Below are positions 1 through 56,924 of a stretch of DNA of 56,924 nucleotides, one piece after another (the first letter of the stretch is position 1; every line of letters starts with the position of its first letter). A program made the position numbers and the translations under genes. Under the pieces are notes generated by a model. That model was not told the DNA's origin, did no database searches, and saw only the letters and a list, made by a program, of their open reading frames with translations. The stretch lies in NCBI GenBank assembly GCA_037144275.1, contig JBAWXD010000001.1, positions 1 to 56,924 on the forward strand, in the 5' to 3' direction. The stretch comes from Paludibacter sp. Its GTDB lineage: Bacteria; Bacteroidota; Bacteroidia; Bacteroidales; Paludibacteraceae.

Positions 1-2172
1 ACAGTGATTAAATCATCTACTACTGATTCGACAACTCTCACCACTTCTTATACCTTCAGTAGTGCAACGGATTACACCTTAATTGCTTCTGCAACAGCCG
101 GAAGTAATACTGTTTATGATACTGCCTATATTTGTGTGCCTGCTGCCGTTACAAGTCAGGCTCGCCCGACAGGATTGAAAGACGGTATAAATTATATCGA
201 TAATACAACAGCCACTTTAATTTTACTTGCTCCGGGGAAATCCAATGTTTTCCTGATAGGTGATTTTAACAACTGGACTCAACTAAATGCGTATCAGTTG
301 AAGAAAGATGGTGATTACTGGTGGATAACGCTAAGCGGATTAACCCCCGGAAAATTGTACGGTTTTCAGTATTTAGTAGATGGAACCATCAAATCGAGCG
401 ATCCTTATACTGAGCTTGTTTTAGACCCCTGGAACGATCAATGGATTAATCAGTATTATACTATTTATCCAAATTTGAAACCCTATCCGGTTGGAAAAAC
501 AGATGGGCTGGTGGCAACCCTTCAGACTGCAAAAACGGCTTATCCTTGGGAAGTTCCAAATTTCACGGTTAGTTCTAAAGAGAATCTGGTCATTTATGAA
601 ATGTTGTTGAGAGATTTTACGAAAGAAAAATCGCTTGATGCTGCTATCCTGAAGCTTGATTATCTGAAAAATCTGGGAATAACGGCTATTGAATTAATGC
701 CAATTCAGGAATTTGATGGGAATAATAGCTGGGGTTACAATCCAAACCATTATTTTGCACCGGATAAGGCCTATGGTACGCCTGAAACATACAAGAAATT
801 TATTGACGAATGTCATAAACGTGGTATAGCTGTAATTTTAGATATGGTTTTCAATCAGGCTTCGGGTATTTGTCCATTTGCACTGCTTTACTGGGATGCG
901 GTAAATAGTCGCCCGGCAGCTAATAATCCATGGATGAACGTCACTGCTCCTCACAATTTCAGTGTATTGAACGACTTTAATCACAGCTATAGCGGTACGA
1001 AAGAATACTTTAAGCGCGTATTGCAATACTGGTTGACTGAATATAAGGTTGATGGGTATCGTATGGACTTGACCAAGGGATTTACTCAAAATTCAGGAAC
1101 AGAATCAAGTTATGATCAGCAGAGAGTTAATAATTTGAATGATTATTATACTGCGGTTAAAAGTGTAAAAGGAAGTACCATGTTTATTTTGGAACATTTT
1201 GTGGGTGGAAGTGAAGAAGATTATCTGGCTTCTCAAGGCATGTATTTGTGGCGCAATATGAATAGCGTTTATTCACAAACAGCTATGGGATATCAAAGCA
1301 GTAGCGATATGTCAGGAATGATTTCGTCACCCCGTCAATGGGTTGGATATGCCGAAAGTCATGACGAAGAACGCAATTTCTTTCAGGCTAAAACCTATGG
1401 TGCCGGTTCTTTGAAAACCGACTCGGTTGCACGTATTGCCCGTATACCGTTAAATATCGCTTTTACAACGCTATTGCCCGGACCGAAAATGGTTTATGAA
1501 TTTGGAGAAATGGGATATGATTATTCAATCAATTCAAACGGAGGACGTACAAACGAAAAACAACAGGCATGGGCCTGGTTAAATTTGCCGCAACGTAAGG
1601 CTGCAGCAGATGCTTGTGCCAAAATTATTACGCTTCGAAAACTATATCCGACGGCATTTACTCAGGGTTCTTATGTTACAAGTGTTGGTTCAGGTGACTG
1701 GAGTCAGGGAAGAAGAATTGCACTTTCTCATTCAAGTTTAAATATGATTGTTTTGGGGAATTTTGATCCAACGATTAGCGTTACAGGCAATCCTACTTTT
1801 CCAAGTACCGGAACCTGGTATAACTTACTAACCGGAGAAAGCTTGAATGTAAGCAATACGAATATGACCATTTCGATGCAACCCGGACAATTGCTGATTT
1901 ATACCGATCGGATTGTGAATTTGCCAAATGCGCTAAGTGCTCCGAAGGCTGATGTTGATTGTAGTGTTTTCCCTACAGCAACTCTATCGAAAGTGTATAT
2001 TACTTCAGCAAGTAGCATACTCAATGCCAGGCTATACAATCTACAGGGTGCTCAGATCAAATCTGTATCAAGTACCAATGAAGTTGATTTATCTGGAATG
2101 AGTAACGGAATTTATATTCTGGAAGTAAATACCACCGGCGGACGAAGTATTCATAAAATTGTAAAAGAATAA
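1..2172 (+). CDS. GH13 alpha-amylase/branching-enzyme family glycoside hydrolase with CBM48 and T9SS C-terminal sorting domain (5'-truncated by window edge)
   Basis: Frame is open from base 1. GH13 motifs YEMLLRDF, ELMPIQEF..SWGYNP, DGYRMD (nucleophile), ILEH (acid/base), ESHDEE. C-terminus ..YNLQG..LSGMSNGIYILEV..KIVKE is typical of T9SS type A CTDs. Confidence 0.9.
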   Translation, partial: TVIKSSTTDSTTLTTSYTFSSATDYTLIASATAGSNTVYDTAYICVPAAVTSQARPTGLKDGINYIDNTTATLILLAPGKSNVFLIGDFNNWTQLNAYQLKKDGDYWWITLSGLTPGKLYGFQYLVDGTIKSSDPYTELVLDPWNDQWINQYYTIYPNLKPYPVGKTDGLVATLQTAKTAYPWEVPNFTVSSKENLVIYEMLLRDFTKEKSLDAAILKLDYLKNLGITAIELMPIQEFDGNNSWGYNPNHYFAPDKAYGTPETYKKFIDECHKRGIAVILDMVFNQASGICPFALLYWDAVNSRPAANNPWMNVTAPHNFSVLNDFNHSYSGTKEYFKRVLQYWLTEYKVDGYRMDLTKGFTQNSGTESSYDQQRVNNLNDYYTAVKSVKGSTMFILEHFVGGSEEDYLASQGMYLWRNMNSVYSQTAMGYQSSSDMSGMISSPRQWVGYAESHDEERNFFQAKTYGAGSLKTDSVARIARIPLNIAFTTLLPGPKMVYEFGEMGYDYSINSNGGRTNEKQQAWAWLNLPQRKAAADACAKIITLRKLYPTAFTQGSYVTSVGSGDWSQGRRIALSHSSLNMIVLGNFDPTISVTGNPTFPSTGTWYNLLTGESLNVSNTNMTISMQPGQLLIYTDRIVNLPNALSAPKADVDCSVFPTATLSKVYITSASSILNARLYNLQGAQIKSVSSTNEVDLSGMSNGIYILEVNTTGGRSIHKIVKE

Positions 2173-2230
2173 TCATTTATATTTAACACATTTAAAGTAT
2201 AAGGTTTTTAAGTCCTGAATTATAAAATAC

Positions 2231-2268
2231 AAAACCGCCCAACTGAAGAAATTCAGCTTGGGCGGTTT
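2231..2268 (+). terminator. Intrinsic terminator hairpin after the GH13 gene
   Basis: AAACCGCCCAA-CTGAA..TTCAG-CTTGGGCGGTTT inverted repeat followed by T-rich sequence. Confidence 0.75.
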
Positions 2269-2316
2269 GCTGTTTTATAAATTGTCGGGCTGAACTTAGA
2301 GTTGTTGCGAAACTTA

Positions 2317-2349
2317 AGACCTAACCGGTTTTGGAAACCTGTTAGGTCT
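2317..2349. repeat. REP-like palindrome, family B, copy 1
   Basis: AGACCTAACCGGTTT-tgg-AAACCTGTTAGGTCT: 15-bp arms with 1 mismatch. Core matches the copy at 5807-5847. Confidence 0.85.
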
Positions 2350-2493
2350 GATTAGAATGAAATCATAGTTGAATCATGTCAATGTATTGAGGAAAAAAGA
2401 TCAATTATATCAGCAAAATAAAATAACTCCGAAATAAAACAGCCTGCTTAAAAATAAATTAACGCAAAATGATAGAATGTAAAAATGATTTTG

Positions 2494-2501
2494 TAGTTTT
2501 G
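2494..2501 (+). promoter_or_regulatory. Bacteroidota sigma-A -7 element upstream of the R-M gene
   Basis: TAGTTTTG fits TAnnTTTG, about 50 nt before the ATG at 2550. Confidence 0.5.
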
Positions 2502-2549
2502 TAACTTATAATCTTTAACTATAGATCACCGACTACAAAGCAATATAGC

Positions 2550-5500
2550 ATGTCTTTATTCCAAACACAGGTTGAACGTCAATTTTTAGGAGGTATAACC
2601 ACCGATCTGACTCCGATTTATAAAAAATTCGTTGATTATTTTGGCAGTCCTGCCATTCAGGCAAACATTTTAGAATTGATAGAGCAACAATATCAAGGTG
2701 AATTTATTGAGGCTTTATTTGTAAATATATTAGGGTATACCGCTCAACCTCAACCGAATTTCAATCTACTTAGGGAAAAGAAAAACGAAACTGATGCCAA
2801 AAGTGCCGATGCTGCCATCAGTATTAACAATCAAATTACAGCGGTTATTGAACTGAAAGACCACAAAACGCAGGATTTAAAGAAAGTAGAAGTTCAGGCT
2901 TTCGGCTACAAAAACAATCATAAAAACTGCCATTACGTTGTTACTTCCAATTTTGAACGATTGCGGTTTTATATTGATAATGCGGTTGATTTTATTGAGT
3001 TCGATTTATTCAATTTGACATTTGACGAATTTCGCCGGCTGTGGTTGTGCCTTTCATACGAAAGTATGGCAAAGAATCTGCCTCAGGAGATTAAAAACCA
3101 ATCGCTAAGTACCGAAGATGTAATTACCAAGAAACTTTATAAAGATTATTCGGTTTTCAAACGCTTGCTTTTTGATAATATCGTAACATTGAATCCGGAA
3201 AACGACAAACTACTTCTGTTTAAGGAAACACAAAAACTGCTTGACCGATTTCTGTTCCTGTTTTTTGCTGAAGATAAGAGTTTACTTCCTGCTAATTCGA
3301 TTCAGGGAACGGTAGATAAATGGAAAAAATTCAATGCCGACCCGATGAACGACTATCAGAGTTTGTACAGTCGGTTTGTGAAGTATTTCAAGCTGCTGGA
3401 TGTGGGTTATAAAGATGCGAACACCGAGATTTATGCTTATAATGGTGGGTTGTTTGCCAATGATGAATTTCTGAATAAACTCCGTATTGATGATACTATT
3501 CTGGCTGAAAATGTACTTAAACTGGCTCAATACGACTACGATACGGATGTAGATGTAAACATTCTCGGACATATTTTCGAAAACAGCCTCAACGAAATAG
3601 AAGAAGTAACCAATGAAATAACTTCAGGTGTATTCTCCTCCCCTTCGAGTAGGCCGGGAGGGGTCTCGAAAAGGAAACAGGATGGTGTGTTTTATACGCC
3701 ACGTTATATTACTCAATACATTGTTGAAAATACTGTTGGACGGTTGTGCGAAGAAAAGAAAACGGAACTGGGAATTGGTGAAGAGTTATTTGAATACAAG
3801 CGTACCGACAAAAAGAAACAAGCCCTTAAAGTGTTCGATGCCTATCGTGAATGGCTGTTGCAAATCACCATTGTAGACCCGGCATGTGGTAGCGGTGCAT
3901 TTCTGAATACCGCACTCGATTTTTTAATAGCCGAACACAACTGGATTGACAATCAACAGGATAAAATTGCCGGTTCGAAAGACCATTACTCCATGGGATT
4001 ATCGAATATCGAAAATACCATTCTGGAAAACAACCTTTTCGGGGTGGATATCAACGAAGAAAGTGTAGAAATTGCCAAACTGTCGTTGTGGCTGCGCACT
4101 GCCAAACCTCACCGCAAACTCAGTTCGCTGAATAATAATATCAAATGCGGTAATTCGCTGATTGACGACCCAACTGTGGCAGGTGATAAAGCATTCGACT
4201 GGCACAAAGAATTCCCTCAGGTTTTTGGACGTGAACAGAAAGCAGTTGAAGTAACTCCCCTAGAAAAAGACAAAACACCCGATTACCTGAAACTGATTAA
4301 AGAAAAATCGGCAGAAGCTCAACTAAAAGCAGAACACGGAATTGCTCTATCTAAGGAAGCATTGGAAATCACCAAACAATTGGCAGAATATGCCAACAAA
4401 TTAGAGGCTGTTTCAGCACCGAAAACTAAGTATGAAAAACTAAAAGGTGGTTTTGATGTGGTGATTGGGAATCCGCCGTATGTGAATAGTAAGGGAGAAA
4501 CAATAAATGTTGATATAAAAAGACATTTGACAAATAAATATTCAACTGCAGCTTACCAAATAGATTTATACATTCTTTTTTTGGAAAAAGCACTCAGTTT
4601 AGTTAATACGAATGGTTGTATCTCATTTATCGTACCAAATACGTGGTTGAATAATCTAAGATTAGAATCTGTAAGGCAGTTCATGCTTTGCAATTCAAGA
4701 TTCGAAGAGTTTGTAATAATGCCTTCAAATACTTTTGAAGAAGCTAATGTGGATACTATTATTACTACTTATCGAAAAGGTGCTAAAAATGAGAAAGTAA
4801 GATTAATAAGATGCTATGAATCTCAATTTTCACATTTGGGATTTGGCAATCAAACTAATTGGTTTAATAGTCAAGACTCTGCAATAAATATTCACTTGAC
4901 AAAAAATGTGGATGAATTGATTCAAAAAATTGAAAGTGATTCTATTTTACTAGGTGACTTTTCAAATATAGTTCGTGGAGTTGGTGTTTACCATAAAAGG
5001 GTTGGTCATACAAAAGAATTTATTGAATTAGACCCATATCAATCTTCAACAAAAAAAGATGACACTTTTATTCCCTATTTAAGAGGACGTAACTTAGGCA
5101 ACTGGCTTATTGATTGGAATGAAGATAGTTATATAAGTTATGGCGATTGGCTAGCTGAGCCCAAAAACCCCGAATACTTCATTGGTGAAAGAATTCTAGT
5201 TCGAAAAATATTATCGAAAGGATTAGTTGCAACTTATATTGAAAAGAAATTTGTTGTTGATCAACAATTATATACGGTTATAATTAATGCAAATAGTAAT
5301 TATAAAGTTTTAAACATACTCCCAATAATTTGTTCCAAATTAATGTCTTTTTATTTTCGATATAAATATTCAGAGTTTGATGATTTATTTCCACAAATAA
5401 AACTGAGTCATGTTAAGAGCTTACCCATAAAAGAATGGAAGAAGGTTAATCAATATGCATTTATTGAGAAAGCTAACCAAATGCTCACACTAAACAAGGA

Positions 5501-5828
5501 ATTATATGAATCAACTCAAAAATTCCAACGTATGCTTCAGCGTAAGTTTGACTTGGATGAGTTGCCGGGCAAACTTCAAAACTGGTACTTGCTTAGTTAT
5601 AAAGAGTTTATTGCCGAACTTGGTAAGAAAAAAGTAAAACTCACGCTCGCTCAGGAAGCCGAATGGGAAGATTACTTCAACACGGAAAAAGCAAAAGCCA
5701 TCGATAACAAAAAACAAATAGACGATACCGACCGTGAAATAGACCGCATGGTGTATGCGCTGTATGAATTGACTGATGAGGAAGTGAAGATTGTGGAGGG
5801 GGAATCATCAATACCTAACAGGTTTTAG
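2550..5828 (+). CDS. Type IIG restriction-modification enzyme (N-terminal PD-(D/E)XK nuclease, gamma-class N6-adenine MTase, TaqI-like TRD)
   Basis: ADAAI..VIELK nuclease motif; YNGGLF; GVFYTP; motif I IVDPACGSGAF; motif IV GNPPY; C-terminal coiled coil ending EIDRMVYALYELT. Confidence 0.88.
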   Translation: MSLFQTQVERQFLGGITTDLTPIYKKFVDYFGSPAIQANILELIEQQYQGEFIEALFVNILGYTAQPQPNFNLLREKKNETDAKSADAAISINNQITAVIELKDHKTQDLKKVEVQAFGYKNNHKNCHYVVTSNFERLRFYIDNAVDFIEFDLFNLTFDEFRRLWLCLSYESMAKNLPQEIKNQSLSTEDVITKKLYKDYSVFKRLLFDNIVTLNPENDKLLLFKETQKLLDRFLFLFFAEDKSLLPANSIQGTVDKWKKFNADPMNDYQSLYSRFVKYFKLLDVGYKDANTEIYAYNGGLFANDEFLNKLRIDDTILAENVLKLAQYDYDTDVDVNILGHIFENSLNEIEEVTNEITSGVFSSPSSRPGGVSKRKQDGVFYTPRYITQYIVENTVGRLCEEKKTELGIGEELFEYKRTDKKKQALKVFDAYREWLLQITIVDPACGSGAFLNTALDFLIAEHNWIDNQQDKIAGSKDHYSMGLSNIENTILENNLFGVDINEESVEIAKLSLWLRTAKPHRKLSSLNNNIKCGNSLIDDPTVAGDKAFDWHKEFPQVFGREQKAVEVTPLEKDKTPDYLKLIKEKSAEAQLKAEHGIALSKEALEITKQLAEYANKLEAVSAPKTKYEKLKGGFDVVIGNPPYVNSKGETINVDIKRHLTNKYSTAAYQIDLYILFLEKALSLVNTNGCISFIVPNTWLNNLRLESVRQFMLCNSRFEEFVIMPSNTFEEANVDTIITTYRKGAKNEKVRLIRCYESQFSHLGFGNQTNWFNSQDSAINIHLTKNVDELIQKIESDSILLGDFSNIVRGVGVYHKRVGHTKEFIELDPYQSSTKKDDTFIPYLRGRNLGNWLIDWNEDSYISYGDWLAEPKNPEYFIGERILVRKILSKGLVATYIEKKFVVDQQLYTVIINANSNYKVLNILPIICSKLMSFYFRYKYSEFDDLFPQIKLSHVKSLPIKEWKKVNQYAFIEKANQMLTLNKELYESTQKFQRMLQRKFDLDELPGKLQNWYLLSYKEFIAELGKKKVKLTLAQEAEWEDYFNTEKAKAIDNKKQIDDTDREIDRMVYALYELTDEEVKIVEGESSIPNRF
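3635..3665 (-). repeat. GC-rich palindromic repeat element inserted in frame in the R-M gene
   Basis: Reverse complement GACCCCTCCCGGCCTACTCGAAGGGGAGGAG has the C-run/short hairpin/GGGGA layout of the family A repeats. On the + strand it encodes FSSPSSRPGGV. Confidence 0.6.
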
Positions 5829-5847
5829 AAACCTGTTAGGTATTGAT
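5807..5847. repeat. REP-like palindrome, family B, copy 2 (its loop is the R-M stop codon)
   Basis: Perfect 19-bp arms: ATCAATACCTAACAGGTTT-TAG-AAACCTGTTAGGTATTGAT. Confidence 0.9.
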
Positions 5848-5861
5848 AAAAAAACAAACAA

Positions 5862-6248
5862 ATGAAAAGGGAAAATATTATAGCGGGAATTATCTTATTT
5901 ATTATAGTCATCGCAGCTTTTACAAATCCAAACCCATACAGACACAAAGAGTTGCTAAAAAATAAGCTTTATATCGGCTTGCAGGAATCGGGCACAGCAA
6001 AAATACCCGGTACGGATGAAAGCTGGGGAAATATAAGTGAATCCATGCGAAAATTGCTGGGCACAGAATTGATTGATAAATTGGTTGACAATCAGGTAAG
6101 TACAAAAAGCTACGGATTGTTTTCAACTTCGTCGATACAGGTGGATGCTAAATCAAAAGTGATTGGTATTGGTATATTTGGGCAAGTGTTTTATACAAGC
6201 GAGTTTGATGAATCGTTGAAAAAGGGTTTATTAAATAGTCAGGAATAG
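5862..6248 (+). CDS. DUF4359-like exported/membrane-anchored hypothetical protein
   Basis: N-terminal TM helix followed by TNP..HK, and C-terminal YGLFS...IGIGIFGQVF, the pattern of DUF4359. Confidence 0.65.
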   Translation: MKRENIIAGIILFIIVIAAFTNPNPYRHKELLKNKLYIGLQESGTAKIPGTDESWGNISESMRKLLGTELIDKLVDNQVSTKSYGLFSTSSIQVDAKSKVIGIGIFGQVFYTSEFDESLKKGLLNSQE

Positions 6249-6294
6249 TCTTTTAAAAAAAACGACCTGAAAGAAAAGAGGGGTTTGAAAAGAA

Positions 6295-6326
6295 AAAAAC
6301 TACAAGAACGATTTCCTGTAGTTTTT
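6295..6326 (+). terminator. Intrinsic terminator
   Basis: AAAAACTACAAGAA-cgat-TTCCTGTAGTTTTT hairpin. Confidence 0.6.
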
Positions 6327-6370
6327 CATTTACACAATTTATTGGACAGTGTCTAGCAAAACCGACAGTT

Positions 6371-6405
6371 TGCAAGCCGGTTGCATAAGATTTTATGTAT
6401 CTTTG
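6371..6405 (+). promoter_or_regulatory. Promoter of the DUF6660-czc operon with a TGCAA-N5-TTGCA palindrome (candidate Fur/Zur-family box)
   Basis: TGCAA-gccgg-TTGCA at 6371-6385 and -7 element TATCTTTG at 6398-6405. Confidence 0.55.
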
Positions 6406-6420
6406 TCGTAAAATAGAAAT

Positions 6421-6741
6421 ATGAGATTATTAGCCTACATATTAGCCCTCTATATTTTGGTACTCACGGCCATTCCATGCCTTGATGCACCTGAGTTTTC
6501 GGGAAGTGTAAATATGCAGCTAAGTCAAAACACTACAAATGGCAGTCATGAGCTCCCTGAAGCGGATACTTGCTCGCCTTTCTGTTTTTGTAGCTGTTGT
6601 GTTTCAGCTATCTCGCATGAGGAGCTATTTCAACTGAATTTTATTTCCGATTCATATTCTATTGTTCAATATCCAAGCTATTGTTCGGAATTTTCTTCTT
6701 TCAATTTTGCGTCTATCTGGCAACCGCCAAAGCTTAGCTAA
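6421..6741 (+). CDS. DUF6660-family Cys-rich small protein, candidate leader/arrest peptide
   Basis: Hydrophobic N-terminus ending PC, central CSPFCFCSCC, C-terminal SIWQPPKLS; lies directly upstream of czcA. Confidence 0.8.
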   Translation: MRLLAYILALYILVLTAIPCLDAPEFSGSVNMQLSQNTTNGSHELPEADTCSPFCFCSCCVSAISHEELFQLNFISDSYSIVQYPSYCSEFSSFNFASIWQPPKLS

Positions 6742-6743
6742 AA

Positions 6744-6770
6744 GCCACCCTAACCCTCTAAAGGGGAACT
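6744..6770 (+). repeat. REP-like repeat, family A (CCCCTAACCCCTAAAGGGGAA type)
   Basis: GCCACCCTAACCCTCTAAAGGGGAACT, 2 nt after the DUF6660 stop. Confidence 0.75.
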
Positions 6771-6842
6771 GAGGAAAGATGCTACTCCATTCATCATTCA
6801 ATTTTTTTTAATGATTGAGGTTTAATGCTTTCATCTCTCAAC

Positions 6843-6872
6843 TAATGATTTGTTGTTTTCAATAAATCATTA
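6843..6872 (+). promoter_or_regulatory. Stem-loop in the czcA leader
   Basis: TAATGATTTGTTG-tttt-CAATAAATCATTA: 13-bp stem with one G-U pair, about 32 nt before the czcA ATG. Confidence 0.5.
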
Positions 6873-6904
6873 AAATCCTTGTATTTACCTTTTAAGCTTA
6901 TCGT

Positions 6905-9900
6905 ATGATAGAACGTATCATTCATTTTTCAATAAAAAATAAATTTATTGTCGGACTTTTTGTATTGGCTCTAATCGGTTGGGGAACTTATTCGCTCACC
7001 AATTTACCCATTGATGCTATTCCCGATATTACCAATAATCAGGTGCAGATAATTTCACTTGCTCCTTCATTAGCTGTGCAGGAAGTGGAAAGTTCCATTA
7101 CGGCTCCTGTTGAAGTGGCAGTTGCCAATATCCCCGATATTACTGAACTTCGATCCATATCCCGCTTGGGATTATCAGTTATAACCGTTGTATTCAAAGA
7201 TGGAGTAGATGTTTACTGGGCACGGCAGCAACTCTCCGAACGGATAAAAGAAGCTGAAGATATTATTCCTGAAGGCCTGGCAAAAATTGAACTTGCCCCT
7301 ATTTCCTCCGGGTTGGGAGAAATATTCCAATATCGCTTAGCATTGGAGAAAGGTTACGAACACAGCTATACCCCTATGGAATTGCGGACTTTGCAGGATT
7401 GGACGGTTCGGCGTGGAATGCTTGGCACAGCCGGGGTTGCCGAGATTAATAGTTATGGTGGATTTATAAAACAATATGAAATAGCCCTAAATCCGGAAAG
7501 GCTCAAAAGTCTGAACCTGACGCTTACCGACATATTTGAAGCCCTGGCAAAGAACAATGAAAACACCGGAAGCGCCTATATCGACAAAAAACCAACTGCC
7601 TATTTTATCAGAGGAATTGGTTTGGTGAAAACATTGGAAGATATTGAAAAAATTGTAGTCAAATCTACCGCTTTGGGTATGCCGGTGCTGATACGTGACG
7701 TGGCAACTGTACAATATGGCAGTGCCATACGATATGGAGCGTTGGTGGTAGATAGTACTGAGGCAGTTGGTGGTGTGGTGATGATGCTTAAAGGAGCAAA
7801 CGCTCACGAAGTGATTGGCAGTGTGGAAAAACGCATTGAATCTATACAAAAGTCATTACCTAAAGGCGTAAAAATAGAACCGTTTCTCAATCGTTCCGAT
7901 TTGGTGGGACGGGCAATTACTACCGTTTCGCGCAACCTCCTGGAGGGTGCTTTAATTGTTATCTTTATTCTGGTATTGTTTCTGGGCAATGTAAGAGCCG
8001 GACTGATAGTCGCTTCGGTTATTCCGCTCTCCATGTTGTTTGCCGTTTCTATGATGCAACTTTTTGGAATTTCGGGCAATTTAATGAGTCTGGGAGCTAT
8101 CGACTTCGGGTTGATTGTGGATGGAGCGGTCATCATTGTTGAAAGTGTGGTACACCGAATCACCTTGAGTAAGCATCACCATGTAGGCATAAAGCGGTTA
8201 TCTCAACAACAAATGGACGAAACTGTTTTTGATTCGGCCAAACGAATGATGAGCTCTGCCACATTCGGACAAATCATTATTCTGATAGTGTATGTACCCA
8301 TAATGGCGTTGGTGGGTATCGAGGGTAAAATGTTTCGCCCCATGGCCCAGGTAGTTTCTTTTGCATTGATTGGTGCTACCATTCTTTCGCTGACGTATGT
8401 GCCCATGATTTCAACCCTGTTTTTGAGTAAAAGTACCGAACACAAACCCAATCTATCGGACAAAATGATGGAAGGTTTTCAGCATATTTTTAATCCGATT
8501 ATGCGCTATACAATCCAGCACAAAATGCTTGTTTCGGTTACGGTTATTATGGTTTTTGTTGCCAGCTTATTTGTGTTTAATAGTCTGGGTGGAGAATTTA
8601 TTCCTCAACTGGAAGAAGGTGACTTAGCTGCCGGAGTGATTACCCTGCAGGGCGGTTCGCTGAGTAATACGATTGAGCAAGTAGAAAAGGCGAATAAAAT
8701 ATTGCTCGCCAATTTTCCTGAAATCAAACATGCTGTTTGTAAAATTGGAGCAGGTGAAATCCCTACCGACCCCACACCCATGGAAACAGGTGATTATATT
8801 ATTACCTTGAAACCAAAAAGCGAATGGACTTCGGCACAGACACGCGAAGAACTTATTGCGAAAATGGAAGATGCGTTGATACCCTTGGCAGGAGTAAAAT
8901 TTGAGTTTCAACAACCCATTCAAATGCGTTTCAACGAACTGATGTCCGGTTCGAAACAGGATATTGCCGTAAAAATATATGGCGATAATCTCAACACCCT
9001 GGCCGAAAAAGCGGTTGATGTGGAAAAACTAATACGAACTATAACAGGTGTTGCAGATATTAATGTGGAGAAAGTAACCGGTCTGGCACAGGTGCAAATT
9101 GAATATAATCGTGATCGGTTGGCTCAATATGGTTTGTCTATTCAGGATGTAAACAAAGTGCTGCGGGCTGCTTTTGCCGGTAGTCAGGCAGGGGTTGTAT
9201 TCGACGAAGAGAAACGATTCGGATTGGTGGTGAGGTTAGATAAAGATTACCGCCAAAGTATGGTCGATGTAAAAAATCTTTCTGTTGCTTTGCCTTCGGG
9301 TGGGCAGGTTCCGTTTGACCAATTGGCCAGCATTGAAATTAAATCGGGTCCGGCGCAGGTGTCACGGGAGAACACAAAGCGCAGAATTACTGTTGGCTTT
9401 AATGTACGCAACAGGGATGTTCAAACTGTGATTGACGAAGTTAGCAAACAACTTGATACCAAACTTAAACTTCCAACGGGATATTCCGTATCGTATGGAG
9501 GTCAGTTTCAAAACCTTCAGGCTGCAAAAGCACGTTTGGCTATTGCCGTGCCGGTGGCATTGTTGTTGATATTTGTGCTCTTGTTTTTCACATTCCATTC
9601 GGTAAAACAAACCTTATTAATCTATACGGCAGTGCCTATGTCGCTGATTGGTGGTATTCTGGCTCTGTGGATTCGGGGCATGAATTTCTCCATTTCTGCC
9701 GGAGTTGGCTTTATTGCTTTGTTTGGTATTGCGGTGCTGAATGGTATTGTGCTTATTGCCGAATTCAACCGACTTGAAAAAGACGGTGTTGCCGATATTT
9801 ATGAGCGGGTGACTAAAGGACTGAAAACTCGTTTGCGCCCGGTAATTATGACTGCTGCTGTAGCTTCGCTTGGTTTTCTGCCCATGGCATTATCAAGTTC

Positions 9901-11296
9901 TGCAGGTGCCGAAGTTCAGAAACCGTTGGCAACCGTAGTGATTGGAGGATTGATAACAGCTACTTTGCTGACGCTTTTGGTACTACCGGTGTTCTACATT
10001 TTCTTTTCCAGCGTTTCTTTCAGGTCGCTGTTGAAACGGAAATCTACGAAAACTTTAGCCATCATATTCCTCCTTGTAGTTTGTTCTTCGGGCTTTAACA
10101 CCATAAATGCACAGAAACCCAAGACAATTCAACTCAAACAAGCCATTCAGCTGGCATTGGACAGTAATTTAATGGTACGTTCGTCCGGTTATTCCGTTGA
10201 AGTTCAAAAAAACTTGAAACGGGCTTCGTGGGATATTCCAAAAACAAATATTGAAGGACAATACGGGCAATTTAATTCCTATTCAAAAGATAATAGCTTT
10301 AGCGTTTCACAGTCGTTTGCGTTTCCTACGGTTTATGCTAATCAACATAAACTGGCAAGCGCCAATGTAAAAAGCAGTGAATGGCAATTGAAAAGTTCGC
10401 AACTCGACATAGCCACGCAGGTAAAACAAATTTACTGGCAACTGTCTTACTTGTACTCAAAGCAAAAACTGTTTGTTTATCAGGATAGCTTATATTCCGG
10501 CTTTCAGAAAGCAGCTGAGCTCCGTTTGAAAACAGGTGAAACCAATCGGCTCGAAATGATTTCGGCCCGTTCAGAAAGTCTTGAGATAAAAAATAAGTTG
10601 CAGCAAATTAGTGTCGATCTGATAATTTATAATCAGAAATTGCAAACTATTTTAAACAAAGAAATAGCTCTTTTGCCTGCCGATACGGTTTTGCCGCGAA
10701 TAGACTTTATACCTGCAACTGAAAATTCGGCATTTGCTGCCAACCCATCAATTGGTTATATCAATCAGCAGGTTGAAGTTTCGCAACTGGAGAAAAAACT
10801 GGAAAGTAGTCGTGCTTTACCCGATTTGAGTATAGGCTACTTCAGCCAAACCATGCAGGGAACACAGGAAATAAACGGAGTGCCACGTGTATTTGGCATT
10901 GGCGACCGCTTTAGTGGTATTCAGGCTGGTATAGCAGTTCCGATCTGGTTTGTTCCTTATTCCGCCAAAGCCAAAGCAGCTAAATTGAAGGAGAAGATAG
11001 CTCAAACCAATGCGGAAAGTTATTCCAAATCTATTTCGGGCAGCTATCGTTCCTTATTGCTTGAGCTCAGCAAAAACAGCAACAGTGTGGATTATTACGA
11101 AAGACAAGCTATTCCCGAAGCTGATTTAATTATCAGTCAGGCCACGAAAAGTTATAAAGCCGGTGCCATGGATTATTCGGATTATATGTTGAGTCTGAAC
11201 CGGGCGTTGAGCATCAAACAAAACTACCTCGATGCGCTGAATAGCTACAATCAAACCATTATTTCCATAGACTTTATTACAGGGAAAATCTTTTAA
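6905..11296 (+). CDS. czcA: CusA/CzcA heavy-metal RND permease fused to a C-terminal TolC/CzcC-like outer-membrane factor
   Basis: DAIPDITNNQVQI, MSLGAIDFGLIVDGAVIIVE, RLRPVIMTAAVASLGFLPMA and EVQKPLATVVIGG motifs. About 420 extra C-terminal aa with an OEP-like helical pattern follow a signal-like segment. Confidence 0.92.
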   Translation: MIERIIHFSIKNKFIVGLFVLALIGWGTYSLTNLPIDAIPDITNNQVQIISLAPSLAVQEVESSITAPVEVAVANIPDITELRSISRLGLSVITVVFKDGVDVYWARQQLSERIKEAEDIIPEGLAKIELAPISSGLGEIFQYRLALEKGYEHSYTPMELRTLQDWTVRRGMLGTAGVAEINSYGGFIKQYEIALNPERLKSLNLTLTDIFEALAKNNENTGSAYIDKKPTAYFIRGIGLVKTLEDIEKIVVKSTALGMPVLIRDVATVQYGSAIRYGALVVDSTEAVGGVVMMLKGANAHEVIGSVEKRIESIQKSLPKGVKIEPFLNRSDLVGRAITTVSRNLLEGALIVIFILVLFLGNVRAGLIVASVIPLSMLFAVSMMQLFGISGNLMSLGAIDFGLIVDGAVIIVESVVHRITLSKHHHVGIKRLSQQQMDETVFDSAKRMMSSATFGQIIILIVYVPIMALVGIEGKMFRPMAQVVSFALIGATILSLTYVPMISTLFLSKSTEHKPNLSDKMMEGFQHIFNPIMRYTIQHKMLVSVTVIMVFVASLFVFNSLGGEFIPQLEEGDLAAGVITLQGGSLSNTIEQVEKANKILLANFPEIKHAVCKIGAGEIPTDPTPMETGDYIITLKPKSEWTSAQTREELIAKMEDALIPLAGVKFEFQQPIQMRFNELMSGSKQDIAVKIYGDNLNTLAEKAVDVEKLIRTITGVADINVEKVTGLAQVQIEYNRDRLAQYGLSIQDVNKVLRAAFAGSQAGVVFDEEKRFGLVVRLDKDYRQSMVDVKNLSVALPSGGQVPFDQLASIEIKSGPAQVSRENTKRRITVGFNVRNRDVQTVIDEVSKQLDTKLKLPTGYSVSYGGQFQNLQAAKARLAIAVPVALLLIFVLLFFTFHSVKQTLLIYTAVPMSLIGGILALWIRGMNFSISAGVGFIALFGIAVLNGIVLIAEFNRLEKDGVADIYERVTKGLKTRLRPVIMTAAVASLGFLPMALSSSAGAEVQKPLATVVIGGLITATLLTLLVLPVFYIFFSSVSFRSLLKRKSTKTLAIIFLLVVCSSGFNTINAQKPKTIQLKQAIQLALDSNLMVRSSGYSVEVQKNLKRASWDIPKTNIEGQYGQFNSYSKDNSFSVSQSFAFPTVYANQHKLASANVKSSEWQLKSSQLDIATQVKQIYWQLSYLYSKQKLFVYQDSLYSGFQKAAELRLKTGETNRLEMISARSESLEIKNKLQQISVDLIIYNQKLQTILNKEIALLPADTVLPRIDFIPATENSAFAANPSIGYINQQVEVSQLEKKLESSRALPDLSIGYFSQTMQGTQEINGVPRVFGIGDRFSGIQAGIAVPIWFVPYSAKAKAAKLKEKIAQTNAESYSKSISGSYRSLLLELSKNSNSVDYYERQAIPEADLIISQATKSYKAGAMDYSDYMLSLNRALSIKQNYLDALNSYNQTIISIDFITGKIF

Positions 11297-11320
11297 TTTA
11301 CAATTTATTAATTTACAATT

Positions 11321-12502
11321 ATGACAAGCTATAATTTCAAATCATTTATTTTATTTTCAATCCTGCTGGTTGCTTTTGCATCGTGTGGGAAACAGAAGAA
11401 ATCAGAAACTGCTATCAAGGAAGAAGTGCTTCCGGATAATATTGTAGAAATGAGGAGCGATCAGGTAAAACTTGCTGACATAAAAACGGGCCTGATTGAA
11501 TTGCGTTCGCTAAGCGGAACCCTGAAAGTAAGCGGTGTAGTTGCCGCAGCCCCTCAAAATATGGCTATGGTAAGTATGCCATTGGGCGGTTTTGTAAAAA
11601 GCACATCGCTTATGCCAGGCAATTCGGTTATTAAAGGTCAATCACTGGCCGTAATCGAAAACGCCGAATTTATTGATATTCAGCAAAACTACCTTGAAGC
11701 TAAAAGTAAACTTGAATATGCTGAGGCAGATTATAACCGTCAAAACGAACTGTACAAAAATGATGTTTCGTCAAAAAAGAATATGCAGCTAGTTACGTCG
11801 GAGTACAAGAGTCTGAAAGTGCAGGTGAAATCATTGGAACAAAAATTGTCGATTATAGGTATTACTCCCAATAAACTGAATGAAAATACTATCAGTAAAT
11901 CCATTACGCTGACTTCCCCCATTTCGGGATATGTAAAAACAGTCAATGTAAGTATCGGGAAGTCGGTTTCGGCGACCGATGTGTTATTCGAGATAGTAAA
12001 TACCAGCAAACTCTTCCTTCAACTGACTCTTTTTGAAAAAGATGCCGATAAGGTTTCAAGCGGGCAGAATATACGTTTCTTTATCAACAATGAAACCGAA
12101 CAACATATGGCATTGATTTACCAAACCGCCAAATCCGTTGATTCCGATAATACCTACAAGGTATATGCAAGTGTTCAGGGGACTTGTAAGAATGTTTTAC
12201 CCGGCATGTATGTCAATGCGATTATTGATGCTACAACCCAAAAAGTAAGGGCAGTACCCTCCGAATCCATAGTTAGTTTCGAAGACAAAGACTATATTTT
12301 TATTTTTGAACGGAACAAACAGGAAAGTGGCAAACATTTTACAGAATACCAATTGATACAGGTAAAAAAAGGTGTGACCGACGAAGGATATACTGAAATT
12401 ACATTACCCGACAACTTCAATGTCAAAGCAGCAAAAGTGGTAGTAAAAGGTGCGTATGATTTGCTTTCGGCCAAGAAAAATGCAGGGGAAATGGCTTGCT
12501 GA
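11321..12502 (+). CDS. czcB: RND efflux periplasmic adaptor (CzcB-like lipoprotein)
   Basis: Lipobox FASC; biotin-lipoyl/alpha-hairpin MFP pattern (SPISGYV..G..V); follows czcA. Confidence 0.85.
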   Translation: MTSYNFKSFILFSILLVAFASCGKQKKSETAIKEEVLPDNIVEMRSDQVKLADIKTGLIELRSLSGTLKVSGVVAAAPQNMAMVSMPLGGFVKSTSLMPGNSVIKGQSLAVIENAEFIDIQQNYLEAKSKLEYAEADYNRQNELYKNDVSSKKNMQLVTSEYKSLKVQVKSLEQKLSIIGITPNKLNENTISKSITLTSPISGYVKTVNVSIGKSVSATDVLFEIVNTSKLFLQLTLFEKDADKVSSGQNIRFFINNETEQHMALIYQTAKSVDSDNTYKVYASVQGTCKNVLPGMYVNAIIDATTQKVRAVPSESIVSFEDKDYIFIFERNKQESGKHFTEYQLIQVKKGVTDEGYTEITLPDNFNVKAAKVVVKGAYDLLSAKKNAGEMAC

Positions 12503-12517
12503 TAAATTTGATAAAAA

Positions 12518-12554
12518 AAACCACCCAGTCTGAAATTTTCAGGCCGGGCGGTTT
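12518..12554. terminator. Bidirectional terminator between convergent czcB and acyl-CoA dehydrogenase genes
   Basis: AAACCACCCAGTCTGAA-att-TTCAGGCCGGGCGGTTT, with an A-run on the left. Confidence 0.7.
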
Positions 12555-12575
12555 CATCTAATGTTAAGTTTTTGT

Positions 12576-14132
12576 CTATGCTATCACAAAATTATTCCAG
12601 TTACTATCTGCCTGATAATCTTCGATTACTTTTGTAGGTTGAAGGTAAGAGAATTGACTAACCAACGTGCTGATTTCCTGACGAAGTAAGGAAACTGCGC
12701 CATCCACCAAATCGTTACGGAAACCGGCATCACCCAATTTGAGTACCATATCCATTGAAACTACGCGACTCATAACCCGTCCCAGTTCCACCAACTTACG
12801 CTGTGACATTTGCAGGTCAATATCGAAACTAACCAAATCTTTGACGTATTTCACAGCATTTTCTGTCAGGCGATGTGCTTTCAGAAAAGTATGAAACGCA
12901 GTTTCTTTAGCTGTTTTCATCAGTTTTACTACGGCTTCACCAATCTGAGCATACAGAATATCGTTGGAACCTTCGAAAATGATAAACGGACGACTATCCA
13001 CTGTGCCACGACCGGCAATATGATTCAACTTATATCCCTTTGCACCCACCAGGGTTAGCAAAGTTTGCGACGATTCCTGCATTAAATCCGTTGTTACGGT
13101 TTTAATGATATTGGCTTCGAGACCCAGACCTGTCAGGTCATTTTCAATACCGGCAACTCCTGAACTGTGTTTGCAGAAAGCAGAGATAATGCTGAAGTTT
13201 GCCTGAAGTTTGGCTAAATGTTGTTGTACCTGATCGTAAGCAAACAAACTACGGCCACCCACCAAGCGTTGCTGACAATGCGTAATAGCCTCATCGAGCA
13301 TACGTTTTACAAAGCCCAGACCCATGCCCGGAAAATGCAGACGGCTGCGGTGTAATAAATCCAACATCATTTGAACGCCATTAGTTTGGGGAATAAGTCG
13401 TTGTGTTTTCGGGATTTTTACATCCAGAATATTACGACCGTATGGAATTTGATACAAGCCCAGATTCTCAAATCGTTCTTCCACAAAAATATGTTGATCG
13501 GGATTGGTGTTGTCACAAACAAAAAAGTCAATGTCACGCTGCAAACCACCTTGCTCGGTTTGTTTACGGGCTGTAAGTAACCAGTAATCAGCCTGTCCGG
13601 TCAGTCCGGCCCAGTGTTTAGTACCTTTCAGATGAAAGTGATTGGATTGCTCGGTAAAGGAAGTTTGCATATTCAAGGCATCGCTGCCGAACCCCGGTTC
13701 GGTAATCATCAGTCCACCCATATTCTGGTGGTTCAAAAAACGACCAAATACTTCGGGTTTTGCAGCATCCTGACCGTATTTGGCAAAAGGTTGCAAAAAA
13801 AGTGCGTTGTTAATCCCCAGAGTCAGGGATAATGCGAGTGATTCGTAGGCTGAAGCCGATAGCAGTTGCAGGCTTTCCTGTACTATCCCGCCACGACCGC
13901 CGTATTCGGTTGGGATGGCAACTGAAAGAGGGTTACAATCCATGATTTGTCCGAGTACTTCAGGCGAAATACCACGGGTGATGCCCATCGTGTCAATGTC
14001 ATTTTCCTCATGAAAAACTCTTTTCAGGGTGTTTTTGAAATTTTGAATGAAATGTTCAAAGGGTAAAAAGGATTCTGCCTCTTCAACGGAAGATTCCAAT
14101 TTAGCGCTTGTTTTGTTTTGAGAATGTTGCAT
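12576..14132 (-). CDS. Acyl-CoA dehydrogenase family protein
   Basis: IPTEYGGRGG, GLMITEPGFGSDA, LKGTKHW and IFEGSNDIL (catalytic Glu region). Confidence 0.85.
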   Translation of the reverse strand: MQHSQNKTSAKLESSVEEAESFLPFEHFIQNFKNTLKRVFHEENDIDTMGITRGISPEVLGQIMDCNPLSVAIPTEYGGRGGIVQESLQLLSASAYESLALSLTLGINNALFLQPFAKYGQDAAKPEVFGRFLNHQNMGGLMITEPGFGSDALNMQTSFTEQSNHFHLKGTKHWAGLTGQADYWLLTARKQTEQGGLQRDIDFFVCDNTNPDQHIFVEERFENLGLYQIPYGRNILDVKIPKTQRLIPQTNGVQMMLDLLHRSRLHFPGMGLGFVKRMLDEAITHCQQRLVGGRSLFAYDQVQQHLAKLQANFSIISAFCKHSSGVAGIENDLTGLGLEANIIKTVTTDLMQESSQTLLTLVGAKGYKLNHIAGRGTVDSRPFIIFEGSNDILYAQIGEAVVKLMKTAKETAFHTFLKAHRLTENAVKYVKDLVSFDIDLQMSQRKLVELGRVMSRVVSMDMVLKLGDAGFRNDLVDGAVSLLRQEISTLVSQFSYLQPTKVIEDYQADSNWNNFVIA

Positions 14133-14392
14133 ATTCTTTGTTTTTTAATTTAATTCATGTTCCATTTGGAACAAGTAGTAATTAATGAAACAACTCTGGG
14201 GTCTAAATGTTTTGATTTACACTGATTTAGAAGAATATTTATACGTTTATACAACATTTATTCAATATATTGAGATTAATTTTAAGTAAGTCCGTAAATT
14301 CAAACTCCTCATACTGTATAAGTTCGGTTTAAATTGAACAACTACGCCCGACATTGATTACCTTTGCAAGATATATTTATAAAAAAACTTCC

Positions 14393-15364
14393 ATGTCTGA
14401 GAATAAAAAAGAACATCCTGCCGAAAAGACCGTTTTACACCCACGAAATAAGCATCGGGAGCGATATGATTTCAACTTGCTGAAGTCAGCTTGTCCTGAA
14501 CTGGGCAAGTATGTGAAACTGAATCCCTATGGCGACGAATCGATTGATTTTGCCAATCCGAAAGCGGTAAAATGGTTGAACAAGGCTTTACTTAAACAGT
14601 ATTATTCATTGGAATATTGGGATGTTCCGAGCGGTTATCTTTGTCCTCCGATTCCAGGAAGAGCCGACTACCTTCACCATATAGCGGAACTGTTGGGCAA
14701 GTCGAATAATGGCAAAATTCCAACCGGCTATAAGGTTAAATGCATGGATATCGGTGTGGGAGCCAGTTGCATTTATCCTGTTATTGGCAATAAAGAATAT
14801 GGTTGGTCGTTTATCGGGACTGACATAGATAATGCAGCTTTGGAATCGGCCAATAAAATCATCAGCAACAATGCCTTTCTAAAACGTAATATAGAACTCC
14901 GCTTTCAGGAAAATCCCAATGATATTTTTCATGGTGTGATGGAACGTAATGAACCCATTGACCTGGCTATCTGCAATCCGCCTTTTCATTTATCGTTGGA
15001 AGAAGCTCAAAAAGGTACGCTTCGAAAACTGAGCAGTCTGAATCATAAAAAAGTAACTACTCCGGTGTTGAATTTTGGTGGACAGAGTAATGAATTGTGG
15101 TGCGATGGTGGTGAGGAACGTTTTGTGCGCAATATGATTCGTCAGAGCAAACAATTTTCGACGAATTGCTTTTGGTTTTCTAGCTTGATTGCCAAACAAG
15201 TGCATGTTGCGCCACTTCTCGAAGCCTTGAAAATAGCCGGAGCAGTGGATGTAAAAACTATAGCAATGGGACAAGGAACGAAAATAAGTCGGATTCTGGC
15301 ATGGACTTTCCTAACTCCAACACAACAGAAAAAATGGTTGGAAACACGTTGGAATGCGCTTTAG
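14393..15364 (+). CDS. rlmF: 23S rRNA (adenine1618-N6) methyltransferase
   Basis: LHPRNKH, LCPPIPGRADY, DIGVGASCIYP, CNPPF, LNFGGQSNELWCDGGE. Start moved to ATG 14393 because a -7 element (TACCTTTG, 14359-14366) lies inside the longer ORF. Confidence 0.95.
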   Translation: MSENKKEHPAEKTVLHPRNKHRERYDFNLLKSACPELGKYVKLNPYGDESIDFANPKAVKWLNKALLKQYYSLEYWDVPSGYLCPPIPGRADYLHHIAELLGKSNNGKIPTGYKVKCMDIGVGASCIYPVIGNKEYGWSFIGTDIDNAALESANKIISNNAFLKRNIELRFQENPNDIFHGVMERNEPIDLAICNPPFHLSLEEAQKGTLRKLSSLNHKKVTTPVLNFGGQSNELWCDGGEERFVRNMIRQSKQFSTNCFWFSSLIAKQVHVAPLLEALKIAGAVDVKTIAMGQGTKISRILAWTFLTPTQQKKWLETRWNAL

Positions 15365-15396
15365 TTTATAGTTTATAATTTTTATTTTATAGTTAT
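15362..15396 (+). repeat. 7-bp-period array filling the rlmF-nnr spacer
   Basis: TAGTTTA TAGTTTA TAATTTT TATTTTA TAGTTAT; the first unit contains the rlmF stop. Confidence 0.5.
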
Positions 15397-16903
15397 GAAG
15401 TTTTTCAGCACATCTCAAATTCGTGAACTGGATAAATTCACGATTCAAAATGAACCGATTGCTTCCATTGACTTAATGGAACGTGCTGCCGATGTAATCA
15501 CAACTAAATATATTGAGTTATTTGATAGTGATTATCCTGTTTGTGTCTTTGCCGGACCCGGGAATAATGGTGGCGATGCGCTGGCAGTTGGAAGGCTGTT
15601 GCATCAAAGAGGATATCAGGTCACATCCATTCTGCTTTCATCAGATTCGTTATCCAATGACTGCAAGGCAAATTTCCGCCGGCTAGAAATTCAGTTTCCA
15701 CGTTCAATAAGTGAACTTAAACGAAAATTTATTGACCCTGAGATTTCTGATAATACGGTTATCATTGATGGGATTTTCGGATCAGGATTGAGTAGACCGG
15801 CTGAAGGTATTTTCTCAGATGCTATCCATTGGATAAATTCTTCGGGGAAAAAAGTAGTTTCCATTGACATTCCGTCAGGATTAAAGGGCGAAGAAAACTC
15901 CGATTTATCTGTTCCGATTGTAAAAGCTGATTATACTTTCTCGCTTCAATTTCCGAAATTGGCTTTTCTTTTTCCTGAAAATGATTCCTTTGTCGGACAA
16001 TTTATAACGCTTGACATTGGACTTCATCCGGTTGCAATAGCTTCTACAAAAAGTAATTTCTATTTTCAAACACACAGTGACATTGCTCAACTGATTAAAC
16101 CCCGTCCCGATTTCTCTCACAAAGGCATATTTGGTCATGCGCTGATAATTGCCGGAAGCAAAGGAATGGCTGGTGCTTCGGTGCTTGCCGGAAAAGCTGC
16201 ACTTCGGTCGGGTGCAGGACTGGTGAGTGTACACGGTCCGGCATCAAACCGGATTATTGTTCAGTCAACCGTGCCTGAAATTATATATTATTCAGATAAA
16301 TCAGAAGACCACATCACCGAAGTGAAGCTGGTTGATAGTTACGATGCCGTTGCAATCGGGCCTGGAATTGGTCAATCTGACGAAACAACAGCATTTTTAA
16401 AGAAAACGCTAGGCAAACTTATTTCGCCTTGTGTGATAGATGCAGATGCATTAAATCTAATCGGAAAAAACAAGGAACTTCTATCTATAATACCGAAAAA
16501 TAGCATACTAACACCCCATCCAAAAGAATTTGAAAGGCTTTTCGGACCTTCGAGAAACTCTTATGAACGTATGATGAAAGCTCAGGAAATGGCTCTGAAA
16601 CATCACCTGATTATTATACTAAAAGGACGTTACACCTTTATAGCAACACCTGATGCTAAACTAACCTTCAATAGTTCAGGAAATTCAGGCATGGCTACTG
16701 CGGGTGCAGGTGACGTGCTAACCGGTCTGTTGGTTAGTTTGTTGGCTCAAAGTTATTCTCCTGAATATGCTGCCAAAGCTGGAGTTTTTATTCATGGCAT
16801 GGCCGGCGATAAGTCCCTTGCGAGTCAGTCGAAAGAATCTTTGATTGCAGGAGATGTTATTGAGCATTTAGGTCAAGCATTCATGACTTTCAACTTCTCC
16901 TAA
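15395..16903 (+). CDS. nnr: Bifunctional NAD(P)H-hydrate epimerase/dehydratase (NnrE-NnrD, YjeF)
   Basis: LMERAA, GPGNNGGD, DIPSG, HKGIFG, GPGIG, DADAL, TPHPKEF, ATAGAGDVL. Confidence 0.93.
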   Translation: MKFFSTSQIRELDKFTIQNEPIASIDLMERAADVITTKYIELFDSDYPVCVFAGPGNNGGDALAVGRLLHQRGYQVTSILLSSDSLSNDCKANFRRLEIQFPRSISELKRKFIDPEISDNTVIIDGIFGSGLSRPAEGIFSDAIHWINSSGKKVVSIDIPSGLKGEENSDLSVPIVKADYTFSLQFPKLAFLFPENDSFVGQFITLDIGLHPVAIASTKSNFYFQTHSDIAQLIKPRPDFSHKGIFGHALIIAGSKGMAGASVLAGKAALRSGAGLVSVHGPASNRIIVQSTVPEIIYYSDKSEDHITEVKLVDSYDAVAIGPGIGQSDETTAFLKKTLGKLISPCVIDADALNLIGKNKELLSIIPKNSILTPHPKEFERLFGPSRNSYERMMKAQEMALKHHLIIILKGRYTFIATPDAKLTFNSSGNSGMATAGAGDVLTGLLVSLLAQSYSPEYAAKAGVFIHGMAGDKSLASQSKESLIAGDVIEHLGQAFMTFNFS

Positions 16904-16982
16904 GTTAAATAATCTAAAAAAATGCTTTATTGAATCGGATTCGGATAAAAGTCCGAACAAAAAGACTTTACTTTGCGTTGAA

Positions 16983-16998
16983 TTAATAGAGCTATTAA
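16983..16998. promoter_or_regulatory. Candidate TetR operator
   Basis: Perfect TTAATAG-ag-CTATTAA palindrome between a -7-like TTACTTTG and the TetR start codon. Confidence 0.5.
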
Positions 16999-17013
16999 AC
17001 ATACTTATTAAAT

Positions 17014-17637
17014 ATGGAAGTTAAGAATAATCCAACTATGGAAATAGTTATTTTAGAAACGGCAGAACGTTTGTTTCTTGAAAAAGGATTTGCCATGACA
17101 TCAACCACCGAAATTGCGAAAGAAATTGGTTGTAATCAGGCACTTATTCATTACTATTACCGTACCAAGGAAAATCTTTTTAATATTATATTCGAGAAAA
17201 AGTTTAAGCAGTTCTTCCAAAATATTTTTATTTTGGAAAATCTGGATCAACTGGCATTTCTGGACAAATTGAAACACATTATTGAAGCACATTTTGATAT
17301 GGTTCGTCAAAATCCAAGAATCCCGCTGTTGATAGTAACTGAATTTTCGAGAAATCCAGAAATGGTAGCCACCTTGAAGGAAAAGCTGCAAGGTGTTGTT
17401 ACAAGTCTTTTTGAAAGTTTGAACACCGATTTACAGGCCGAAATTGCAGCAGGACGCGTTCGTCAAATAACGATTATAGATTTGATATTCACTGTTATTT
17501 CTATCAATATTTCGCTATTTTTACTGTTGCCGGTAGCAGCTGAAATTATGACCATGGATGAAAAACAAAAAGAATTTGTTATAAATCGCCGTCGTGATGA
17601 ACATGTAAAACTTATATTAAACGGGATACGCTCCTGA
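17014..17637 (+). CDS. TetR/AcrR family transcriptional regulator
   Basis: N-terminal HTH ILETAERLFLEKGFAMTSTTEIAKEIGCNQALIHYYYRTKENLF. Confidence 0.92.
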   Translation: MEVKNNPTMEIVILETAERLFLEKGFAMTSTTEIAKEIGCNQALIHYYYRTKENLFNIIFEKKFKQFFQNIFILENLDQLAFLDKLKHIIEAHFDMVRQNPRIPLLIVTEFSRNPEMVATLKEKLQGVVTSLFESLNTDLQAEIAAGRVRQITIIDLIFTVISINISLFLLLPVAAEIMTMDEKQKEFVINRRRDEHVKLILNGIRS

Positions 17638-17669
17638 TTTTTTTCTAGAAACATTATTTTTTAAACAAT

Positions 17670-18959
17670 ATGAAGAAACTAATTTTAAATTCCCTGCTAT
17701 TATTCCTTTCAGTTGGAATTTTTGCTCAGAGCCTGACAATAGAAAGCTGTCAGGAAAAAGCAAAAGCAAATTATCCACTCGTAAAGCAATACGGACTGAT
17801 AGAGCAAACTGCTAAATACAATATTAGCAATGCCAACAAAGGCTATCTGCCACAACTTTCTATTTCAGCACGTGCAACTTATCAGTCAGATGTAACTCAA
17901 ATACCTTCAAGTTTGGGCGATGTTTTGTCGAAACTTACAGGTAAACCTTTTTCATTCCCTTCGTTGGCCAAAGATCAGTATCAGGCTGTGTTGGAAGCTA
18001 CTCAGGTGATTTGGGATGGAGGGGTGATTTCCACGCAAAATAAAATAACTAAAGCAGGAACTGAAGTTGAAAAACAAAAACTAGAGGTGGATTTGTACAC
18101 ATTGAAAGATCGGGTGAATCAGTTATTTTTCGGCATCTTATTACTAAATGAACAACTCAAACAAACCGAAATTCTAAAAAATGATTTGCTCACGAATTTT
18201 AATCGATTGGATGCTTATATTAAAAATGGTTTAGCCCAGCAATCTGATTTAGATGCCATAAAAGTGGAGCAGTTAAATGTCATTCAACGTGAATCTGATT
18301 TAAAGTCATCAATCAAAACTTATGCAATTCTGCTTTCGGCATTCACCGGACAGAATATTAATGATAAAACTGAATTAAACAAACCTGAGTTAGACTTGAG
18401 TGTGTTGAAAGGCAACACAAACAATCGACCGGAAATCAGTTTATTTAATGCCCAAAATAAGTTCTATGATAATCAAAAGAATCTCGTATTATCCGCCAAC
18501 TTGCCTAAAATTGGAGCTTTTGTACAGGGTGGATACGGTCAACCCGGATTAAATATGTTCACCACCGGGTTTTCTCCTTTTTATATCGGTGGTGTCCGGT
18601 TTTCGTGGAATATAAGCGGATTGTACACGCAGAAAGATAATCTCAACAAGCTCGATATCAGCAAAAAAACAGTTGACATCCAGAAAGAAACCTTTTTGTT
18701 CAACAATAATCTGTCAACTAAACAGCAGCAAAATGAAATCGAAAAACTGCAATCGACCCTAAGTAACGACGATGAAATCATACGGTTACGCGAAAGCATT
18801 AAAAAATCGACTCAGAATAAACAAATAAACGGTACAGCTTCTGTGAATGATTTAATCCGGGATGTGAATGCAGAAAGCCAGGCACGTCAACTCAAATCGT
18901 TACATGAGATTCAGTTACTTATGAATGTATACCAACTTAAAAACAATACAAATAATTAA
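17670..18959 (+). CDS. TolC-family outer-membrane efflux protein
   Basis: Signal peptide, NYP..Q, YLPQLS and OEP repeats; operon context. Confidence 0.85.
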   Translation: MKKLILNSLLLFLSVGIFAQSLTIESCQEKAKANYPLVKQYGLIEQTAKYNISNANKGYLPQLSISARATYQSDVTQIPSSLGDVLSKLTGKPFSFPSLAKDQYQAVLEATQVIWDGGVISTQNKITKAGTEVEKQKLEVDLYTLKDRVNQLFFGILLLNEQLKQTEILKNDLLTNFNRLDAYIKNGLAQQSDLDAIKVEQLNVIQRESDLKSSIKTYAILLSAFTGQNINDKTELNKPELDLSVLKGNTNNRPEISLFNAQNKFYDNQKNLVLSANLPKIGAFVQGGYGQPGLNMFTTGFSPFYIGGVRFSWNISGLYTQKDNLNKLDISKKTVDIQKETFLFNNNLSTKQQQNEIEKLQSTLSNDDEIIRLRESIKKSTQNKQINGTASVNDLIRDVNAESQARQLKSLHEIQLLMNVYQLKNNTNN

Positions 18960-18995
18960 AAACACAATCCTTCAAAGGGCTTAAAAACATAAAGT

Positions 18996-19913
18996 ATGAA
19001 AACAACAAATTTTAAAATGAGATATCAAATTATACTCGGAATAACTTTACTGGCCGGATTTACAAGCTGTAAAAAGTCAACTAATGATTATGATGCAACC
19101 GGAGCATTTGAAACTACAGAAGTGACCGTTTCGGCTGAAGGTTCAGGAAAATTGCTTACATTCAATATAACTGAAGGTCAGGTGTTGCAAACTGCTGAGA
19201 CTGTTGGTTCTATTGACAGCGTACAACTTTACCTGCGCAAAAAACAATTACTGGCAACAGGAAAATCGATTCAAGTTCGTCGACCGGATGTACAAAAGCA
19301 AATTGCAGCTATCGAACAGCAGATTACAACTGCCAAAACCGAGAAAAAACGGATTGAAAATCTGCTGAAAGCAAACGCTACCAACCAAAAACAACTGGAT
19401 GATGTGAATGCTCAGATTGCAGTGTTGGAAAAACAACTCGATGCTCAAAAAACAACGTTGGTAACTGCCAATCAGGGAATAACCGAAGATAACGAAGGGA
19501 TAAAATTGCAGGTTGCTCAGATTGAAGATCAGTTGAAGAAATGTCATATATGCAGTCCGATAAACGGAACTGTGCTGGTGAAATACGTGGAAAGAGGCGA
19601 ACTGGTTATGCCAGGAAAAGCACTCTTCAAAATTGCTGACACCGAAAACATGATTCTGCGTGCTTACATCACCAACGACCAGTTGAGTCAGTTGAAAATT
19701 GGGCAGAAAGTAAAAGTAGCATGTGATTTTGGTGCCGATAAAATGAAAGATTACATTGGTACAGTTGCCTGGATTTCGGACAAAGCAGAATTTACACCTA
19801 AAACCATAGAAACTCGTGACGAACGTGCCAATCTGGTGTATGCCGTGAAAATAAATGTGAAAAACGACGGTATTTTAAAAATCGGAATGTACGGAAACCT
19901 GAAATTTAATTGA
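18996..19913 (+). CDS. HlyD-family periplasmic adaptor (YbhG-like lipoprotein)
   Basis: Lipobox FTSC; SPINGTV; AEFTPKTIETRDERANLVYAVK signature. Confidence 0.9.
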   Translation: MKTTNFKMRYQIILGITLLAGFTSCKKSTNDYDATGAFETTEVTVSAEGSGKLLTFNITEGQVLQTAETVGSIDSVQLYLRKKQLLATGKSIQVRRPDVQKQIAAIEQQITTAKTEKKRIENLLKANATNQKQLDDVNAQIAVLEKQLDAQKTTLVTANQGITEDNEGIKLQVAQIEDQLKKCHICSPINGTVLVKYVERGELVMPGKALFKIADTENMILRAYITNDQLSQLKIGQKVKVACDFGADKMKDYIGTVAWISDKAEFTPKTIETRDERANLVYAVKINVKNDGILKIGMYGNLKFN

Positions 19914-19938
19914 CAGTTGATAGTTTAAAGTTGATAGT
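19911..19938 (+). repeat. 7-bp-period array starting at the HlyD stop codon
   Basis: TGACAGT TGATAGT TTAAAGT TGATAGT. Confidence 0.65.
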
Positions 19939-19961
19939 TATTTTAGTTTAGACAAAACTCA

Positions 19962-20900
19962 ATGAACATTTCAGAAAACATAGCTGACATTGCTATTCAC
20001 TGTGGATCCGTGAGCAAAAATTACGGAAAAATTCATGCACTCACAAACATCAATTTTGATGTAAATCGAGGTGAGATTTTCGGCATAATTGGTCCGGATG
20101 GTGCAGGAAAAACAACGCTCTTTCGGATACTGACTACGCTGATTCTGGCTGAAAGCGGAACAGCAGTAATCGACGGCTTTGATGTGGTAAAAGACTACAA
20201 GGAAATTCGCAAGCGGGTTGGGTATATGCCCGGCAGATTTTCGCTGTATCAGGATTTAACGGTAGAGGAAAATCTGGAGTTTTTTGCAACCGTTTTTAAT
20301 ACGACCATTGAAGAAAACTACGAGTTGATAAAAGACATTTATATTCAGATTGAGCCATTCAAAAAACGTAGGGCCGGAAAACTTTCGGGTGGAATGAAGC
20401 AAAAATTAGCCTTAAGTTGCGCATTGATTCACAAACCTTCGGTACTTTTTCTGGATGAACCGACTACCGGTGTAGACCCGGTTTCGCGTAAAGAATTCTG
20501 GGGAATGCTTCAAAAGCTTCGCAAACAGGGTATTACGATTTTAGTCTCAACACCCTACATGGACGAAGCAAGCCTTTGCGACCGCATTGCACTGATTCAA
20601 AACGGACATTTCCTGAAGATAGACACCCCCGAGAATATTGTCAGTCAGTTTGCCGATGTGCTTTGGGCTGCCAAAAGCGATAATATGCATAAATTGCTCG
20701 AAGATTTACGGAAAGACAAGGAAGTGAAAAGTAGTTTTGCATTTGGAGACTCGATACACGTTACAGTAAGAAGTGGAAAGTTGAAAGTTGAAAGTTTAAA
20801 AGAATATTTAGCAGAGAAAGGCCATAAAAATATTAAAATTGAGGCGATTGAACCAACTATTGAGGACTGTTTTATGGAATTATCCACAACACAAATTTGA
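19962..20900 (+). CDS. ABC transporter ATP-binding protein (YbhF-like, first NBD)
   Basis: Walker A GPDGAGKTT, LSGGMKQK, LDEPTTGVDP. Confidence 0.92.
   Translation: MNISENIADIAIHCGSVSKNYGKIHALTNINFDVNRGEIFGIIGPDGAGKTTLFRILTTLILAESGTAVIDGFDVVKDYKEIRKRVGYMPGRFSLYQDLTVEENLEFFATVFNTTIEENYELIKDIYIQIEPFKKRRAGKLSGGMKQKLALSCALIHKPSVLFLDEPTTGVDPVSRKEFWGMLQKLRKQGITILVSTPYMDEASLCDRIALIQNGHFLKIDTPENIVSQFADVLWAAKSDNMHKLLEDLRKDKEVKSSFAFGDSIHVTVRSGKLKVESLKEYLAEKGHKNIKIEAIEPTIEDCFMELSTTQI
20761..20795 (+). repeat. 7-bp-period array inside the ABC ATPase CDS
   Basis: TTACAGT AAGAAGT GGAAAGT TGAAAGT TGAAAGT, read in frame as VTVRSGKLKVES. Confidence 0.55.
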
Positions 20901-20911
20901 TAAGCAGAGCA

Positions 20912-21652
20912 ATGGAAACAGTAATAAAAGTTGAAAATCTGACTAAACGGTTTGGCAATTTCACGGCAGTAGACAATATCTCATTTGAAGTGAAACGAGG
21001 TGAAATATTCGGGTTTTTGGGTGCCAATGGTGCCGGAAAAACCACTGCCATGCGCATGCTTTGCGGACTCAGCATTCCCACCGAAGGAAAAGGAACAGTA
21101 GCCGGTTACGATATTTTCAAACAACCGGAACTGATTAAGAAAAGTATTGGTTACATGAGTCAGAAATTCTCCATGTATGAAGATTTGAAAGTGTGGGAAA
21201 ACCTGGAACTTTTTGGCGGAATTTACGGTATGAGCGACAAAGTTATCAAACAGAAAACCAATGAGTTGATGCTAAAGCTGAACTTTGAAGAAGAACGCGA
21301 CAAACTGGTAAAAGCTCTACCGCTAGGATTTAAACAAAAACTTGCATTCTCGGTTTCCATTTTCCATCAACCACAGGTTGTTTTCCTCGACGAGCCAACA
21401 GGAGGTGTTGACCCGATAACCCGTCGACGCTTTTGGGAAATGATTTACGATGCAACTGCTCAGGGAATAACCGTTTTTGTGACAACGCATTATATGGACG
21501 AAGCTGAATATTGCGACCGCGTTTCCATCATGGTTGACGGTAGGATTGAAGCACTCGATTCGCCGGATAATCTCAAAAAGCAATTTAACGCCAAAAATAT
21601 GGATGAAGTTTTTCAGCAACTAGCCAGAAAATCAACCCGTAAAGCTGATTAA
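20912..21652 (+). CDS. ABC transporter ATP-binding protein (second NBD)
   Basis: GANGAGKTT, LPLGFKQK, LDEPTGGVDP, TTHYMDEAE. ATG 20912 preferred over TTG 20897. Confidence 0.92.
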   Translation: METVIKVENLTKRFGNFTAVDNISFEVKRGEIFGFLGANGAGKTTAMRMLCGLSIPTEGKGTVAGYDIFKQPELIKKSIGYMSQKFSMYEDLKVWENLELFGGIYGMSDKVIKQKTNELMLKLNFEEERDKLVKALPLGFKQKLAFSVSIFHQPQVVFLDEPTGGVDPITRRRFWEMIYDATAQGITVFVTTHYMDEAEYCDRVSIMVDGRIEALDSPDNLKKQFNAKNMDEVFQQLARKSTRKAD

Positions 21653-21653
21653 A

Positions 21654-22760
21654 ATGAAACAATTACTATCTTTTATCCGCAAGGAATTTCACCATATTTT
21701 CCGCGACAAAGCCACGGTGATGATTTTACTGCTGATGCCTGTTATTCAGATTATTCTGTTTGGTTTTGCACTTTCGCAGGAAGTAAAAAACACCCAGGTT
21801 GTGGTGGTGGCAAATACAATGGACGAAGCTACGCAACGAATTGTAAATCGAATTGATGCCAGTGAGTATTTTGATGTGGCACTGATGGCGCATAATTCGA
21901 AGGATATTGATGCAGCATTTCGCGATGGAAAAGCCAAGCTGGCCATGATTTTCGAAGATCATTTTTCCGAGAATCTGAAGCATAGCGGTACGGCTCATAT
22001 TCAGCTGATTGCAGACGCTACCGACCCGAATGCAGCAAATTCTTTCATGTTTTATGCTTCGAATATCATCACAAACTATCAGCAGGATATTTCGAAGCCA
22101 CAATCGGGTGGCGGAATGATTGTTCCTGAGGTAAAAATGCTATATAACCCACAAATGAAGAGCGCATTCAACTTTGTGCCAGGCGTGTTGGGTATGATTA
22201 TGATTTTGATTTGTGCTATGATGACTTCCATAGCCATTGTTCGTGAAAAAGAAATGGGAACGATGGAAATTTTACTTGTGTCGCCCATGAAACCGATGTA
22301 CACTATTCTGTCGAAAATCTCACCCTATTTTGTACTGTCAGTAATCAATTTCGCTACCATTATGTTACTTTCGGTTTTCGTGCTGAAAGTGCCTATTGCC
22401 GGTAGTTTTATCAGTTTGTTTATAGTATCTCTACTGTATATTTTTGTTGCACTGGCATTGGGACTACTTATTTCAACCGTCACAAACTCACAACTGGCAG
22501 CTATGATGATATCCGGTATGGGTTTAATGATTCCGGTTATGCTGCTTTCGGGAATGATTTTCCCTATTGAAAACATGCCGGTATTTCTACGATTTATATC
22601 CAATTTCGTCCCGGCTCGCTGGTATATTGATGCCGTTAAAACCATTATGATTAAAGGACTTGGCCTTAGCGCTGTACTGAAAGATGTTGGAGTTTTGGTA
22701 CTGATGGGAACGGTTTTGGTGACAATAAGCCTAAAGAAGTTTAAAGTGCGACTGGAATAA
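21654..22760 (+). CDS. ABC-2 type permease (YbhS-like)
   Basis: KEFHHIFRD, YNPQM..FVPG, IVREKEMGTME, LSGMIFPIENMP. Confidence 0.9.
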   Translation: MKQLLSFIRKEFHHIFRDKATVMILLLMPVIQIILFGFALSQEVKNTQVVVVANTMDEATQRIVNRIDASEYFDVALMAHNSKDIDAAFRDGKAKLAMIFEDHFSENLKHSGTAHIQLIADATDPNAANSFMFYASNIITNYQQDISKPQSGGGMIVPEVKMLYNPQMKSAFNFVPGVLGMIMILICAMMTSIAIVREKEMGTMEILLVSPMKPMYTILSKISPYFVLSVINFATIMLLSVFVLKVPIAGSFISLFIVSLLYIFVALALGLLISTVTNSQLAAMMISGMGLMIPVMLLSGMIFPIENMPVFLRFISNFVPARWYIDAVKTIMIKGLGLSAVLKDVGVLVLMGTVLVTISLKKFKVRLE

Positions 22761-22791
22761 AGTCGGCAGTTGGCAGTTTGTAGTATGCAGT
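22757..22791 (+). repeat. 7-bp-period array between the two permease genes
   Basis: ATAAAGT CGGCAGT TGGCAGT TTGTAGT ATGCAGT, beginning at the stop codon. Confidence 0.65.
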
Positions 22792-22806
22792 TAAAAAGTC
22801 AATTAT

Positions 22807-23919
22807 ATGATAAAATACTTATTAAAAAAAGAGTTCAAACAAATCCTTCGGAATCCATTTTTGCCGAAAATGATTTTTATTTTTCCATTGATGGTATTGC
22901 TTGTTTTTCCATGGGCGGCAAGTTACGAAATCAAAAATCTGAATCTGAGCGTGATTGATAGTGATCATTCCTCGTACTCACGCCGTCTGACTCAAACCAT
23001 CGTTTCGTCAAACTATTTTAGGTTGACCGATATTTCGGCGGATTATAATCATGCTATTAAAAGCATTGAAAGCAATAAAGCGGATATCATTCTTCAAATT
23101 CCAAAGAATTTTGAAAAAAGCATTATCAATCACGAAAATGTGAAAGTAATGATTTCGCCTAATGCTGTGAACGGGATGAAAGCAGGTGTGGGAATGACTT
23201 ATCTGGCTACCATTGTTGGCGAATTCAATGCTACACTGGTTTCTGAATTATATCCCGAGATGGCCAAAAGCAGGTCATCTATTATTCAGATAGACTCGCA
23301 ATACCGCTTCAATAAACATCTTAATTATCAGGTATTTATGGTGCCGGCATTGATGGTGATGATTCTGACTTTGCTTTGCGGATTTTTGCCTGCAGTCTCA
23401 ATTGTTTTCGAAAAAGAAATTGGTACCATGGAGCAAATGAATGTGAGTCCTGTACCTAAGATTGTGTTTATTTTAGGCAAATTGATTCCATTCTGGATTA
23501 TCGGTTTTATTGCCATAACCATAGGATTTTTGGTTGCCTGGCTCGATTATGGATTAGTTCCTGTAGGGCATTTTTACCAGATTTATATCTTTGCAGCGAT
23601 TTATATTTTTGCCATTTCGGGTATGGGAATCGTTATTTCCAACTTTGCACAAACCTTGCAACAAGCAGTATTTATTGTGTTTTTCTTTATGTTGTTGTTT
23701 ATTATGCTTAGCGGATTGTACACGCCGGTGGACAGTATGCCGAACTGGGCACAATGGCTGGCTGCTTTTAATCCATTAAAACACTTGATGATCGTGATGC
23801 GTTCCATTTACCTTAAAGGCAGTAATTTCAGTCAGTTGGCTAAAGAACTGGCAGCATTGTTAGGATTCGCAGTGGCATTTAATGGATTAGCAGTATTGAG
23901 CTACCGGAAAAGCAGTTAG
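22807..23919 (+). CDS. ABC-2 type permease (YbhR-like)
   Basis: KEFKQILRN, EKEIGTMEQ, LSGLYTPVDSMP.W. Confidence 0.9.
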   Translation: MIKYLLKKEFKQILRNPFLPKMIFIFPLMVLLVFPWAASYEIKNLNLSVIDSDHSSYSRRLTQTIVSSNYFRLTDISADYNHAIKSIESNKADIILQIPKNFEKSIINHENVKVMISPNAVNGMKAGVGMTYLATIVGEFNATLVSELYPEMAKSRSSIIQIDSQYRFNKHLNYQVFMVPALMVMILTLLCGFLPAVSIVFEKEIGTMEQMNVSPVPKIVFILGKLIPFWIIGFIAITIGFLVAWLDYGLVPVGHFYQIYIFAAIYIFAISGMGIVISNFAQTLQQAVFIVFFFMLLFIMLSGLYTPVDSMPNWAQWLAAFNPLKHLMIVMRSIYLKGSNFSQLAKELAALLGFAVAFNGLAVLSYRKSS

Positions 23920-23950
23920 GGAATTTGGTATAGCACAATAGTTATAAAAA

Positions 23951-23983
23951 CAAAGCCAGTTAGGATATTCCAAACTGGCTTTG
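23951..23983. terminator. Bidirectional terminator
   Basis: CAAAGCCAGTT..AACTGGCTTTG between convergent genes. Confidence 0.7.
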
Positions 23984-24006
23984 CTCATTTACAGATAATG
24001 AAAGAA

Positions 24007-24813
24007 TTAATTAATCAATTCTTTCATTATCAAAGTCATAAGTGGCTGTACTGAATTCCCGATTTCCTGTACTTCTTCGTGTGTCACTTCAATTATCTTT
24101 CCCGGTACTCCAAGGTCGGTAACAATTGAAATTCCAAAACACTTGATTCCTGCATGATTTGCCACAATTACTTCCGGAACAGTACTCATTCCAACAGCAT
24201 CCGCTCCGATATTTCTAAAATATCGATACTCAGCTGGAGTTTCAAATGTTGGACCGGTTGTGCCAACATATACACCTTCAACAACTCTGATATTGTGTTT
24301 GGCGGCAATTTGTTTTGCTTTTTCAATCAGTTCTTTTGAATATGCTTCACTCATATCGGGGAATCGAGGTCCTAATTCTGCGTAATTTTTACCTCTGAGA
24401 GGATGTTCCGGAAAAAGATTAATATGGTCGGTAATAATCATTAAGTCACCTATTTCGAAATTTGGATTTACACCCCCAGAGGCATTCGAAACTAATAAGG
24501 TTTCAATACCCAACGCTTTCATTACCCGAACGGGAAAGGTGACAGCTTTCATATCATAGCCTTCATAATAATGAAAACGGCCTTGCATAGCCAACACATC
24601 AACATCCCCGAGTTTGCCAATAATGAGCTTTCCACTGTGACCTTCGACAGTTGAAACCGGAAAGTTTGGGATTATTTCATACGGTATTTCAGTTTTTTCG
24701 GTAATCTGAGTAACCAAATTACCCAATCCTGTACCTAGGATTATCGCCGTTTTTGGATTTGAAGGAATTTTTGAACGAAGGAAATCAGCAGTTTCTTGAA
24801 TTTTCAACAACAT
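24007..24813 (-). CDS. punA: Purine-nucleoside phosphorylase (trimeric type)
   Basis: [43 protein letters not shown]. Confidence 0.95.
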
Positions 24814-25873
24814 AATTTTTGATTTTTTGAATAAATAATGATTCGTGTTTATTTAATATCTCTACGCGAATTGGCAAAGCAAAAGTTCTTGATTTTAAAA
24901 TCTCAGGAAAATTTATGTCAGATACCATTCGAGCTGCATCTTTTTCGGTTACTATTATTAACTTTTCACCGGCTTTAAATGCATCAAACCTGCTCATAAT
25001 CAAATTGTAATCTCTTGTATGAAAAGTGTGATGGTCATCGAAAAAAATGGAACTTACTTTAGTTGTGAACTTATTAATCTGTTCTATTATAGGCTCCGGT
25101 TTAACTATGCCTGCAATGAGTAAAACACCGGCGCTGGTTTCTTTAATATGCTTGAATGTCCAGTTTTCTGGTTCTGAATCTGGGAATACCGGAACAATTT
25201 CATTATATATATAGCTGGAAAAATAAAGTGACTGATTATTTTCCGGTTTCAATTCAGTCTCTATCAAACGCATTTCAATTGGCTTGATATCAGCAGGACA
25301 TTTTGTCACAATAATAATATCGGCACGTCTACTACCACTTTTCCATTCACGTAAATTTCCTGCCGGTAAAACTAAATCACGACTATACAAATTCGAATAA
25401 TCAGTTAATAATATTGATAATCCTGCCTGAATATATCGGTGTTGTAAAGCATCATCAAGCACTACAACTTGTAATTTAGGCGCCATTTCGAGTAATTTTT
25501 TAACTCCGGCTACCCTTTTTTCATGAACAGCAACCAAAATGTCAGAGAATTTGCTGTGAATTTGATAAGGCTCGTCACCAATTTTTCTACTATCCGTATT
25601 ATCGTCGGCAAAATAGAAACCGGAAGTTTCGCGTTTATAACCACGACTAAGCATAGCAATATCCCAGTCTCCTTTTAAGCAGTTTAAAATAAACTCGGTA
25701 TGAGGAGTTTTACCGGTGCCACCAACAGATAAATTACCAACGCAAATTATTGGGATATTAAAACTTGTAGAGTGAAGTATTCCTTGATCAAACAGCCAAT
25801 TGCGAAGCATTATCACTGTTCCGTAGAGAAGTGAAATAGGAAAAAGCACACTGTATTTGATAATGGTTTTCAA
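24785..25873 (-). CDS. lpxK: Tetraacyldisaccharide 4'-kinase
   Basis: [43 protein letters not shown]. Confidence 0.95.
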
Positions 25874-25980
25874 AATCTATAACTATTCAGAAATTATGCA
25901 GTGGACAAAGATATATTTTATTTAAGAAACTCAATCTATTATTTATGTAATTTAAGATAAAATGAAGCAAGAGTTTTCAA

Positions 25981-26202
25981 TTAGGGTACTGGATCGTATC
26001 CGCTACCACCCCAGGGATGACAACTACTAATACGTTTTGCAGATAGCCAACAGCCTTTAATGATGCCATGTTTTTTTACTGCAATAATTGTATATTCCGA
26101 ACAAGTAGGTGTGTAACGGCAACTCGAAGGGAGTAAAGGTGAAATGCTGTAACGGTATAAATATACGGGGAGTAAAAATATAAACCTAAGGATTTTCTTC
26201 AT
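25981..26202 (-). CDS. yidD: Membrane protein insertion efficiency factor
   Basis: [35 protein letters not shown]. Confidence 0.95.
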
Positions 26203-26220
26203 GGCAGAACATTTAATAAA

Positions 26221-26628
26221 TCAACAAATTTCAACCTGATATGTTTCAATTTTTGATTGTAATTTTTGAAGTGCTGTTTTCATTTTCTTTTCAATAAATG
26301 GAAAATCAAGTTCTTCGTCAGACACATAATTAAAAGCTACATGAATCTGAACCTGTTTTTTATTTAATAACTCAATCATTTCCTGTTTATTCAGCCTGTA
26401 AGTTTCACGCAAAAGTCGTTTTATACGGTTCCTTTTGTTGGCTCTTTTGAAACGTTTTTTTGGCACACTAACCAATATATTTGCCGGTTCAACATCCAAT
26501 TTTGTCTCAATACGAAAAAGAACCCGCAGTGGATAACAAATAAATGCTTCTCCCTCAACAAAAAGCTTTGAGATACGCTTTTCACCGCATAGATGCTCAG
26601 CTTTTGAAAATGCATTCGGATGTTTCAT
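26221..26628 (-). CDS. rnpA: Ribonuclease P protein component
   Basis: SVPKKRFKRANKRNRIKRLLRETYRLNK (RNR motif); adjacent to yidD. Confidence 0.92.
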   Translation of the reverse strand: MKHPNAFSKAEHLCGEKRISKLFVEGEAFICYPLRVLFRIETKLDVEPANILVSVPKKRFKRANKRNRIKRLLRETYRLNKQEMIELLNKKQVQIHVAFNYVSDEELDFPFIEKKMKTALQKLQSKIETYQVEIC

Positions 26629-26645
26629 ACCTAGTAAAAAATAAA

Positions 26646-26687
26646 CTATCCCAAAAGTACGGAAATTCTTCGATACTTTTGGGATAG
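26646..26687 (-). terminator. Stem-loop/terminator between hemD and rnpA
   Basis: CTATCCCAAAAGTA...TACTTTTGGGATAG, 14-bp inverted repeat. Confidence 0.6.
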
Positions 26688-26709
26688 CAATATTAATTTC
26701 TTAATTGTT

Positions 26710-27468
26710 TTATTTTCGAATTTTTTTATTGGCTTCCTTCAGAAAATTGTCGAGAGCCATTGTCATAGAAGGAAAACCAGGTAGCGGACATTCCAGATCT
26801 AAGCGCAATCCAGCATCACGAACAGCCTGAGCTGTTGTTGCTCCAAAGCATCCAATTTGAATTTCATCCTGAACGAAATCGGGAAAATTTTTCAACAAAG
26901 AGGCAATACCAATGGGACTGAAAAACAGCAGCATGTCGTAGTTGAATTCCTCATCAGGTCCAAAATCGTTGCTAACTGTTTTGTACATAATGGCTTTGTT
27001 GTATGTAATTTTCGCTTTTTCGAGCGTTGCCAATGTATCTTCGTTCTGAACATCCGAAGTAATAAATAAATATTTCTCTTCAGCATGTTTGTTCATAATA
27101 GTCACAAGATCAGCTAATTTGCCAGATGCACCATAAAATACTTTACGTTTGCGATAGTGAATGTAACGTTGTAAATACAATGCTACACTTTCAGAAACAC
27201 AAAAATACTTCATCGTTTCTGGAATCGTAACCCGCATTTCTTCACACAATTTGAAAAAATGGTCAATGCCATGTCGCGCGTTAAAAATAATTGCTGTGTG
27301 ATCTAAAATAGATATACGTTGAGTTCTGAACTCTTTAGCTAAAATCGGTTCAACCTTTATAAACGGACGAAAATCAATTTTGACATTGTATTTTTCACTG
27401 ATATCAAAATAGGGTGATTTTTCCGTTGTTGGTTGGGGCTGCGATACGAGTATCTTTTTGATTTTCAA
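26710..27468 (-). CDS. hemD: Uroporphyrinogen-III synthase (Bacteroidota type), TTG start
   Basis: KILVSQPQP..SPY, IDFRPFIKVE, FFSP.GI, and the conserved DUF4271-hemD-rnpA-yidD context. Confidence 0.85.
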   Translation of the reverse strand: MKIKKILVSQPQPTTEKSPYFDISEKYNVKIDFRPFIKVEPILAKEFRTQRISILDHTAIIFNARHGIDHFFKLCEEMRVTIPETMKYFCVSESVALYLQRYIHYRKRKVFYGASGKLADLVTIMNKHAEEKYLFITSDVQNEDTLATLEKAKITYNKAIMYKTVSNDFGPDEEFNYDMLLFFSPIGIASLLKNFPDFVQDEIQIGCFGATTAQAVRDAGLRLDLECPLPGFPSMTMALDNFLKEANKKIRK

Positions 27469-27495
27469 AGCTTTAAACTTAAATTATTTTATAAC

Positions 27496-28302
27496 CTATA
27501 CTATTAATTTATACACCTTAAACAAAATAATTAAGGGTAAAATTTCAAGGGTGCAAAGATACAACAATATATAAAAAGAAGCTAATATATTTTGGAAAAA
27601 TATTTGAAATAATTTAATAATAATCAAAACAGCAATGCAAATACTTACAATCAGGCTAACGATTTGTGTTATTCCAATAAAATTGTCGGGTATGTAAATT
27701 TGTAGAAACAAGATTGGGAATAAGCAAACCCCTAAAAATGAAATGATATTAAAATAGGCATCTTTCGCCATTTTTAAGCTTGCAGAGTGTAAAAAAACAT
27801 ATCCAATCAAATCGAATATTAGTGATTTTACTGCAAAAAACAGACTCGTTGCCACCAAAAATAAACTGAACTCTTTTATTGAAAACGAAACTGCACTATT
27901 ATGGAGCAAGAAATAAGCATAAAGACTTATAGTTCCAATAGAAAAAATAATTAAGAAAAATCTGAATCTGGAGTCGTTGACTGTGGCTTTACTAAATATA
28001 CTTGATCGTTCTTTAACCTGAAAAAATGACCTTATTGTATCCGAAATAAGACCTACAGATTGACTTAATGAATACACAAATACCGAGAAAAGTAAAACAA
28101 GAATAATAAACACCCAACTTTCGGTTTGAGGGATTGATGGATGGGAAATTCCAATAAATCCATGCGGAATTTGTACAATTGATTTCAACGAATCAGCTGA
28201 ATGTATGGAGTCAGCCGCAGTTATCGAATCTATCTTTGCCAACGAATCCGACAAAACTTTCGAGCTGTCATTTAGAAATTGTAGTGTATCCGGCTGAACC
28301 AT
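27496..28302 (-). CDS. DUF4271 family membrane protein
   Basis: Multiple TM helices ending FYILLYLCTLEILP; upstream of hemD. Confidence 0.8.
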   Translation of the reverse strand: MVQPDTLQFLNDSSKVLSDSLAKIDSITAADSIHSADSLKSIVQIPHGFIGISHPSIPQTESWVFIILVLLFSVFVYSLSQSVGLISDTIRSFFQVKERSSIFSKATVNDSRFRFFLIIFSIGTISLYAYFLLHNSAVSFSIKEFSLFLVATSLFFAVKSLIFDLIGYVFLHSASLKMAKDAYFNIISFLGVCLFPILFLQIYIPDNFIGITQIVSLIVSICIAVLIIIKLFQIFFQNILASFYILLYLCTLEILPLIILFKVYKLIV

Positions 28303-28308
28303 TTTTGT

Positions 28309-28887
28309 TTATATTGCTGCAAAACTACGTGCATTCGAATCCCAACTGGCTGAATTTTCTATAGCACTCAGCACTTCTTCGGGTGTTTCAACAACTTCCC
28401 ACATTTTTTTATGAATAGCGCGCATAAACTTTTCTTCCACCGCCCTTTGAAGCATTTCAATCATTGCATCATAATAGCCATTCATATTTACGATAACAAT
28501 AGGTTTTGAAATAATACCCAGTTGTTTCCAAGTGATTGCTTCCAACAATTCTTCTAAAGTTCCACAACCGCCCGGCAACGCCACAATTGCATCTGCCATT
28601 TGTGCCATTAATGCTTTTCGTTCGTGCATGGTTTCGACCACAATCAACTCAGTAAGTTCACTGTGATGCCAGTCTTCGTCACACATAAAACGGGGTATGA
28701 TTCCGGTAATTTTTCCATTTGCAGATAACATACTATCGGCTAACTGTCCCATTAGACCTGACGAGCCACCTCCGAAAACTACGGAAATATTTGCATCGAC
28801 AAAAATTTTACCCAGTCGGGCAGTTGCTTCAAAGTATTCCGGTTTTATCTGGGTGCTTGCAGCACAATAAACACTAATGGTTTGCAT
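28309..28887 (-). CDS. LOG family (TIGR00730) nucleotide 5'-monophosphate nucleosidase
   Basis: VFGGG..GLMG, TMHERK, ALPGGCGTLEE. Start placed at MQTISVYC (28887). Confidence 0.9.
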   Translation of the reverse strand: MQTISVYCAASTQIKPEYFEATARLGKIFVDANISVVFGGGSSGLMGQLADSMLSANGKITGIIPRFMCDEDWHHSELTELIVVETMHERKALMAQMADAIVALPGGCGTLEELLEAITWKQLGIISKPIVIVNMNGYYDAMIEMLQRAVEEKFMRAIHKKMWEVVETPEEVLSAIENSASWDSNARSFAAI

Positions 28888-28983
28888 TGAAATTCTAAAC
28901 AGATTTATCTTTTTTGACCAAAATTTGTGCAAAAATACAGTTTTCTTTCCGTATTTTTGAGCATAAATTCAAAAAATGAGAAA

Positions 28984-29979
28984 ATGATATTGGTAACAGG
29001 AGCCACCGGATTGGTTGGAGGTCATTTGTTGTGGCAATTGATGCAGGAAAATGAACGTGTTTCGGCCATTCGTCGTCCAACGAGTAATCTTATTCCGCTT
29101 CGAACGATATTCAGTTTCTACTGCTCTAATCCGGATGATTTTTTACAACGAATTGACTGGAAAACTGCCGATGTGCTTGATTTCTATTCACTTGTTGAAG
29201 CAATGAATGCTATCGATATCGTTTATCATTGCGCAGCTGTGGTTTCGCTCGGAAATTCAGAGAGTATTTTGCTTGATACCAATGTTACCGGAACGCGTAA
29301 TGTAGTTCAGGCAGCAGTAGAAAAAAATATTAAGAAGTTCTGTTTTGTAAGTTCCATTGCTGCTTGTGGAAAAACTAAATATTCTGAAATAATTGATGAA
29401 AATGCTGTTTGGACTGACTCTAAAGTTTATTCGTTGTATTCTAAAAGCAAATATTATTCAGAACAGGAAGTCTGGAAAGGAATTAAAAATGGCCTGAATG
29501 CTGTGATAGTCAGTCCGGGTGTAATTTTAGGAGTTTCAGGGCAAAATACAGGCAGTTCCCAATTATTTTATCAGGTACAAAAGGGCTTGATATTTTATAC
29601 CAACGGAGGAAGTGGTTATGTTGATGTTCAGGATGTTGTGAAGGCAATGATACAATTAGTCAAATCAAAAATATCAGGTGAACGTTTTGTGTTGGTTGGC
29701 GAAAATTCGTCAAATAAAGATGTTTTGAGCTGGATGGCCGATAGTTTTGGCAAGCGTAGACCATTTATTTGTATTGGTAAAAGAATGATGTTGAGTATTG
29801 GATATTTATCGGAAATTATCGGAAAATTATTCAATTTTAGTCCAATGATTGATCTTGGTACAGCAAAATCAGCAATAAACAGGGAGTTTTATTCAAGTCA
29901 TAAAATTGAAAAAGCATTGGGATTTGAATTCAATCCGATTGAAAAATGTATTAAAGAAGTGTGTGATTTTCAGAAATGA
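28984..29979 (+). CDS. NAD-dependent epimerase/dehydratase family protein
   Basis: MILVTGATGLVG Rossmann motif, HCAAVVS, YSKSK (YxxxK). Start placed at 28984. Confidence 0.9.
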   Translation: MILVTGATGLVGGHLLWQLMQENERVSAIRRPTSNLIPLRTIFSFYCSNPDDFLQRIDWKTADVLDFYSLVEAMNAIDIVYHCAAVVSLGNSESILLDTNVTGTRNVVQAAVEKNIKKFCFVSSIAACGKTKYSEIIDENAVWTDSKVYSLYSKSKYYSEQEVWKGIKNGLNAVIVSPGVILGVSGQNTGSSQLFYQVQKGLIFYTNGGSGYVDVQDVVKAMIQLVKSKISGERFVLVGENSSNKDVLSWMADSFGKRRPFICIGKRMMLSIGYLSEIIGKLFNFSPMIDLGTAKSAINREFYSSHKIEKALGFEFNPIEKCIKEVCDFQK

Positions 29980-30734
29980 AGCCCGAATTTTAGCCCGAAA
30001 TTTGTCATGGAAGTAGATCCATTGTAACTAAAAGTTCCTAAATCATTTGTTTCAGTTATTCTTGCTGAAATGGATGTCAGGCTGCCAAATACTCCTGCGT
30101 AGATATCAGATTTATAACCTGTTTTATGATTCAGGCCTACTGAAACTTTGACGGCAGGACCACCACTATAACCAGCATTTAATCCAAAACTATAACCGGC
30201 ATCAATACCGATAAATGGCGCTGTTCTGGCTTTATTCAACATACTTTGTAACCGAATAAAAACAGGCAAATAGCTAATCGGGTCAGTCGAATTTGCTAAA
30301 AATATCATACTATAACCTGCACCAAATCCGACATAAAAATCTTTTCGGGCGACATTTTTATTTCCAAAAATCAACGATATTTCTGTGCTTGGGGCTGATT
30401 TAAACGAATTCGAAGTGTTTGCTATAGCTCCTGAAAGTTCAATGTCACCACAAAAAACGGCTGCATGATCTGTTTTCTCACTCTGATCTGTTTCAGATTG
30501 AATTAAAGAACCAGATGACATAACTTGTTCTATCATTTTTACTTCAGAAAGTTGAAATTGATATCGCTTGCCATTGGCAGTCTTTATCATAACCATTTCA
30601 TTTGTCTTTACTAAAATTTCGCCAACGTAGACTTCGCCGGAATTGAGCGTGATTTTATTTTGAATCACAGATTCCTGTCCCCATAGTTGTGAGGAAATAA
30701 CCAAATAAAGAACAAGTAGACAGAGCTGTTTCAT
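29970..30734 (-). CDS. Hypothetical outer-membrane beta-barrel protein
   Basis: Signal peptide, small N-terminal domain, amphipathic beta-strands, terminal FGLHF. Confidence 0.65.
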   Translation of the reverse strand: MKQLCLLVLYLVISSQLWGQESVIQNKITLNSGEVYVGEILVKTNEMVMIKTANGKRYQFQLSEVKMIEQVMSSGSLIQSETDQSEKTDHAAVFCGDIELSGAIANTSNSFKSAPSTEISLIFGNKNVARKDFYVGFGAGYSMIFLANSTDPISYLPVFIRLQSMLNKARTAPFIGIDAGYSFGLNAGYSGGPAVKVSVGLNHKTGYKSDIYAGVFGSLTSISARITETNDLGTFSYNGSTSMTNFGLKFGLHF

Positions 30735-30750
30735 GTTTTAGTAATTGAAA

Positions 30751-31890
30751 TCAGTCTGCTAGAGTTGATTGAATGATTTCTTTAAAGCTTGTCAGGAATA
30801 AATTGGCATCTTGTTTCGACAAACACAAGGGCGGAAGTAAGCGAATTGTATTTGTTCCGCTTGCTCCTGTAAATATTTTTTTCTCAAATAGTAATTTGTT
30901 CCGAATTTCTTTTACAGGCTTTTCAAATTCTATCCCAATCATGAGACCCATTCCTCTGACTTCTTTTATTTGTGGAATTTTATTCAGCTCATTAATCAGG
31001 TATAGTCCAATCTTTTCGGCATTATTGATTAATTGTTCAGCTTTGATAATGTCAAGAACTGAAATGGCAGCAGTACAAGCCAAATGACTTCCACCGAATG
31101 TTGTTCCCAATAACCCGTGTGATGCTTCAAATATAGGGCTAATCAGTACAGCACCAACCGGAAACCCATTCCCCATACCTTTGGCCACTGTGATTAAATC
31201 TGGACGAATACCGGCATGCTGATGTGCAAAAAACTTTCCACTACGGCCGTAACCTGATTGTACTTCATCGAGAATTAAGATCGTTCCGTTAGCTTTACAT
31301 TCGGCACTCAGCTCTTTCAGAAATTCTAGCTCAGGAACACGAATTCCACCAACTCCCTGAATCCCCTCGATTATAACTGCACAAACATCCTGGTTTTTAA
31401 GAATTTTGCGAACAGATTCTATGTCGTTTAATTCGGTAAATTCAACATCAAAACCTTCATTAATAGGAGCAACGATTTTTGGATTATCTGTTACGCGCAC
31501 GGCTGCTGAAGTCCTACCGTGAAAACTCTTATTAAAAGCAAGCACTTTACAGCGGCCGGTATGAAATGATGCTAATTTAAGAGCATTTTCGTTTGCTTCA
31601 GCTCCCGAGTTAACCAAAAATAGCGAATAATCTTCGTATCCTGCTAGTTGACCCAATTTTTTTGCTAGTTCGACTTGTAGTTTGTTTTGAACGGAATTAG
31701 AATAAAAAACCAGATTCTCAAGCTGTTGAGTTAATCTTTGAACGTAATAAGGGTGTGAATGCCCGATAGAGATTACAGCATGACCACCGTATAGATCAAG
31801 ATATTCAATTCCTTGAATGTCAGTAATTCTGCAACCAATTCCTTTGGTTATTTCTATATCGAAAAGAGGATAAACGTTAAATAAGTTCAT
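30751..31890 (-). CDS. argD: Acetylornithine aminotransferase (class III PLP)
   Basis: YLDLYGGHAV, NSGAEANE, SFHGRT, DEVQSG.GRSG, AKGMGNGFP. Confidence 0.88.
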   Translation of the reverse strand: MNLFNVYPLFDIEITKGIGCRITDIQGIEYLDLYGGHAVISIGHSHPYYVQRLTQQLENLVFYSNSVQNKLQVELAKKLGQLAGYEDYSLFLVNSGAEANENALKLASFHTGRCKVLAFNKSFHGRTSAAVRVTDNPKIVAPINEGFDVEFTELNDIESVRKILKNQDVCAVIIEGIQGVGGIRVPELEFLKELSAECKANGTILILDEVQSGYGRSGKFFAHQHAGIRPDLITVAKGMGNGFPVGAVLISPIFEASHGLLGTTFGGSHLACTAAISVLDIIKAEQLINNAEKIGLYLINELNKIPQIKEVRGMGLMIGIEFEKPVKEIRNKLLFEKKIFTGASGTNTIRLLPPLCLSKQDANLFLTSFKEIIQSTLAD

Positions 31891-32033
31891 GTTAAATTTT
31901 AATTATTGCATTGTTGCAAAAAAGAAATGCAAATGTAATTCAAAATTTAGACACACTGAAATAAAAACATTTAAAAAAAATAATGTAATTTTACGCCAAA
32001 ATAATACGAAAACCCATTAATAGTTCCACCTGC

Positions 32034-33704
32034 ATGGAGAAACAAGTCACGATTTATTGTAAAAACACGAAATCATATCATATATATCCATTGGGTATTT
32101 CTTTGATTGAAATTTATGAAGATCTGAGAATTGAGCTGAAATTTCCTGTAATGGCAGCACGCGTAAATTATAAAGTGGAAGATTTGAACTTTATGGTTTA
32201 CAAACCCAAGGATATTGAATTTATCGACATGATGACTCCTTCAGGCATGCGGGTTTATGTTCGTACATTGAGTATGGTACTTGCAAAAGCAATTTCTGAG
32301 CTTTTTCCACACGCTACACTTCGAATTGAACATCCGATTTCAAAAGGTTATTATTGTCAATTAGATAATCTTGGACAAGATATAAGTGCTGAGATAATAA
32401 GCCAAATTAAAGATAGAGTCAAATTGATAATTTCGCAAGGGAAACGCATTGTTTGTGAGGAAAAGCAAACCAAAGAAGTAAAGGATCTGTTTGTAAATCA
32501 GGCAAATCAAAAAGATAAAATCAGTTTGTTTGAGACACTTGGAAATCCCTATTTTCGTTTTTTTCGCATTGATGATTTTATTGATTATTATAACGGAGTA
32601 TTATTACCTTCAACCGATTATTTAGGACTATTTGACTTAATTGAATATTATGATGGACTATTGCTTCGGATTCCAAACAGAGAAAACCCGACAGAGTTGG
32701 AAGAAGTGGTATTGTCACCGAAAATGTTCGATATTTTCAAGGAATATGTGGGATCAAATAAGATTATGAATCTCACGAATGTGGGGGACTTCAATATAGC
32801 TTGTCAAAATAATCAATCTTTTAATCTGATAAAAGTGTCTGAAGCGTTACACGAAAAGAAAGTGGCTTCGATTGCCGATATGATTTCTCAAAGTGCTGAA
32901 AAGGTAAGATTTGTTATGGTTTCAGGACCTTCTTCTTCCGGTAAAACTACCTTTAGTAAACGCCTTTCAATACAATTGATAGTAAGTGGATTAAAGCCGG
33001 TTGTATTGTCGCTTGATAATTATTTTGTAAACAGAGATGAAACTCCTTTAGATGAGCATGGAGAATGGGATTTTGAGCATTTGCATGCACTCGACTTAAG
33101 TCTGTTTAATCAAAATCTGAAACAATTGCTCGACGGTGAGGAAATTGAAATTCCATTTTTTAATTTTGAAGATGGCAAACGGTATTTTAAGGGACAAAAA
33201 TTAAAGCTGGAGGAAGATAGTATTCTGATAATGGAAGGAATACATGCCTTAAACCCTGATTTGATACCTGATATTCCGGCCGATACTACTTTTAAAATTT
33301 ATGTTTCTGCACTAACAACTATTTCTATCGATAATCATAACTGGATTCCAACTACTGATACCAGATTATTACGACGAATTATTCGGGATTATCGTTTCCG
33401 GAATTATTCAGCAAGAGAGACAATTGCCCGATGGCCAAGTGTACGTCGTGGGGAGGAAAAATGGATATTCCCGTTTCAGGAGAAAGCAGATGTTATGTTT
33501 AATTCAGCACTTTTATTTGAATTAGCTGTTTTAAAAAAACATGCAGAACCCATTCTAGCTGAAGTACCCAAATATTGTGATGAATATACTGAAGCTCATC
33601 GACTTATGAAATTCTTAAATTATTTTGTGCCAATTCATGACCGGGAAATTCCACCAACTTCTTTGTTAAGAGAGTTTTTGGGTGGTAGTAGTTTCAGATA
33701 TTGA
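32034..33704 (+). CDS. Nucleoside (uridine) kinase with ThrRS-like N-terminal domain
   Basis: Walker A GPSSSGKTT, SLDNYF, EGIHALNP, RLLRRIIRD, RWPSVRRGE. Confidence 0.85.
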   Translation: MEKQVTIYCKNTKSYHIYPLGISLIEIYEDLRIELKFPVMAARVNYKVEDLNFMVYKPKDIEFIDMMTPSGMRVYVRTLSMVLAKAISELFPHATLRIEHPISKGYYCQLDNLGQDISAEIISQIKDRVKLIISQGKRIVCEEKQTKEVKDLFVNQANQKDKISLFETLGNPYFRFFRIDDFIDYYNGVLLPSTDYLGLFDLIEYYDGLLLRIPNRENPTELEEVVLSPKMFDIFKEYVGSNKIMNLTNVGDFNIACQNNQSFNLIKVSEALHEKKVASIADMISQSAEKVRFVMVSGPSSSGKTTFSKRLSIQLIVSGLKPVVLSLDNYFVNRDETPLDEHGEWDFEHLHALDLSLFNQNLKQLLDGEEIEIPFFNFEDGKRYFKGQKLKLEEDSILIMEGIHALNPDLIPDIPADTTFKIYVSALTTISIDNHNWIPTTDTRLLRRIIRDYRFRNYSARETIARWPSVRRGEEKWIFPFQEKADVMFNSALLFELAVLKKHAEPILAEVPKYCDEYTEAHRLMKFLNYFVPIHDREIPPTSLLREFLGGSSFRY

Positions 33705-33819
33705 AATTAAAATTGACTTGTTGTAGTATTTTTTCCAGTTTATACTTAAAATTTAAACTATTGTTTGTATTTTTGCGTTCGAATAGTACATATTATATTA
33801 AGTGAGTTCCTAAAAGTAG

Positions 33820-34509
33820 ATGAAAAAATCTATAGCAATACTAATACTCTTGGCATTATACCTTTCAAGTTTAAATGCTCAAAGAAGGGGTTTAATAAGT
33901 AGTCAACGTTATGATACTGGTGGATATTTTATATTCTCAGCTGGTCCTGCCTATTGTTCAGCTGATACTTATGGTCCTTTAATTGAAAAATCCCTTTTAA
34001 ATGGAAATAATTGGAGTACTTCTTTGGCTTACAGGAATGTTCTTCCTGGAAATTTTGGCTATAGAGTAAATATAATCTATGGAAATTATGTTGGCGATGA
34101 CAATTTAGTTATAAAGCCTCATAATCCTTTTTACTCGTATTCGTCTGAAATTATAGAGCTTACTTTCAGAGTAGAATATACTATAAGATTTGGCGAAAAG
34201 TTCAGAGTTCGGACTCCGAACTCTATATATGGTTTTGTTGGAATTGGGGGGATTAGTACCAACGTTACAAATCCTCCTATAGCCAGTTTTTCTATTTTAA
34301 AAACTGATACTCCTCATACTATATCTGCAATTCTTCCTATGGGTATTGGTTATCAATATGATTTTACTAATAGATTAACTCTTGGAGCTGAAGCTGCAAT
34401 TCAATATGCTTTTTCTGACGATCTGGATGGGTATAATCCTCCTTCATCTTCGAAATTTAACGATGTTCTTGCAAATTTTTCAATAACAATTGGTTACAAG
34501 ATTTTCTAA
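33820..34509 (+). CDS. Outer-membrane beta-barrel protein (DUF6089/PorG-like)
   Basis: Signal peptide, P.GIG.QY, FSDDLDG, terminal IGYKIF. Confidence 0.6.
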   Translation: MKKSIAILILLALYLSSLNAQRRGLISSQRYDTGGYFIFSAGPAYCSADTYGPLIEKSLLNGNNWSTSLAYRNVLPGNFGYRVNIIYGNYVGDDNLVIKPHNPFYSYSSEIIELTFRVEYTIRFGEKFRVRTPNSIYGFVGIGGISTNVTNPPIASFSILKTDTPHTISAILPMGIGYQYDFTNRLTLGAEAAIQYAFSDDLDGYNPPSSSKFNDVLANFSITIGYKIF

Positions 34510-34556
34510 ATTTATTTTCAGTAAAGTCGAATTTACTTTTGTTTCTTTTAAATACA

Positions 34557-34585
34557 AAAAGAGCTGCAAATTTTGCAGCTCTTTT
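34557..34585. terminator. Bidirectional terminator
   Basis: AAAAGAGCTGCAAA-T-TTTGCAGCTCTTTT. Confidence 0.75.
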
Positions 34586-34606
34586 AGTACAATATAAAGT
34601 TTGTTA

Positions 34607-35599
34607 TCAGGCTTTTCCTGCACTTCCCAATACATTCACGGTTTTGTGAGCATAGAGTTTTTTCAGTTCATCGCGTGCAGGACCGATATATTTACGAGGA
34701 TCAAATTCCCCCGGATTTTTAGCCATCACTTCACGGATAGAAGCAGTCATAGCCAAACGACCGTCAGAATCGATATTTATTTTACAAACGGCTGAAGCAG
34801 CAGCTTTACGCAATTGTTCTTCAGGAATACCAATAGAATCTTTCAAAGCACCGCCGTATTTGTTGATAGTTTCAACATATTCCTGTGGAACAGAAGAAGC
34901 ACCGTGTAATACAATTGGGAAACCGGGAATTTGTTTTTCAATTTCTTCCAAAATGTCGAAACGTAATGGTGGTGGGATTAAAACACCATTTTCGTCGCGA
35001 GTACATTGTTTTGGAGTAAATTTGTTAGCTCCGTGTGAAGTACCGATTGAGATAGCCAATGAATCGACACCAGTGCGAGTTACAAAGTCAACCACTTCTT
35101 CCGGTTGAGTATAAGTATGATGTTCGGCAACAACGTCGTCTTCAACACCGGCCAAAACGCCTAATTCGCCTTCAACGCTTACGCCGTGAGCGTGTGCATA
35201 TTCAACAACTTGTTTAGTCAAAGCAATATTTTCTTCGTATGAATGGTGTGAGCCATCGATCATTACTGAAGAAAAACCTGAATCGATACAACTTTTGCAT
35301 AATTCGAACGTATCTCCGTGGTCGAGGTGAAGAACCACCGGAATGTTCAGACCTAATTCTTTGGCATATTCAACAGCTCCCTGAGCCATATAACGGAGCA
35401 AGGTTTGGTTAGCATATTTACGTGCACCGCTCGAAACCTGCAAAATAACTGGAGATTTTGTTTCAACACAAGCAGCAATAATTGCCTGCATTTGTTCCAT
35501 ATTGTTGAAATTAAAAGCAGGAATCGCATATCTTCCCTCAATTGCTTTCTTAAATAAATCATTGGTATTCACCAATCCAAGTTCTTTGTAACTGACCAT
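34607..35599 (-). CDS. fba: Class II fructose-1,6-bisphosphate aldolase
   Basis: HLDHG, SSVMIDGSH, VEGELG, AISIGTSHG, VLHGAS, KINIDSD. Confidence 0.95.
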   Translation of the reverse strand: MVSYKELGLVNTNDLFKKAIEGRYAIPAFNFNNMEQMQAIIAACVETKSPVILQVSSGARKYANQTLLRYMAQGAVEYAKELGLNIPVVLHLDHGDTFELCKSCIDSGFSSVMIDGSHHSYEENIALTKQVVEYAHAHGVSVEGELGVLAGVEDDVVAEHHTYTQPEEVVDFVTRTGVDSLAISIGTSHGANKFTPKQCTRDENGVLIPPPLRFDILEEIEKQIPGFPIVLHGASSVPQEYVETINKYGGALKDSIGIPEEQLRKAAASAVCKINIDSDGRLAMTASIREVMAKNPGEFDPRKYIGPARDELKKLYAHKTVNVLGSAGKA

Positions 35600-35818
35600 T
35601 TTGTGAGTATTTTAAGTGTTTGATAATTTGACCGCAAAAGTAGTAATTTTTTATCAGATATTAAAGAAAAATTTCCTTATATAATTAGTTTGTTTTCTCA
35701 GTTAATAATTGTTTGACTTTTTGTTTAATATAGAGTTTTAATTGTTCCGTTGAAAGATTGTTAGTTACAGTTAAATTTCTAACTTTGCATCAGCTATTTA
35801 ACCTGTTTATTCATGACC

Positions 35819-35887
35819 TTCGTCGGGGAAAAATAGCTTTTTCATCGATTTTTGGTTGGAATATAGGTTCTTATGCCTGTATCTTTG
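35819..35887 (+). promoter_or_regulatory. Promoter of the liaF-like operon with candidate LytTR direct repeats
   Basis: TTCGTCG (35819) and TTCATCG (35841) lie 22 nt apart, upstream of -7 TATCTTTG (35880-35887). Confidence 0.45.
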
Positions 35888-35915
35888 CAGCATAAATTTT
35901 TAAAACAAAAAAGTT

Positions 35916-36722
35916 ATGGAAAATGAAGTAAAAAACTCGTTTCGTTCGGGCTACAGCAAAGGTCTTGGCTTCGGACTATTTTTAATGCTGATTGGCGTTG
36001 TTTTTCTGGGATTAAATTTTGGATTTATTCCTCATGAATTGCGACACGTGCTAATTTCGTGGCCTATGTTGCTGATTGTGATTGGTATCGGTAATTTCTT
36101 AAAACGACATCCGTTTTCAGGAACTATTCTTATTATGATTGGAAGTTTTTTCATTATGCCACGTATTATTGATGCTTATCCATTGTATTTTCCCGGAATT
36201 AATGGAGAATTTACACACATTTACTGGCCATTATTGCTTATTTTGGCTGGAATTCTGATAATTATGGGTAAAATATTTGGACCAAAATGGGGTTGGAATG
36301 ACTGGAACACCGAATGGCAGAACAAACAACATCGTCACGAGCATCGTCGCTACAGACATCAGTCCAGATCAAACTGGAATGAAAACACCGAAGGTTTCTC
36401 AAAAAACAGTATTTTTGGGAGCGGTGATCATATTGTGCTTGATCCGGAATTTAAAGGGGGTGACTTGAATGCTGTTTTTGGCGGAATTACACTCGATTTG
36501 CGCAGAACGAATTTAGCAGTTGGTGATACGGTAGTGGAAATAAATGCCGTATTTGGTGGAATTACCATTTACGTTCCGGCCGATTGGTATGTTGAAACAC
36601 ATTTGGATGCTGTATTTGGAGGATTTCAGGACAACCGTATGCCTAAAGAGCCAACCGATAAAACACGAAAACTGATTATCAGCGGTTCATGCGTGTTCGG
36701 AGGAGGAGAACTTAGAAATTAA
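35916..36722 (+). CDS. LiaF-like membrane protein (DUF5668/LiaF TM plus DUF2154 C-terminal domain)
   Basis: WPMLLI and WPLLLI TM motifs; repeated AVFGG..LDLR C-terminal beta domain. Confidence 0.8.
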   Translation: MENEVKNSFRSGYSKGLGFGLFLMLIGVVFLGLNFGFIPHELRHVLISWPMLLIVIGIGNFLKRHPFSGTILIMIGSFFIMPRIIDAYPLYFPGINGEFTHIYWPLLLILAGILIIMGKIFGPKWGWNDWNTEWQNKQHRHEHRRYRHQSRSNWNENTEGFSKNSIFGSGDHIVLDPEFKGGDLNAVFGGITLDLRRTNLAVGDTVVEINAVFGGITIYVPADWYVETHLDAVFGGFQDNRMPKEPTDKTRKLIISGSCVFGGGELRN

Positions 36723-36808
36723 TGATAAATGGTTAATGATTTGCTCTTTTTTGCGGCTAGGAAAACTGAGTAAATTTCTTAACTGATAACTGTCAACTGA
36801 TAACTGAA
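36719..36808. repeat. Two 7-bp-period arrays at the ends of the liaF-LytTR spacer
   Basis: TTAATGA TAAATGG TTAATGA at the stop codon; AACTGAT AACTGTC AACTGAT AACTGAA just before the next ATG. Confidence 0.6.
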
Positions 36809-36811
36809 GAC

Positions 36812-37633
36812 ATGCATCCAATCTTAGAAAATACGGCTAAAACTACGCAATACTTCCTGCTTTGGATCGTATATGCTGTGCTGCAAGCGGTTGTTTTGGT
36901 TTCAGTGCTAACAATACCTATCTGGATATTGTTGGTTGATGGACTGATTTATGCGGCCATTTTTGCCGGTATTGGGCTGATATTATGGAATGTGCTGAAA
37001 TTTGGAAATTTCTCAGCACTCACACTTTATCAACGATTAGTGAATCAGATAGCTTTGGCTCTACTGAGTCTGACAATTTGGTTGGGTGTGGGTTATGGAC
37101 TTTTTTATCTGCTTTTTGGAAATGAGCTGGCAATGCTATTTATTCCGGTATTGCCTCTCAAGGCATTGATTGGATTATTGATTTATGTGATTATCAGTAA
37201 GCATTTTAAAAACAATTTATCCGACTTAAAACCGCTTGATGAAATTCAGGAAGTTTCAGCAGTGACAGAATCCTTAAAACCTAAAGGAATTCAGGAATCC
37301 GAATTGTTGGAACGTATTGCAGTAAAATCAGGTACTAAAATTCATGTTGTATTGATTCCCGAGATTTTGTTTCTTCAGGCAGATGGAGATTATGTTCAAA
37401 TATATACCATTAATGGAAAATTCCTGAAGGAACAAACGATGAAGTTTTTCGAAGAGCATTTGCCTGAAAATCAATTTGTACGTGTGCATCGTTCGGTAAT
37501 AGTAAATGTGGAAATGATTTCGCGTATCGAATTGTATGAGAAACAAAACCAGTTACTTACACTGAAAAACGGACAACAAATTAAAACAAGTCCTTCGGGC
37601 TATAAGGCGTTGAGAATGACGTTGAATCTATAG
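36812..37633 (+). CDS. Membrane-anchored LytTR DNA-binding regulator (4 TM plus LytTR, no receiver domain)
   Basis: About 130 aa hydrophobic N-terminus, then RIAVKSGTKIHV..LQADGDYV..FVRVHRSVIVN LytTR domain. Confidence 0.85.
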   Translation: MHPILENTAKTTQYFLLWIVYAVLQAVVLVSVLTIPIWILLVDGLIYAAIFAGIGLILWNVLKFGNFSALTLYQRLVNQIALALLSLTIWLGVGYGLFYLLFGNELAMLFIPVLPLKALIGLLIYVIISKHFKNNLSDLKPLDEIQEVSAVTESLKPKGIQESELLERIAVKSGTKIHVVLIPEILFLQADGDYVQIYTINGKFLKEQTMKFFEEHLPENQFVRVHRSVIVNVEMISRIELYEKQNQLLTLKNGQQIKTSPSGYKALRMTLNL

Positions 37634-37655
37634 AAATTTTATTTTTACAATTATT

Positions 37656-37687
37656 GACGGGGTGACTTTAAGTCGCTCCGTTTTTTT
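37656..37687 (+). terminator. Intrinsic terminator
   Basis: GACGGGGTGACT-tta-AGTCGCTCCGT followed by a T-run. Confidence 0.75.
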
Positions 37688-37701
37688 GTTTTAGAAACTG
37701 A

Positions 37702-37730
37702 TGCAACGTTTACCGGATTTTATTCATCTA
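37702..37730 (+). promoter_or_regulatory. Possible ECF-sigma promoter
   Basis: TGCAAC-N17-CATCTA, 20 nt before the lipoprotein ATG; no TAnnTTTG element nearby. Confidence 0.3.
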
Positions 37731-37749
37731 TAATACAAAACATATTATA

Positions 37750-38169
37750 ATGAAACTAACAGCACTAATTATTTTGACATTGCTTTTCTGTTTGATATTC
37801 CACAGTTGCAGTCTCGAAAATAAGGTTGAAGTCAAGGTATCATCCAATGACACCATGTTTATTTATGTCAAACAAAAGGTGTTGAACGATAAATACAAGT
37901 TTGTTCTTCAACTCGATTCAATTATCGAAGACTCCAGATGTCCTGAAGGAGCTGAGTGTATATGGGCTGGCAATGCAAAAGCAAAATTCAATCTTACAGA
38001 TGCTGGTAATAATCATCAATTCATTCTGAATACTAATACTGCATTCGGGAGTGATACGATTTTCGGAGAAATCAGATACAAATTAATTAATCTTTTGCCC
38101 TATCCTTCTGTAAATAAACCATTACAATACAGCGGTTATTCTGCGGTTATTACTGTCACCAAGCAGTAA
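37750..38169 (+). CDS. Hypothetical lipoprotein
   Basis: Lipobox FHSC; DSRCPEGAECIWAG motif; LLPYP. Confidence 0.75.
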   Translation: MKLTALIILTLLFCLIFHSCSLENKVEVKVSSNDTMFIYVKQKVLNDKYKFVLQLDSIIEDSRCPEGAECIWAGNAKAKFNLTDAGNNHQFILNTNTAFGSDTIFGEIRYKLINLLPYPSVNKPLQYSGYSAVITVTKQ

Positions 38170-38173
38170 TTAA

Positions 38174-38207
38174 AAAAGCAGCTACCCGTTTCCGTGTAAC
38201 TGCTTTT
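38174..38207. terminator. Bidirectional terminator
   Basis: AAAAGCAGCTAC...GTAACTGCTTTT between convergent genes. Confidence 0.65.
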
Positions 38208-38238
38208 ATTGATTTTGAAAAGCAAAAAATCGTGTGTT

Positions 38239-40398
38239 TTATTCTTCTTCTTTTTTAGTTGCTTCGTATTCTTTAAGCAATTTATCCTGAATATCCATAG
38301 GAACAAGTTCATAGCTTGCAAATTTCATACTGAATGAAGCACGTCCACCTGTAAGTGAGCTCAGCGTGGTGGAATAACTGCCTAATTCTTTCAACGGAAT
38401 TTTTGCTGACAGTTTTTCGTAACCTTTTTCACTTTCCATGCCCATAATAATTGCTCTACGACCTTGTAAATCACTCATTATATCGCCAAGGCGGTCGGAA
38501 GGAGTCTGAACAACCACATCGTAGATTGGCTCAAGCAATTTTGGTCCGGCATCTTTAAAGGCTTGTGAAAATGCATGACGTCCGGCAAGACGGAAGGAAA
38601 TTTCATTGGAATCAACCGGGTGCATTTTTCCGTCGTACACTATTACACGCACATCGCGAGCATACGAACCCGTAAGCGGACCTTGCTCAATACGGTCCAT
38701 AATTCCTTTCAGAATGGCCGGAACAAAACGTGCATCGATAGAACCACCTACAATACTATTAATAAGTACTAATTTACCACCCCAATCGAGGTCAATAACC
38801 TGTGTGTCACGGTTACTTATTTTGAATTCCTGACCATTAAAACGGAACATCTCCGGAGCCGGCATTCCATCATAATAAGGTTCAATAATCATATGAACTT
38901 CACCAAACTGACCCGAACCACCCGATTGTTTTTTGTGACGATAATCGGCACGTGCATTCTTGGTAATGGTTTCACGATAGGGGATTTTTGGTTCCTTATA
39001 TTCAATCATGATTTTATCGTTGTGCTCAACACGCCATTTTAGGGTTCGTAGATGGAATTCTCCCTGACCGTATAAAATTGTTTGTTTCAATTCTTTCGAT
39101 TGTTCTACTACCCAGGTTGGATCTTCTTCGTGCATGCGTGTAAGAATTTCGCTGAGTTTCTCTTCGTCCGATTCTGAAACAGCTCTGATAGCACGGCGAT
39201 ATTTTGGTTCGGGGTATTTGATTTCTTTGAAATCATAATCACAGCCTTTCACATTCAGCGTGTTTCCCGTACGGGTATCTTTCAGTTTTACAGTTGCGCC
39301 AATATCTCCGGCTACAATTTCGTCAACTTTGGTACGGATTTGTCCTGCAACAGAGAAAATCTGACTGACACGCTCTTTCGAACTGCGGTCAACATTCACC
39401 AAATCGTCGCCTTCTTTCAGTTTTCCACTCATTACCTTGAAGTAGGAAACTTCACCGATATGTGGTTCAACACTGGTTTTAAATACATAAATACTGGTAG
39501 GTCCGGTTGCATCGGGAGCGATTTTCACGCCGTCTGCAGTTTGTGGTTGTTCGGTCTGATTCACGCTTGGAGAAACGTTTCCAACAAATTCCATCAAACG
39601 ACGTACGCACATATCTTTTCCGGCACAAACGCAGAAAACAGGGAACATATCGCGGTGAATCAATCCTTTGCGAATTCCTATACGCAATTCATCTTCGGTA
39701 AGTGAACCCTGGTCAAAGAATTTTTCCATAAGTTCTTCATCATGCTCGGCAGCAGCTTCAACCAACACATTGTGCAGGTTTTGTGCTTTTTCAATCTGGT
39801 CGGCAGGAATTTCCAACACGTCAGGAACACCACCTTCGGGTTTCCAACGGTATAATTTCATTTTCAGAACGTCGACTACCGCATTGAATTGTGGACCAAC
39901 ATTCACCGGATATTGAATCTGAACAATTTTGCTGCCATAATTTTCTTTCAGTTGCTCCAATGTTTTGTCAAAATCAGCTTTTTCCTGATCGAGATGATTG
40001 GTAACAAAAATAACCGGTTTTTTAAATTTTTCGGTATAACGGAAGTGGTTGTTGGTTCCAACTTCTACGCCATATTGCGTGTTGAGGAGGATAAGTGCGG
40101 TATCGGTAACGTTGAGTGAAGTTACCACACCACCGATAAAATCGTCGGAACCGGGGCAATCGATAAAATTAAGTTTTTTCTCCATCCATTCAGTCTGGAT
40201 AATGGTTGAAAAAACGGAATAACCGTACTCTTTTTCAACCGGAAAATAATCTGATACAGTGTTTTGAGCGGCAACTGTGCCTCTACGTTTTATAACTCCA
40301 CTCTCGTAAAGCATAGCTTCCACAAGAGTGGTTTTCCCCGAGCCGGAACTACCCAGCAATGAAATGTTTTTAATTTCATTCGATTGATATACTTTCAT
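38239..40398 (-). CDS. fusA2: Elongation factor G paralogue EF-G2
   Basis: Atypical G1 GSSGSGKTTL, DCPG, GEFHL, PYRETI, HKKQSGGSGQFG, HPVDSNE; domain IV insert (PAPEMFRFNGQEFKISNRDTQ). Confidence 0.92.
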   Translation of the reverse strand: MKVYQSNEIKNISLLGSSGSGKTTLVEAMLYESGVIKRRGTVAAQNTVSDYFPVEKEYGYSVFSTIIQTEWMEKKLNFIDCPGSDDFIGGVVTSLNVTDTALILLNTQYGVEVGTNNHFRYTEKFKKPVIFVTNHLDQEKADFDKTLEQLKENYGSKIVQIQYPVNVGPQFNAVVDVLKMKLYRWKPEGGVPDVLEIPADQIEKAQNLHNVLVEAAAEHDEELMEKFFDQGSLTEDELRIGIRKGLIHRDMFPVFCVCAGKDMCVRRLMEFVGNVSPSVNQTEQPQTADGVKIAPDATGPTSIYVFKTSVEPHIGEVSYFKVMSGKLKEGDDLVNVDRSSKERVSQIFSVAGQIRTKVDEIVAGDIGATVKLKDTRTGNTLNVKGCDYDFKEIKYPEPKYRRAIRAVSESDEEKLSEILTRMHEEDPTWVVEQSKELKQTILYGQGEFHLRTLKWRVEHNDKIMIEYKEPKIPYRETITKNARADYRHKKQSGGSGQFGEVHMIIEPYYDGMPAPEMFRFNGQEFKISNRDTQVIDLDWGGKLVLINSIVGGSIDARFVPAILKGIMDRIEQGPLTGSYARDVRVIVYDGKMHPVDSNEISFRLAGRHAFSQAFKDAGPKLLEPIYDVVVQTPSDRLGDIMSDLQGRRAIIMGMESEKGYEKLSAKIPLKELGSYSTTLSSLTGGRASFSMKFASYELVPMDIQDKLLKEYEATKKEEE

Positions 40399-40467
40399 AT
40401 TGTATTAAAATATAAAGGATTGATACTAAAAAAATACTTGTTTTTTAATTTAAAAATCGAATGGCAA

Positions 40468-40494
40468 TGTATGAAATTTGTATGAAATTTGTAT
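40468..40494. repeat. 11-bp tandem direct repeat upstream of fusA2
   Basis: TGTATGAAATT TGTATGAAATT TGTAT. Confidence 0.7.
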
Positions 40495-40504
40495 TTCAGT
40501 ATTG

Positions 40505-40520
40505 TATGTTTTACAACATG
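40505..40520. promoter_or_regulatory. Candidate Cur (BT4338-type CRP-like) binding site upstream of fusA2
   Basis: TATGTT-T-TA-C-AACATG versus consensus TATGTTnTAnAACATA (1 mismatch). Confidence 0.65.
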
Positions 40521-40622
40521 AATTTAAGAAGATAAAAACCAATGGAGGAGTGAACTTACAATAGCAAGTTTGTGTGAAATTACATCAAAAGAGTAGATTT
40601 GATAATCTTCAATGCCCTTTCA

Positions 40623-41861
40623 TCATTTTGGACTTATTAGTTTCTTTGTTTCTTTCCAGAATTCCGGAGATTTTCTGAAAAAATAGAGGCTAGTTAACAA
40701 GCAGATTATCAGCATTACAGCAAATATGGCGAAACTGTTTTCGGAAGTGAAATGTGCAGTGAGTGAGAATAAAAGTGTACCGAGAAGCACAAAAACGAAA
40801 GTAACCAGATTGAGATAAGCTATCATATCACCCAGTTTACGACCGAGATTTGCATTTTGAAGCATCGACATACAGGGAATCTGAAACAATCCGCCCATAA
40901 ATGCAGTAGCAAAAACAGTGAAAACGTAAACACCAAAACTCAATGGTATAAATGTGAGTATGGCAAATGACAGGCTCATTCCCAAAATACCAATCAAAAT
41001 AAGCCCTTTTTTGACATCCTTACCTGAGATTTTACCTGCCGACCACGTACCGAGTGCAATACCAATTGCTGCACATGCCATAACGATACCTGTAGTGCTG
41101 TTTGAAGCCTGATAAACGTGTTTGGTGTGAATGACCAGATTCATTTGCAACATGCCGCCAATAAGCCAGAAAGCCGATGCTCCCAATACTGCGCTGTTCA
41201 CATTGGGATGTTGCCTTGCAAAGCGGTATGAGTTCACGAGAAAGCGCATTGGATTGAGCGTTTCGGCTTCTTCTGTATTTTCTGGAAGTTCAGTTGCGCG
41301 AATGCTTCGGGTTACAATATAACCCAACACAGCTAATCCGATTAATATTCCAAAAACCAACCATTGATTGTAAGCATCGGAAACAAACGAAGCGCAAACA
41401 GAACCAATCAGAATGCCCAAAAAGGCCATCATTTCGAATACGCCGCTACCAAACGAAACTCCTTCAGCACCCCCAATGTCGCGAATGAGGCTGTATTTCG
41501 AGGGTGAATATAAACAGCTCAGAATTCCCATAATCAGCACGGTGAAAACTGCCAGCATTACCCATTGATAATAAAATGCCGCACAAGCAAAGGCCAAAAC
41601 CGGAATCTCGAGCAGTTTACATATTCGGAAAACTTTCTTTTTGGAATAAATGACGGCAAAATGACCACCAAGCGGCGAAAGAAACAAATAAGGAACAATC
41701 AACGAAGCCGATACAAGTGAAATAAGCTGCGATTGCGATAGCCATGCAGGCTTTGACCATGCCACCGCAATAAAGATAATGCAGTTTTTCAGGAAATTAT
41801 CGTTGAAAATCCCCAGAAAGTTACTGACAAACAGCGGTGTCCATTTGCTGCGGAAAAACAT
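40623..41861 (-). CDS. MFS transporter, LplT/Aas-associated lysophospholipid transporter-like
   Basis: FLGIFNDNFLKN, PYLFLSP..G, KLLEI, YSPSKYS: the MFS domain of Aas-type fusions, here stand-alone. Confidence 0.75.
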   Translation of the reverse strand: MFFRSKWTPLFVSNFLGIFNDNFLKNCIIFIAVAWSKPAWLSQSQLISLVSASLIVPYLFLSPLGGHFAVIYSKKKVFRICKLLEIPVLAFACAAFYYQWVMLAVFTVLIMGILSCLYSPSKYSLIRDIGGAEGVSFGSGVFEMMAFLGILIGSVCASFVSDAYNQWLVFGILIGLAVLGYIVTRSIRATELPENTEEAETLNPMRFLVNSYRFARQHPNVNSAVLGASAFWLIGGMLQMNLVIHTKHVYQASNSTTGIVMACAAIGIALGTWSAGKISGKDVKKGLILIGILGMSLSFAILTFIPLSFGVYVFTVFATAFMGGLFQIPCMSMLQNANLGRKLGDMIAYLNLVTFVFVLLGTLLFSLTAHFTSENSFAIFAVMLIICLLTSLYFFRKSPEFWKETKKLISPK

Positions 41862-41870
41862 AATAATTTG

Positions 41871-41957
41871 GCCCTTAACCCCCTAAAGGGGAAAATACTA
41901 TAATTATGAAACTAATAGAAAAAGTCGTTAAGTCCCCTAGTGGTGGATTTAGGGGGC
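41871..41957. repeat. Inverted doublet of family A REP-like repeats
   Basis: GCCCTTAACCCCCTAAAGGGGAAA (41871-41894) and AAGTCCCCTAGTGGTGGATTTAGGGGGC (41930-41957, opposite orientation). Confidence 0.75.
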
Positions 41958-43685
41958 TCAGTATTTTCTCAAGGAGAAAATAAAACTCAATCCGCCACCC
42001 GGAACGGTTTTAGCCGAAATAGTTCCTTTATGGAAAATAATTGCATTTTTCACAATAGCCAATCCTAAACCAGTTCCACCAACTTTGCGACTACGACCTT
42101 TATCCACACGATAAAAACGTTCGAATAGGCGGGCTAAATGTTCTTCGGAAACTCCTACACCATTATCACTGAAAGAGAAATAGACAAAATCTTCATCTTC
42201 GCGGTAACAGTTAATATCTATAGTTATTTTCTCACCTGCATAATTCAACGCATTATCCAACAGGTTTCTGAAAATGGAATATATGAGCGACCGGTTTCCC
42301 TGAATGCTTGTTTCGGATTGAAAGTTGGTCAAAATCGTACATTCTTTTTGTTCGATTTCCAGATGAACATCGTTCAACACATCCTGGATTACCTCCGAAA
42401 TATTGCAGGGTTCTTTATCAAACAACCGTTTGGCTTCGTCCATTTTATTCAGTGTGGAAATATCCTGAAGCAAATCACGTAAACGTTGTGCTTGCTGAAA
42501 CGAGCGCTCTACAAAGAACCGTTGACGCTCGGCGTCCATTTCAGGATTCTCCAGAATGCTTTCCATGTAGCCCAGAATGCTGCTTACCGGAGTTTTCAAC
42601 TCGTGCGAAATGTTTTGTGTCAGGTGTCTTTTAAGTTCGTTTTCGTGTTCCTGAACCGATATGTCGTTAATAGAAATTTCAAATGTTTTATCCTGAAAAA
42701 CAATACACTGTACGGCAAATACCCGACCACCTTTTTCAATGGTGAGCTTTTTACGTTTCATTTCATTGTTTTGCAGACTTTGGTCAATGAACTGATTTAT
42801 TTCTGAAAATTCGGGCAGACTGAAAATTTGATTGGAACTTTCGCTTTGCTGGTCGGAAAGAATATTACTGTACTGAATAAAGTGAGTATTTGCCAGAATT
42901 TCTTTTTTCTCAGTTGAAAAAATAGCCAGTCCTTCCTGTGAGATTTGCAGGTGTTTAATCAGTTTTTCACGCTCTTTGTTCAGTTGTTCCTTGGTTTCCA
43001 ACTGTAATTTATACAGTTTCACTATGTTTTTGCTGATTTCACCAAGCTCGTCGTTTGGGAATTCAATATCCGTATTGAAATACTCTTCCTTCTCTGCTTT
43101 TTGAATGAAAATACGCAGACGATCTATTGATTTGGTGAAATTTCGGGAAATAAAGTATAAAACAAAACCTGCAGCAATCAACACTAAAAGCATGAAATAC
43201 AGGAAGAAAGTATTGGCTTTCAGTGTGTTAATAAGACTCACATTGTATGGCAAAGCACTCCGCACATATCCTTTGGGAAAACGGTGGGCGAGATAATAAT
43301 AATCTTTTCCGGTAGAAACCGAATGGCGGATGGCTTTTCCGTTCGCATTATAATTGGCTAACTGAATTTCAGGGCGGTCGGCATGATTCTCCAGTTTCGT
43401 TCCTTTTTTTACAAACGAATCGAAGGTTACATTGCCGATGGAATCAATTACAGTTACACGCAAGGTACTGTCAGGGAATAATTTGACATAATCTTCCAGC
43501 ATTTCCCAGTTTGGATTACGCTCTTCAATAAACCGGTTGATACTGAAGTTATAAGTCGATAATTGCTGATCGAGTTGATCGGTACGGAATTCCTTTTCCC
43601 GTTCATACTGGAAGAAGCTGATAATGGCAAACATCAAAAAGAAGATGCCAAAGAAATAGAGAAAAACGCGGCGATTTAAAGTCAT
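41958..43685 (-). CDS. phoR: Sensor histidine kinase PhoR-like
   Basis: Two TM helices, ENHADRPEI cache motif, H-box SHELKTP, NLLDNA, FERFYRVDKGRSR..GGTGLGLAIVK. Confidence 0.85.
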   Translation of the reverse strand: MTLNRRVFLYFFGIFFLMFAIISFFQYEREKEFRTDQLDQQLSTYNFSINRFIEERNPNWEMLEDYVKLFPDSTLRVTVIDSIGNVTFDSFVKKGTKLENHADRPEIQLANYNANGKAIRHSVSTGKDYYYLAHRFPKGYVRSALPYNVSLINTLKANTFFLYFMLLVLIAAGFVLYFISRNFTKSIDRLRIFIQKAEKEEYFNTDIEFPNDELGEISKNIVKLYKLQLETKEQLNKEREKLIKHLQISQEGLAIFSTEKKEILANTHFIQYSNILSDQQSESSNQIFSLPEFSEINQFIDQSLQNNEMKRKKLTIEKGGRVFAVQCIVFQDKTFEISINDISVQEHENELKRHLTQNISHELKTPVSSILGYMESILENPEMDAERQRFFVERSFQQAQRLRDLLQDISTLNKMDEAKRLFDKEPCNISEVIQDVLNDVHLEIEQKECTILTNFQSETSIQGNRSLIYSIFRNLLDNALNYAGEKITIDINCYREDEDFVYFSFSDNGVGVSEEHLARLFERFYRVDKGRSRKVGGTGLGLAIVKNAIIFHKGTISAKTVPGGGLSFIFSLRKY

Positions 43686-43687
43686 AA

Positions 43688-43778
43688 GCCCCTAACCCCT
43701 AAAGGGGAATTTTAGTTAGTATTACTTGTTTATTTTTTTTTGCAACCACACCAAAGCCCTCTTTAAGGGGTTGGGGGC
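43688..43778. repeat. Inverted doublet of family A REP-like repeats
   Basis: GCCCCTAACCCCTAAAGGGGAAT (43688-43710) and AAAGCCCTCTTTAAGGGGTTGGGGGC (43753-43778). Confidence 0.8.
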
Positions 43779-43782
43779 ATTT

Positions 43783-44472
43783 TTATTCTTCAAAACAATA
43801 TCCATATCCCAATCGGGTGACGATGTTTTTTCCGTACTGTCCAATTTTTTTGCGCATACGGGTAATATTCACATCGATGGTTCGGTCGAGAACAATTACC
43901 TCGTCGCTCCATACACGGGTAAGCATTTCGTCGCGCGAGAAAACCCGGTTTTTGTTTTCCAGAAAAAGTTTAAGTATTTCGAACTCCTTTTTCGTAAACG
44001 GAACTTCAACTCCCTCAAGAATTACTTTTTTGTTTCCCAAATCCATTTCAAGTGATTCGTAAGTTAGTTTTTGGGGCGCTGTTTCAATTGTTTTTTTATT
44101 ATCCACCCGTCGGATTACTGCTTTGACTCGTGCCAATACTTCACGAATTGAAAAGGGTTTGGAAATATAATCGTCGGCACCAATATTAAAACCAGTCAGT
44201 CGGTCGGTTTCGGAATCTTTTGCAGTAAGGAAAATAACCGGAATAGAGGCTGTTTTAGGGTTTTCGCTCAATATGCGGGCCATTTTAAATCCGGATATTT
44301 CACCCATCATCACATCAAGCAGCATTAAGTTATAGACCGTTAGGTCTTTTTTCATCGCTTCTTCAGCCGAATAAGCCACATCTACTTGATAACCTTCGGT
44401 CTCAAGATTGAACTGCAAAATTTCACACAAATCTTCTTCGTCGTCGACGACTAGAATACGATACGAACTCAT
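43783..44472 (-). CDS. phoB: OmpR/PhoB-family response regulator
   Basis: ILVVDDE, LLDVMM, FLTAK, GADDYISKPFS, winged-helix RTIDVNITRMRKK..GYGY; pst/phoU context. Confidence 0.85.
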   Translation of the reverse strand: MSSYRILVVDDEEDLCEILQFNLETEGYQVDVAYSAEEAMKKDLTVYNLMLLDVMMGEISGFKMARILSENPKTASIPVIFLTAKDSETDRLTGFNIGADDYISKPFSIREVLARVKAVIRRVDNKKTIETAPQKLTYESLEMDLGNKKVILEGVEVPFTKKEFEILKLFLENKNRVFSRDEMLTRVWSDEVIVLDRTIDVNITRMRKKIGQYGKNIVTRLGYGYCFEE

Positions 44473-44479
44473 AATAGTA

Positions 44480-44507
44480 ATAGTTATTAGTTGACAGTTT
44501 ATAGATT
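44480..44507 (-). repeat. 7-bp-period array upstream of the phoB start
   Basis: + strand ATAGTTA TTAGTTG ACAGTTT ATAGATT. Confidence 0.45.
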
Positions 44508-44519
44508 CAAAAACTTATA

Positions 44520-44576
44520 CAAAGTAACAAATCTCTTATTTCGGTTTTGTGTAATAACTGTTACAAAGATATGACA
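44520..44576 (-). promoter_or_regulatory. Pho-box promoter of phoB-phoR
   Basis: Minus-strand units TGTCATA (44576), TGTAACA (44565), TTACACA (44554), CGAAATA (44543); -7 TTACTTTG starts 16 nt after the last unit start (44527). Confidence 0.7.
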
Positions 44577-44606
44577 ATTTTTGAAATCTGTTGTAAATCA
44601 ACAATA

Positions 44607-44651
44607 AAATCACAAAAGAGGCAAATCCTCGATTTGCCTCTTTTGTGATTT
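44607..44651 (-). terminator. Terminator after phoU
   Basis: Perfect 21-bp inverted repeat AAATCACAAAAGAGGCAAATC-ctc-GATTTGCCTCTTTTGTGATTT. Confidence 0.8.
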
Positions 44652-44664
44652 AGGTATAAATTAG

Positions 44665-45330
44665 CTATTCTCTTGGAGAATGTTTCAATACTTTAGCATC
44701 AATGTAGAAGAAAATTTCTTCAGCAATATTGGCACAATGGTCACCAATACGTTCTAATCTTCTGAAAGTGCTGAATAAATGTAGACATTCAAAAGCTCTA
44801 TCAGGATTTTTCTGTATGTAATCAGCCACAATTCTAGCTGCACTTTTATTAATTTCATCCACCTGATAATCTTCACTGAAAATGGCTGATGCAATGTCAG
44901 ATTTCTCATTTTCAAAAGCTTCAAGTCCTTGGGTAAGCATTTTAGTTACCTGATCAATCATGAGTCTTAAGTTCGTTTCAGTTATGATTTCAGCATCTAA
45001 TATTACCGAAGGATTTGCAAGCAAAACACCTGATATCCCATATGCAAAGTCGGCGATACGTTCCAAATTAGAGTTAATCTTCAGTACTGCCAGTACAAAG
45101 CGCAAATCTACTGCAACTGGCTGATAAAGAGCAATAATATTTTCACATAACCGGTCAATTTTAAGTTCATAAGCATCCACTTTTTTCTCACGCATCGAAA
45201 CTTTCTTTGCCAACTCTTTGTCAAAAGTCAAAATAGCTTCTCCCGAATTTGAAACCTGAGAAATTACCAATTTCCACATATCAGTAACATCCTGTTTAAG
45301 AGCTACTAATTCTTGTTCTAAATGTATCAT
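44665..45330 (-). CDS. phoU: Phosphate signalling complex protein PhoU
   Basis: YQPVAVDLR, LERIAD, LERIGDHCANIAE. Confidence 0.95.
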   Translation of the reverse strand: MIHLEQELVALKQDVTDMWKLVISQVSNSGEAILTFDKELAKKVSMREKKVDAYELKIDRLCENIIALYQPVAVDLRFVLAVLKINSNLERIADFAYGISGVLLANPSVILDAEIITETNLRLMIDQVTKMLTQGLEAFENEKSDIASAIFSEDYQVDEINKSAARIVADYIQKNPDRAFECLHLFSTFRRLERIGDHCANIAEEIFFYIDAKVLKHSPRE

Positions 45331-45345
45331 ATATATAAGTCTTAA

Positions 45346-45519
45346 TTATTTTAGTAAGCTTTCTTCTTTTTCTTTAAGTTTTGTGTCGTCTTCAATTTCT
45401 GATTGATTCATAAAATTAACAACATCTTCTTTATCTTTCACATTTCGTTTAATCAGATAAAAAATTAATATTGCAGCGCAGACTAAAACAATAATTAAAA
45501 TAAACCAGTTAGTTTCCAT
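45346..45519 (-). CDS. 57-aa single-pass membrane peptide between pstB and phoU (below the ORF-track cut-off)
   Basis: METNWFILIIVLVCAAILIFYLIKRNVKDKEDVVNFMNQSEIEDDTKLKEKEESLLK*. ATG preceded by an A-rich tract; TM helix followed by a basic KR; stop 15 nt before the phoU ATG. Confidence 0.7.
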   Translation of the reverse strand: METNWFILIIVLVCAAILIFYLIKRNVKDKEDVVNFMNQSEIEDDTKLKEKEESLLK

Positions 45520-45626
45520 TGTATTTATATTTAAATGGTTAATATAATTTTAAGATAAATAGTCCAAATGTCGCTTTTCTTACTTGTTCTCAAAAAACAC
45601 TTTTCCATATTCATTCTCAACTGAAG

Positions 45627-45654
45627 AAAGTCCCCATTTGCCGATTTAGGGGGC
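45627..45654 (-). repeat. Family A REP-like repeat right after the pstB stop
   Basis: Reverse complement GCCCCCTAAATCGGCAAATGGGGACTTT; closely related to 41930-41957. Confidence 0.7.
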
Positions 45655-45655
45655 T

Positions 45656-46408
45656 TTATCCAAACCTACCGGTAACATAATTTTGAGTTGAATGTTCTTT
45701 TGGATTTGTAAAGATAGTGGTTGTTTTGTCAAACTCTATCAACTCACCCAAATAAAAATAAGCCGTTTTATCACTTACACGCGATGCTTGCTGCATATTG
45801 TGCGTTACAATAATAATGGTATAATCTTTTTTCAATTCATGAATCAGGTCTTCAATTTTGGCAGTAGAAATCGGGTCGAGTGCAGAAGCTGGTTCGTCCA
45901 TAAGCACCACTTTGGGTGATATAGCCAACGCACGCGCAATGCAAAGCCGTTGTTGCTGACCGCCCGAAAGTGCAAAAGCTGATTTATTCAGTTTGTCCTT
46001 CACTTCGTCCCACAGTGCCGCCGATTTGATTGACTCAATCACACGCTCTTCGACAAAGGTTTTATCTTTAATTCCATTCACCCGAAGACCATAAGCCACA
46101 TTTTCGAAAATAGATTTTGGAAACGGATTCGGTTTTTGAAACACCATACCCACTTCTTTGCGCAGTTCGTCTACATGTACGCTTGGAGCATAAATATCTT
46201 CGCCATCAATCAACACCGAACCTGTCATCCGGGTTCCCGGAATCAAATCGTTCATCCTGTTAAGCAGGCGGAGGAAAGTTGATTTTCCACAACCGGAAGG
46301 TCCGATCAGTGCCACCACTTCGTTTTTATTCACTTCAAAGTTGATGTTCTTCAGTGCGTGAAACTCACTGTAATAAAAATCAACGTTTTTTGCATCAATA
46401 GTCAGCAT
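45656..46408 (-). CDS. pstB: Phosphate ABC transporter ATPase
   Basis: [37 protein letters not shown], terminal GRFG. Confidence 0.97.
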
Positions 46409-46413
46409 CTTTT

Positions 46414-46476
46414 TATGTCTAATGTCTGAAGACTAATGTCAAAAGTATTTTGTCCTTTAACCTTTGTCTTTAGACC
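46414..46476. repeat. Nine-unit 7-bp-period array filling the pstA-pstB spacer
   Basis: TATGTCT AATGTCT GAAGACT AATGTCA AAAGTAT TTTGTCC TTTAACC TTTGTCT TTAGACC. Confidence 0.75.
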
Positions 46477-46480
46477 GATT

Positions 46481-47368
46481 TTAATTTGTTTTTACTTTTT
46501 TCGAGAAATAATTCCGTAAGAAATTGGCTAATAAATTTACCAATAACACAATCACAATTAATACCAATGCTGTTCCGTAAGCAATGCCCCGTGAGGCTTC
46601 AATATTGGTTCCACTCGTTGAAATGACATACAGGTGATATGGTAATGCCATTACCTGATTAAAAATACTCGTTGGCAGTTTCGGTAAAAAATAAGCTGCC
46701 ACCGTAAAGAGAATAGGAGCAGTTTCGCCTGACACCCGGCCAATGGACAAAATCAGTCCGGTAATGATATTCGGAAAAGCCATCGGCAAAATTACTTTTT
46801 GAATGGTTTGCAATTTGGTTGCACCTAATGCCAGACTTCCTTCACGATACGATTGTTCAATTGCCTTTAACGATTCTTCAGTTGTTCTGATCACCAAAGG
46901 TAATGAAAGTAATCCTAAGGTCAGCGAACCAGCCAGAATGGAATCACCAAATTTCATGGTGTTTACAAATAAGGCCATCCCGAAAAGACCGAAAACAACT
47001 GATGGCACGCCGCTCAGGTTATTGGTCATAATGCGAATAAATGTTGCTATTTTGCTTCCAGCGGCATATTCATTCATATAAATGCCGGACATAATACCAA
47101 TAGGAAAACTAAAGATACTACTTCCGACAACTAAACACATTGTTCCGACAATGGCAGGAAAAATTCCTCCTTTGGTCATTCCGTCTTCAGGTGCTTTGGT
47201 CAAAAAGTCCCAACTGATTACGCCAATTCCACGTATTACTATAAATCCGAGAATTATGAATAAAATAGCAACCACCGAATAGCTCATCAACTTGAAAATA
47301 GTGAATGCAATGGCTTGCGATCTACGCTTTTTTCGGTCGGTATTTTTGGCTTGTATTACTGGTGTCAT
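46481..47368 (-). CDS. pstA: Phosphate ABC transporter permease PstA
   Basis: GGIFPAIVGT, GVPSVVFGLFG, REGSLALGAT, RVSGETAP. Confidence 0.95.
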   Translation of the reverse strand: MTPVIQAKNTDRKKRRSQAIAFTIFKLMSYSVVAILFIILGFIVIRGIGVISWDFLTKAPEDGMTKGGIFPAIVGTMCLVVGSSIFSFPIGIMSGIYMNEYAAGSKIATFIRIMTNNLSGVPSVVFGLFGMALFVNTMKFGDSILAGSLTLGLLSLPLVIRTTEESLKAIEQSYREGSLALGATKLQTIQKVILPMAFPNIITGLILSIGRVSGETAPILFTVAAYFLPKLPTSIFNQVMALPYHLYVISTSGTNIEASRGIAYGTALVLIVIVLLVNLLANFLRNYFSKKVKTN

Positions 47369-47372
47369 TTTT

Positions 47373-47421
47373 TAAGTCTTATGTCTAATGTCAAACGACT
47401 TTTGTCTTTTGACCTTTGAAT
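47373..47421. repeat. Seven-unit 7-bp-period array filling the pstC-pstA spacer
   Basis: TAAGTCT TATGTCT AATGTCA AACGACT TTTGTCT TTTGACC TTTGAAT; homologous to 46414-46476. Confidence 0.75.
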
Positions 47422-48608
47422 TATTGATATTTCTTTTTTCCTATAAATTCAATACTGATGCTGATTATCATGGTGATAATAAACAGAATAACACCCAACA
47501 TAAACAAAGCCTGATAGTGGCCGCCACCTGCAGCAGTTTCACCAAGTTCGGCTGCAATAGTAGCCGGAATGGTTCGAACGGGTTCGAGTAAAGTATGGGG
47601 AATTACAGCTGCATTACCTGTTACCATCAATACTGCCATTGTTTCACCTATTGCACGACCAATTCCGAGGACGGCAGCCGAAGTGATTCCGGATTTTGAG
47701 TAAGGAATAATTACTTTATAAATGGTTTGCCAGTGTGTTGCTCCCAAAGCCAGACTGGCTTCCTTCATGGCACGTGGCACGGTGCGCATGGCATCTTCGG
47801 CCACGGTAATAATTGTAGGCAAGGCCATGATTCCCAGTACTACGCTTCCTGCCAAAGCAGTTTCACCAACAGGCAGATTGAATAATCTTTGTAGAAACGG
47901 AACAATAATAACCAGTCCGAAGAAACCATAAACTACTGAAGGAATTCCTGCTAATAATTCAATTATGGGTTTCAGAATATTGCGCACTTTCATAGAAGCA
48001 ATTTCTGCCAGATAAACTGCCACGGCAATACCGAAAGGCAATGAAAGTAAAATAGCTCCCAAGCTCACCCACAATGTCCCAAGTAAAAGTGGTAATAAAC
48101 CATATTGAGGCGAAGGTGAAGCGGTAGGATACCATTCTTTACCACCGAAAAAGTCGCCTGGGTGAAGGGTCTCGTGCTTTAATAATGTACCGTTAAAGTT
48201 CTTTTTGATATAAGATGTTGGAAGAAACAGGATGATTCCGGGATGTTTTGCAGTCAGTTCACTGGCTTTAGCAGGTATGTTTTCGAAGTTAGAACCAAGT
48301 TCTGCTTCGGTATAATATTTTGTCAGGTCGCTCAATCGAACCAGTTCAATGGGCTCTTTTTTTCCACCCACTTCGTTCCAGTTACTGATTTTGCCATCAA
48401 AAATTTCTTTGATTTCATAAGATGTTAAATGCTTAACCGGATTAGTTTTGTTTAATGCGAGTTCATAGCCTTCTTCAATTACCGGACTGGTAAATAAGCC
48501 GGAAGCTTCTTTAAACAGAAAGATAATAATCAGCAAAATGGTAATACTGGTTACGCTTCCACTAATGAGTAATGCACCTTCAACCAGCTTTTCAAAAAAA
48601 CGTTTCAC
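47421..48608 (-). CDS. pstC: Phosphate ABC transporter permease PstC with a PstS-like periplasmic insert (GTG start)
   Basis: ELLAGIPSVVYG, EASLALGAT, GRAIGETMAV; periplasmic segment similar to PstS. Confidence 0.95.
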   Translation of the reverse strand: MKRFFEKLVEGALLISGSVTSITILLIIIFLFKEASGLFTSPVIEEGYELALNKTNPVKHLTSYEIKEIFDGKISNWNEVGGKKEPIELVRLSDLTKYYTEAELGSNFENIPAKASELTAKHPGIILFLPTSYIKKNFNGTLLKHETLHPGDFFGGKEWYPTASPSPQYGLLPLLLGTLWVSLGAILLSLPFGIAVAVYLAEIASMKVRNILKPIIELLAGIPSVVYGFFGLVIIVPFLQRLFNLPVGETALAGSVVLGIMALPTIITVAEDAMRTVPRAMKEASLALGATHWQTIYKVIIPYSKSGITSAAVLGIGRAIGETMAVLMVTGNAAVIPHTLLEPVRTIPATIAAELGETAAGGGHYQALFMLGVILFIITMIISISIEFIGKKKYQ

Positions 48609-48632
48609 TCTTTTTTTGTTTTAAATTCAGTA

Positions 48633-48689
48633 CAAAGAAACGGTAATCGTATTAAATCTGTATTACGAAGATATTACAAAGATGTTACA
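48633..48689 (-). promoter_or_regulatory. Pho-box promoter of pstCAB-phoU
   Basis: Minus-strand units TGTAACA (48689), TGTAATA (48678), CGTAATA (48667), TTTAATA (48656); -7 TTTCTTTG starts at 48640 (16 nt). Confidence 0.75.
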
Positions 48690-48776
48690 TTAGTTGTATC
48701 TTAGTTGCCTCTATTTTTTCTTATATATATTGTATAGAATTCACTGAAATACAGGTCTTTTAGAGAATAAATTATT

Positions 48777-48833
48777 TGTAACAAAAATGTAACAGGTTTG
48801 ACAAAACACTGTAATCTAATCGAAGTTCCTTTG
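48777..48833 (+). promoter_or_regulatory. Pho-box promoter of porin-pstS
   Basis: TGTAACA (48777), TGTAACA (48788), TGACAAA (48799), TGTAATC (48810); -7 TTCCTTTG at 48826 (16 nt). Confidence 0.75.
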
Positions 48834-48894
48834 CAGCGTGAAAATGAAACAAAACTAAAAACAAATTCAAATTCAACAATTAAATTAAAACAAA

Positions 48895-50271
48895 ATGAAA
48901 TTAAAAAGTTTAGCAATTATCGCATTGGGTCTGATTTGTTCGACCGTTGCTTTCTCTCAAGAAAAAGTGGACTCATTGGATGTTCATGAACAGCGTATCT
49001 CAAACCTGGAAGATGGTTTGATTCAACTTAAAAAACTGAAATTCAGTGGATATGTTCAATCTGAATGGCAGTTATCGGACATTGATGTGAATGGTAAAGC
49101 TTCACAGGATATGAAAGTTGGTGGTGGGGCTAATGCAGCTGAAAACCCATCAGTTGGAAGTGTTACCCCAGCAGGTTCTTCTTTTAGTCGTTTTGGCGTA
49201 CGTCGCGGTCGTTTAAAAGCAACTTATTCCGATTTCGGTTGTACTGGTGTTGTTTACATTGACGCTACAGAAAAAGGTGTTATACTAAAAGAAGCCTATG
49301 CAAGTGCATTAGATCCTTGGGCTGGAGTTGTAACGCTTAAAGGTGGTATTTTTAATCGTCCTTTCGGATATGAGATTGAGTATTCTTCTTCTTCTCGCGA
49401 AAGTCCTGAACGCAGTCGTGTAATTCAGACTTTATTCCCAAGCGAACGTGATTTAGGTGGTATGATTACGTTGCAAGCTCCTAAAGGTACTCCATTAAGT
49501 GTTTTAAAATTGGACTTGGGTTTATTAGCCGGTAATGCAATTGGTACTGATACTAAAAGCCAGAAAGATTTAATTGCACACTTAACTTATGGTAATTCAA
49601 CCGGAGATATTAAATACGGAATTGGTGCTTCATATTATGGTGGTGTTATTTTCCAACCAACAAATGTAGTGTATACTATGGCAAACAACGTTTTTGTTGC
49701 AGATAGTACTAAAGGAAATAAAAACGGTTATGCAAAACGTCAATATATAGGATTTGATGGTCAATTTAGTATGGCAACTGTTGCAGGTTTGACAAATATT
49801 CGTGCTGAATATATTTTCGGTACACAACCAGGAAGTAGTTCAAGTACAAGTAGTCCAAGTTTAGATGTGAAACCTACAGGTTATGGAACTGCTCCAACAG
49901 CCACAGTTACTGCTGATACCTACCTACGTAAATTTGTTGGTGGATATGTACAATTATCACAGGATATAGCTGATACAAAACATACCTTGACAGTAAAATA
50001 TGACTGGTATGATCCAAATACAGATGTATCAGGAGATAACATTGGAACACCTAAAGCTGGAACTAATCAAATTGCAACTTCAAAAGCTGATATCGCTTAT
50101 TCAACACTTGGAATTGGGTATTTGTATCGTTTGAACAATAATATTAAATTTATGGTTTACTATGATATGCCTGTAAACGAAACTTCTGCAAAATTATTGA
50201 CAGCCGGATCGGACTACAGAACTAAATTAGCAGCAAACTTGTTGACAGTTCGGATGCAGGTTAAATTCTAA
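48895..50271 (+). CDS. Phosphate-selective (OprO/OprP-like) porin
   Basis: Signal peptide, short coiled coil, KFSGYVQ, FGVRRGRLK Arg ladder, RPFGYE..ERS, terminal QVKF; directly upstream of pstS. Confidence 0.75.
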   Translation: MKLKSLAIIALGLICSTVAFSQEKVDSLDVHEQRISNLEDGLIQLKKLKFSGYVQSEWQLSDIDVNGKASQDMKVGGGANAAENPSVGSVTPAGSSFSRFGVRRGRLKATYSDFGCTGVVYIDATEKGVILKEAYASALDPWAGVVTLKGGIFNRPFGYEIEYSSSSRESPERSRVIQTLFPSERDLGGMITLQAPKGTPLSVLKLDLGLLAGNAIGTDTKSQKDLIAHLTYGNSTGDIKYGIGASYYGGVIFQPTNVVYTMANNVFVADSTKGNKNGYAKRQYIGFDGQFSMATVAGLTNIRAEYIFGTQPGSSSSTSSPSLDVKPTGYGTAPTATVTADTYLRKFVGGYVQLSQDIADTKHTLTVKYDWYDPNTDVSGDNIGTPKAGTNQIATSKADIAYSTLGIGYLYRLNNNIKFMVYYDMPVNETSAKLLTAGSDYRTKLAANLLTVRMQVKF

Positions 50272-50293
50272 ACCACTAAGCTTTAAAGGGGAA
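50272..50293 (+). repeat. Degenerate family A repeat after the porin stop
   Basis: ACCACTAAGCTTTAAAGGGGAA. Confidence 0.5.
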
Positions 50294-50379
50294 TAAGAGG
50301 AAAAATAATTATAAATAACAAACAAATTTCGGGTTCGTTAGATGGCGTATCCGAAATAAATAAAATTAAAAAAAACAAA

Positions 50380-51192
50380 ATGAAAAAACTTATTTTATCG
50401 CTTATGATGGTTTGCTCAATTGCACCCTCATTTTATGCACAGAAAATTAAAGGAAGTGACACTGTATTGCCACTGGCTCAGAAAGAAGCGGAAGTTTATG
50501 GTAAGAAAACCGGTAAATCAGTAACCGTTATTGGTGGTGGTAGTGGGGTTGGTATTGCTGCTCTGCTCGAAGGTACAACTGAGATAGCTATGTCGTCACG
50601 CAAAATGAAATTCGACGAAAAAGCCAAATGTCAGGAAGCCGGTAAATCAATTGTTGAGAAAATCATAGCTTATGATGCATTAGCTATCATTGTAAATCCG
50701 GGAAACCCTGTAAGTAAATTAACACGTGCTCAATTAGACGGAATATTTACAGGTAAAATCACAAACTGGAAACAAGTAGGTGGTGAAGATTTGAAAATCA
50801 CACCTTATGCTCGTGAAACAAGCTCAGGTACTTACGATTTTATCAAAGAATATGTATTGTTGAACAAAAACTATATGAGTTCAATCTTAAGTATGCCCGC
50901 TACCGGAGCTATCGTTCAGTCGGTTAGCCAAACCAAAGGTGCAATCGGTTATGTAGGATTGGCTTATTTAAATAAATCAGTTAAAGCATTACACGTTTCA
51001 TTCGATGGTAAAAACTATATCGAACCAAATGAAGTAACGGCTAAAAACAAAACTTATCCAATTATTCGTCCATTGTTTTTCTACTACGAGAAATCAAAGG
51101 AAAAAAACTATTTAGCCCTTGTAAACTTCGTGCTTTCAGCCGAAGGTCAGGCAATTGTTGAAAAAGTGGGTTATGTGCCTTTAACAAAATAA
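50380..51192 (+). CDS. pstS: Phosphate-binding periplasmic protein
   Basis: IKGSDT, GGGSGVGI, AMSSR, RETSSGT, GAIGYVG, YPIIRPLFFY. Confidence 0.95.
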   Translation: MKKLILSLMMVCSIAPSFYAQKIKGSDTVLPLAQKEAEVYGKKTGKSVTVIGGGSGVGIAALLEGTTEIAMSSRKMKFDEKAKCQEAGKSIVEKIIAYDALAIIVNPGNPVSKLTRAQLDGIFTGKITNWKQVGGEDLKITPYARETSSGTYDFIKEYVLLNKNYMSSILSMPATGAIVQSVSQTKGAIGYVGLAYLNKSVKALHVSFDGKNYIEPNEVTAKNKTYPIIRPLFFYYEKSKEKNYLALVNFVLSAEGQAIVEKVGYVPLTK

Positions 51193-51195
51193 GTT

Positions 51196-51220
51196 GTCCC
51201 CTAACCCCCTAAAGGGGAAA
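51196..51220 (+). repeat. Family A REP-like repeat after the pstS stop
   Basis: GTCCCCTAACCCCCTAAAGGGGAAA. Confidence 0.8.
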
Positions 51221-51225
51221 GTAAG

Positions 51226-51257
51226 AACCGCTATCGAAATTTCGATAGCGGTTTTTT
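51226..51257 (+). terminator. Intrinsic terminator after pstS
   Basis: AACCGCTATCGAAATTTCGATAGCGGTT palindrome followed by a T-run. Confidence 0.8.
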
Positions 51258-51271
51258 CTTTCTGCTTGATT

Positions 51272-51328
51272 TGTAACACTTTATTCACATCTCTGTTCTA
51301 ATGTTGCAATATTGTAGTAGTTACTTTG
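51272..51328 (+). promoter_or_regulatory. Pho-box promoter of the phosphoesterase-glycosyltransferase operon
   Basis: TGTAACA (51272), ATTCACA (51283), TGTTCTA (51294), TGCAATA (51305); -7 TTACTTTG at 51321 (16 nt). Confidence 0.65.
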
Positions 51329-51346
51329 CAAACAAAAACTACAACA

Positions 51347-52201
51347 ATGCACAATCAACAGTTTTATCCTACTATTGTTATATCCGATGTTCATTTAGGT
51401 ACTGAACACTCCAAAACCCGTGAACTGGCTGACTTTCTGAAAACCGTGAATTGTAATACGCTTATTCTGAATGGCGACATCATTGATGGCTGGCATTTAC
51501 AAAAAGGCGGTAAAGGCAAGTGGAAAAAAGAACATACCGATTTTTTCAAAATCATCATGAAAATGATGGAAAACCACAACACCCGGGTAATTTATATCCG
51601 TGGTAATCACGATGATTTTATTGATCATATTGCTCCCTTTGAATTTGCCAACATCTCTATCGAAAAAGATTACGTGCATGAGCGAAACGGCAAACGCTAT
51701 TATATCGTGCATGGTGATATTTTTGATAATATCACTTCTAATATGGTTTGGCTGGCAAAATTAGGCGATGTAGGCTATACCTTTCTGCTTTGGCTGAACC
51801 GTTTGTATAATATCTATCGTACCAAAAAGGGTTTACCTTATTTCTCACTTTCGCAAAGCATCAAGCAAAAAGTAAAATCAGCCGTTTCCTATGTCTCCAA
51901 TTACGAAAATGAACTGGTGGCACTGGCTCGCGTGAAACATGCCGATGGAATTATTTGCGGACACATTCATCAGCCTGCCGACAAAATAATTGACGGCATT
52001 CATTATCTGAATTCGGGTGATTGGGTTGAAACCATGTCGGCATTGCTCGAACATGAAGATGGAAGTTGGGAAGTGTATATGCATAATGAACACATGGCTG
52101 CACAACCAGAACCTATCGAAGTGATCCATCTGATTCAACCAATTCCTGCCAAAGGGATGAAAGTGGCTTTCTCAAATAATTTCTTTAATCCATTTTTCTA
52201 A
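51347..52201 (+). CDS. plcP: PlcP-like Mn-dependent phospholipase C (LpxH-like metallophosphoesterase)
   Basis: SDVHLG, GDIIDGW, GNHD, HGD.FD, WLAKLGD..Y, YFSLSQSIKQKVKSAV, CGHIH, YLNSGDWVE. Start placed at ATG 51347, downstream of the -7 element. Confidence 0.75.
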   Translation: MHNQQFYPTIVISDVHLGTEHSKTRELADFLKTVNCNTLILNGDIIDGWHLQKGGKGKWKKEHTDFFKIIMKMMENHNTRVIYIRGNHDDFIDHIAPFEFANISIEKDYVHERNGKRYYIVHGDIFDNITSNMVWLAKLGDVGYTFLLWLNRLYNIYRTKKGLPYFSLSQSIKQKVKSAVSYVSNYENELVALARVKHADGIICGHIHQPADKIIDGIHYLNSGDWVETMSALLEHEDGSWEVYMHNEHMAAQPEPIEVIHLIQPIPAKGMKVAFSNNFFNPFF

Positions 52202-52206
52202 ATACT

Positions 52207-53307
52207 ATGAAGTACTTATTTGTAGTTCAGGGCGAAGGTCGCGGGCATTTTACGCAAACCCTTAGCATGAAAGCTCTGCTGGAGCGAAACGGTCACGAAG
52301 TGGTGGCTGTGATGGTGGGTTGTAGTCCAAGACGTACCTTACCCGGTTTTTTTACCGAAAAAATAAATGCTGAACTGATTCGGTTTCAGAGTCCGAATTT
52401 TATGCCTACGCCCAAAGGCAAAGGTTCTCCCTTGTTAGTGAGCATTCTTTATAATTTGCTGTTATTGCCGGTTTATATTCAGAGTGTGTTTAAAATCCGA
52501 CAAACTATCCGCGAAACACAAGCCGATGTGGTGGTCAATTTCTATGAATTGTTATGCGGAATAACATACGGGATTTTTAACCCGGAAATACCTATGATGA
52601 ATGTGGCTCATCAGTATTATTTTTTGACTCCCTCTTTCGAATATACAGGCAACAATTCATTTCAGTTTAAGTTATTGAACTTCTACTCAAGACTTACAGC
52701 CTGGAATGCCACAAAAATCATGGCACTTTCATTCAGGGAAGAACCCACAATGCGTTATGGCAAAATAGTCCTTGTTCCACCGCTGCTCCGAAATGAAGTG
52801 TTGAATAAAAAACCGACTCAGGGTGATTATATTCATGGTTATCTTCTCAATAATGGGTATGTAGATGAGCTGATTAACTGGAGTATCGATCATATAAATG
52901 AGCAACTTCATTTCTTTTGGGATAATATTGATGAGGATGAAGAAATATTGATTCCTAATCTGACGATGCATCAACTCAGTGATACGGTATTTCTTAATTA
53001 TATGGCAGGTTGCAAGGCTTATGCTACTACCGGAGGATTTGAATCGGTATGTGAAGCTATATACCTGCAGAAACCGGTATTGATGGTTCCAACTCATATT
53101 GAGCAGGAATGTAATGTGATTGATGCCATGCGTTCAAGTGTTGGAGTTTCGGCGTTGGAATTTGATTTAAATCTATTACTTGATTTTGTTCCAACTTACA
53201 CGAAATCAATGGAATTCAGGTACTGGATACACACAGCTGAAGCTTTATTTGTGTATGAACTAACCAGGATTTATCCACAAAATTCAGAAATTTTGGTCGC
53301 TTTATAA
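52207..53307 (+). CDS. GT-B glycosyltransferase, MJ1255/VC2487-like (Glyco_trans_1_3 / GT28-like)
   Basis: VQGEGRGH N-terminal motif, VVNFYE, AHQY, TGGFESVCEA..LQKP.LMVP..EQ.CN. Confidence 0.8.
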   Translation: MKYLFVVQGEGRGHFTQTLSMKALLERNGHEVVAVMVGCSPRRTLPGFFTEKINAELIRFQSPNFMPTPKGKGSPLLVSILYNLLLLPVYIQSVFKIRQTIRETQADVVVNFYELLCGITYGIFNPEIPMMNVAHQYYFLTPSFEYTGNNSFQFKLLNFYSRLTAWNATKIMALSFREEPTMRYGKIVLVPPLLRNEVLNKKPTQGDYIHGYLLNNGYVDELINWSIDHINEQLHFFWDNIDEDEEILIPNLTMHQLSDTVFLNYMAGCKAYATTGGFESVCEAIYLQKPVLMVPTHIEQECNVIDAMRSSVGVSALEFDLNLLLDFVPTYTKSMEFRYWIHTAEALFVYELTRIYPQNSEILVAL

Positions 53308-53344
53308 AAATACTCCTTTAATTTTGTATATTGCGTTTTTGTGG

Positions 53345-53374
53345 AAAAAAGCTGCCTGTGAAGGTGGCTTTTTT
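53345..53374 (+). terminator. Intrinsic terminator
   Basis: AAAAAAGCTGCCT-gtga-AGGTGGCTTTTTT. Confidence 0.75.
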
Positions 53375-53483
53375 GTTGAATTGATATTCTCTATTATTAC
53401 TTTGTTTAGCGTTTTTTTTATTGAAATCGAATCATTAGTTGTAATTAGTACATTATTGATATTTGTATAATAATGTTTAAAAA

Positions 53484-53540
53484 TGTAATAGGAATTTAAT
53501 GGATTGTAAATGTTATTGCAACGACTATTACATAATTTTG
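53484..53540 (+). promoter_or_regulatory. Candidate Pho-box promoter of the TBDR operon
   Basis: TGTAATA (53484), TTTAATG (53495), GTAAATG (53506), TGCAACG (53517); -7 TAATTTTG at 53533 (16 nt). Confidence 0.55.
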
Positions 53541-53561
53541 CATGCATTATTAAAAACCTGG

Positions 53562-56255
53562 ATGAAAAGATATTTCTGTATTTTATTGTTGTTTGTCTTC
53601 TATATAAATTCTTATGCCGCAATTATTAAAGGGCATGTAATTGATAGCGACACACATGAATTTGTACCTGCTGTAATAGTCAGTATTCGAGGAACAAAAT
53701 TAGTGACTGTAGCTGATGCAAATGGAGAGTATATCTTTAATAATATTCCCAGGGGAACATATATTTTATCTGCCAGGATGGTGGGTTATAAATTTACTAT
53801 TAAAGAAGAGATAAGCCTGAAATCGGTTAAAGATGAATTTAATTACGACATCTATTTACGACCTGACTCAAGGGATTTATCCAATGTGGAAGTAAAAGGG
53901 ATTAAGAATAAAGAAACCGATGCCATGGCACGGTTGGATGAAAAGATGGCTTCAAATGTTATTAATATTATGTCTGCTAAGACTATCGAAGTGCTCCCTG
54001 ATTTAAATGTAGCCAATGTGATGCAACGCATTTCAGGAGTATCGATGGTGAAAAACAGTACAGGTAATAATACGGAAGCAATAATCAGGGGGATGCCTCC
54101 ACGTTACAGTAACACGCAGATTAATGGCTCCGCTGCTCCCAGTACAAGTGGTTCGGTTCGTTCTGTTCCATTGGATATTATTCCCTCAAACTTAGTAGGA
54201 AGAGTGGAAGTAACCAAGGCACTGACACCCGATCAGGAAGGAAATGGATTAGGAGGAACAGTAAATGTAGAAATGAAAGATGCTCCCGATAAGCCACTTT
54301 TTTCAGTGGACTTAGCTACAGGATATAATCAGTTTTTTTTCGACCATCAACTGACAACTTTTAATAGTAGTGTTGTTGTAATGAAAGATCCGGCTGAAAG
54401 AAACTTAAGTCAGTATCCTGATTATTCTTATCTGGCTAATCTTTCAGATTTTACCAGAGAAAATATGGTAATAAAACAAGTACAAGCTCCGCTTGATTTA
54501 AATGGGAGCTTTTCTTTTGGTCACAGATACTTCCATAATAAATTTGGTGTTTTGGTTTCGGCTACTGTAACTAATACCAGTCAGGGAAGTATTGATACAA
54601 ATTTCACTCCTGATTTGTCGGTTTATAATATTATATCCTATACTTCAAAAAACAGAAGACCCTATGATACACAGGCACTAAGAATTGGCTCAAATATCAA
54701 ACTGGATTATCAGATTGACGCTAAAAACAGAATTAGTCTATACAATTCATATTTTCAGATGCGGGAGACTAAAGCACGTAATGAATCTGATACAACTGCA
54801 GAGATTAATTGGGGAAGAGTAGGCTCAAATGATGTTACAAATATTGATATTTCAACTTTAAACAGCTTTAATCTTCAGGGACATCACGATTTGTCGAAAA
54901 AATTAGAACTAGACTGGACTCTTCTGTACTCTGTAGCCACATCGCAATCACCCGATTTAGTAACTGTAAATTATGTTCAGATTATTCATCCCACCGTACA
55001 ACCTGTTTATCTAAATTATTCAAGTTGTGTAACCCGTGAGTGGCAGCACAATACCGACGAAAACAAAGATGCTTATTTGAATATAAAATACAAACCCATT
55101 ATTTTCGACCATAATTTTGATTTTAAAGTGGGTGGAATGGCCCGGGTTAAATTCAGAAATAATTATGCTAACGAATACACCTTTGATGCTCCGATTGTCA
55201 ATCCTCCAAATCCAAATATTGAAACAGTTGATCTTACTCAAAACCGGAATGCCCAACAACGAAACGGGAATCCGATAAATAATCCGGGGAACTATAAAGC
55301 AACTGAAAATATTGAAGCTGTCTATGGACAGGTAAAAACAAACTTTGGAAAACTACAGGTTTTGACAGGGGTTCGCGTTGAATTTACTTACCAAACCAAT
55401 TATCACAGTGAAACTCAGAATGTATTAGTTCCGTTCACAACGAATAAATTCAGATACTTCGATGTACTTCCGAGTCTCCACCTGAATTATCAGTTGACAG
55501 ATAAACAAAACCTTCGGTTCTCAGCTTATCAGGGAATAAGCCGACCTAATTATACCGATTTGGTTGATTTTTACGCACAGGGTGTAAATGGTGGATCGCA
55601 GGGGAATCCATATTTAAATCATTCACGTGGGACTTGTTACGACGCAAGGTACGAAATGTACATAAACAAAGAAGAAATATTAACTGCCGGTGCTTTTTAT
55701 AAATACATTGAACATCCCATTGTAGATATGCTCGGAGCTAACAATCAAACCCGTCCTGTAAATTTACCAAATCCATGTACCAACTTTGGTTTCGAGTTAG
55801 TTGGGATTAAATATTTCGGAAATTTTGGAATTAGCTGTAATTACACTTTTACTTATTCCAGAATGGAATATACAAAAAATTATTACCCTTCGCCCGATGT
55901 GGTTGAAAAGAAGATAGAAATTATTCCCTTAGTGGGTCAGTCACCCCATATTATCAATGCAGCGCTTAATTACAGAGATGTGTCATGTGGGTTTAAATGC
56001 CAGCTTGTTTATACCATGCAGGGTGAAAACCTGAAAAGAATTGAATCGGATTATGGGGCAGATACCTATCAACGCACATTTCATGATTTAGGAGCTACTG
56101 CCGAAAAGACCTTGTTTAAAAATGGACTTTTGTATGCAAAAATTAATAACATATTAAACTCAAAAGTGGAGTATTATATAAAAAAATACACGGGTACACA
56201 AGAGAGTATATCAACAAGCATGAGTTTCCTGGTTGGATTAAAATATAATTTATAA
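53562..56255 (+). CDS. TonB-dependent receptor (N-terminal carboxypeptidase-regulatory-like domain, plug, barrel); not SusC-type
   Basis: Signal peptide from MKRYFC (ATG 53562); LPDLNVANVMQRISGVS..IRGM..RY plug; EVTKALTPD..G.GLGG.VN; terminal GLKYNL. Confidence 0.88.
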   Translation: MKRYFCILLLFVFYINSYAAIIKGHVIDSDTHEFVPAVIVSIRGTKLVTVADANGEYIFNNIPRGTYILSARMVGYKFTIKEEISLKSVKDEFNYDIYLRPDSRDLSNVEVKGIKNKETDAMARLDEKMASNVINIMSAKTIEVLPDLNVANVMQRISGVSMVKNSTGNNTEAIIRGMPPRYSNTQINGSAAPSTSGSVRSVPLDIIPSNLVGRVEVTKALTPDQEGNGLGGTVNVEMKDAPDKPLFSVDLATGYNQFFFDHQLTTFNSSVVVMKDPAERNLSQYPDYSYLANLSDFTRENMVIKQVQAPLDLNGSFSFGHRYFHNKFGVLVSATVTNTSQGSIDTNFTPDLSVYNIISYTSKNRRPYDTQALRIGSNIKLDYQIDAKNRISLYNSYFQMRETKARNESDTTAEINWGRVGSNDVTNIDISTLNSFNLQGHHDLSKKLELDWTLLYSVATSQSPDLVTVNYVQIIHPTVQPVYLNYSSCVTREWQHNTDENKDAYLNIKYKPIIFDHNFDFKVGGMARVKFRNNYANEYTFDAPIVNPPNPNIETVDLTQNRNAQQRNGNPINNPGNYKATENIEAVYGQVKTNFGKLQVLTGVRVEFTYQTNYHSETQNVLVPFTTNKFRYFDVLPSLHLNYQLTDKQNLRFSAYQGISRPNYTDLVDFYAQGVNGGSQGNPYLNHSRGTCYDARYEMYINKEEILTAGAFYKYIEHPIVDMLGANNQTRPVNLPNPCTNFGFELVGIKYFGNFGISCNYTFTYSRMEYTKNYYPSPDVVEKKIEIIPLVGQSPHIINAALNYRDVSCGFKCQLVYTMQGENLKRIESDYGADTYQRTFHDLGATAEKTLFKNGLLYAKINNILNSKVEYYIKKYTGTQESISTSMSFLVGLKYNL

Positions 56256-56289
56256 ACAAACTATTTATCAATTAAAAACAAAAATCAAA

Positions 56290-56924
56290 ATGAAAACAAA
56301 AAACTTTCTGTTAATTGCTATCGGAACTGTGATAGCATTATCGTCATGTACATCTTCAGGTAATGACCTGATTGATGCAACTGCCAATTATCCTAAAACC
56401 CCTGCAAGCTATGTAAAAAGCAGAAATCTGACAGGTGCTTTAAAAGGTACTTTGAAACAGGACTCTACCTATTATTTGGTTGGAAATGTTGCTGTAGCAA
56501 AAGGTGATACACTTGCTGTTCAGCCGGGTGCTACCATTATTGCTAAAGGAAACTTTCAGTTTCAGGTGTCAGGAACTTTGCTGAGTTTAGGAACTGAAGC
56601 TAAACCGGTAACTTTTACTTCAGGTGATGCTACACGCTTTACTGATTTGGCAACTTACACAGGACACTGGGGTGGATTTGTTTTTGATTCTACAGCAGTT
56701 TATGTTTTCGTAAAATACACTCACATTAACTTTACAGGCGGTCCTGATTCAGGTGGTGGAGCACAAGCAAGTTTTGATGTGGAAGGAAGCCAGACTTACA
56801 ATGGTGGAGCTTATATTATTGTTGAAGATAGCTGGTTTTATGGTGGTATCGATGATGGTATTCACTTAGCAGGTAATATTACTACCAGTATCAAACGGAA
56901 TGTAATCCAACGTCTGGGAGGTCC
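56290..56924 (+). CDS. Lipoprotein with predicted right-handed beta-helix fold (3'-truncated; absent from the ORF track)
   Basis: MKTKNFLLIAIGTVIALSSC lipobox; GDTLAVQPGATI..GTEAKPVTFTS..GHWGG..DDGIHL; frame open to the window end. Confidence 0.8.
   Translation, partial: MKTKNFLLIAIGTVIALSSCTSSGNDLIDATANYPKTPASYVKSRNLTGALKGTLKQDSTYYLVGNVAVAKGDTLAVQPGATIIAKGNFQFQVSGTLLSLGTEAKPVTFTSGDATRFTDLATYTGHWGGFVFDSTAVYVFVKYTHINFTGGPDSGGGAQASFDVEGSQTYNGGAYIIVEDSWFYGGIDDGIHLAGNITTSIKRNVIQRLGG

Follow-up and report, generated by a model that had tools for sequence, protein, structure and literature searches.

Regulation of a gene by the nascent chain of a small open reading frame (ORF) ahead of it has been described for CutF of Rhodobacter capsulatus (cutFOG; PMC9973294, bioRxiv 2025.02.05.636593) and for CruR of Bordetella pertussis, a DUF2946 protein (PF11162; PMC9426467) whose stalling was shown in vitro (PMC12992588). 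A first-pass annotation of the locus studied here had derived both from one DUF2946 template consisting of a signal sequence, a CxxC and a RAPP-type proline motif, but this common template was overstated: the signal peptide of CruR is described as dispensable (PMC9426467) and CutF as ending in PPP rather than RAPP (bioRxiv 2025.02.05.636593). The Arg of RAPP motifs is reported to be required (PMC10951233), and in Escherichia coli motifs of PP plus a basic residue paused ribosomes only after an acidic residue, with PQPPK used as a weak control (PMC4140641). For other peptides, arrest that depends on the host has been documented (PMC10987492). The CutF-like list D of Öztürk 2023 (PMC9973294) comprises 5,334 proteins, 19% of them from Bacteroidota, and its neighbour classes, taken over the list as a whole, include ACR_tran (CusA/CzcA). 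Bacteroidota are reported to have no RAPP/RGPP leaders of Cu-related genes (PMC12992588).

Here we analyzed a window of 56,924 nucleotides of Paludibacter sp. DNA, in which a small ORF of the DUF6660 family precedes a czcA pump gene. Our reading of this locus, to which we assign a probability of about 0.62, is that the ORF is a leader acting in cis, in which a ribosome stalled at a C-terminal QPP would open an RNA stem and turn czcA on, probably in response to a divalent metal at a Cys cluster of the leader peptide.

The DUF6660 leader and its relatives

The leader ORF lies at 6421-6741 on the + strand, starts with ATG and encodes 106 aa. Every element that the first-pass annotation had read in it was present, namely a hydrophobic N-terminus, the cluster CSPFCFCSCC, the ending IWQPPK and a spacer of 163 nt between its stop codon and the czcA ATG at 6905, and its assignment to DUF6660 was borne out by Pfam (PF20365, 33.6 bits against a cut-off of 27). 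The Pfam profile matched 48/48 members of our alignment A1, a search with the family profile gave 3,527 clusters at 50% identity, and 105 database homologs of the leader were found. ESM Atlas returned DUF6660 plus one unnamed 'secreted protein' cluster and nothing else.

Residues 1-19 (6421-6480) resemble an export signal in helix prediction and hydropathy and end at a conserved Pro19-Cys20. The best 12-residue hydropathy window averaged 2.7 among 167 relatives, with a minimum of 1.9, and C20 was invariant in A1 (48/48). AlphaFold2 modeled a single helix at residues 2-17 with low confidence (pTM 0.28) and predicted no fold beyond it, a weak negative as the alignment held 48 sequences. The Cys cluster C51-S-P-F-C55-x-C57-x-C59-C60 (6571-6600) is a putative metal site. 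Its five Cys were invariant in A1, 85% of relatives have an Asp two residues ahead of it, and upstream is a stretch rich in His. The putative arrest motif IWQPPK (6715-6732; QPP codons 6721-6729) is part of the C-terminus IWQPPKLS, which places PP three residues from the stop.

Conservation was assessed in 172 nonredundant relatives, reduced from 215 and pooled from the 105 database homologs and the proteins of 110 loci, 80 of which were the best 80 of 543 and hence biased towards the query. All 172 had PP, preceded by Q in 94% and W in 92%; WQPP was found in 150/172 and RAPP in none. PP stood 2-4 residues ahead of the stop in 165/172, and its Pro codons were of all four kinds, indicating that the peptide is under selection. 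The spacing between the first Cys of the cluster and the first Pro, which the first-pass annotation had proposed as a check, proved to be conserved at 49-55 residues in 171/172 relatives, the sole exception being a script artefact that picked an earlier PP; most positions within this spacer were <35% conserved. Among the best 150 profile matches, 138 representatives were new, and 136 of these had the same spacing and 128 had WQPP. Homolog searches favour equal lengths, a caveat on this constancy. In addition, the Cys20-to-cluster distance was equally constant (sd 1.5, vs 1.4 for Cys to PP), so constancy of length is not peculiar to the tunnel span. One truncated DUF6660-like ORF (L151, G198:C4) ends soon after the Cys cluster, has neither PP nor czcA and is likely a pseudogene.

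When 401 genomes of the phylum were sampled, PF20365 was present in 68, with 76 matches, all of which were retrieved and 75 of which end in PP. Downstream stood czcA within 700 nt in 58 cases, a TonB-dependent receptor in 13 (12 confirmed by scan and one by length and N-terminus alone), a TolC-like gene in two, and an HMA protein in one; one match was a tandem copy and one was truncated. No substrate family of the TonB receptors was matched over a cut-off. In the reverse direction, plasmid loci were picked by the pump alone, taking the top match from each of ten genera, and a leader stood upstream in 9/10, mostly unannotated; the tenth locus had a 133-aa ORF ending in RGPPSVFS. A tblastn search of plasmids with the leader gave no matches and was insensitive, as plasmids do carry DUF6660.

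Several variations were observed within this sample. Six of the 13 TonB-receptor leaders (L125, L127, L136, L145, L150, L154), and 0/58 czcA leaders, had the variant Cys pattern CSPFxxCxxC, often with an extra Cys upstream, which suggests tuning to a ligand. The spacers of L125 and L127 were 37-38 nt long, with a simple hairpin covering the start region. An additional ORF of 46-62 aa, whose N-terminus is basic and which has a single hydrophobic segment, lay between leader and czcA in L013, L019, L029, L118, L126, L148 and L155, and the stem energies to its start were mixed (-3 to -11 kcal/mol). His-rich leader ORFs ending in RAPP/RGPP also occurred (L156-L162; L172:453-854), ahead of lipoprotein-like genes, one czcA and a putative GTPase that we take to be COG0523-like.

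Promoter, operator and pump operon

The -7 element TAnnTTTG, the consensus of the Bacteroidota housekeeping promoter (PMC6847099), is found at 6398-6405 on the + strand; a sigma-70 promoter scan is not applicable to this phylum. Such a box lies <=60 nt before the leader in 54/79 loci and within the spacer in 3/79. Because the box precedes the leader and is seldom in the spacer, expression of the pump likely depends on the transcript of the leader. In 27/79 loci (e.g. L002, L005, L007) the box ends 4-6 nt ahead of the leader start codon, a spacing seen in 10/1,839 genome ORFs, and this implies that the mRNA of these loci is leaderless. The mRNA leader of the ORF at 6421 is about 10 nt. GTG or TTG served as the start codon in 22/79 leaders.

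A palindromic, operator-like site, TGCAA-N5-TTGCA (6371-6385, +), lies 12 nt ahead of the -7 box. It was found upstream of the leader in 20/79 loci vs 18/3491 background windows, at 12-13 nt from the box in 12 of the 20, and occurred in 7/7 loci with a Fur-family gene nearby vs 4/48 without one. A distinct Fur-family gene stands upstream of the leader in L032, L034, L037, L044, L066, L068, L073 and L082. The subfamily of these 8 relatives was not found in the Paludibacter genome with one query (95.9% complete, 431 contigs), which contains two other Fur genes. The site is likely bound by a Fur-family regulator, and the pattern points to an uncharacterised Fur subfamily together with its candidate operator. 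Bound at this operator, such a protein would give some of the loci, the Paludibacter window among them, a transcriptional layer of control as well.

The czcA gene (6905-11296, +) encodes an RND pump of the CusA/CzcA family in fusion with a TolC-like outer-membrane factor (ACR_tran and OEP matches; TIGR00914 over its cut-off) and is followed by a CzcB/CusB-type periplasmic adaptor (11321-12502, +; profile matches). The best PDB match of the pump was ZneA, which scored above CusA. At the three aligned Met positions of CusA, which we take to be its Cu site, the pump has G, T and E, and thus lacks the three-Met site of the CusA-type Cu(I)/Ag(I) pump. Because it is closer to ZneA than to CusA and has G/T/E in place of the three Met, it is likely an exporter of divalent cations. 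The fusion is a single ORF of 1463 aa; its seam, near residues 1040-1070, carries a signal-peptide-like segment with basic residues, a hydrophobic core and an NAQ end, which suggests cleavage at the seam into two proteins. On the other side of the leader promoter, a 15-bp hairpin between A and T runs (6294-6327) follows a DUF4359 gene and is likely a bidirectional terminator closing that gene. A 1092-aa fused restriction-modification-like protein is encoded at 2550-5828, with the adenine methyltransferase motifs DPACGSG and GNPPY read from the translation alone.

Pairing between the leader end and the next start

The mRNA just after the Pro-Pro codons is predicted to fold onto the czcA start region. 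The 5′ arm (6730-6736, +), directly after the PP codons, pairs with 6893-6899 at a probability of 0.8-0.9; this 3′ arm (+) covers positions -12 to -6 relative to the czcA start, within an initiation region that has no Shine-Dalgarno (SD) sequence. A second, locus-specific arm (6708-6717, +) pairs with czcA codons 1-4 (6907-6917) at probabilities of mostly 0.9-1.0, and its family-wide signal was weak, about 0.2. The region 6700-6930 folded better than 200/200 shuffles (z -3.9).

To compare loci, the 27 nt around the leader stop were paired with the 35 nt before the czcA start of the same locus or of other loci. A czcA start was identifiable in 105 of 111 loci; one locus was dropped because it lacked the motif, three because another gene stood downstream and two because the contig ended, and 81 remained after dereplication. 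Cognate pairing averaged -9.5 kcal/mol vs -5.4 for non-cognate pairing, a difference reached by 0/10,000 permutations, although the loci are kin, so that p-values overstate. The cognate excess in ordinary same-strand gene pairs of the Paludibacter genome was 1.0-1.6 kcal/mol (three draws of 81 from 590 pairs). In sliding windows, the signal was restricted to two stretches, +7..+21 counted from the first Pro codon and -25..-8 upstream of the ATG. Cognate pairing was also stronger in the 13 TonB-receptor loci (-9.7 vs -4.6 kcal/mol) and in nine held-out plasmid loci (-13.3 vs -5.4 kcal/mol), and the predicted partner of the stem appears to be whichever gene stands next, czcA or TonB receptor. 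The cognate pairing ranked first in just 14/81 loci and was weak in long spacers. In Flavobacterium, adenines at -3, -6, -12 and -13 together with low structure favour initiation (PMC6847099), and the window of the 3′ arm is the region in which that source places the adenine/low-structure effect.

We then modeled the ribosome as a ribosome-sized stretch kept unpaired, using loci with spacers <=170 nt and 110 controls drawn from 457 gene pairs. With the footprint at PP, the cost of opening the start region fell by a median of 3.35 kcal/mol, vs 0.02 in controls, and relief exceeded 2 kcal/mol in 46/70 loci vs 8/110 controls. In the Paludibacter window, the opening cost of -16..+13 dropped from 10.5 to 6.4 kcal/mol, with the minimum reached for a P site on codons 101-103, and climbed again to 6.9-9.2 once the P site passed P103. 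In this model, the stem-loop shields the downstream initiation site and can be reached by a ribosome at the proline motif.

The stem is registered to the prolines and not to the stop codon, as judged from predicted arm positions. Measured from PP, the arm centre lay at about +16 nt irrespective of a tail length of 2, 3 or 4 residues (n = 22, 55 and 8). When regressed on stop position, where a slope of 1 would mean stop-linked, three window choices, one of them stop-anchored, gave -0.10±0.21, -0.03±0.20 and -0.42±0.27 (85-87 of 108 loci, those with a clear stem). Such registration is expected if a working ribosome sits at the prolines. RNAalifold found no consensus structure in 13 Bacteroidales spacers; on the same alignment the named helix was 85.8% paired, with 4/11 pairs compensatory, and was matched by 6/500 shuffles for paired fraction and 55/500 for pair count, so that covariation was modest.

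The first-pass annotation had pointed to two other spacer elements. One, a repeat hairpin with a C-rich arm followed by AAAGGGG (6747-6770, +), turned out to be a dispersed REP-like repeat with 10 copies at <=4 mismatches in the genome, including copies on C1 near 51199 and 41876. It was not seen in the relatives' spacers inspected and appears to be an incidental insertion. The other, a 13-bp AU-rich stem (6843-6855/6860-6872, +), does exist, with pair probabilities of 0.9-1.0, but is a local hairpin without a U-tract rather than a conserved element, and likewise appears incidental. By eye, relatives' spacers contain varied internal hairpins, and we rejected the two elements as a conserved RNA structure. 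Attenuation by an intrinsic terminator was also rejected. Terminator calling gave nothing on the + strand of the spacer, and the excess of terminator-like hairpins over shuffles (14 vs 2.6) was gone against real gene pairs (14/72 loci vs 85/513).

Mechanism, alternatives and known systems

The leader anatomy, the fixed spacing, the position between promoter and metal gene, and a stem of conserved position and varying sequence are all read from sequence, and together they point to a translational switch. That ribosomes would pause at QPP is very probable in our judgment. QPPK alone should be a poor staller, because the PP-basic pauses of E. coli need a preceding acidic residue, and the Arg required in RAPP is missing from the leader motif; QPP is only mildly depleted in the Paludibacter proteome (16 found and 26.7 expected, ranking sixth of 20). 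Either the conserved Ile-Trp or host-specific ribosomes would be required for arrest. That the pause would melt the stem and turn czcA translation on is probable, and we place good confidence in a cis-acting, pause-operated translational switch as such. The annotation's wider idea, a cis-acting Bacteroidota counterpart of CutF and CruR with a WQPP motif, is supported in part by the fixed spacing, the near-obligate first-gene position and the predicted PP-registered stem over the next start; the RNA elements that it had picked were the wrong ones.

The input of the switch is a separate matter. The tunnel holds about 30 residues, and a further 17 or so span the membrane (PMC9973294, Discussion). 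If P102 occupies the P site while the chain is engaged in SecY, C51-C60, which lie 42-51 residues from the first Pro, would therefore be at the periplasmic exit, by analogy with the 45-residue geometry of CutF. A Zn/Cd/Co-type metal bound to the Cys cluster of the half-exported chain would, on balance, prolong the stall, and we favour metal as the input with somewhat less assurance than the switch itself. We infer metal control and regard the leader as CutF-like and cis-acting. The polarity of metal cannot be uniform, since the same predicted stall-ON stem precedes TonB receptors, which are presumed importers. A wider picture, which we offer tentatively and would sooner doubt than accept, is that DUF6660 proteins are phylum-wide metal-sensing arrest peptides: an Arg-free IWQPP tuned to Bacteroidota ribosomes would sense periplasmic Zn/Cd/Co rather than copper and gate an SD-less start through the PP-registered stem, often on leaderless mRNA, with an exporter type in which metal prolongs the stall and a TonB-receptor type, with altered Cys, in which metal releases it.

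The same cis-acting stall-and-stem device might instead respond to Sec pulling force or periplasmic disulfides, or be a constitutive pause, while metal control is transcriptional through the Fur-family operator. Metal binding at the Cys cluster is putative, and the Fur-linked operator occurs in 20/79 loci; however, the operator is absent from the other 59/79, which retain the Cys cluster all the same. Disulfides might form among the six conserved Cys, a proposal made for CutF (bioRxiv 2025.02.05.636593), and Sec-monitoring arrest peptides of Bacteroidota end in NSP- or NAP-stop (PMC10987492). Against this, what lies downstream encodes a metal pump, a TonB receptor or an HMA protein, with sec genes in 0/76, and the altered Cys pattern confined to TonB-receptor leaders (6/13 vs 0/58) suggests ligand tuning. 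We consider a non-metal input unlikely. Quite improbable, in our view, is ordinary translational coupling, in which the terminating ribosome unwinds the stem with no programmed arrest and the prolines serve otherwise. The 5′ arm spans the stop codon, so a terminating ribosome would cover it as well, and E. coli ribosomes pause only weakly at QPPK (PMC4140641). Yet the arm position follows PP rather than the stop, the opening cost in the Paludibacter window rises once the P site has passed P103, and coupling leaves unexplained why an invariant WQPP keeps a set distance to the Cys cluster.

Slightly more improbable still is a CruR-type arrangement, in which a stalled ribosome would keep Rho from terminating transcription and the metal would be sensed in the cytoplasm, with no need for export. 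The 163-nt spacer and the Cys-to-Pro distance do resemble CruR, and the spacer-coding region has a C>G skew of +0.22 (positive in 77/81 loci) vs -0.10 at genome ORF ends; but its value at four-fold sites matches that of czcA (0.22 vs 0.17), so amino acids probably account for most of it. In addition, the predicted stem targets the initiation region specifically, and terminator-like hairpins were not enriched over real gene pairs. Rho polarity could act downstream of failed czcA initiation. Least probable of all is a role in trans for the secreted product, as a periplasmic metal chaperone or metallothionein-like peptide that works with the pump. Its export-like signal, six Cys and several His, and its constant company of metal-transport genes would suit such a role, although no fold was predicted from the 48-sequence alignment. 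A chaperone would not account for a WQPP so close to the stop, for the spacer's fixed length, for a stem registered to PP or for a first-gene position ahead of unrelated partners.

The class of CutF-like leaders is already known, and the idea for DUF6660 is partly anticipated by PMC9973294. Within the full-text literature searched, from which subscription journals are largely absent, no paper contained 'DUF6660', its WQPP motif or the PP-registered stem, and none joined leader peptide, czcA, ribosome stalling and Bacteroidetes. The leader has the features by which Öztürk 2023 (PMC9973294) filtered: fewer than 150 aa, PP among the final 15 residues, a same-strand neighbour within 1,000 nt and, by hydropathy and the AlphaFold2 helix, a signal-like N-terminus, the filter there being a SignalP-predicted Sec signal. 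DUF6660 is probably within that CutF-like list, which has 29 clusters; the available text of the paper gives no DUF6660 name, motif or RNA stem and describes no test of a Bacteroidota member.

Among other systems, CzcI of Cupriavidus metallidurans (PMC9973294, Discussion) is likewise a small gene heading a czc RND operon, and a metal-sensing regulator has been suggested; as described there it has no C-terminal proline motif, unlike the leader. SecM, MifM, VemP, Apd and the Bacteroidota NSP-stop and NAP-stop peptides share with the leader an export signal, a C-terminal proline-containing motif and a stem over the next start (PMC10987492, PMC10951233). They monitor Sec/YidC and have no metal cluster, and the leader lacks their RAP/P geometry: RAPP-type peptides (ApdA/ApdP/SecM) have Arg two before the P-site Pro, the position held by Trp in 92% of DUF6660 relatives (PMC10951233).

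CruR (PMC9426467) also has PP three residues before the stop, 51 residues from C90 to P141 (C51 to P102 in the leader, likewise 51), a spacer of about 162 nt (163 here) and family members ahead of TonB receptors. It differs in being signal-independent and Rho-dependent, with a RAPP motif and a stall relieved by metal, whereas the leader has no Arg and a predicted translation-initiation stem. The DUF2946 profile (PF11162) matched 0/48 A1 members at E up to 10, and across the 401 sampled genomes it gave weak matches in no more than 7. An hhalign comparison of the leader family with ORFs of PF11162 loci gave a probability of 4.5% on a rough alignment of 7 ORFs (six ending in RAPP/RGPP plus one duplicate-genus relative).

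The likeness to CutF (PMC9973294, bioRxiv 2025.02.05.636593) extends to a small first gene, a Sec-type signal, a stem-loop over the next gene's initiation site, which is predicted here, and probably a stall that means ON for a detoxifying gene. CutF has CxxxC about 45 residues from its C-terminal proline motif, and 44 residues lie between C55 and W100 of the leader. In contrast, CutF has EGPPP where the leader has IWQPP and a five-Cys cluster, its stem hides an SD sequence whereas that of the leader hides an SD-less, A-rich initiation region, and its target is a copper oxidase rather than a likely divalent-cation RND pump or a TonB receptor. If our reading is true, a large unannotated family gains a function as the apparent standard regulator of the Bacteroidota Czc-type pump, filling the gap that PMC12992588 states for RAPP/RGPP leaders in Bacteroidota. 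There would be an arrest motif other than RAPP or PPP, nascent-chain metal sensing would reach past copper, and a stall-operated switch would work without an SD sequence. The exporter- and receptor-linked versions would also make it testable why metal prolongs the stalling of CutF and relieves that of CruR.

Follow-up and report, generated by a model that had tools for sequence, protein, structure and literature searches.

The phosphate locus of Paludibacter sp. raises the question of how its genes are switched on from promoters that share one fixed arrangement of repeats and depart from the housekeeping consensus. The window analysed here, a stretch of 56,924 nucleotides of contig JBAWXD010000001.1, harbours the genes listed in Table 1, among which PhoB and PhoR both pass the Bacteroides equivalog cut-offs of their families. 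The porin was assigned from Atlas clusters named Porin O/P (score 0.98-0.99, the family being given on 26-44% of members), with no match in Pfam or in a PDB sequence search. The PDB search was likewise without a match for the LpxH-like metallophosphoesterase, which is followed by a glycosyltransferase gene and to which the name PlcP is presumptively given. The TonB-dependent receptor (TBDR) scored below the cut-off of TIGR01782. An in-frame ATG at 53499 falls inside the array in front of it; a start at 53562 is the likelier one. The genome also encodes a paralog of PhoB, PhoB2, in which Glu replaces the phosphoacceptor Asp.

Table 1. Genes and predicted promoters of the phosphate locus
Feature	Position	Strand	Assignment or composition
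phoR sensor kinase	41958..43685	-	NF053855, 807.5 bits (cut-off 500)
phoB response regulator	43783..44472	-	NF053854, 360.4 bits (cut-off 270)
phoB promoter	44520..44576	-	Units TGTCATA, TGTAACA, TTACACA, CGAAATA; -7 element TTACTTTG
phoU	44665..45330	-	TIGR02135, above cut-off
pstB	45656..46408	-	TIGR00972, above cut-off
pstA	46481..47368	-	TIGR00974, above cut-off
pstC	47421..48608	-	TIGR02138, above cut-off
pstC promoter	48633..48689	-	Four units; -7 element TTTCTTTG
porin-pstS promoter	48777..48833	+	Four units; -7 element TTCCTTTG
Probable phosphate-selective porin (O/P-like)	48895..50271	+	Atlas clusters
pstS	50380..51192	+	TIGR02136, above cut-off
plcP-like/glycosyltransferase promoter	51272..51328	+	Four units, inner two degenerate; -7 element TTACTTTG
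LpxH-like metallophosphoesterase (PlcP-like)	51347..52201	+	PF00149, PF12850; Atlas
Glycosyltransferase	52207..53307	+	PF13528
TBDR promoter	53484..53540	+	Degenerate four-unit array; consensus -7 element TAATTTTG; weakest of the five
TBDR	53562..56255	+	PF00593, PF14905, PF13715, PF07715

Architecture of the five promoters

A preliminary description of this DNA had placed four 7-mers at an 11-bp period upstream of phoB, pstC, the porin gene, plcP and the TBDR gene, and all of these coordinates were reproduced, as were the starts of the last unit and of the -7 element (44543/44527, 48656/48640, 48810/48826, 51305/51321 and 53517/53533), the element, nnnnTTTG, beginning 16 nt past the start of the last unit in five of five promoters. 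A recount bore out that TT takes the place of TA in four of the five -7 elements, and mismatches to TGTMAYA, counted unit by unit, agree with the degeneracy reported for some inner units (phoB 0, 0, 2, 2; pstC 0, 0, 1, 1; porin 0, 0, 2, 1; plcP 0, 2, 2, 1; TBDR 0, 2, 4, 2). The housekeeping promoter recognised by sigma-ABfr is TTTG-N19-21-TAnnTTTG (PMC7366714), and the -10 equivalent TATCTT given for B. thetaiotaomicron provides the TAnnTT register (PMC12641261). The window promoters retain the TTTG of the -7 element but otherwise do not match this consensus, as the second base is T in four of five and no TTG is present where the -33 element would sit in any of them, which supports the earlier proposal that the array replaces the -33 element.

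The arrangement closely resembles that of E. coli, in which the Pho box consists of 7-bp units at an 11-bp period (PMC4415409), overlaps the -35 region (PMC3348028) and lies '10 bp upstream of the -10' (PMC1906773). At E. coli phoA and pstS the distance from the proximal TG to the -10-type hexamer is 16 nt, as in all five window sites, pstS also having four units with a degenerate third (TTACATA), and pst, phoB and porin genes are targets in both. In contrast, the E. coli unit is TGTCAT rather than TGTAAYA, phoA and pstS keep TA where nnnnTTTG mostly carries T for A at the -11-equivalent position, and plcP-glycosyltransferase, SusC/TBDR and PHO4 loci are targets here that are not shared with E. 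coli. Every site has two or more 7-bp direct repeats with an 11-bp period and an array lying over the -35/-33 position, and the window encodes a cognate PhoBR pair with a box before phoB itself.

We consider it very probable (about 0.9) that the arrays are Pho boxes from which PhoB, as in E. coli, would drive class II activation of a weak core. When phosphate runs short, PhoB would be phosphorylated by PhoR and attach as dimers, in head-to-tail order, to the TGTAAYA units at their 11-bp phase; the dimer nearest the promoter core would take the place of the -33 element and recruit the housekeeping sigma factor to the weak core. The contact between PhoB and sigma region 4 is read from geometry, while transcription would be expected to start about 4 nt past TTTG and the TT cores to have low basal activity. 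Since phoA and pstS of E. coli have this same offset, the mechanism would be one already known, namely class II activation over the -35/-33 position.

Conservation across the Bacteroidales

In-phase counts were taken among upstream regions holding a strong unit pair, and TTTG was in phase in 37/40 such regions of pstC orthologs (78 regions in all), 30/33 for the porin (46 in all), 15/15 for phoB (34 in all) and 7/8 for pstS; in the genus of G622 alone, pstC was in phase in 24/25. Strong pairs before operon-internal genes were found for phoU in 0/59, pstA in 1/74 and pstB in 1/63 regions, and the 38 of 78 pstC regions without a strong pair include some pstC genes that lie inside porin-pstS-pstC operons. 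The strong-pair filter detected 0/8 plcP and 0/3 TBDR arrays, a blindness that made four-unit scoring necessary, by which 18/24 plcP orthologs scored at least 8 at offset 16 as compared to 0/24 at eight control offsets. The 9-nt spacer differs freely between promoters, whereas TTTG keeps precisely to +16, and the 16-nt spacing holds in orthologs across the Bacteroidales.

Order-wide, the exact pattern with a free gap gave 64 matches as compared to 5 for the reversed pattern, and 34 of the 62 non-training matches fell on 3 of 31 possible lengths, although the set contains kin and the matches are not independent. Among the genes downstream are those for PHO4 transporters and porin O/P, and ppk. 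For the phylum as a whole the exact motif found no support, the TGTAAYA pair being weakly phased outside the order (6/27 in phase, with 10 matches to the reversed pattern), and by its sequence distribution the exact motif is an order-level one.

Neither four units nor a TT core proved to be a general rule. In close relatives the four distal positions score 8.1, 8.3, 2.2 and 6.2 and the next two about -9, so that the four-unit rule holds there, but unit number varies from 2 to 5 overall. Of 26 pstS promoters in the genus of G622, 5 pass the four-unit threshold and 25 have a good proximal pair, while in Bacteroides pstS mostly has two units and pstC five, as does pstC of L239. What stays constant is the proximal unit's phase of 16 nt and not the number of four. 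TT was present in 54/64 close and 9/24 distant promoters, G754 having CA, GA, GT and TA variants; the weakening of the -7 element is mostly a change of the -11 A to T (pstC 25/25, plcP 23/24), is at times located at -12, and may be absent.

Start sites and the working core

An alternative to class II activation of the phased core is that PhoB binds the arrays, but that the promoters work from a core other than the TT element or that activation proceeds otherwise, for instance by anti-silencing or from another start. In the rich-medium data for B. thetaiotaomicron, pstC starts 113 nt upstream of the gene and off the phased core, and in the genome of the window TTnnTTTG shows no strand enrichment upstream of genes (423 sense versus 530 antisense). 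PhoB promoters should, however, be quiet in dRNA-seq from rich medium, and in the same table pstS starts 2 nt past the phased TTTATTTG, 3 nt earlier than usual. Three TA words are counted 2607 times in the start-site rows of B. thetaiotaomicron and their TT counterparts 378 times, and TT cores are present at the mapped starts of BT_0571 and BT_0653. Single-unit matches in the 2020 start-site table mostly have TTTG overlapping the unit (among the first 30 of 48 and the first 30 of 123) and carried no information on the phase. The files searched of the 2024 B. thetaiotaomicron atlas, nine others lying outside the search, yielded no matching rows, and the passages covered name no phosphate-limited condition. 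With TTTG fixed at the E. coli offset despite a free spacer, we regard a different core or mode as improbable.

The regulator and its published targets

It is more improbable still that the arrays serve some other OmpR-family regulator with a like preference for direct repeats, or mainly PhoB2, and not the adjacent PhoB. The genome encodes eight OmpR-type DNA-binding (Trans_reg_C) domains, the recognition helix of PhoB2 is nearly identical to that of PhoB, and some of the order-wide matches precede genes without a link to phosphate. Against this, the two phoB genes are the only regulator genes of the genome with high-scoring arrays, and PhoB2 occurs in just 2/60 relatives while the arrays are far more widespread. 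In B. fragilis, which has an orthologous PhoB of family NF053854 and a divergent pstC/pstS layout, PhoB shifts a 512 bp probe in EMSA (Wakimoto 2013, PMC3547664), and without PhoB pstC is down 428-fold and pstS 103-fold. The two EMSA primers have exact matches in L239, where they delimit 512 bp, as long as the shifted probe, and this fragment contains one five-unit and one two-unit array, both in phase. The earlier identification of the arrays as Pho boxes is thereby backed, together with the E. coli spacing, and the sequence of the cores and the fall of pstC and pstS lend support to the view that they are weakened and activator-dependent. The available text of PMC3547664 gives neither a motif for binding nor a phase or start site ('pho box' appears a single time in it and 'consensus' never), and no published Bacteroidales Pho box was found in the literature searched, regulon databases and subscription journals being outside its scope.

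In G754, arrays precede phoB, a PHO4 permease gene, one ppk, a GT4 operon, a SusC-phosphohydrolase operon and the plcP-glycosyltransferase orthologs, and the published data available show their B. fragilis counterparts to depend on PhoB or to be induced 24- to 2762-fold, the BF gene numbers having been assigned from function and gene order within a part of one genome. The intergenic filter in the ranking of G754 promoter regions dropped the PHO4 and plcP regions, which were scored separately. Arrays were weak at the TBDR-acid phosphatase operon (TBDR unit score 7.1) and at plcP (units 3, -1 and 6), and the array beside phnX-phnW faces a divergent gene not listed as induced, phnXW (33-40x) itself having none. 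The expectation of a precise regulon rule stands in part: the rule is a good predictor but an incomplete one, since the induced phnX-phnW operon escapes it and certain induced operons receive low scores. The units of the Na/Pi transporter gene, which is repressed, lie across its start site, from where they may bring about repression; a search of the window's genome found no arrays overlapping a start site.

In Flavobacterium johnsoniae, Pi depletion induces PlcP, a glycosyltransferase and TonB-dependent transporters of the same Pfam make-up as the window TBDR, and oprP lies within the phoBR operon (Lidbury 2021, PMC8115612); the words 'pho box' and 'motif' are absent from the main text of that article.

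Genome-wide scan and the TBDR site

The matrix scan of the own genome that had been proposed was performed, and with the five-site model the DNA beyond the training region gave 9 matches of at least 18 bits, of which 8 are intergenic, as compared to 0-5 for any of the other gaps between 8 and 39 and 0-2 at other periods (8-10 and 12-14). The new matches precede, among others, a second phoB, a metallophosphoesterase gene, ppk1-ppx and a TIGR01782-type TBDR gene. Leave-one-out ranks over 8.3 million positions, each being the number of positions, the held-out site among them, whose score equals or exceeds that of this site, were 1 for pstC, 3 for phoB, 3 for the porin, 9 for plcP and 45 for the TBDR site, and with a model trained solely on 88 promoters from other genomes, the five sites ranked 1, 2, 3, 5 and 10 genome-wide. 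As a side observation, a structured RNA candidate of roughly 165 nt has a Pho-phased promoter array; it had no Rfam match at gathering score and was not found in 150 genomes of the order, and in two relatives its small ORF is disrupted.

That the pattern as a whole reflects chance matching in AT-rich intergenic DNA (70% A+T in this genome) has a negligible probability, as the four sites other than the TBDR one rank 1-9 and are kept in dozens of genomes, and chance is credible for the TBDR site only. There the mismatches and the rank of 45 speak for chance, as does the absence of the array upstream of the closest ortholog (89% identical), whereas the tenth rank under the other-genome model, two good phased units at a homolog of 35% identity and the P-induced receptors of like domain make-up in F. 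johnsoniae speak against it, and a chance origin of this one site appears rather unlikely. The phoB, pstC, porin and plcP sites are solid, while the TBDR site is weaker and uncertain.

Implications for phosphate control in the Bacteroidales

Tentatively, and at somewhat less than even odds, the promoters may follow a positional code in the Bacteroidales, in which phased units over -33 are paired with a core under selection against the -11 A (or the -12 T), so that the promoters would not fire without PhoB~P, while units over the start would repress, as at the Na/Pi transporter; the lineage regulon would also drive an undescribed structured small RNA and the Glu-for-Asp PhoB paralog, which could tune the response. 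The mechanism as such would not surprise a specialist. PhoB matters for survival of B. fragilis in abscesses, and a rule combining sequence and phase, which predicts phosphate-starvation genes in Bacteroides too, would sort the 585 regulon genes reported into likely direct and indirect targets, would predict the sign of regulation, and can be used in uncultured genomes. The conserved A-to-T change of the core offers a simple handle on activation of the unusual housekeeping sigma factor of the Bacteroidota, and suggests tight phosphate-responsive promoters for the engineering of gut microbes.

Architecture of the phosphate cluster promoters

The preliminary description had proposed one fixed architecture for five promoters, and sequence inspection located it at all of them: four 7-mers at an 11-bp period are followed by a 9-nt spacer and a core of nnnnTTTG, which starts 16 nt past the start of the last unit. 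The cores of four of the five read TT in place of the consensus TA, as described, that of the TBDR promoter being TA. The count of four units holds at each window site, but not as a general number, the range being two to five. The cluster comprises phoR, phoB, phoU and pstBAC on the minus strand and the porin, pstS, an LpxH-like metallophosphoesterase, a glycosyltransferase and the TBDR on the plus strand. PhoB and PhoR score above the Bacteroides equivalog cut-offs, the porin is a putative one named solely from Atlas clusters, and the name PlcP for the metallophosphoesterase is suggested by family and context (available part of PMC4796936). The nearest named relatives of PstC are mostly from Paludibacter or Bacteroidales MAGs. 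The arrays of phoB, plcP and the TBDR are each directly preceded by a terminator-like hairpin (window 44607-44650, 51227-51258 and 53347-53376), and hence each needs a promoter of its own. The array before phoB would imply positive autoregulation. A REP-like short repeat with C-run and G-run arms occurs at window 43689-43712, after the 5′ neighbour of phoR, and at 51199-51220, after pstS.

Genome-wide occurrence and conservation

A pooled 57-nt model, in which units and core were scored and spacers left unscored, ranked the left-out sites 1 (pstC), 3 (phoB), 3 (porin), 9 (plcP) and 45 (TBDR) among 8.3 million positions, while a model built from 88 promoters of other genomes only placed the window sites at ranks 1, 2, 3, 5 and 10. 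Outside the training region nine matches of at least 18 bits were obtained at gap 16 and period 11, eight of them intergenic, as compared to 0-5 at each of the other gaps (8-39) and 0-2 at other periods. Chance as the origin of the sites overall is hardly credible. The eight intergenic matches precede a second phoB, a metallophosphoesterase, ppk1-ppx, a TIGR01782-type TBDR, a GH1 glycosidase, a T9SS-tailed protein, an unannotated partial ORF and a non-coding stretch; four have a phosphate link by family, and the core is imperfect at the ppk and partial-ORF matches.

In orthologs (80 pstC loci), the best upstream unit pair was chosen blind to the core and the position of TTTG was then read. With upstream regions examined for pstC (78), porin (46), phoB (34) and pstS (57), TTTG was in phase with a strong pair (16 nt plus multiples of 11) in 37/40, 30/33, 15/15 and 7/8 cases, respectively, whereas strong pairs were nearly absent before the operon-internal genes phoU (0/59), pstA (1/74) and pstB (1/63). 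The spacer between proximal unit and core is constant at 9 nt and variable in sequence. With units trained without plcP, 18 of 24 plcP orthologs scored at least 8 at offset 16, as against none of 24 at eight control offsets. Across 300 genomes of the order, a search for two exact units with the gap left free returned 64 matches versus 5 for the reversed pattern, and 3 of 31 lengths account for 34 of the 62 non-training matches, the p-value being inflated by related genomes. Thirty loci were fetched from these matches, and the 20 with a scorable downstream ORF comprised PHO4 transporters (4), ppk (2), Na/Pi cotransporters (2), porin O/P (1), an OmpR-type regulator (1) and other or unannotated genes (10). 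Outside the order phasing was weak (6/27 in phase; 10 control matches). For the TBDR no array was found upstream of the sole close ortholog (89%), and a 35% homolog has two good units in phase; that this one site arose by chance is rather unlikely, though less so than for the sites overall.

Comparison with Bacteroides data

That the working core differs from the phased one is improbable, and published starts (available part of PMC7366714) bear on this from either side: in B. thetaiotaomicron the pstS start lies 2 nt past the phased core, 3 nt earlier than usual (the same letters stand in locus L173), and for pstC the start mapped in rich medium is 113 nt upstream of the gene, away from the phased core. 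Reading of the arrays by a different OmpR-family regulator is less probable still. In the available part of PMC3547664, B. fragilis PhoB shifted a 512-bp pstC promoter fragment and its absence lowered pstC 428-fold and pstS 103-fold; no defined PhoB motif is seen in that part. Both EMSA primers match exactly in genome G754 (locus L239), spanning 512 bp, and within this stretch pstC has an array of five units with TTTCTTTG and pstS one of two units with TTTATTTG, each at offset 16. On 1.2 Mb of G754 the window-only model gave five matches at gap 16, one preceding a gene left unannotated here, versus 0-3 at other gaps.

Arrays precede a set of genes and operons in G754 (see table), for which BF gene numbers were assigned by function and order alone. 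The other ppk (BF3714, PhoB-independent in the available data) has no array match. As a rule for predicting the regulon the architecture does well but is incomplete, phnX-phnW (33-40x induced) being missed; the array beside it faces a divergent gene, which the induced-gene lists in the available part of the source omit.

Features associated with Pho arrays (fold changes from the available part of the published B. fragilis data)
Feature	Genome	Location	Strand	Observation
Second phosphate cluster	G000 (window genome), C152	L012:1-5242		TBDR, metallophosphoesterase and divergent ppk1-ppx, array at each; ppk array long, core imperfect
GH1 glycosidase array	G000, C111	L013:4582-4638	+	strong, phased; 2/3 scanned orthologs share array
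Non-coding stretch, ~165 nt	G000, C60	L011:1787-2012	+	read into from Pho-phased promoter; long stem and terminator
Second PhoB paralog, 47% identical	G000, C60	L011:3209-3892	-	own Pho array; patatin-like phospholipase next
DUF5690 membrane protein	G754	L241:138-1475	-	two-unit phased promoter; candidate regulon member
phoB	G754			array upstream
PHO4 permease (BF3715, -52 in mutant)	G754			array upstream
One ppk (BF2645, +24)	G754			array upstream
GT4 operon and next small gene (BF3412-3410, 197-555x)	G754			array upstream
SusC-phosphohydrolase operon (BF3183-3186, 108-745x)	G754			array upstream
TBDR-phosphatase operon (BF4539-4541, 317-892x)	G754			weak array
plcP-GT orthologs, 67% and 49% identity to window pair (BF3174-3173, 1940x and 2762x)	G754			weak array

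Core sequence and proposed mechanism

In regions upstream of genes, the window genome has TAnnTTTG more often on the sense strand than on the other (935 vs 455), and TTnnTTTG shows no such enrichment (423 vs 530). Among start-site rows of B. thetaiotaomicron three TA words total 2607, against 378 for the corresponding TT words, counted at any position in the row. A TT core is nevertheless present in 54 of 64 close promoters and, in the genus of genome G622 where the proximal pair is good, in 23/24 plcP, 25/25 pstC and 22/25 pstS promoters. Such repeated use, at different genes of two genera, points to selection for a TT core. It is not universal, being found in 9 of 24 distant promoters, and G754 has examples of CA, GA, GT or TA instead. 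A(-11) is the nucleation point of melting in sigma70 promoters.

The geometry equals that of E. coli K-12, where the proximal unit lies at the same 16-nt offset from TATAGT (phoA) or TATTTT (pstS); E. coli pstS likewise has four units, the third degenerate. In the available parts of the respective sources, the E. coli Pho box is placed 10 bp upstream of the -10 (PMC1906773), the -35 is overlapped by PhoB sites (PMC3348028), 11-nt units and a PhoB-sigma70 contact are described (PMC4415409), and TATCTT is given as the B. thetaiotaomicron -10 element (PMC12641261). Start-site rows put the T of TATCTT near -12, which equates the leading T of the -7 element with that position and sets the next-to-proximal unit over the -33 zone. 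Degeneracy is greatest in this unit (2.2 bits on average, against 6-8), which would fit joint use by sigma region 4. TTG is missing from the -33 zone at all window sites, in keeping with the earlier proposal that the array replaces the -33 element. PhoB~P dimers would bind the units cooperatively, the proximal dimer would take the place of the -33 element and bring the housekeeping holoenzyme to the weak core, and distal units would tune affinity, a mechanism to which we assign a probability of about 0.9; for the window organism we infer binding, sigma contact and start sites alike.

Repression geometry, RNA candidate and PhoB paralog

At the Na/Pi transporter of G754 (BF4351, -101 and PhoB-dependent in the available data) the units start within a consensus TA core and cross the mapped start, from which we infer a repression geometry. 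At Na/Pi cotransporter promoters (L257, L258) and at L040 and L041, units overlap core and start site in genomes G629 and G754, and in two further genomes they lie 4 nt out of phase, upstream of a consensus TA core; these represent candidate repression geometries.

The non-coding stretch at L011 (fold z -2.6) may be a small RNA induced by PhoB, or else the leader of a conserved 88-aa ORF. Its 85-nt core and phased promoter are kept in five relatives among 101 genus genomes, with two-sided changes at 3 of 29 predicted pairs; it has no Rfam match and was not found in the 150 order genomes searched. The second PhoB, present in 2 of 60 genus genomes, has its phosphoacceptor Asp replaced by Glu and an altered acidic pocket, the recognition helix being almost unchanged. 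The GH1 glycosidase is a possible partner in glycolipid remodelling.

A search of openly accessible literature revealed no published definition of a PhoB box for Bacteroidales, of its phase or of the TT core. The array observation is real and the kind of system, a Pho box read by PhoB, is already known; the present analysis adds the link from the arrays to the EMSA probe and microarray, statistics on the TT core, the range of two to five units and the proposed repression geometry.

Follow-up and report, generated by a model that had tools for sequence, protein, structure and literature searches.

A predicted phosphate-responsive pair of a PlcP-like phosphoesterase and a PF13528 glycosyltransferase in Bacteroidota, a probable route of phospholipid-to-glycolipid remodelling

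Which lipids would be acted on by a phospholipase-like enzyme and a glycosyltransferase whose genes adjoin the phosphate-uptake genes of a freshwater Paludibacter-like bacterium? The pair lies in a window of 56,924 nucleotides (the whole stretch of DNA analysed here), and a first-pass annotation made from the letters of the window had read it as a Pho-controlled PlcP-like phospholipase with an MJ1255-type glycosyltransferase, together forming a candidate new remodelling route. We consider it probable that the pair carries out PhoB-induced phospholipid-to-glycolipid remodelling through diacylglycerol, by the PlcP-like enzyme and a transferase of the PF13528 family. The features used in the argument are listed below.

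41958 to 43685, minus strand: phoR, sensor kinase gene (NF053855, 806.7 bits against a cut-off of 500)
43783 to 44472, minus strand: phoB (NF053854, Bacteroides-type PhoB, 360.4 bits against a cut-off of 270), predicted regulator of the plcP-transferase operon
44520 to 44576, minus strand: Pho-box promoter of phoBR, training site, TGTCATA tctt TGTAACA gtta TTACACA aaac CGAAATA, 10 nt, TACTTTG
48633 to 48689, minus strand: Pho-box promoter of pstCAB-phoU, training site, TGTAACA tctt TGTAATA tctt CGTAATA caga TTTAATA, 10 nt, TTCTTTG
48777 to 48833, plus strand: Pho-box promoter of a porin-like gene and pstS, training site, TGTAACA aaaa TGTAACA ggtt TGACAAA acac TGTAATC, 10 nt, TCCTTTG
50380 to 51192, plus strand: pstS, phosphate-binding protein gene (TIGR02136, 244.8 bits against a cut-off of 206.6)
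51223 to 51256, plus strand: intrinsic terminator after pstS, 15-pair stem with 6 G-C pairs and a T-run
51272 to 51311, plus strand: predicted PhoB site made of four 7-mers phased by 11 bp, TGTAACA cttt ATTCACA tctc TGTTCTA atgt TGCAATA
51322 to 51328, plus strand: predicted -7 element TACTTTG, 10 nt past the last repeat
51347 to 52201, plus strand: plcP-like gene, PlcP-family metallophosphoesterase of 284 aa, predicted phospholipase C
52207 to 53307, plus strand: transferase gene, PF13528 (Glyco_trans_1_3) GT-B enzyme of 366 aa, predicted lipid glycosyltransferase
53345 to 53374, plus strand: terminator-like hairpin with a U-run, 3' of the transferase gene (-16.3 kcal/mol, z -3.9)

The two-gene layout next to pstS was confirmed, with both reading frames in place, a gap of 5 nt (52202-52206) between them and pstS immediately upstream of the unit. 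The segments quoted in the first-pass annotation (GDIIDGW, WLAKLGDVGY, SLSQSIKQKVKSAV, GDWVE and QGEGRGH) were all recovered in the translations. As the start of plcP, the ATG at 51347 was preferred over the TTG at 51326 of the open-reading-frame list, since it agrees with the N-termini of orthologues and sits past the predicted -7 element. The terminator at 51223-51256 parts pstS from the unit, and none of 200 shuffles folded as well as the hairpin at 53345-53374; plcP and the transferase gene form a compact unit flanked by terminators, and we infer that they are co-transcribed. RNA-library contigs from one lake sample cover pstS and the porin gene, the transferase gene in full and plcP in part, and show presence only; none among them spans the plcP/transferase junction. 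Note that the TonB-dependent receptor gene was not covered by the RNA contigs and that uncovered parts were not counted as evidence. In the same lake sample, short RNA records for the neighbouring 18.7 kb numbered only 8 and 5, versus 134 DNA records.

Pho control was judged from the layout of the promoters. Four TGTAACA-like repeats, 10 nt and TnCTTTG are common to the plcP, porin-pstS, pstC and phoB promoters, and the Bacteroidetes -7 consensus is TAnnTTTG. The simple two-repeat pattern (TGTAACA N4 TGTAACA) matched 12 times in the window versus 9.3 expected and 50 times in the genome versus 44 in the reversed control, neither of which is above chance; it was dropped as a detector and the full four-repeat matrix was used instead. 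The matrix spans 57 nt and was trained on three sites only, the porin, pstC and phoB promoters, so that the plcP site was left out of its training. The site at 51272 scored 22.1 bits and ranked third of the non-training sites on both strands of the 4.18-Mb genome. Hence the 'Pho-type promoter' of the first-pass annotation stood by the full four-repeat layout and fell by the two-repeat pattern, to which the plcP promoter is a weak match with 3 mismatches. This weakness counts against Pho control, as do the training on three sites and the other top matrix sites (C60, C73, C239 and C111), which do not clearly belong to phosphate genes. The box also accompanies the gene pair elsewhere, the best matrix site of the whole locus lying within 160 nt upstream of plcP in 29 of 58 named PlcP-holding loci. 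In addition, the layout is kept upstream of plcP in other genera, and the plcP and pstS promoters of Parabacteroides have it as in the window (the pstS ones in P. goldsteinii and P. chinchillae). Taken computationally, the predicted control of the plcP-transferase operon by Pho is well supported.

The phosphoesterase was weighed against two families, PlcP and LpxH, and public records label its close homologues 'UDP-2,3-diacylglucosamine diphosphatase/LpxH', with 'LpxH2' also in use as a database name. Its PF00149 match reached 57.1 bits, and the binuclear metallophosphoesterase motif set is complete: across 38 sequences the metal-site motifs DxH, GDxxD, GNHD, HGD and GHxH show little or no variation, and D14, H16, D44, D47, N87, H88, H122, H206 and H208 are each conserved at 90% or more, up to full invariance. 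The protein lacks a signal peptide. Its predicted structure (pLDDT 85.9) has an LpxH-like fold with a helical lid, and all of the top 25 PDB matches in the fold search were LpxH structures. The fold, the lid and the metal-binding motifs are thus held in common with LpxH, and together with the database names the fold favours a reading in which the enzyme serves lipid A synthesis as a second LpxH, with lipid A or LPS as the substrate of the transferase. We regard this reading as extremely improbable. BLASTP gave 38% identity and 175 bits to S. meliloti PlcP and 41% and 193 bits to P. aeruginosa PlcP, versus 21% and 35 bits to E. coli LpxH and 26% and 34 bits to the LpxH candidate of the same genome, so that in bits its match to tested PlcP exceeds that to either LpxH by a factor of 5-6. 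The two PlcP references were 46% identical to each other, the value given for PA3219 and S. meliloti PlcP in Jones 2021, and a GT4 gene follows PlcP in the P. aeruginosa record, matching the PA3219-PA3218 arrangement. The LpxH equivalog models TIGR01854 and NF003743 scored 27.9 and 37 bits, far below their cut-offs of 190.35 and 134, whereas a better LpxH candidate on contig C123 reached 70.1 and 83.2 bits. In a quick tree search of 90 rows, two of them LpxH, the LpxH rows were split from the other 88 at SH-aLRT 98, and both PlcP references nested within the 88. The context is likewise one of phosphate and not of lipid A, no lipid A gene being present in the annotated region of the window. These results support a PlcP-family assignment and not LpxH, judging from sequence comparison, and on this point the first-pass annotation was borne out.

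For the transferase, the family that its sequence satisfies is PF13528, which scored 84.1 bits against a gathering cut-off of 25 and aligned residues 1-328 with model positions 1-318 of 322; it is the sole PF13528 gene of the genome. The 'MJ1255-type' label did not hold, since TIGR00661 (MJ1255/VC2487), the only NCBIfam model matching the protein, gave 70.7 bits over residues 2-304, under the NCBI cut-off of 195.9. The protein is therefore related to that family yet not a member by the NCBI rule. Note that JGI names homologues of the transferase 'TIGR00661 family', and that ESM Atlas matches were to its own PF13528 clusters only. Pfam searching found none of the GT4 domains PF13439, PF00534 and PF13692 in the transferase at E<=0.01, while all three are on the partner of P. 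aeruginosa PlcP, in agreement with the earlier view that the partner comes from a GT-B family other than Agt. GT4 enzymes use a retaining mechanism. Single-sequence searches of PDB sequences gave no useful match, and profiles and fold searches were needed. The predicted structure (pLDDT 91.5) had GT1 enzymes as its top Foldseek matches (E about 1e-13), and structural alignment over 298-329 residues at 9-14% sequence identity returned B. subtilis YojK (Z 25.3), MurG (Z 24.1) and the yeast sterol 3-beta-glucosyltransferase UGT51 (Z 23.9). Along with B. subtilis YjiC, these best structural matches are inverting GT-B enzymes with lipid-like acceptors. The sequence profile also matches YjiC and UGT109A1 (E about 5e-6) at the C-terminal nucleotide-sugar motif; GFE...EQ..N is invariant, and the family has conserved motifs of its own, an N-terminal Q-G-x-G-x-G-H plus H-Q. 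PF04101 (Glyco_tran_28_C) was not reported for the transferase by Pfam and is seen in 37-79% of members of look-alike Atlas clusters and in some paralogues. On the modelled fold GT1 and GT28 are indistinguishable, the structural rows being tied within 1 Z unit, and from this GT1/GT28 class an inverting mechanism and a beta linkage are predicted. In the literature searched we found no product, tested activity, lipid or regulation for any PF13528 enzyme, consistent with the annotation's 'no known product', and no tested member of TIGR00661.

How often the two genes go together was assessed across the phylum. Of 29 phylum loci fetched, 19 had a PF13528 gene immediately after PlcP, and with one genome (G144) added by coordinates the pair was present in 20 of the 33 phylum genomes with a strong orthologue. 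The loci of named relatives had it in 58 of 80 cases, including those of Parabacteroides goldsteinii, P. faecis, Bacteroides intestinalis, B. cellulosilyticus, Odoribacter laneus and Phocaeicola coprocola, and it also occurs in P. distasonis. Furthermore, in 29 of 40 other PlcP loci chosen by hand, the gene after PlcP belongs to a more distant PF13528 branch (17-22% identical), which keeps H14, D107, H135, Q136, G277-F278-E279, E299-Q300 and N303 in 45-51 of 51 sequences. The PlcP-PF13528 gaps range from -11 to 117 nt, and the pairing occurs in two separate PlcP clades and with two PF13528 branches. The window copy is thus a typical member of a pairing that is common in Bacteroidota genomes, gut species included. 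In this respect the word 'new' in the first-pass annotation was too strong, PF13528 being the usual PlcP partner across the phylum and non-Agt partners already appearing in Sebastian 2016. Other loci, too, have a phosphate context: in 11 of 80 a ppk1 gene lies no more than 4 kb away, and 5 Segatella/Prevotella loci have PafA on the upstream side of the transferase. The PF01663 enzymes on either side of the Segatella transferase were considered as stand-ins for PlcP and rejected, the upstream one being the alkaline phosphatase PafA (759 bits, cut-off 650). An NDP-sugar 6-dehydrogenase gene is nearby in 4 of 80 loci, and the sugar donor could not be read from the neighbours, as genes of the GDP-mannose and the UDP-glucose-dehydrogenase type both occur, a divergence that counts against the favoured reading.

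We turn to the acceptor of the transferase. In one alternative the operon and its control are the same and the acceptor is ceramide, with PlcP cutting phosphosphingolipids and the transferase making a glycosphingolipid. A precedent exists in phosphate-starved Caulobacter, where Sgt1/Sgt2 make a Pho-dependent glycosphingolipid according to Stankeviciute 2019, although those enzymes are GT4. Ceramide would be available in the host since its genome encodes a serine palmitoyltransferase (NF047600, 676.9 bits, cut-off 640), and PF13528 enzymes may accept sphingoid-type lipids, given that a third branch of the family, in other classes, stands beside an Spt-like alpha-oxoamine synthase and a GNAT-like acyltransferase. 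However, Spt scored above the cut-off only in G299 among the 20 phylum genomes whose pair is adjacent, and 6 of 7 pair holders of the same class (G135, G175, G235, G247, G387 and G367) had no Spt-like match at E<=1e-120. Characterised PlcP, moreover, is reported to yield diacylglycerol in Sebastian 2016 and Jones 2021. Accordingly, of the annotation's suggestion that ceramide might be the acceptor, the supply in this host stands, but ceramide is unlikely as the general acceptor of the pair, and we judge the ceramide reading as a whole to be quite improbable.

A somewhat broader alternative places another lipophilic or soluble compound in the acceptor site (a polyprenol-linked sugar, a pigment, a sterol-like lipid or a small metabolite), the pair serving phosphate recovery or envelope change without a bulk surrogate lipid. 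The nearest solved folds, which glycosylate macrolides, flavonoids, sterols and lipid I, point this way, as do neighbours resembling GH65 kojibiose hydrolase (2 of 80 loci) and Man-1-P guanylyltransferase (16 of 80). The transferase also occurs without an adjacent PlcP (22 of the 80 named loci, 13 of the 33 phylum genomes), indicating that it can act without a neighbouring PlcP, which counts against remodelling through diacylglycerol as well. Set against this, the linkage to PlcP is tight and widespread and recurs in two separate PlcP clades and two PF13528 branches, so that use of the PlcP product by the transferase is its best explanation. Natural fusions of a PlcP-like domain to a GT4 transferase, seen in 5 of the 150 best representatives, follow the same logic of coupling. 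We therefore hold the other-acceptor reading to be unlikely.

Remodelling through diacylglycerol has known counterparts in the PlcP-Agt systems, namely S. meliloti PlcP, those of SAR11 HTCC7211 and Phaeobacter MED193 in Sebastian 2016, and PA3219-PA3218/PA0842 of P. aeruginosa in Jones 2021. The window pair resembles them in having a PlcP-family gene directly upstream of a glycosyltransferase gene behind a Pho-box-type promoter, and the same logic from phospholipid to diacylglycerol to glycolipid is predicted for it. On the other hand, Agt is a GT4 enzyme whereas the partner here is GT1/GT28-like and predicted to be inverting, and in place of CTGTCAT repeats before a -10 element the predicted PhoB site has four repeats of the TGTAACA type, followed by a Bacteroidetes -7 element. 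Closer in arrangement are the loci of marine isolates in which Sebastian 2016 placed plcP upstream of 'some putative glycosyltransferases' other than Agt; its types 3 and 5 have a non-Agt transferase immediately downstream of plcP, one of them being the processive Pgt of Mesorhizobium loti (Devers 2011). The accessible text of that paper holds no experimental test of the type 3 and 5 transferases, and its transferase list (Supplementary Table S2) may already include the PF13528 family. In the same text, Dokdonia, the sole Bacteroidota strain with lipid data, has aminolipids and not a reported glycolipid, which counts against remodelling through diacylglycerol; note that this comparison covers the lipids of Dokdonia alone.

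Under the favoured reading, PhoR and PhoB (41958-44472) would sense low phosphate, and PhoB~P would bind the four phased repeats at 51272-51311, which stop 10 nt short of the -7 element and hence would occupy the position of a -33 element. The cytoplasmic PlcP-like enzyme, by homology, would then remove the phospho-head group of glycerophospholipids to give diacylglycerol and a recyclable phosphate ester, and the transferase would move a sugar from a nucleotide sugar onto the diacylglycerol in beta linkage. A wider scheme is possible and is put forward tentatively, with somewhat less than even confidence: PF13528 may comprise phylum-wide lipid glycosyltransferases, of which the two PhoB-controlled PlcP-partner branches would make beta-glycosyl-diacylglycerol as the surrogate lipid of Bacteroidota under phosphate stress, in lake bacteria and in human gut Parabacteroides and Bacteroides, and the third branch, beside the Spt-like synthase, would glycosylate sphingoid-type lipids.

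Remodelling of phospholipids to glycolipids is a main bacterial means of saving phosphorus and has been worked out in Proteobacteria, where the enzymes are GT4 (Agt) or those for betaine lipids. In the Bacteroidota genomes examined, the usual gene after plcP encodes a transferase of another fold class, apparently without a published test of its product. Cultured gut holders of the pair (P. distasonis, P. goldsteinii, B. intestinalis and B. cellulosilyticus) make the question directly testable, and the four-repeat Pho box offers a means of predicting Pho regulons in Bacteroidales. Identification of the product would correct the widespread 'LpxH' label on plcP-like genes, would supply a first function for PF13528 and TIGR00661-like proteins, and would reveal which surrogate lipid is used by a phylum important in lakes, soils and the human gut.

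The Pho locus in the window is followed by a two-gene unit, which consists of a PlcP-like phosphoesterase gene and a PF13528 glycosyltransferase gene (plcP-GT). The source genome measures 4.18 Mb in 431 contigs, the window being contig C1. Near-identical DNA turned up in freshwater and lake metagenomes (runs from 11 studies), and the closest homologues carry public names indicating Paludibacter. Every motif quoted in the first-pass annotation was found in the window proteins, confirming the two-gene unit it had observed. The features are as follows:

38239-41861, minus strand: EF-G2 gene (NF058620, 1370 bits) and LplT-like lysophospholipid-transporter MFS gene, adjoining phoR
41958-51192: full Pho locus (window annotation), with phoR and phoB (both above the cut-offs of Bacteroides-type models) and, on the minus strand, phoU, pstB, pstA and pstC
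48895-50271, plus strand: 458-aa outer-membrane-like gene diverging from the pst genes, without Pfam or NCBIfam match
After it, in the same divergent arm: pstS
51223-51256: strong terminator 3' of pstS
51347-52201: PlcP-like phosphoesterase gene (284 aa counted from the ATG)
52207-53307: PF13528 transferase gene (366 aa), 5 nt after the phosphoesterase gene
53345-53374: terminator-like hairpin ending the plcP-GT unit

The 458-aa gene, directly 5' of pstS, follows the genome's best Pho box, and its product may represent a phosphate-selective porin not described before. An EF-G2 gene also stands directly 5' of plcP-GT in Parabacteroides: this was seen in 7 of 80 named loci, taken from a species-level genome collection, where it is 91-100% identical to the query, and additionally in P. 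distasonis. Around the terminator 3' of the transferase (53343-53377), DNA and RNA-library contigs of a lake sample have loose ends and small indels, which suggests that strains vary in what lies downstream of the operon.

We compared the phosphoesterase with PlcP and with the lipid A enzyme LpxH. Pfam placed it in general metallophosphoesterase families only, and the two NCBI LpxH equivalog models gave 27.9 bits (cut-off 190) and 37 bits (cut-off 134); contig C123 of the same genome encodes a better LpxH candidate (70-83 bits). Named PlcP references were obtained by a protein search of a plasmid collection, in which some records are chromosome-sized. The 3.7-Mb S. meliloti record held one homologue only, and in the P. 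aeruginosa record the homologue was followed by a GT4 gene, in the order of PA3219-PA3218. These two references share 46% identity, the value also reported for PA3219 and S. meliloti PlcP in Jones 2021. Note that CP090106.1 and CP075839.1 (loci L114 and L115), comprising the S. meliloti record labelled pSymB and P. aeruginosa "plasmids" with the PA3219-PA3218-like chromosomal region, look mislabelled or chromosome-derived. The window protein was 38% identical to the S. meliloti PlcP (175 bits) and 41% to that of P. aeruginosa (193 bits), versus 26% to the LpxH candidate of its own genome (34 bits) and 21% to E. coli LpxH (35 bits). A quick maximum-likelihood tree (90 rows) separated the 2 LpxH rows from the other 88 at SH-aLRT 98, with both PlcP references nested within the 88, and the catalytic motif residues were kept across 38 sequences. 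LpxH occupied ranks 1-25 of the structure matches to the AlphaFold model (pLDDT 85.9) and was also the first structure matched by the profile (5k8k, E 3e-13), so that the predicted fold resembles LpxH, also in the region that aligns with the LpxH helical lid. By sequence, the phosphoesterase is predicted to be PlcP and not LpxH, in agreement with the PlcP-type assignment first made for it, and homologues listed as "LpxH" in public records are best taken to be misnamed.

The promoters of porin-pstS, pstCAB-phoU and phoBR share one layout, namely four TGTAACA-type 7-mers in 11-bp phase, 10 nt and TnCTTTG, and the plcP promoter has the identical layout from 51272. A matrix trained on these three promoters, with plcP left out, scored the plcP site at 22.1 bits, third among the non-training sites on both genome strands. 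Of the 58 named loci holding PlcP, 29 had the best site of the whole locus (~9 kb) within 160 nt 5' of plcP, at 10 bits or more in 23; in the remaining named loci, plcP mostly lay within a longer operon. The four-repeat layout was also found in the pstS promoters of P. goldsteinii and P. chinchillae and in the plcP promoter of P. distasonis, and a two-repeat form of the pstS layout in B. intestinalis. Since this layout is shared across Pho genes and relatives, regulation of plcP-GT by PhoB is well supported by comparison, as an inference from sequence. Our literature search found no description of a Bacteroidetes Pho box. The best non-training site of the genome, C60:3975 (minus strand, 32.7 bits), lies 5' of a second OmpR/PhoB-type response regulator gene (227 aa), and another is found at C60:1787 (plus strand, 21.8 bits).

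In two RNA-library runs of one lake sample, contigs covered the transferase in full and plcP in part, and contigs also lay on the porin gene and pstS; none spanned the plcP/GT junction. The 18.7 kb upstream had 8 and 5 short RNA-run records versus 134 in that sample's DNA run, which argues against plain DNA carry-over as their source. The contigs show presence in the RNA library and nothing beyond.

The transferase matched Pfam PF13528 at 84.1 bits and is the only such protein in the genome; no GT4 domain was found in Pfam and NCBIfam searches. Its TIGR00661 match stayed below the cut-off (70.7 versus 195.9 bits), so the "MJ1255-type" label was not sustained. Among 14 control genomes, the family also occurred in B. 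thetaiotaomicron, M. jannaschii and M. acetivorans. Foldseek matched the model (pLDDT 91.5) to GT1 enzymes at the top (E about 1e-13), and a second structural aligner gave several tied leaders, all GT-B enzymes with lipophilic acceptors: YojK (Z 25.3), MurG (Z 24.1), yeast sterol glucosyltransferase (Z 23.9) and plant steroid glycosyltransferases. The profile matched YjiC and UGT109A1 in the nucleotide-sugar motif (E about 5e-6). The partner's initial description as a GT-B family different from that of Agt is supported. Enzymes of the GT1/GT28-like class invert anomeric configuration, whereas GT4 enzymes retain it.

Strong transferase orthologues (E ≤ 4e-53) were present in 33 of 400 other sampled phylum genomes. 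In 19 of 29 fetched loci, a same-strand PlcP gene lay directly 5' (gaps -11 to 117 nt), and a pair added by coordinates (G144) brought the total to 20 of the 33 genomes. The same held for 58 of the 80 named loci, among them those of Parabacteroides goldsteinii, P. faecis, P. chinchillae, Bacteroides intestinalis, B. cellulosilyticus, Odoribacter laneus and Phocaeicola coprocola; outside this set, P. distasonis also carries the pair. PlcP-like genes occurred in 147 of 401 phylum genomes (E ≤ 1e-25). In 40 genomes without a strong orthologue, hand-picked across families, the same-strand gene downstream of PlcP was again PF13528 in 29, and coordinates gave 8 more genomes with this arrangement. 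The second branch shares just 17-22% identity with the window transferase, yet keeps Q8, G11, G13, H14, D107, E114, H135-Q136, G277-F278-E279, E283, E299-Q300 and N303. Across Bacteroidota, the pairing is real and widespread. Natural fusions (P0244, P0245, P0250, P0252 and P0272; 564-663 aa), with GT4 N-terminal and a PlcP-like domain C-terminal, made up 5 of the 150 best PlcP representatives; in the quick tree their PlcP domains group beside the window's clade, and PF13528-paired PlcPs occupy two separate parts. The recurrent pairing, the fusions and the two tree positions are strong sequence evidence that the transferase would use the product of PlcP. Orthologues in L007 (G199) and L011 (G215), each with one in-frame TGA and no adjacent PlcP, may be decaying.

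Neighbours in the 80 named loci are tied to phosphate or sugar nucleotides: ppk1 within 4 kb in 11 (directly downstream in 10), a PafA phosphatase gene 5' of the transferase in 5 (Segatella/Prevotella, no PlcP), a Man-1-P guanylyltransferase-like gene in 16, and an NDP-sugar 6-dehydrogenase gene in 4, where the genes run transferase-supply gene, dehydrogenase, plcP, GT. In Segatella copri and relatives (L075, L081, L085, L086 and L088), the transferase lies between PafA and a second alkaline-phosphatase-superfamily gene, with no PlcP within 4 kb.

Either diacylglycerol or ceramide had been proposed as acceptor. Ceramide would be possible in the source genome since its serine palmitoyltransferase (Spt) exceeds the NCBI cut-off, but such a match occurred in only 16 of 401 phylum genomes, and 6 of 7 same-class genomes with the adjacent pair had no Spt match even at E ≤ 1e-120, which speaks against general ceramide use. 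In other classes, the Spt-like genes of pair holders score ~485-505 bits, short of the cut-off. Diacylglycerol, the PlcP product reported in Sebastian 2016 and Jones 2021, would be the economical general acceptor. A conserved same-strand cluster brings together a third PF13528 transferase, a canonical one (232-264 bits), a GNAT-like acyltransferase and an Spt-like alpha-oxoamine synthase (about 500-518 bits with the Spt model, under its cut-off); it occurs at 1546-5215 of L163 (G003), 1351-4861 of L164 (G018) and, by coordinates, in G008, G264, G072, G076 and G092. The cluster resembles one for making a glycosylated sphingoid or amino lipid.

We found no tested member of the transferase family (TIGR00661, PF13528/Glyco_trans_1_3/MJ1255) in the papers searched, nor a test of a PlcP-partner transferase in Bacteroidetes/Bacteroidota. 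The plcP-GT system is predicted to work like the PlcP-Agt operons, its first gene being a PlcP family member; unlike in those operons, the second gene is not Agt and belongs to another fold class. Sebastian 2016 already places plcP upstream of other putative transferases (types 3 and 5), so the claim of a new route gives way to a more modest one. New from the present analysis are the promoter architecture, the partner census and the fold class of the transferase. A known pathway has a widespread variant in Bacteroidota, of which the plcP-GT locus is a typical and well-preserved member.
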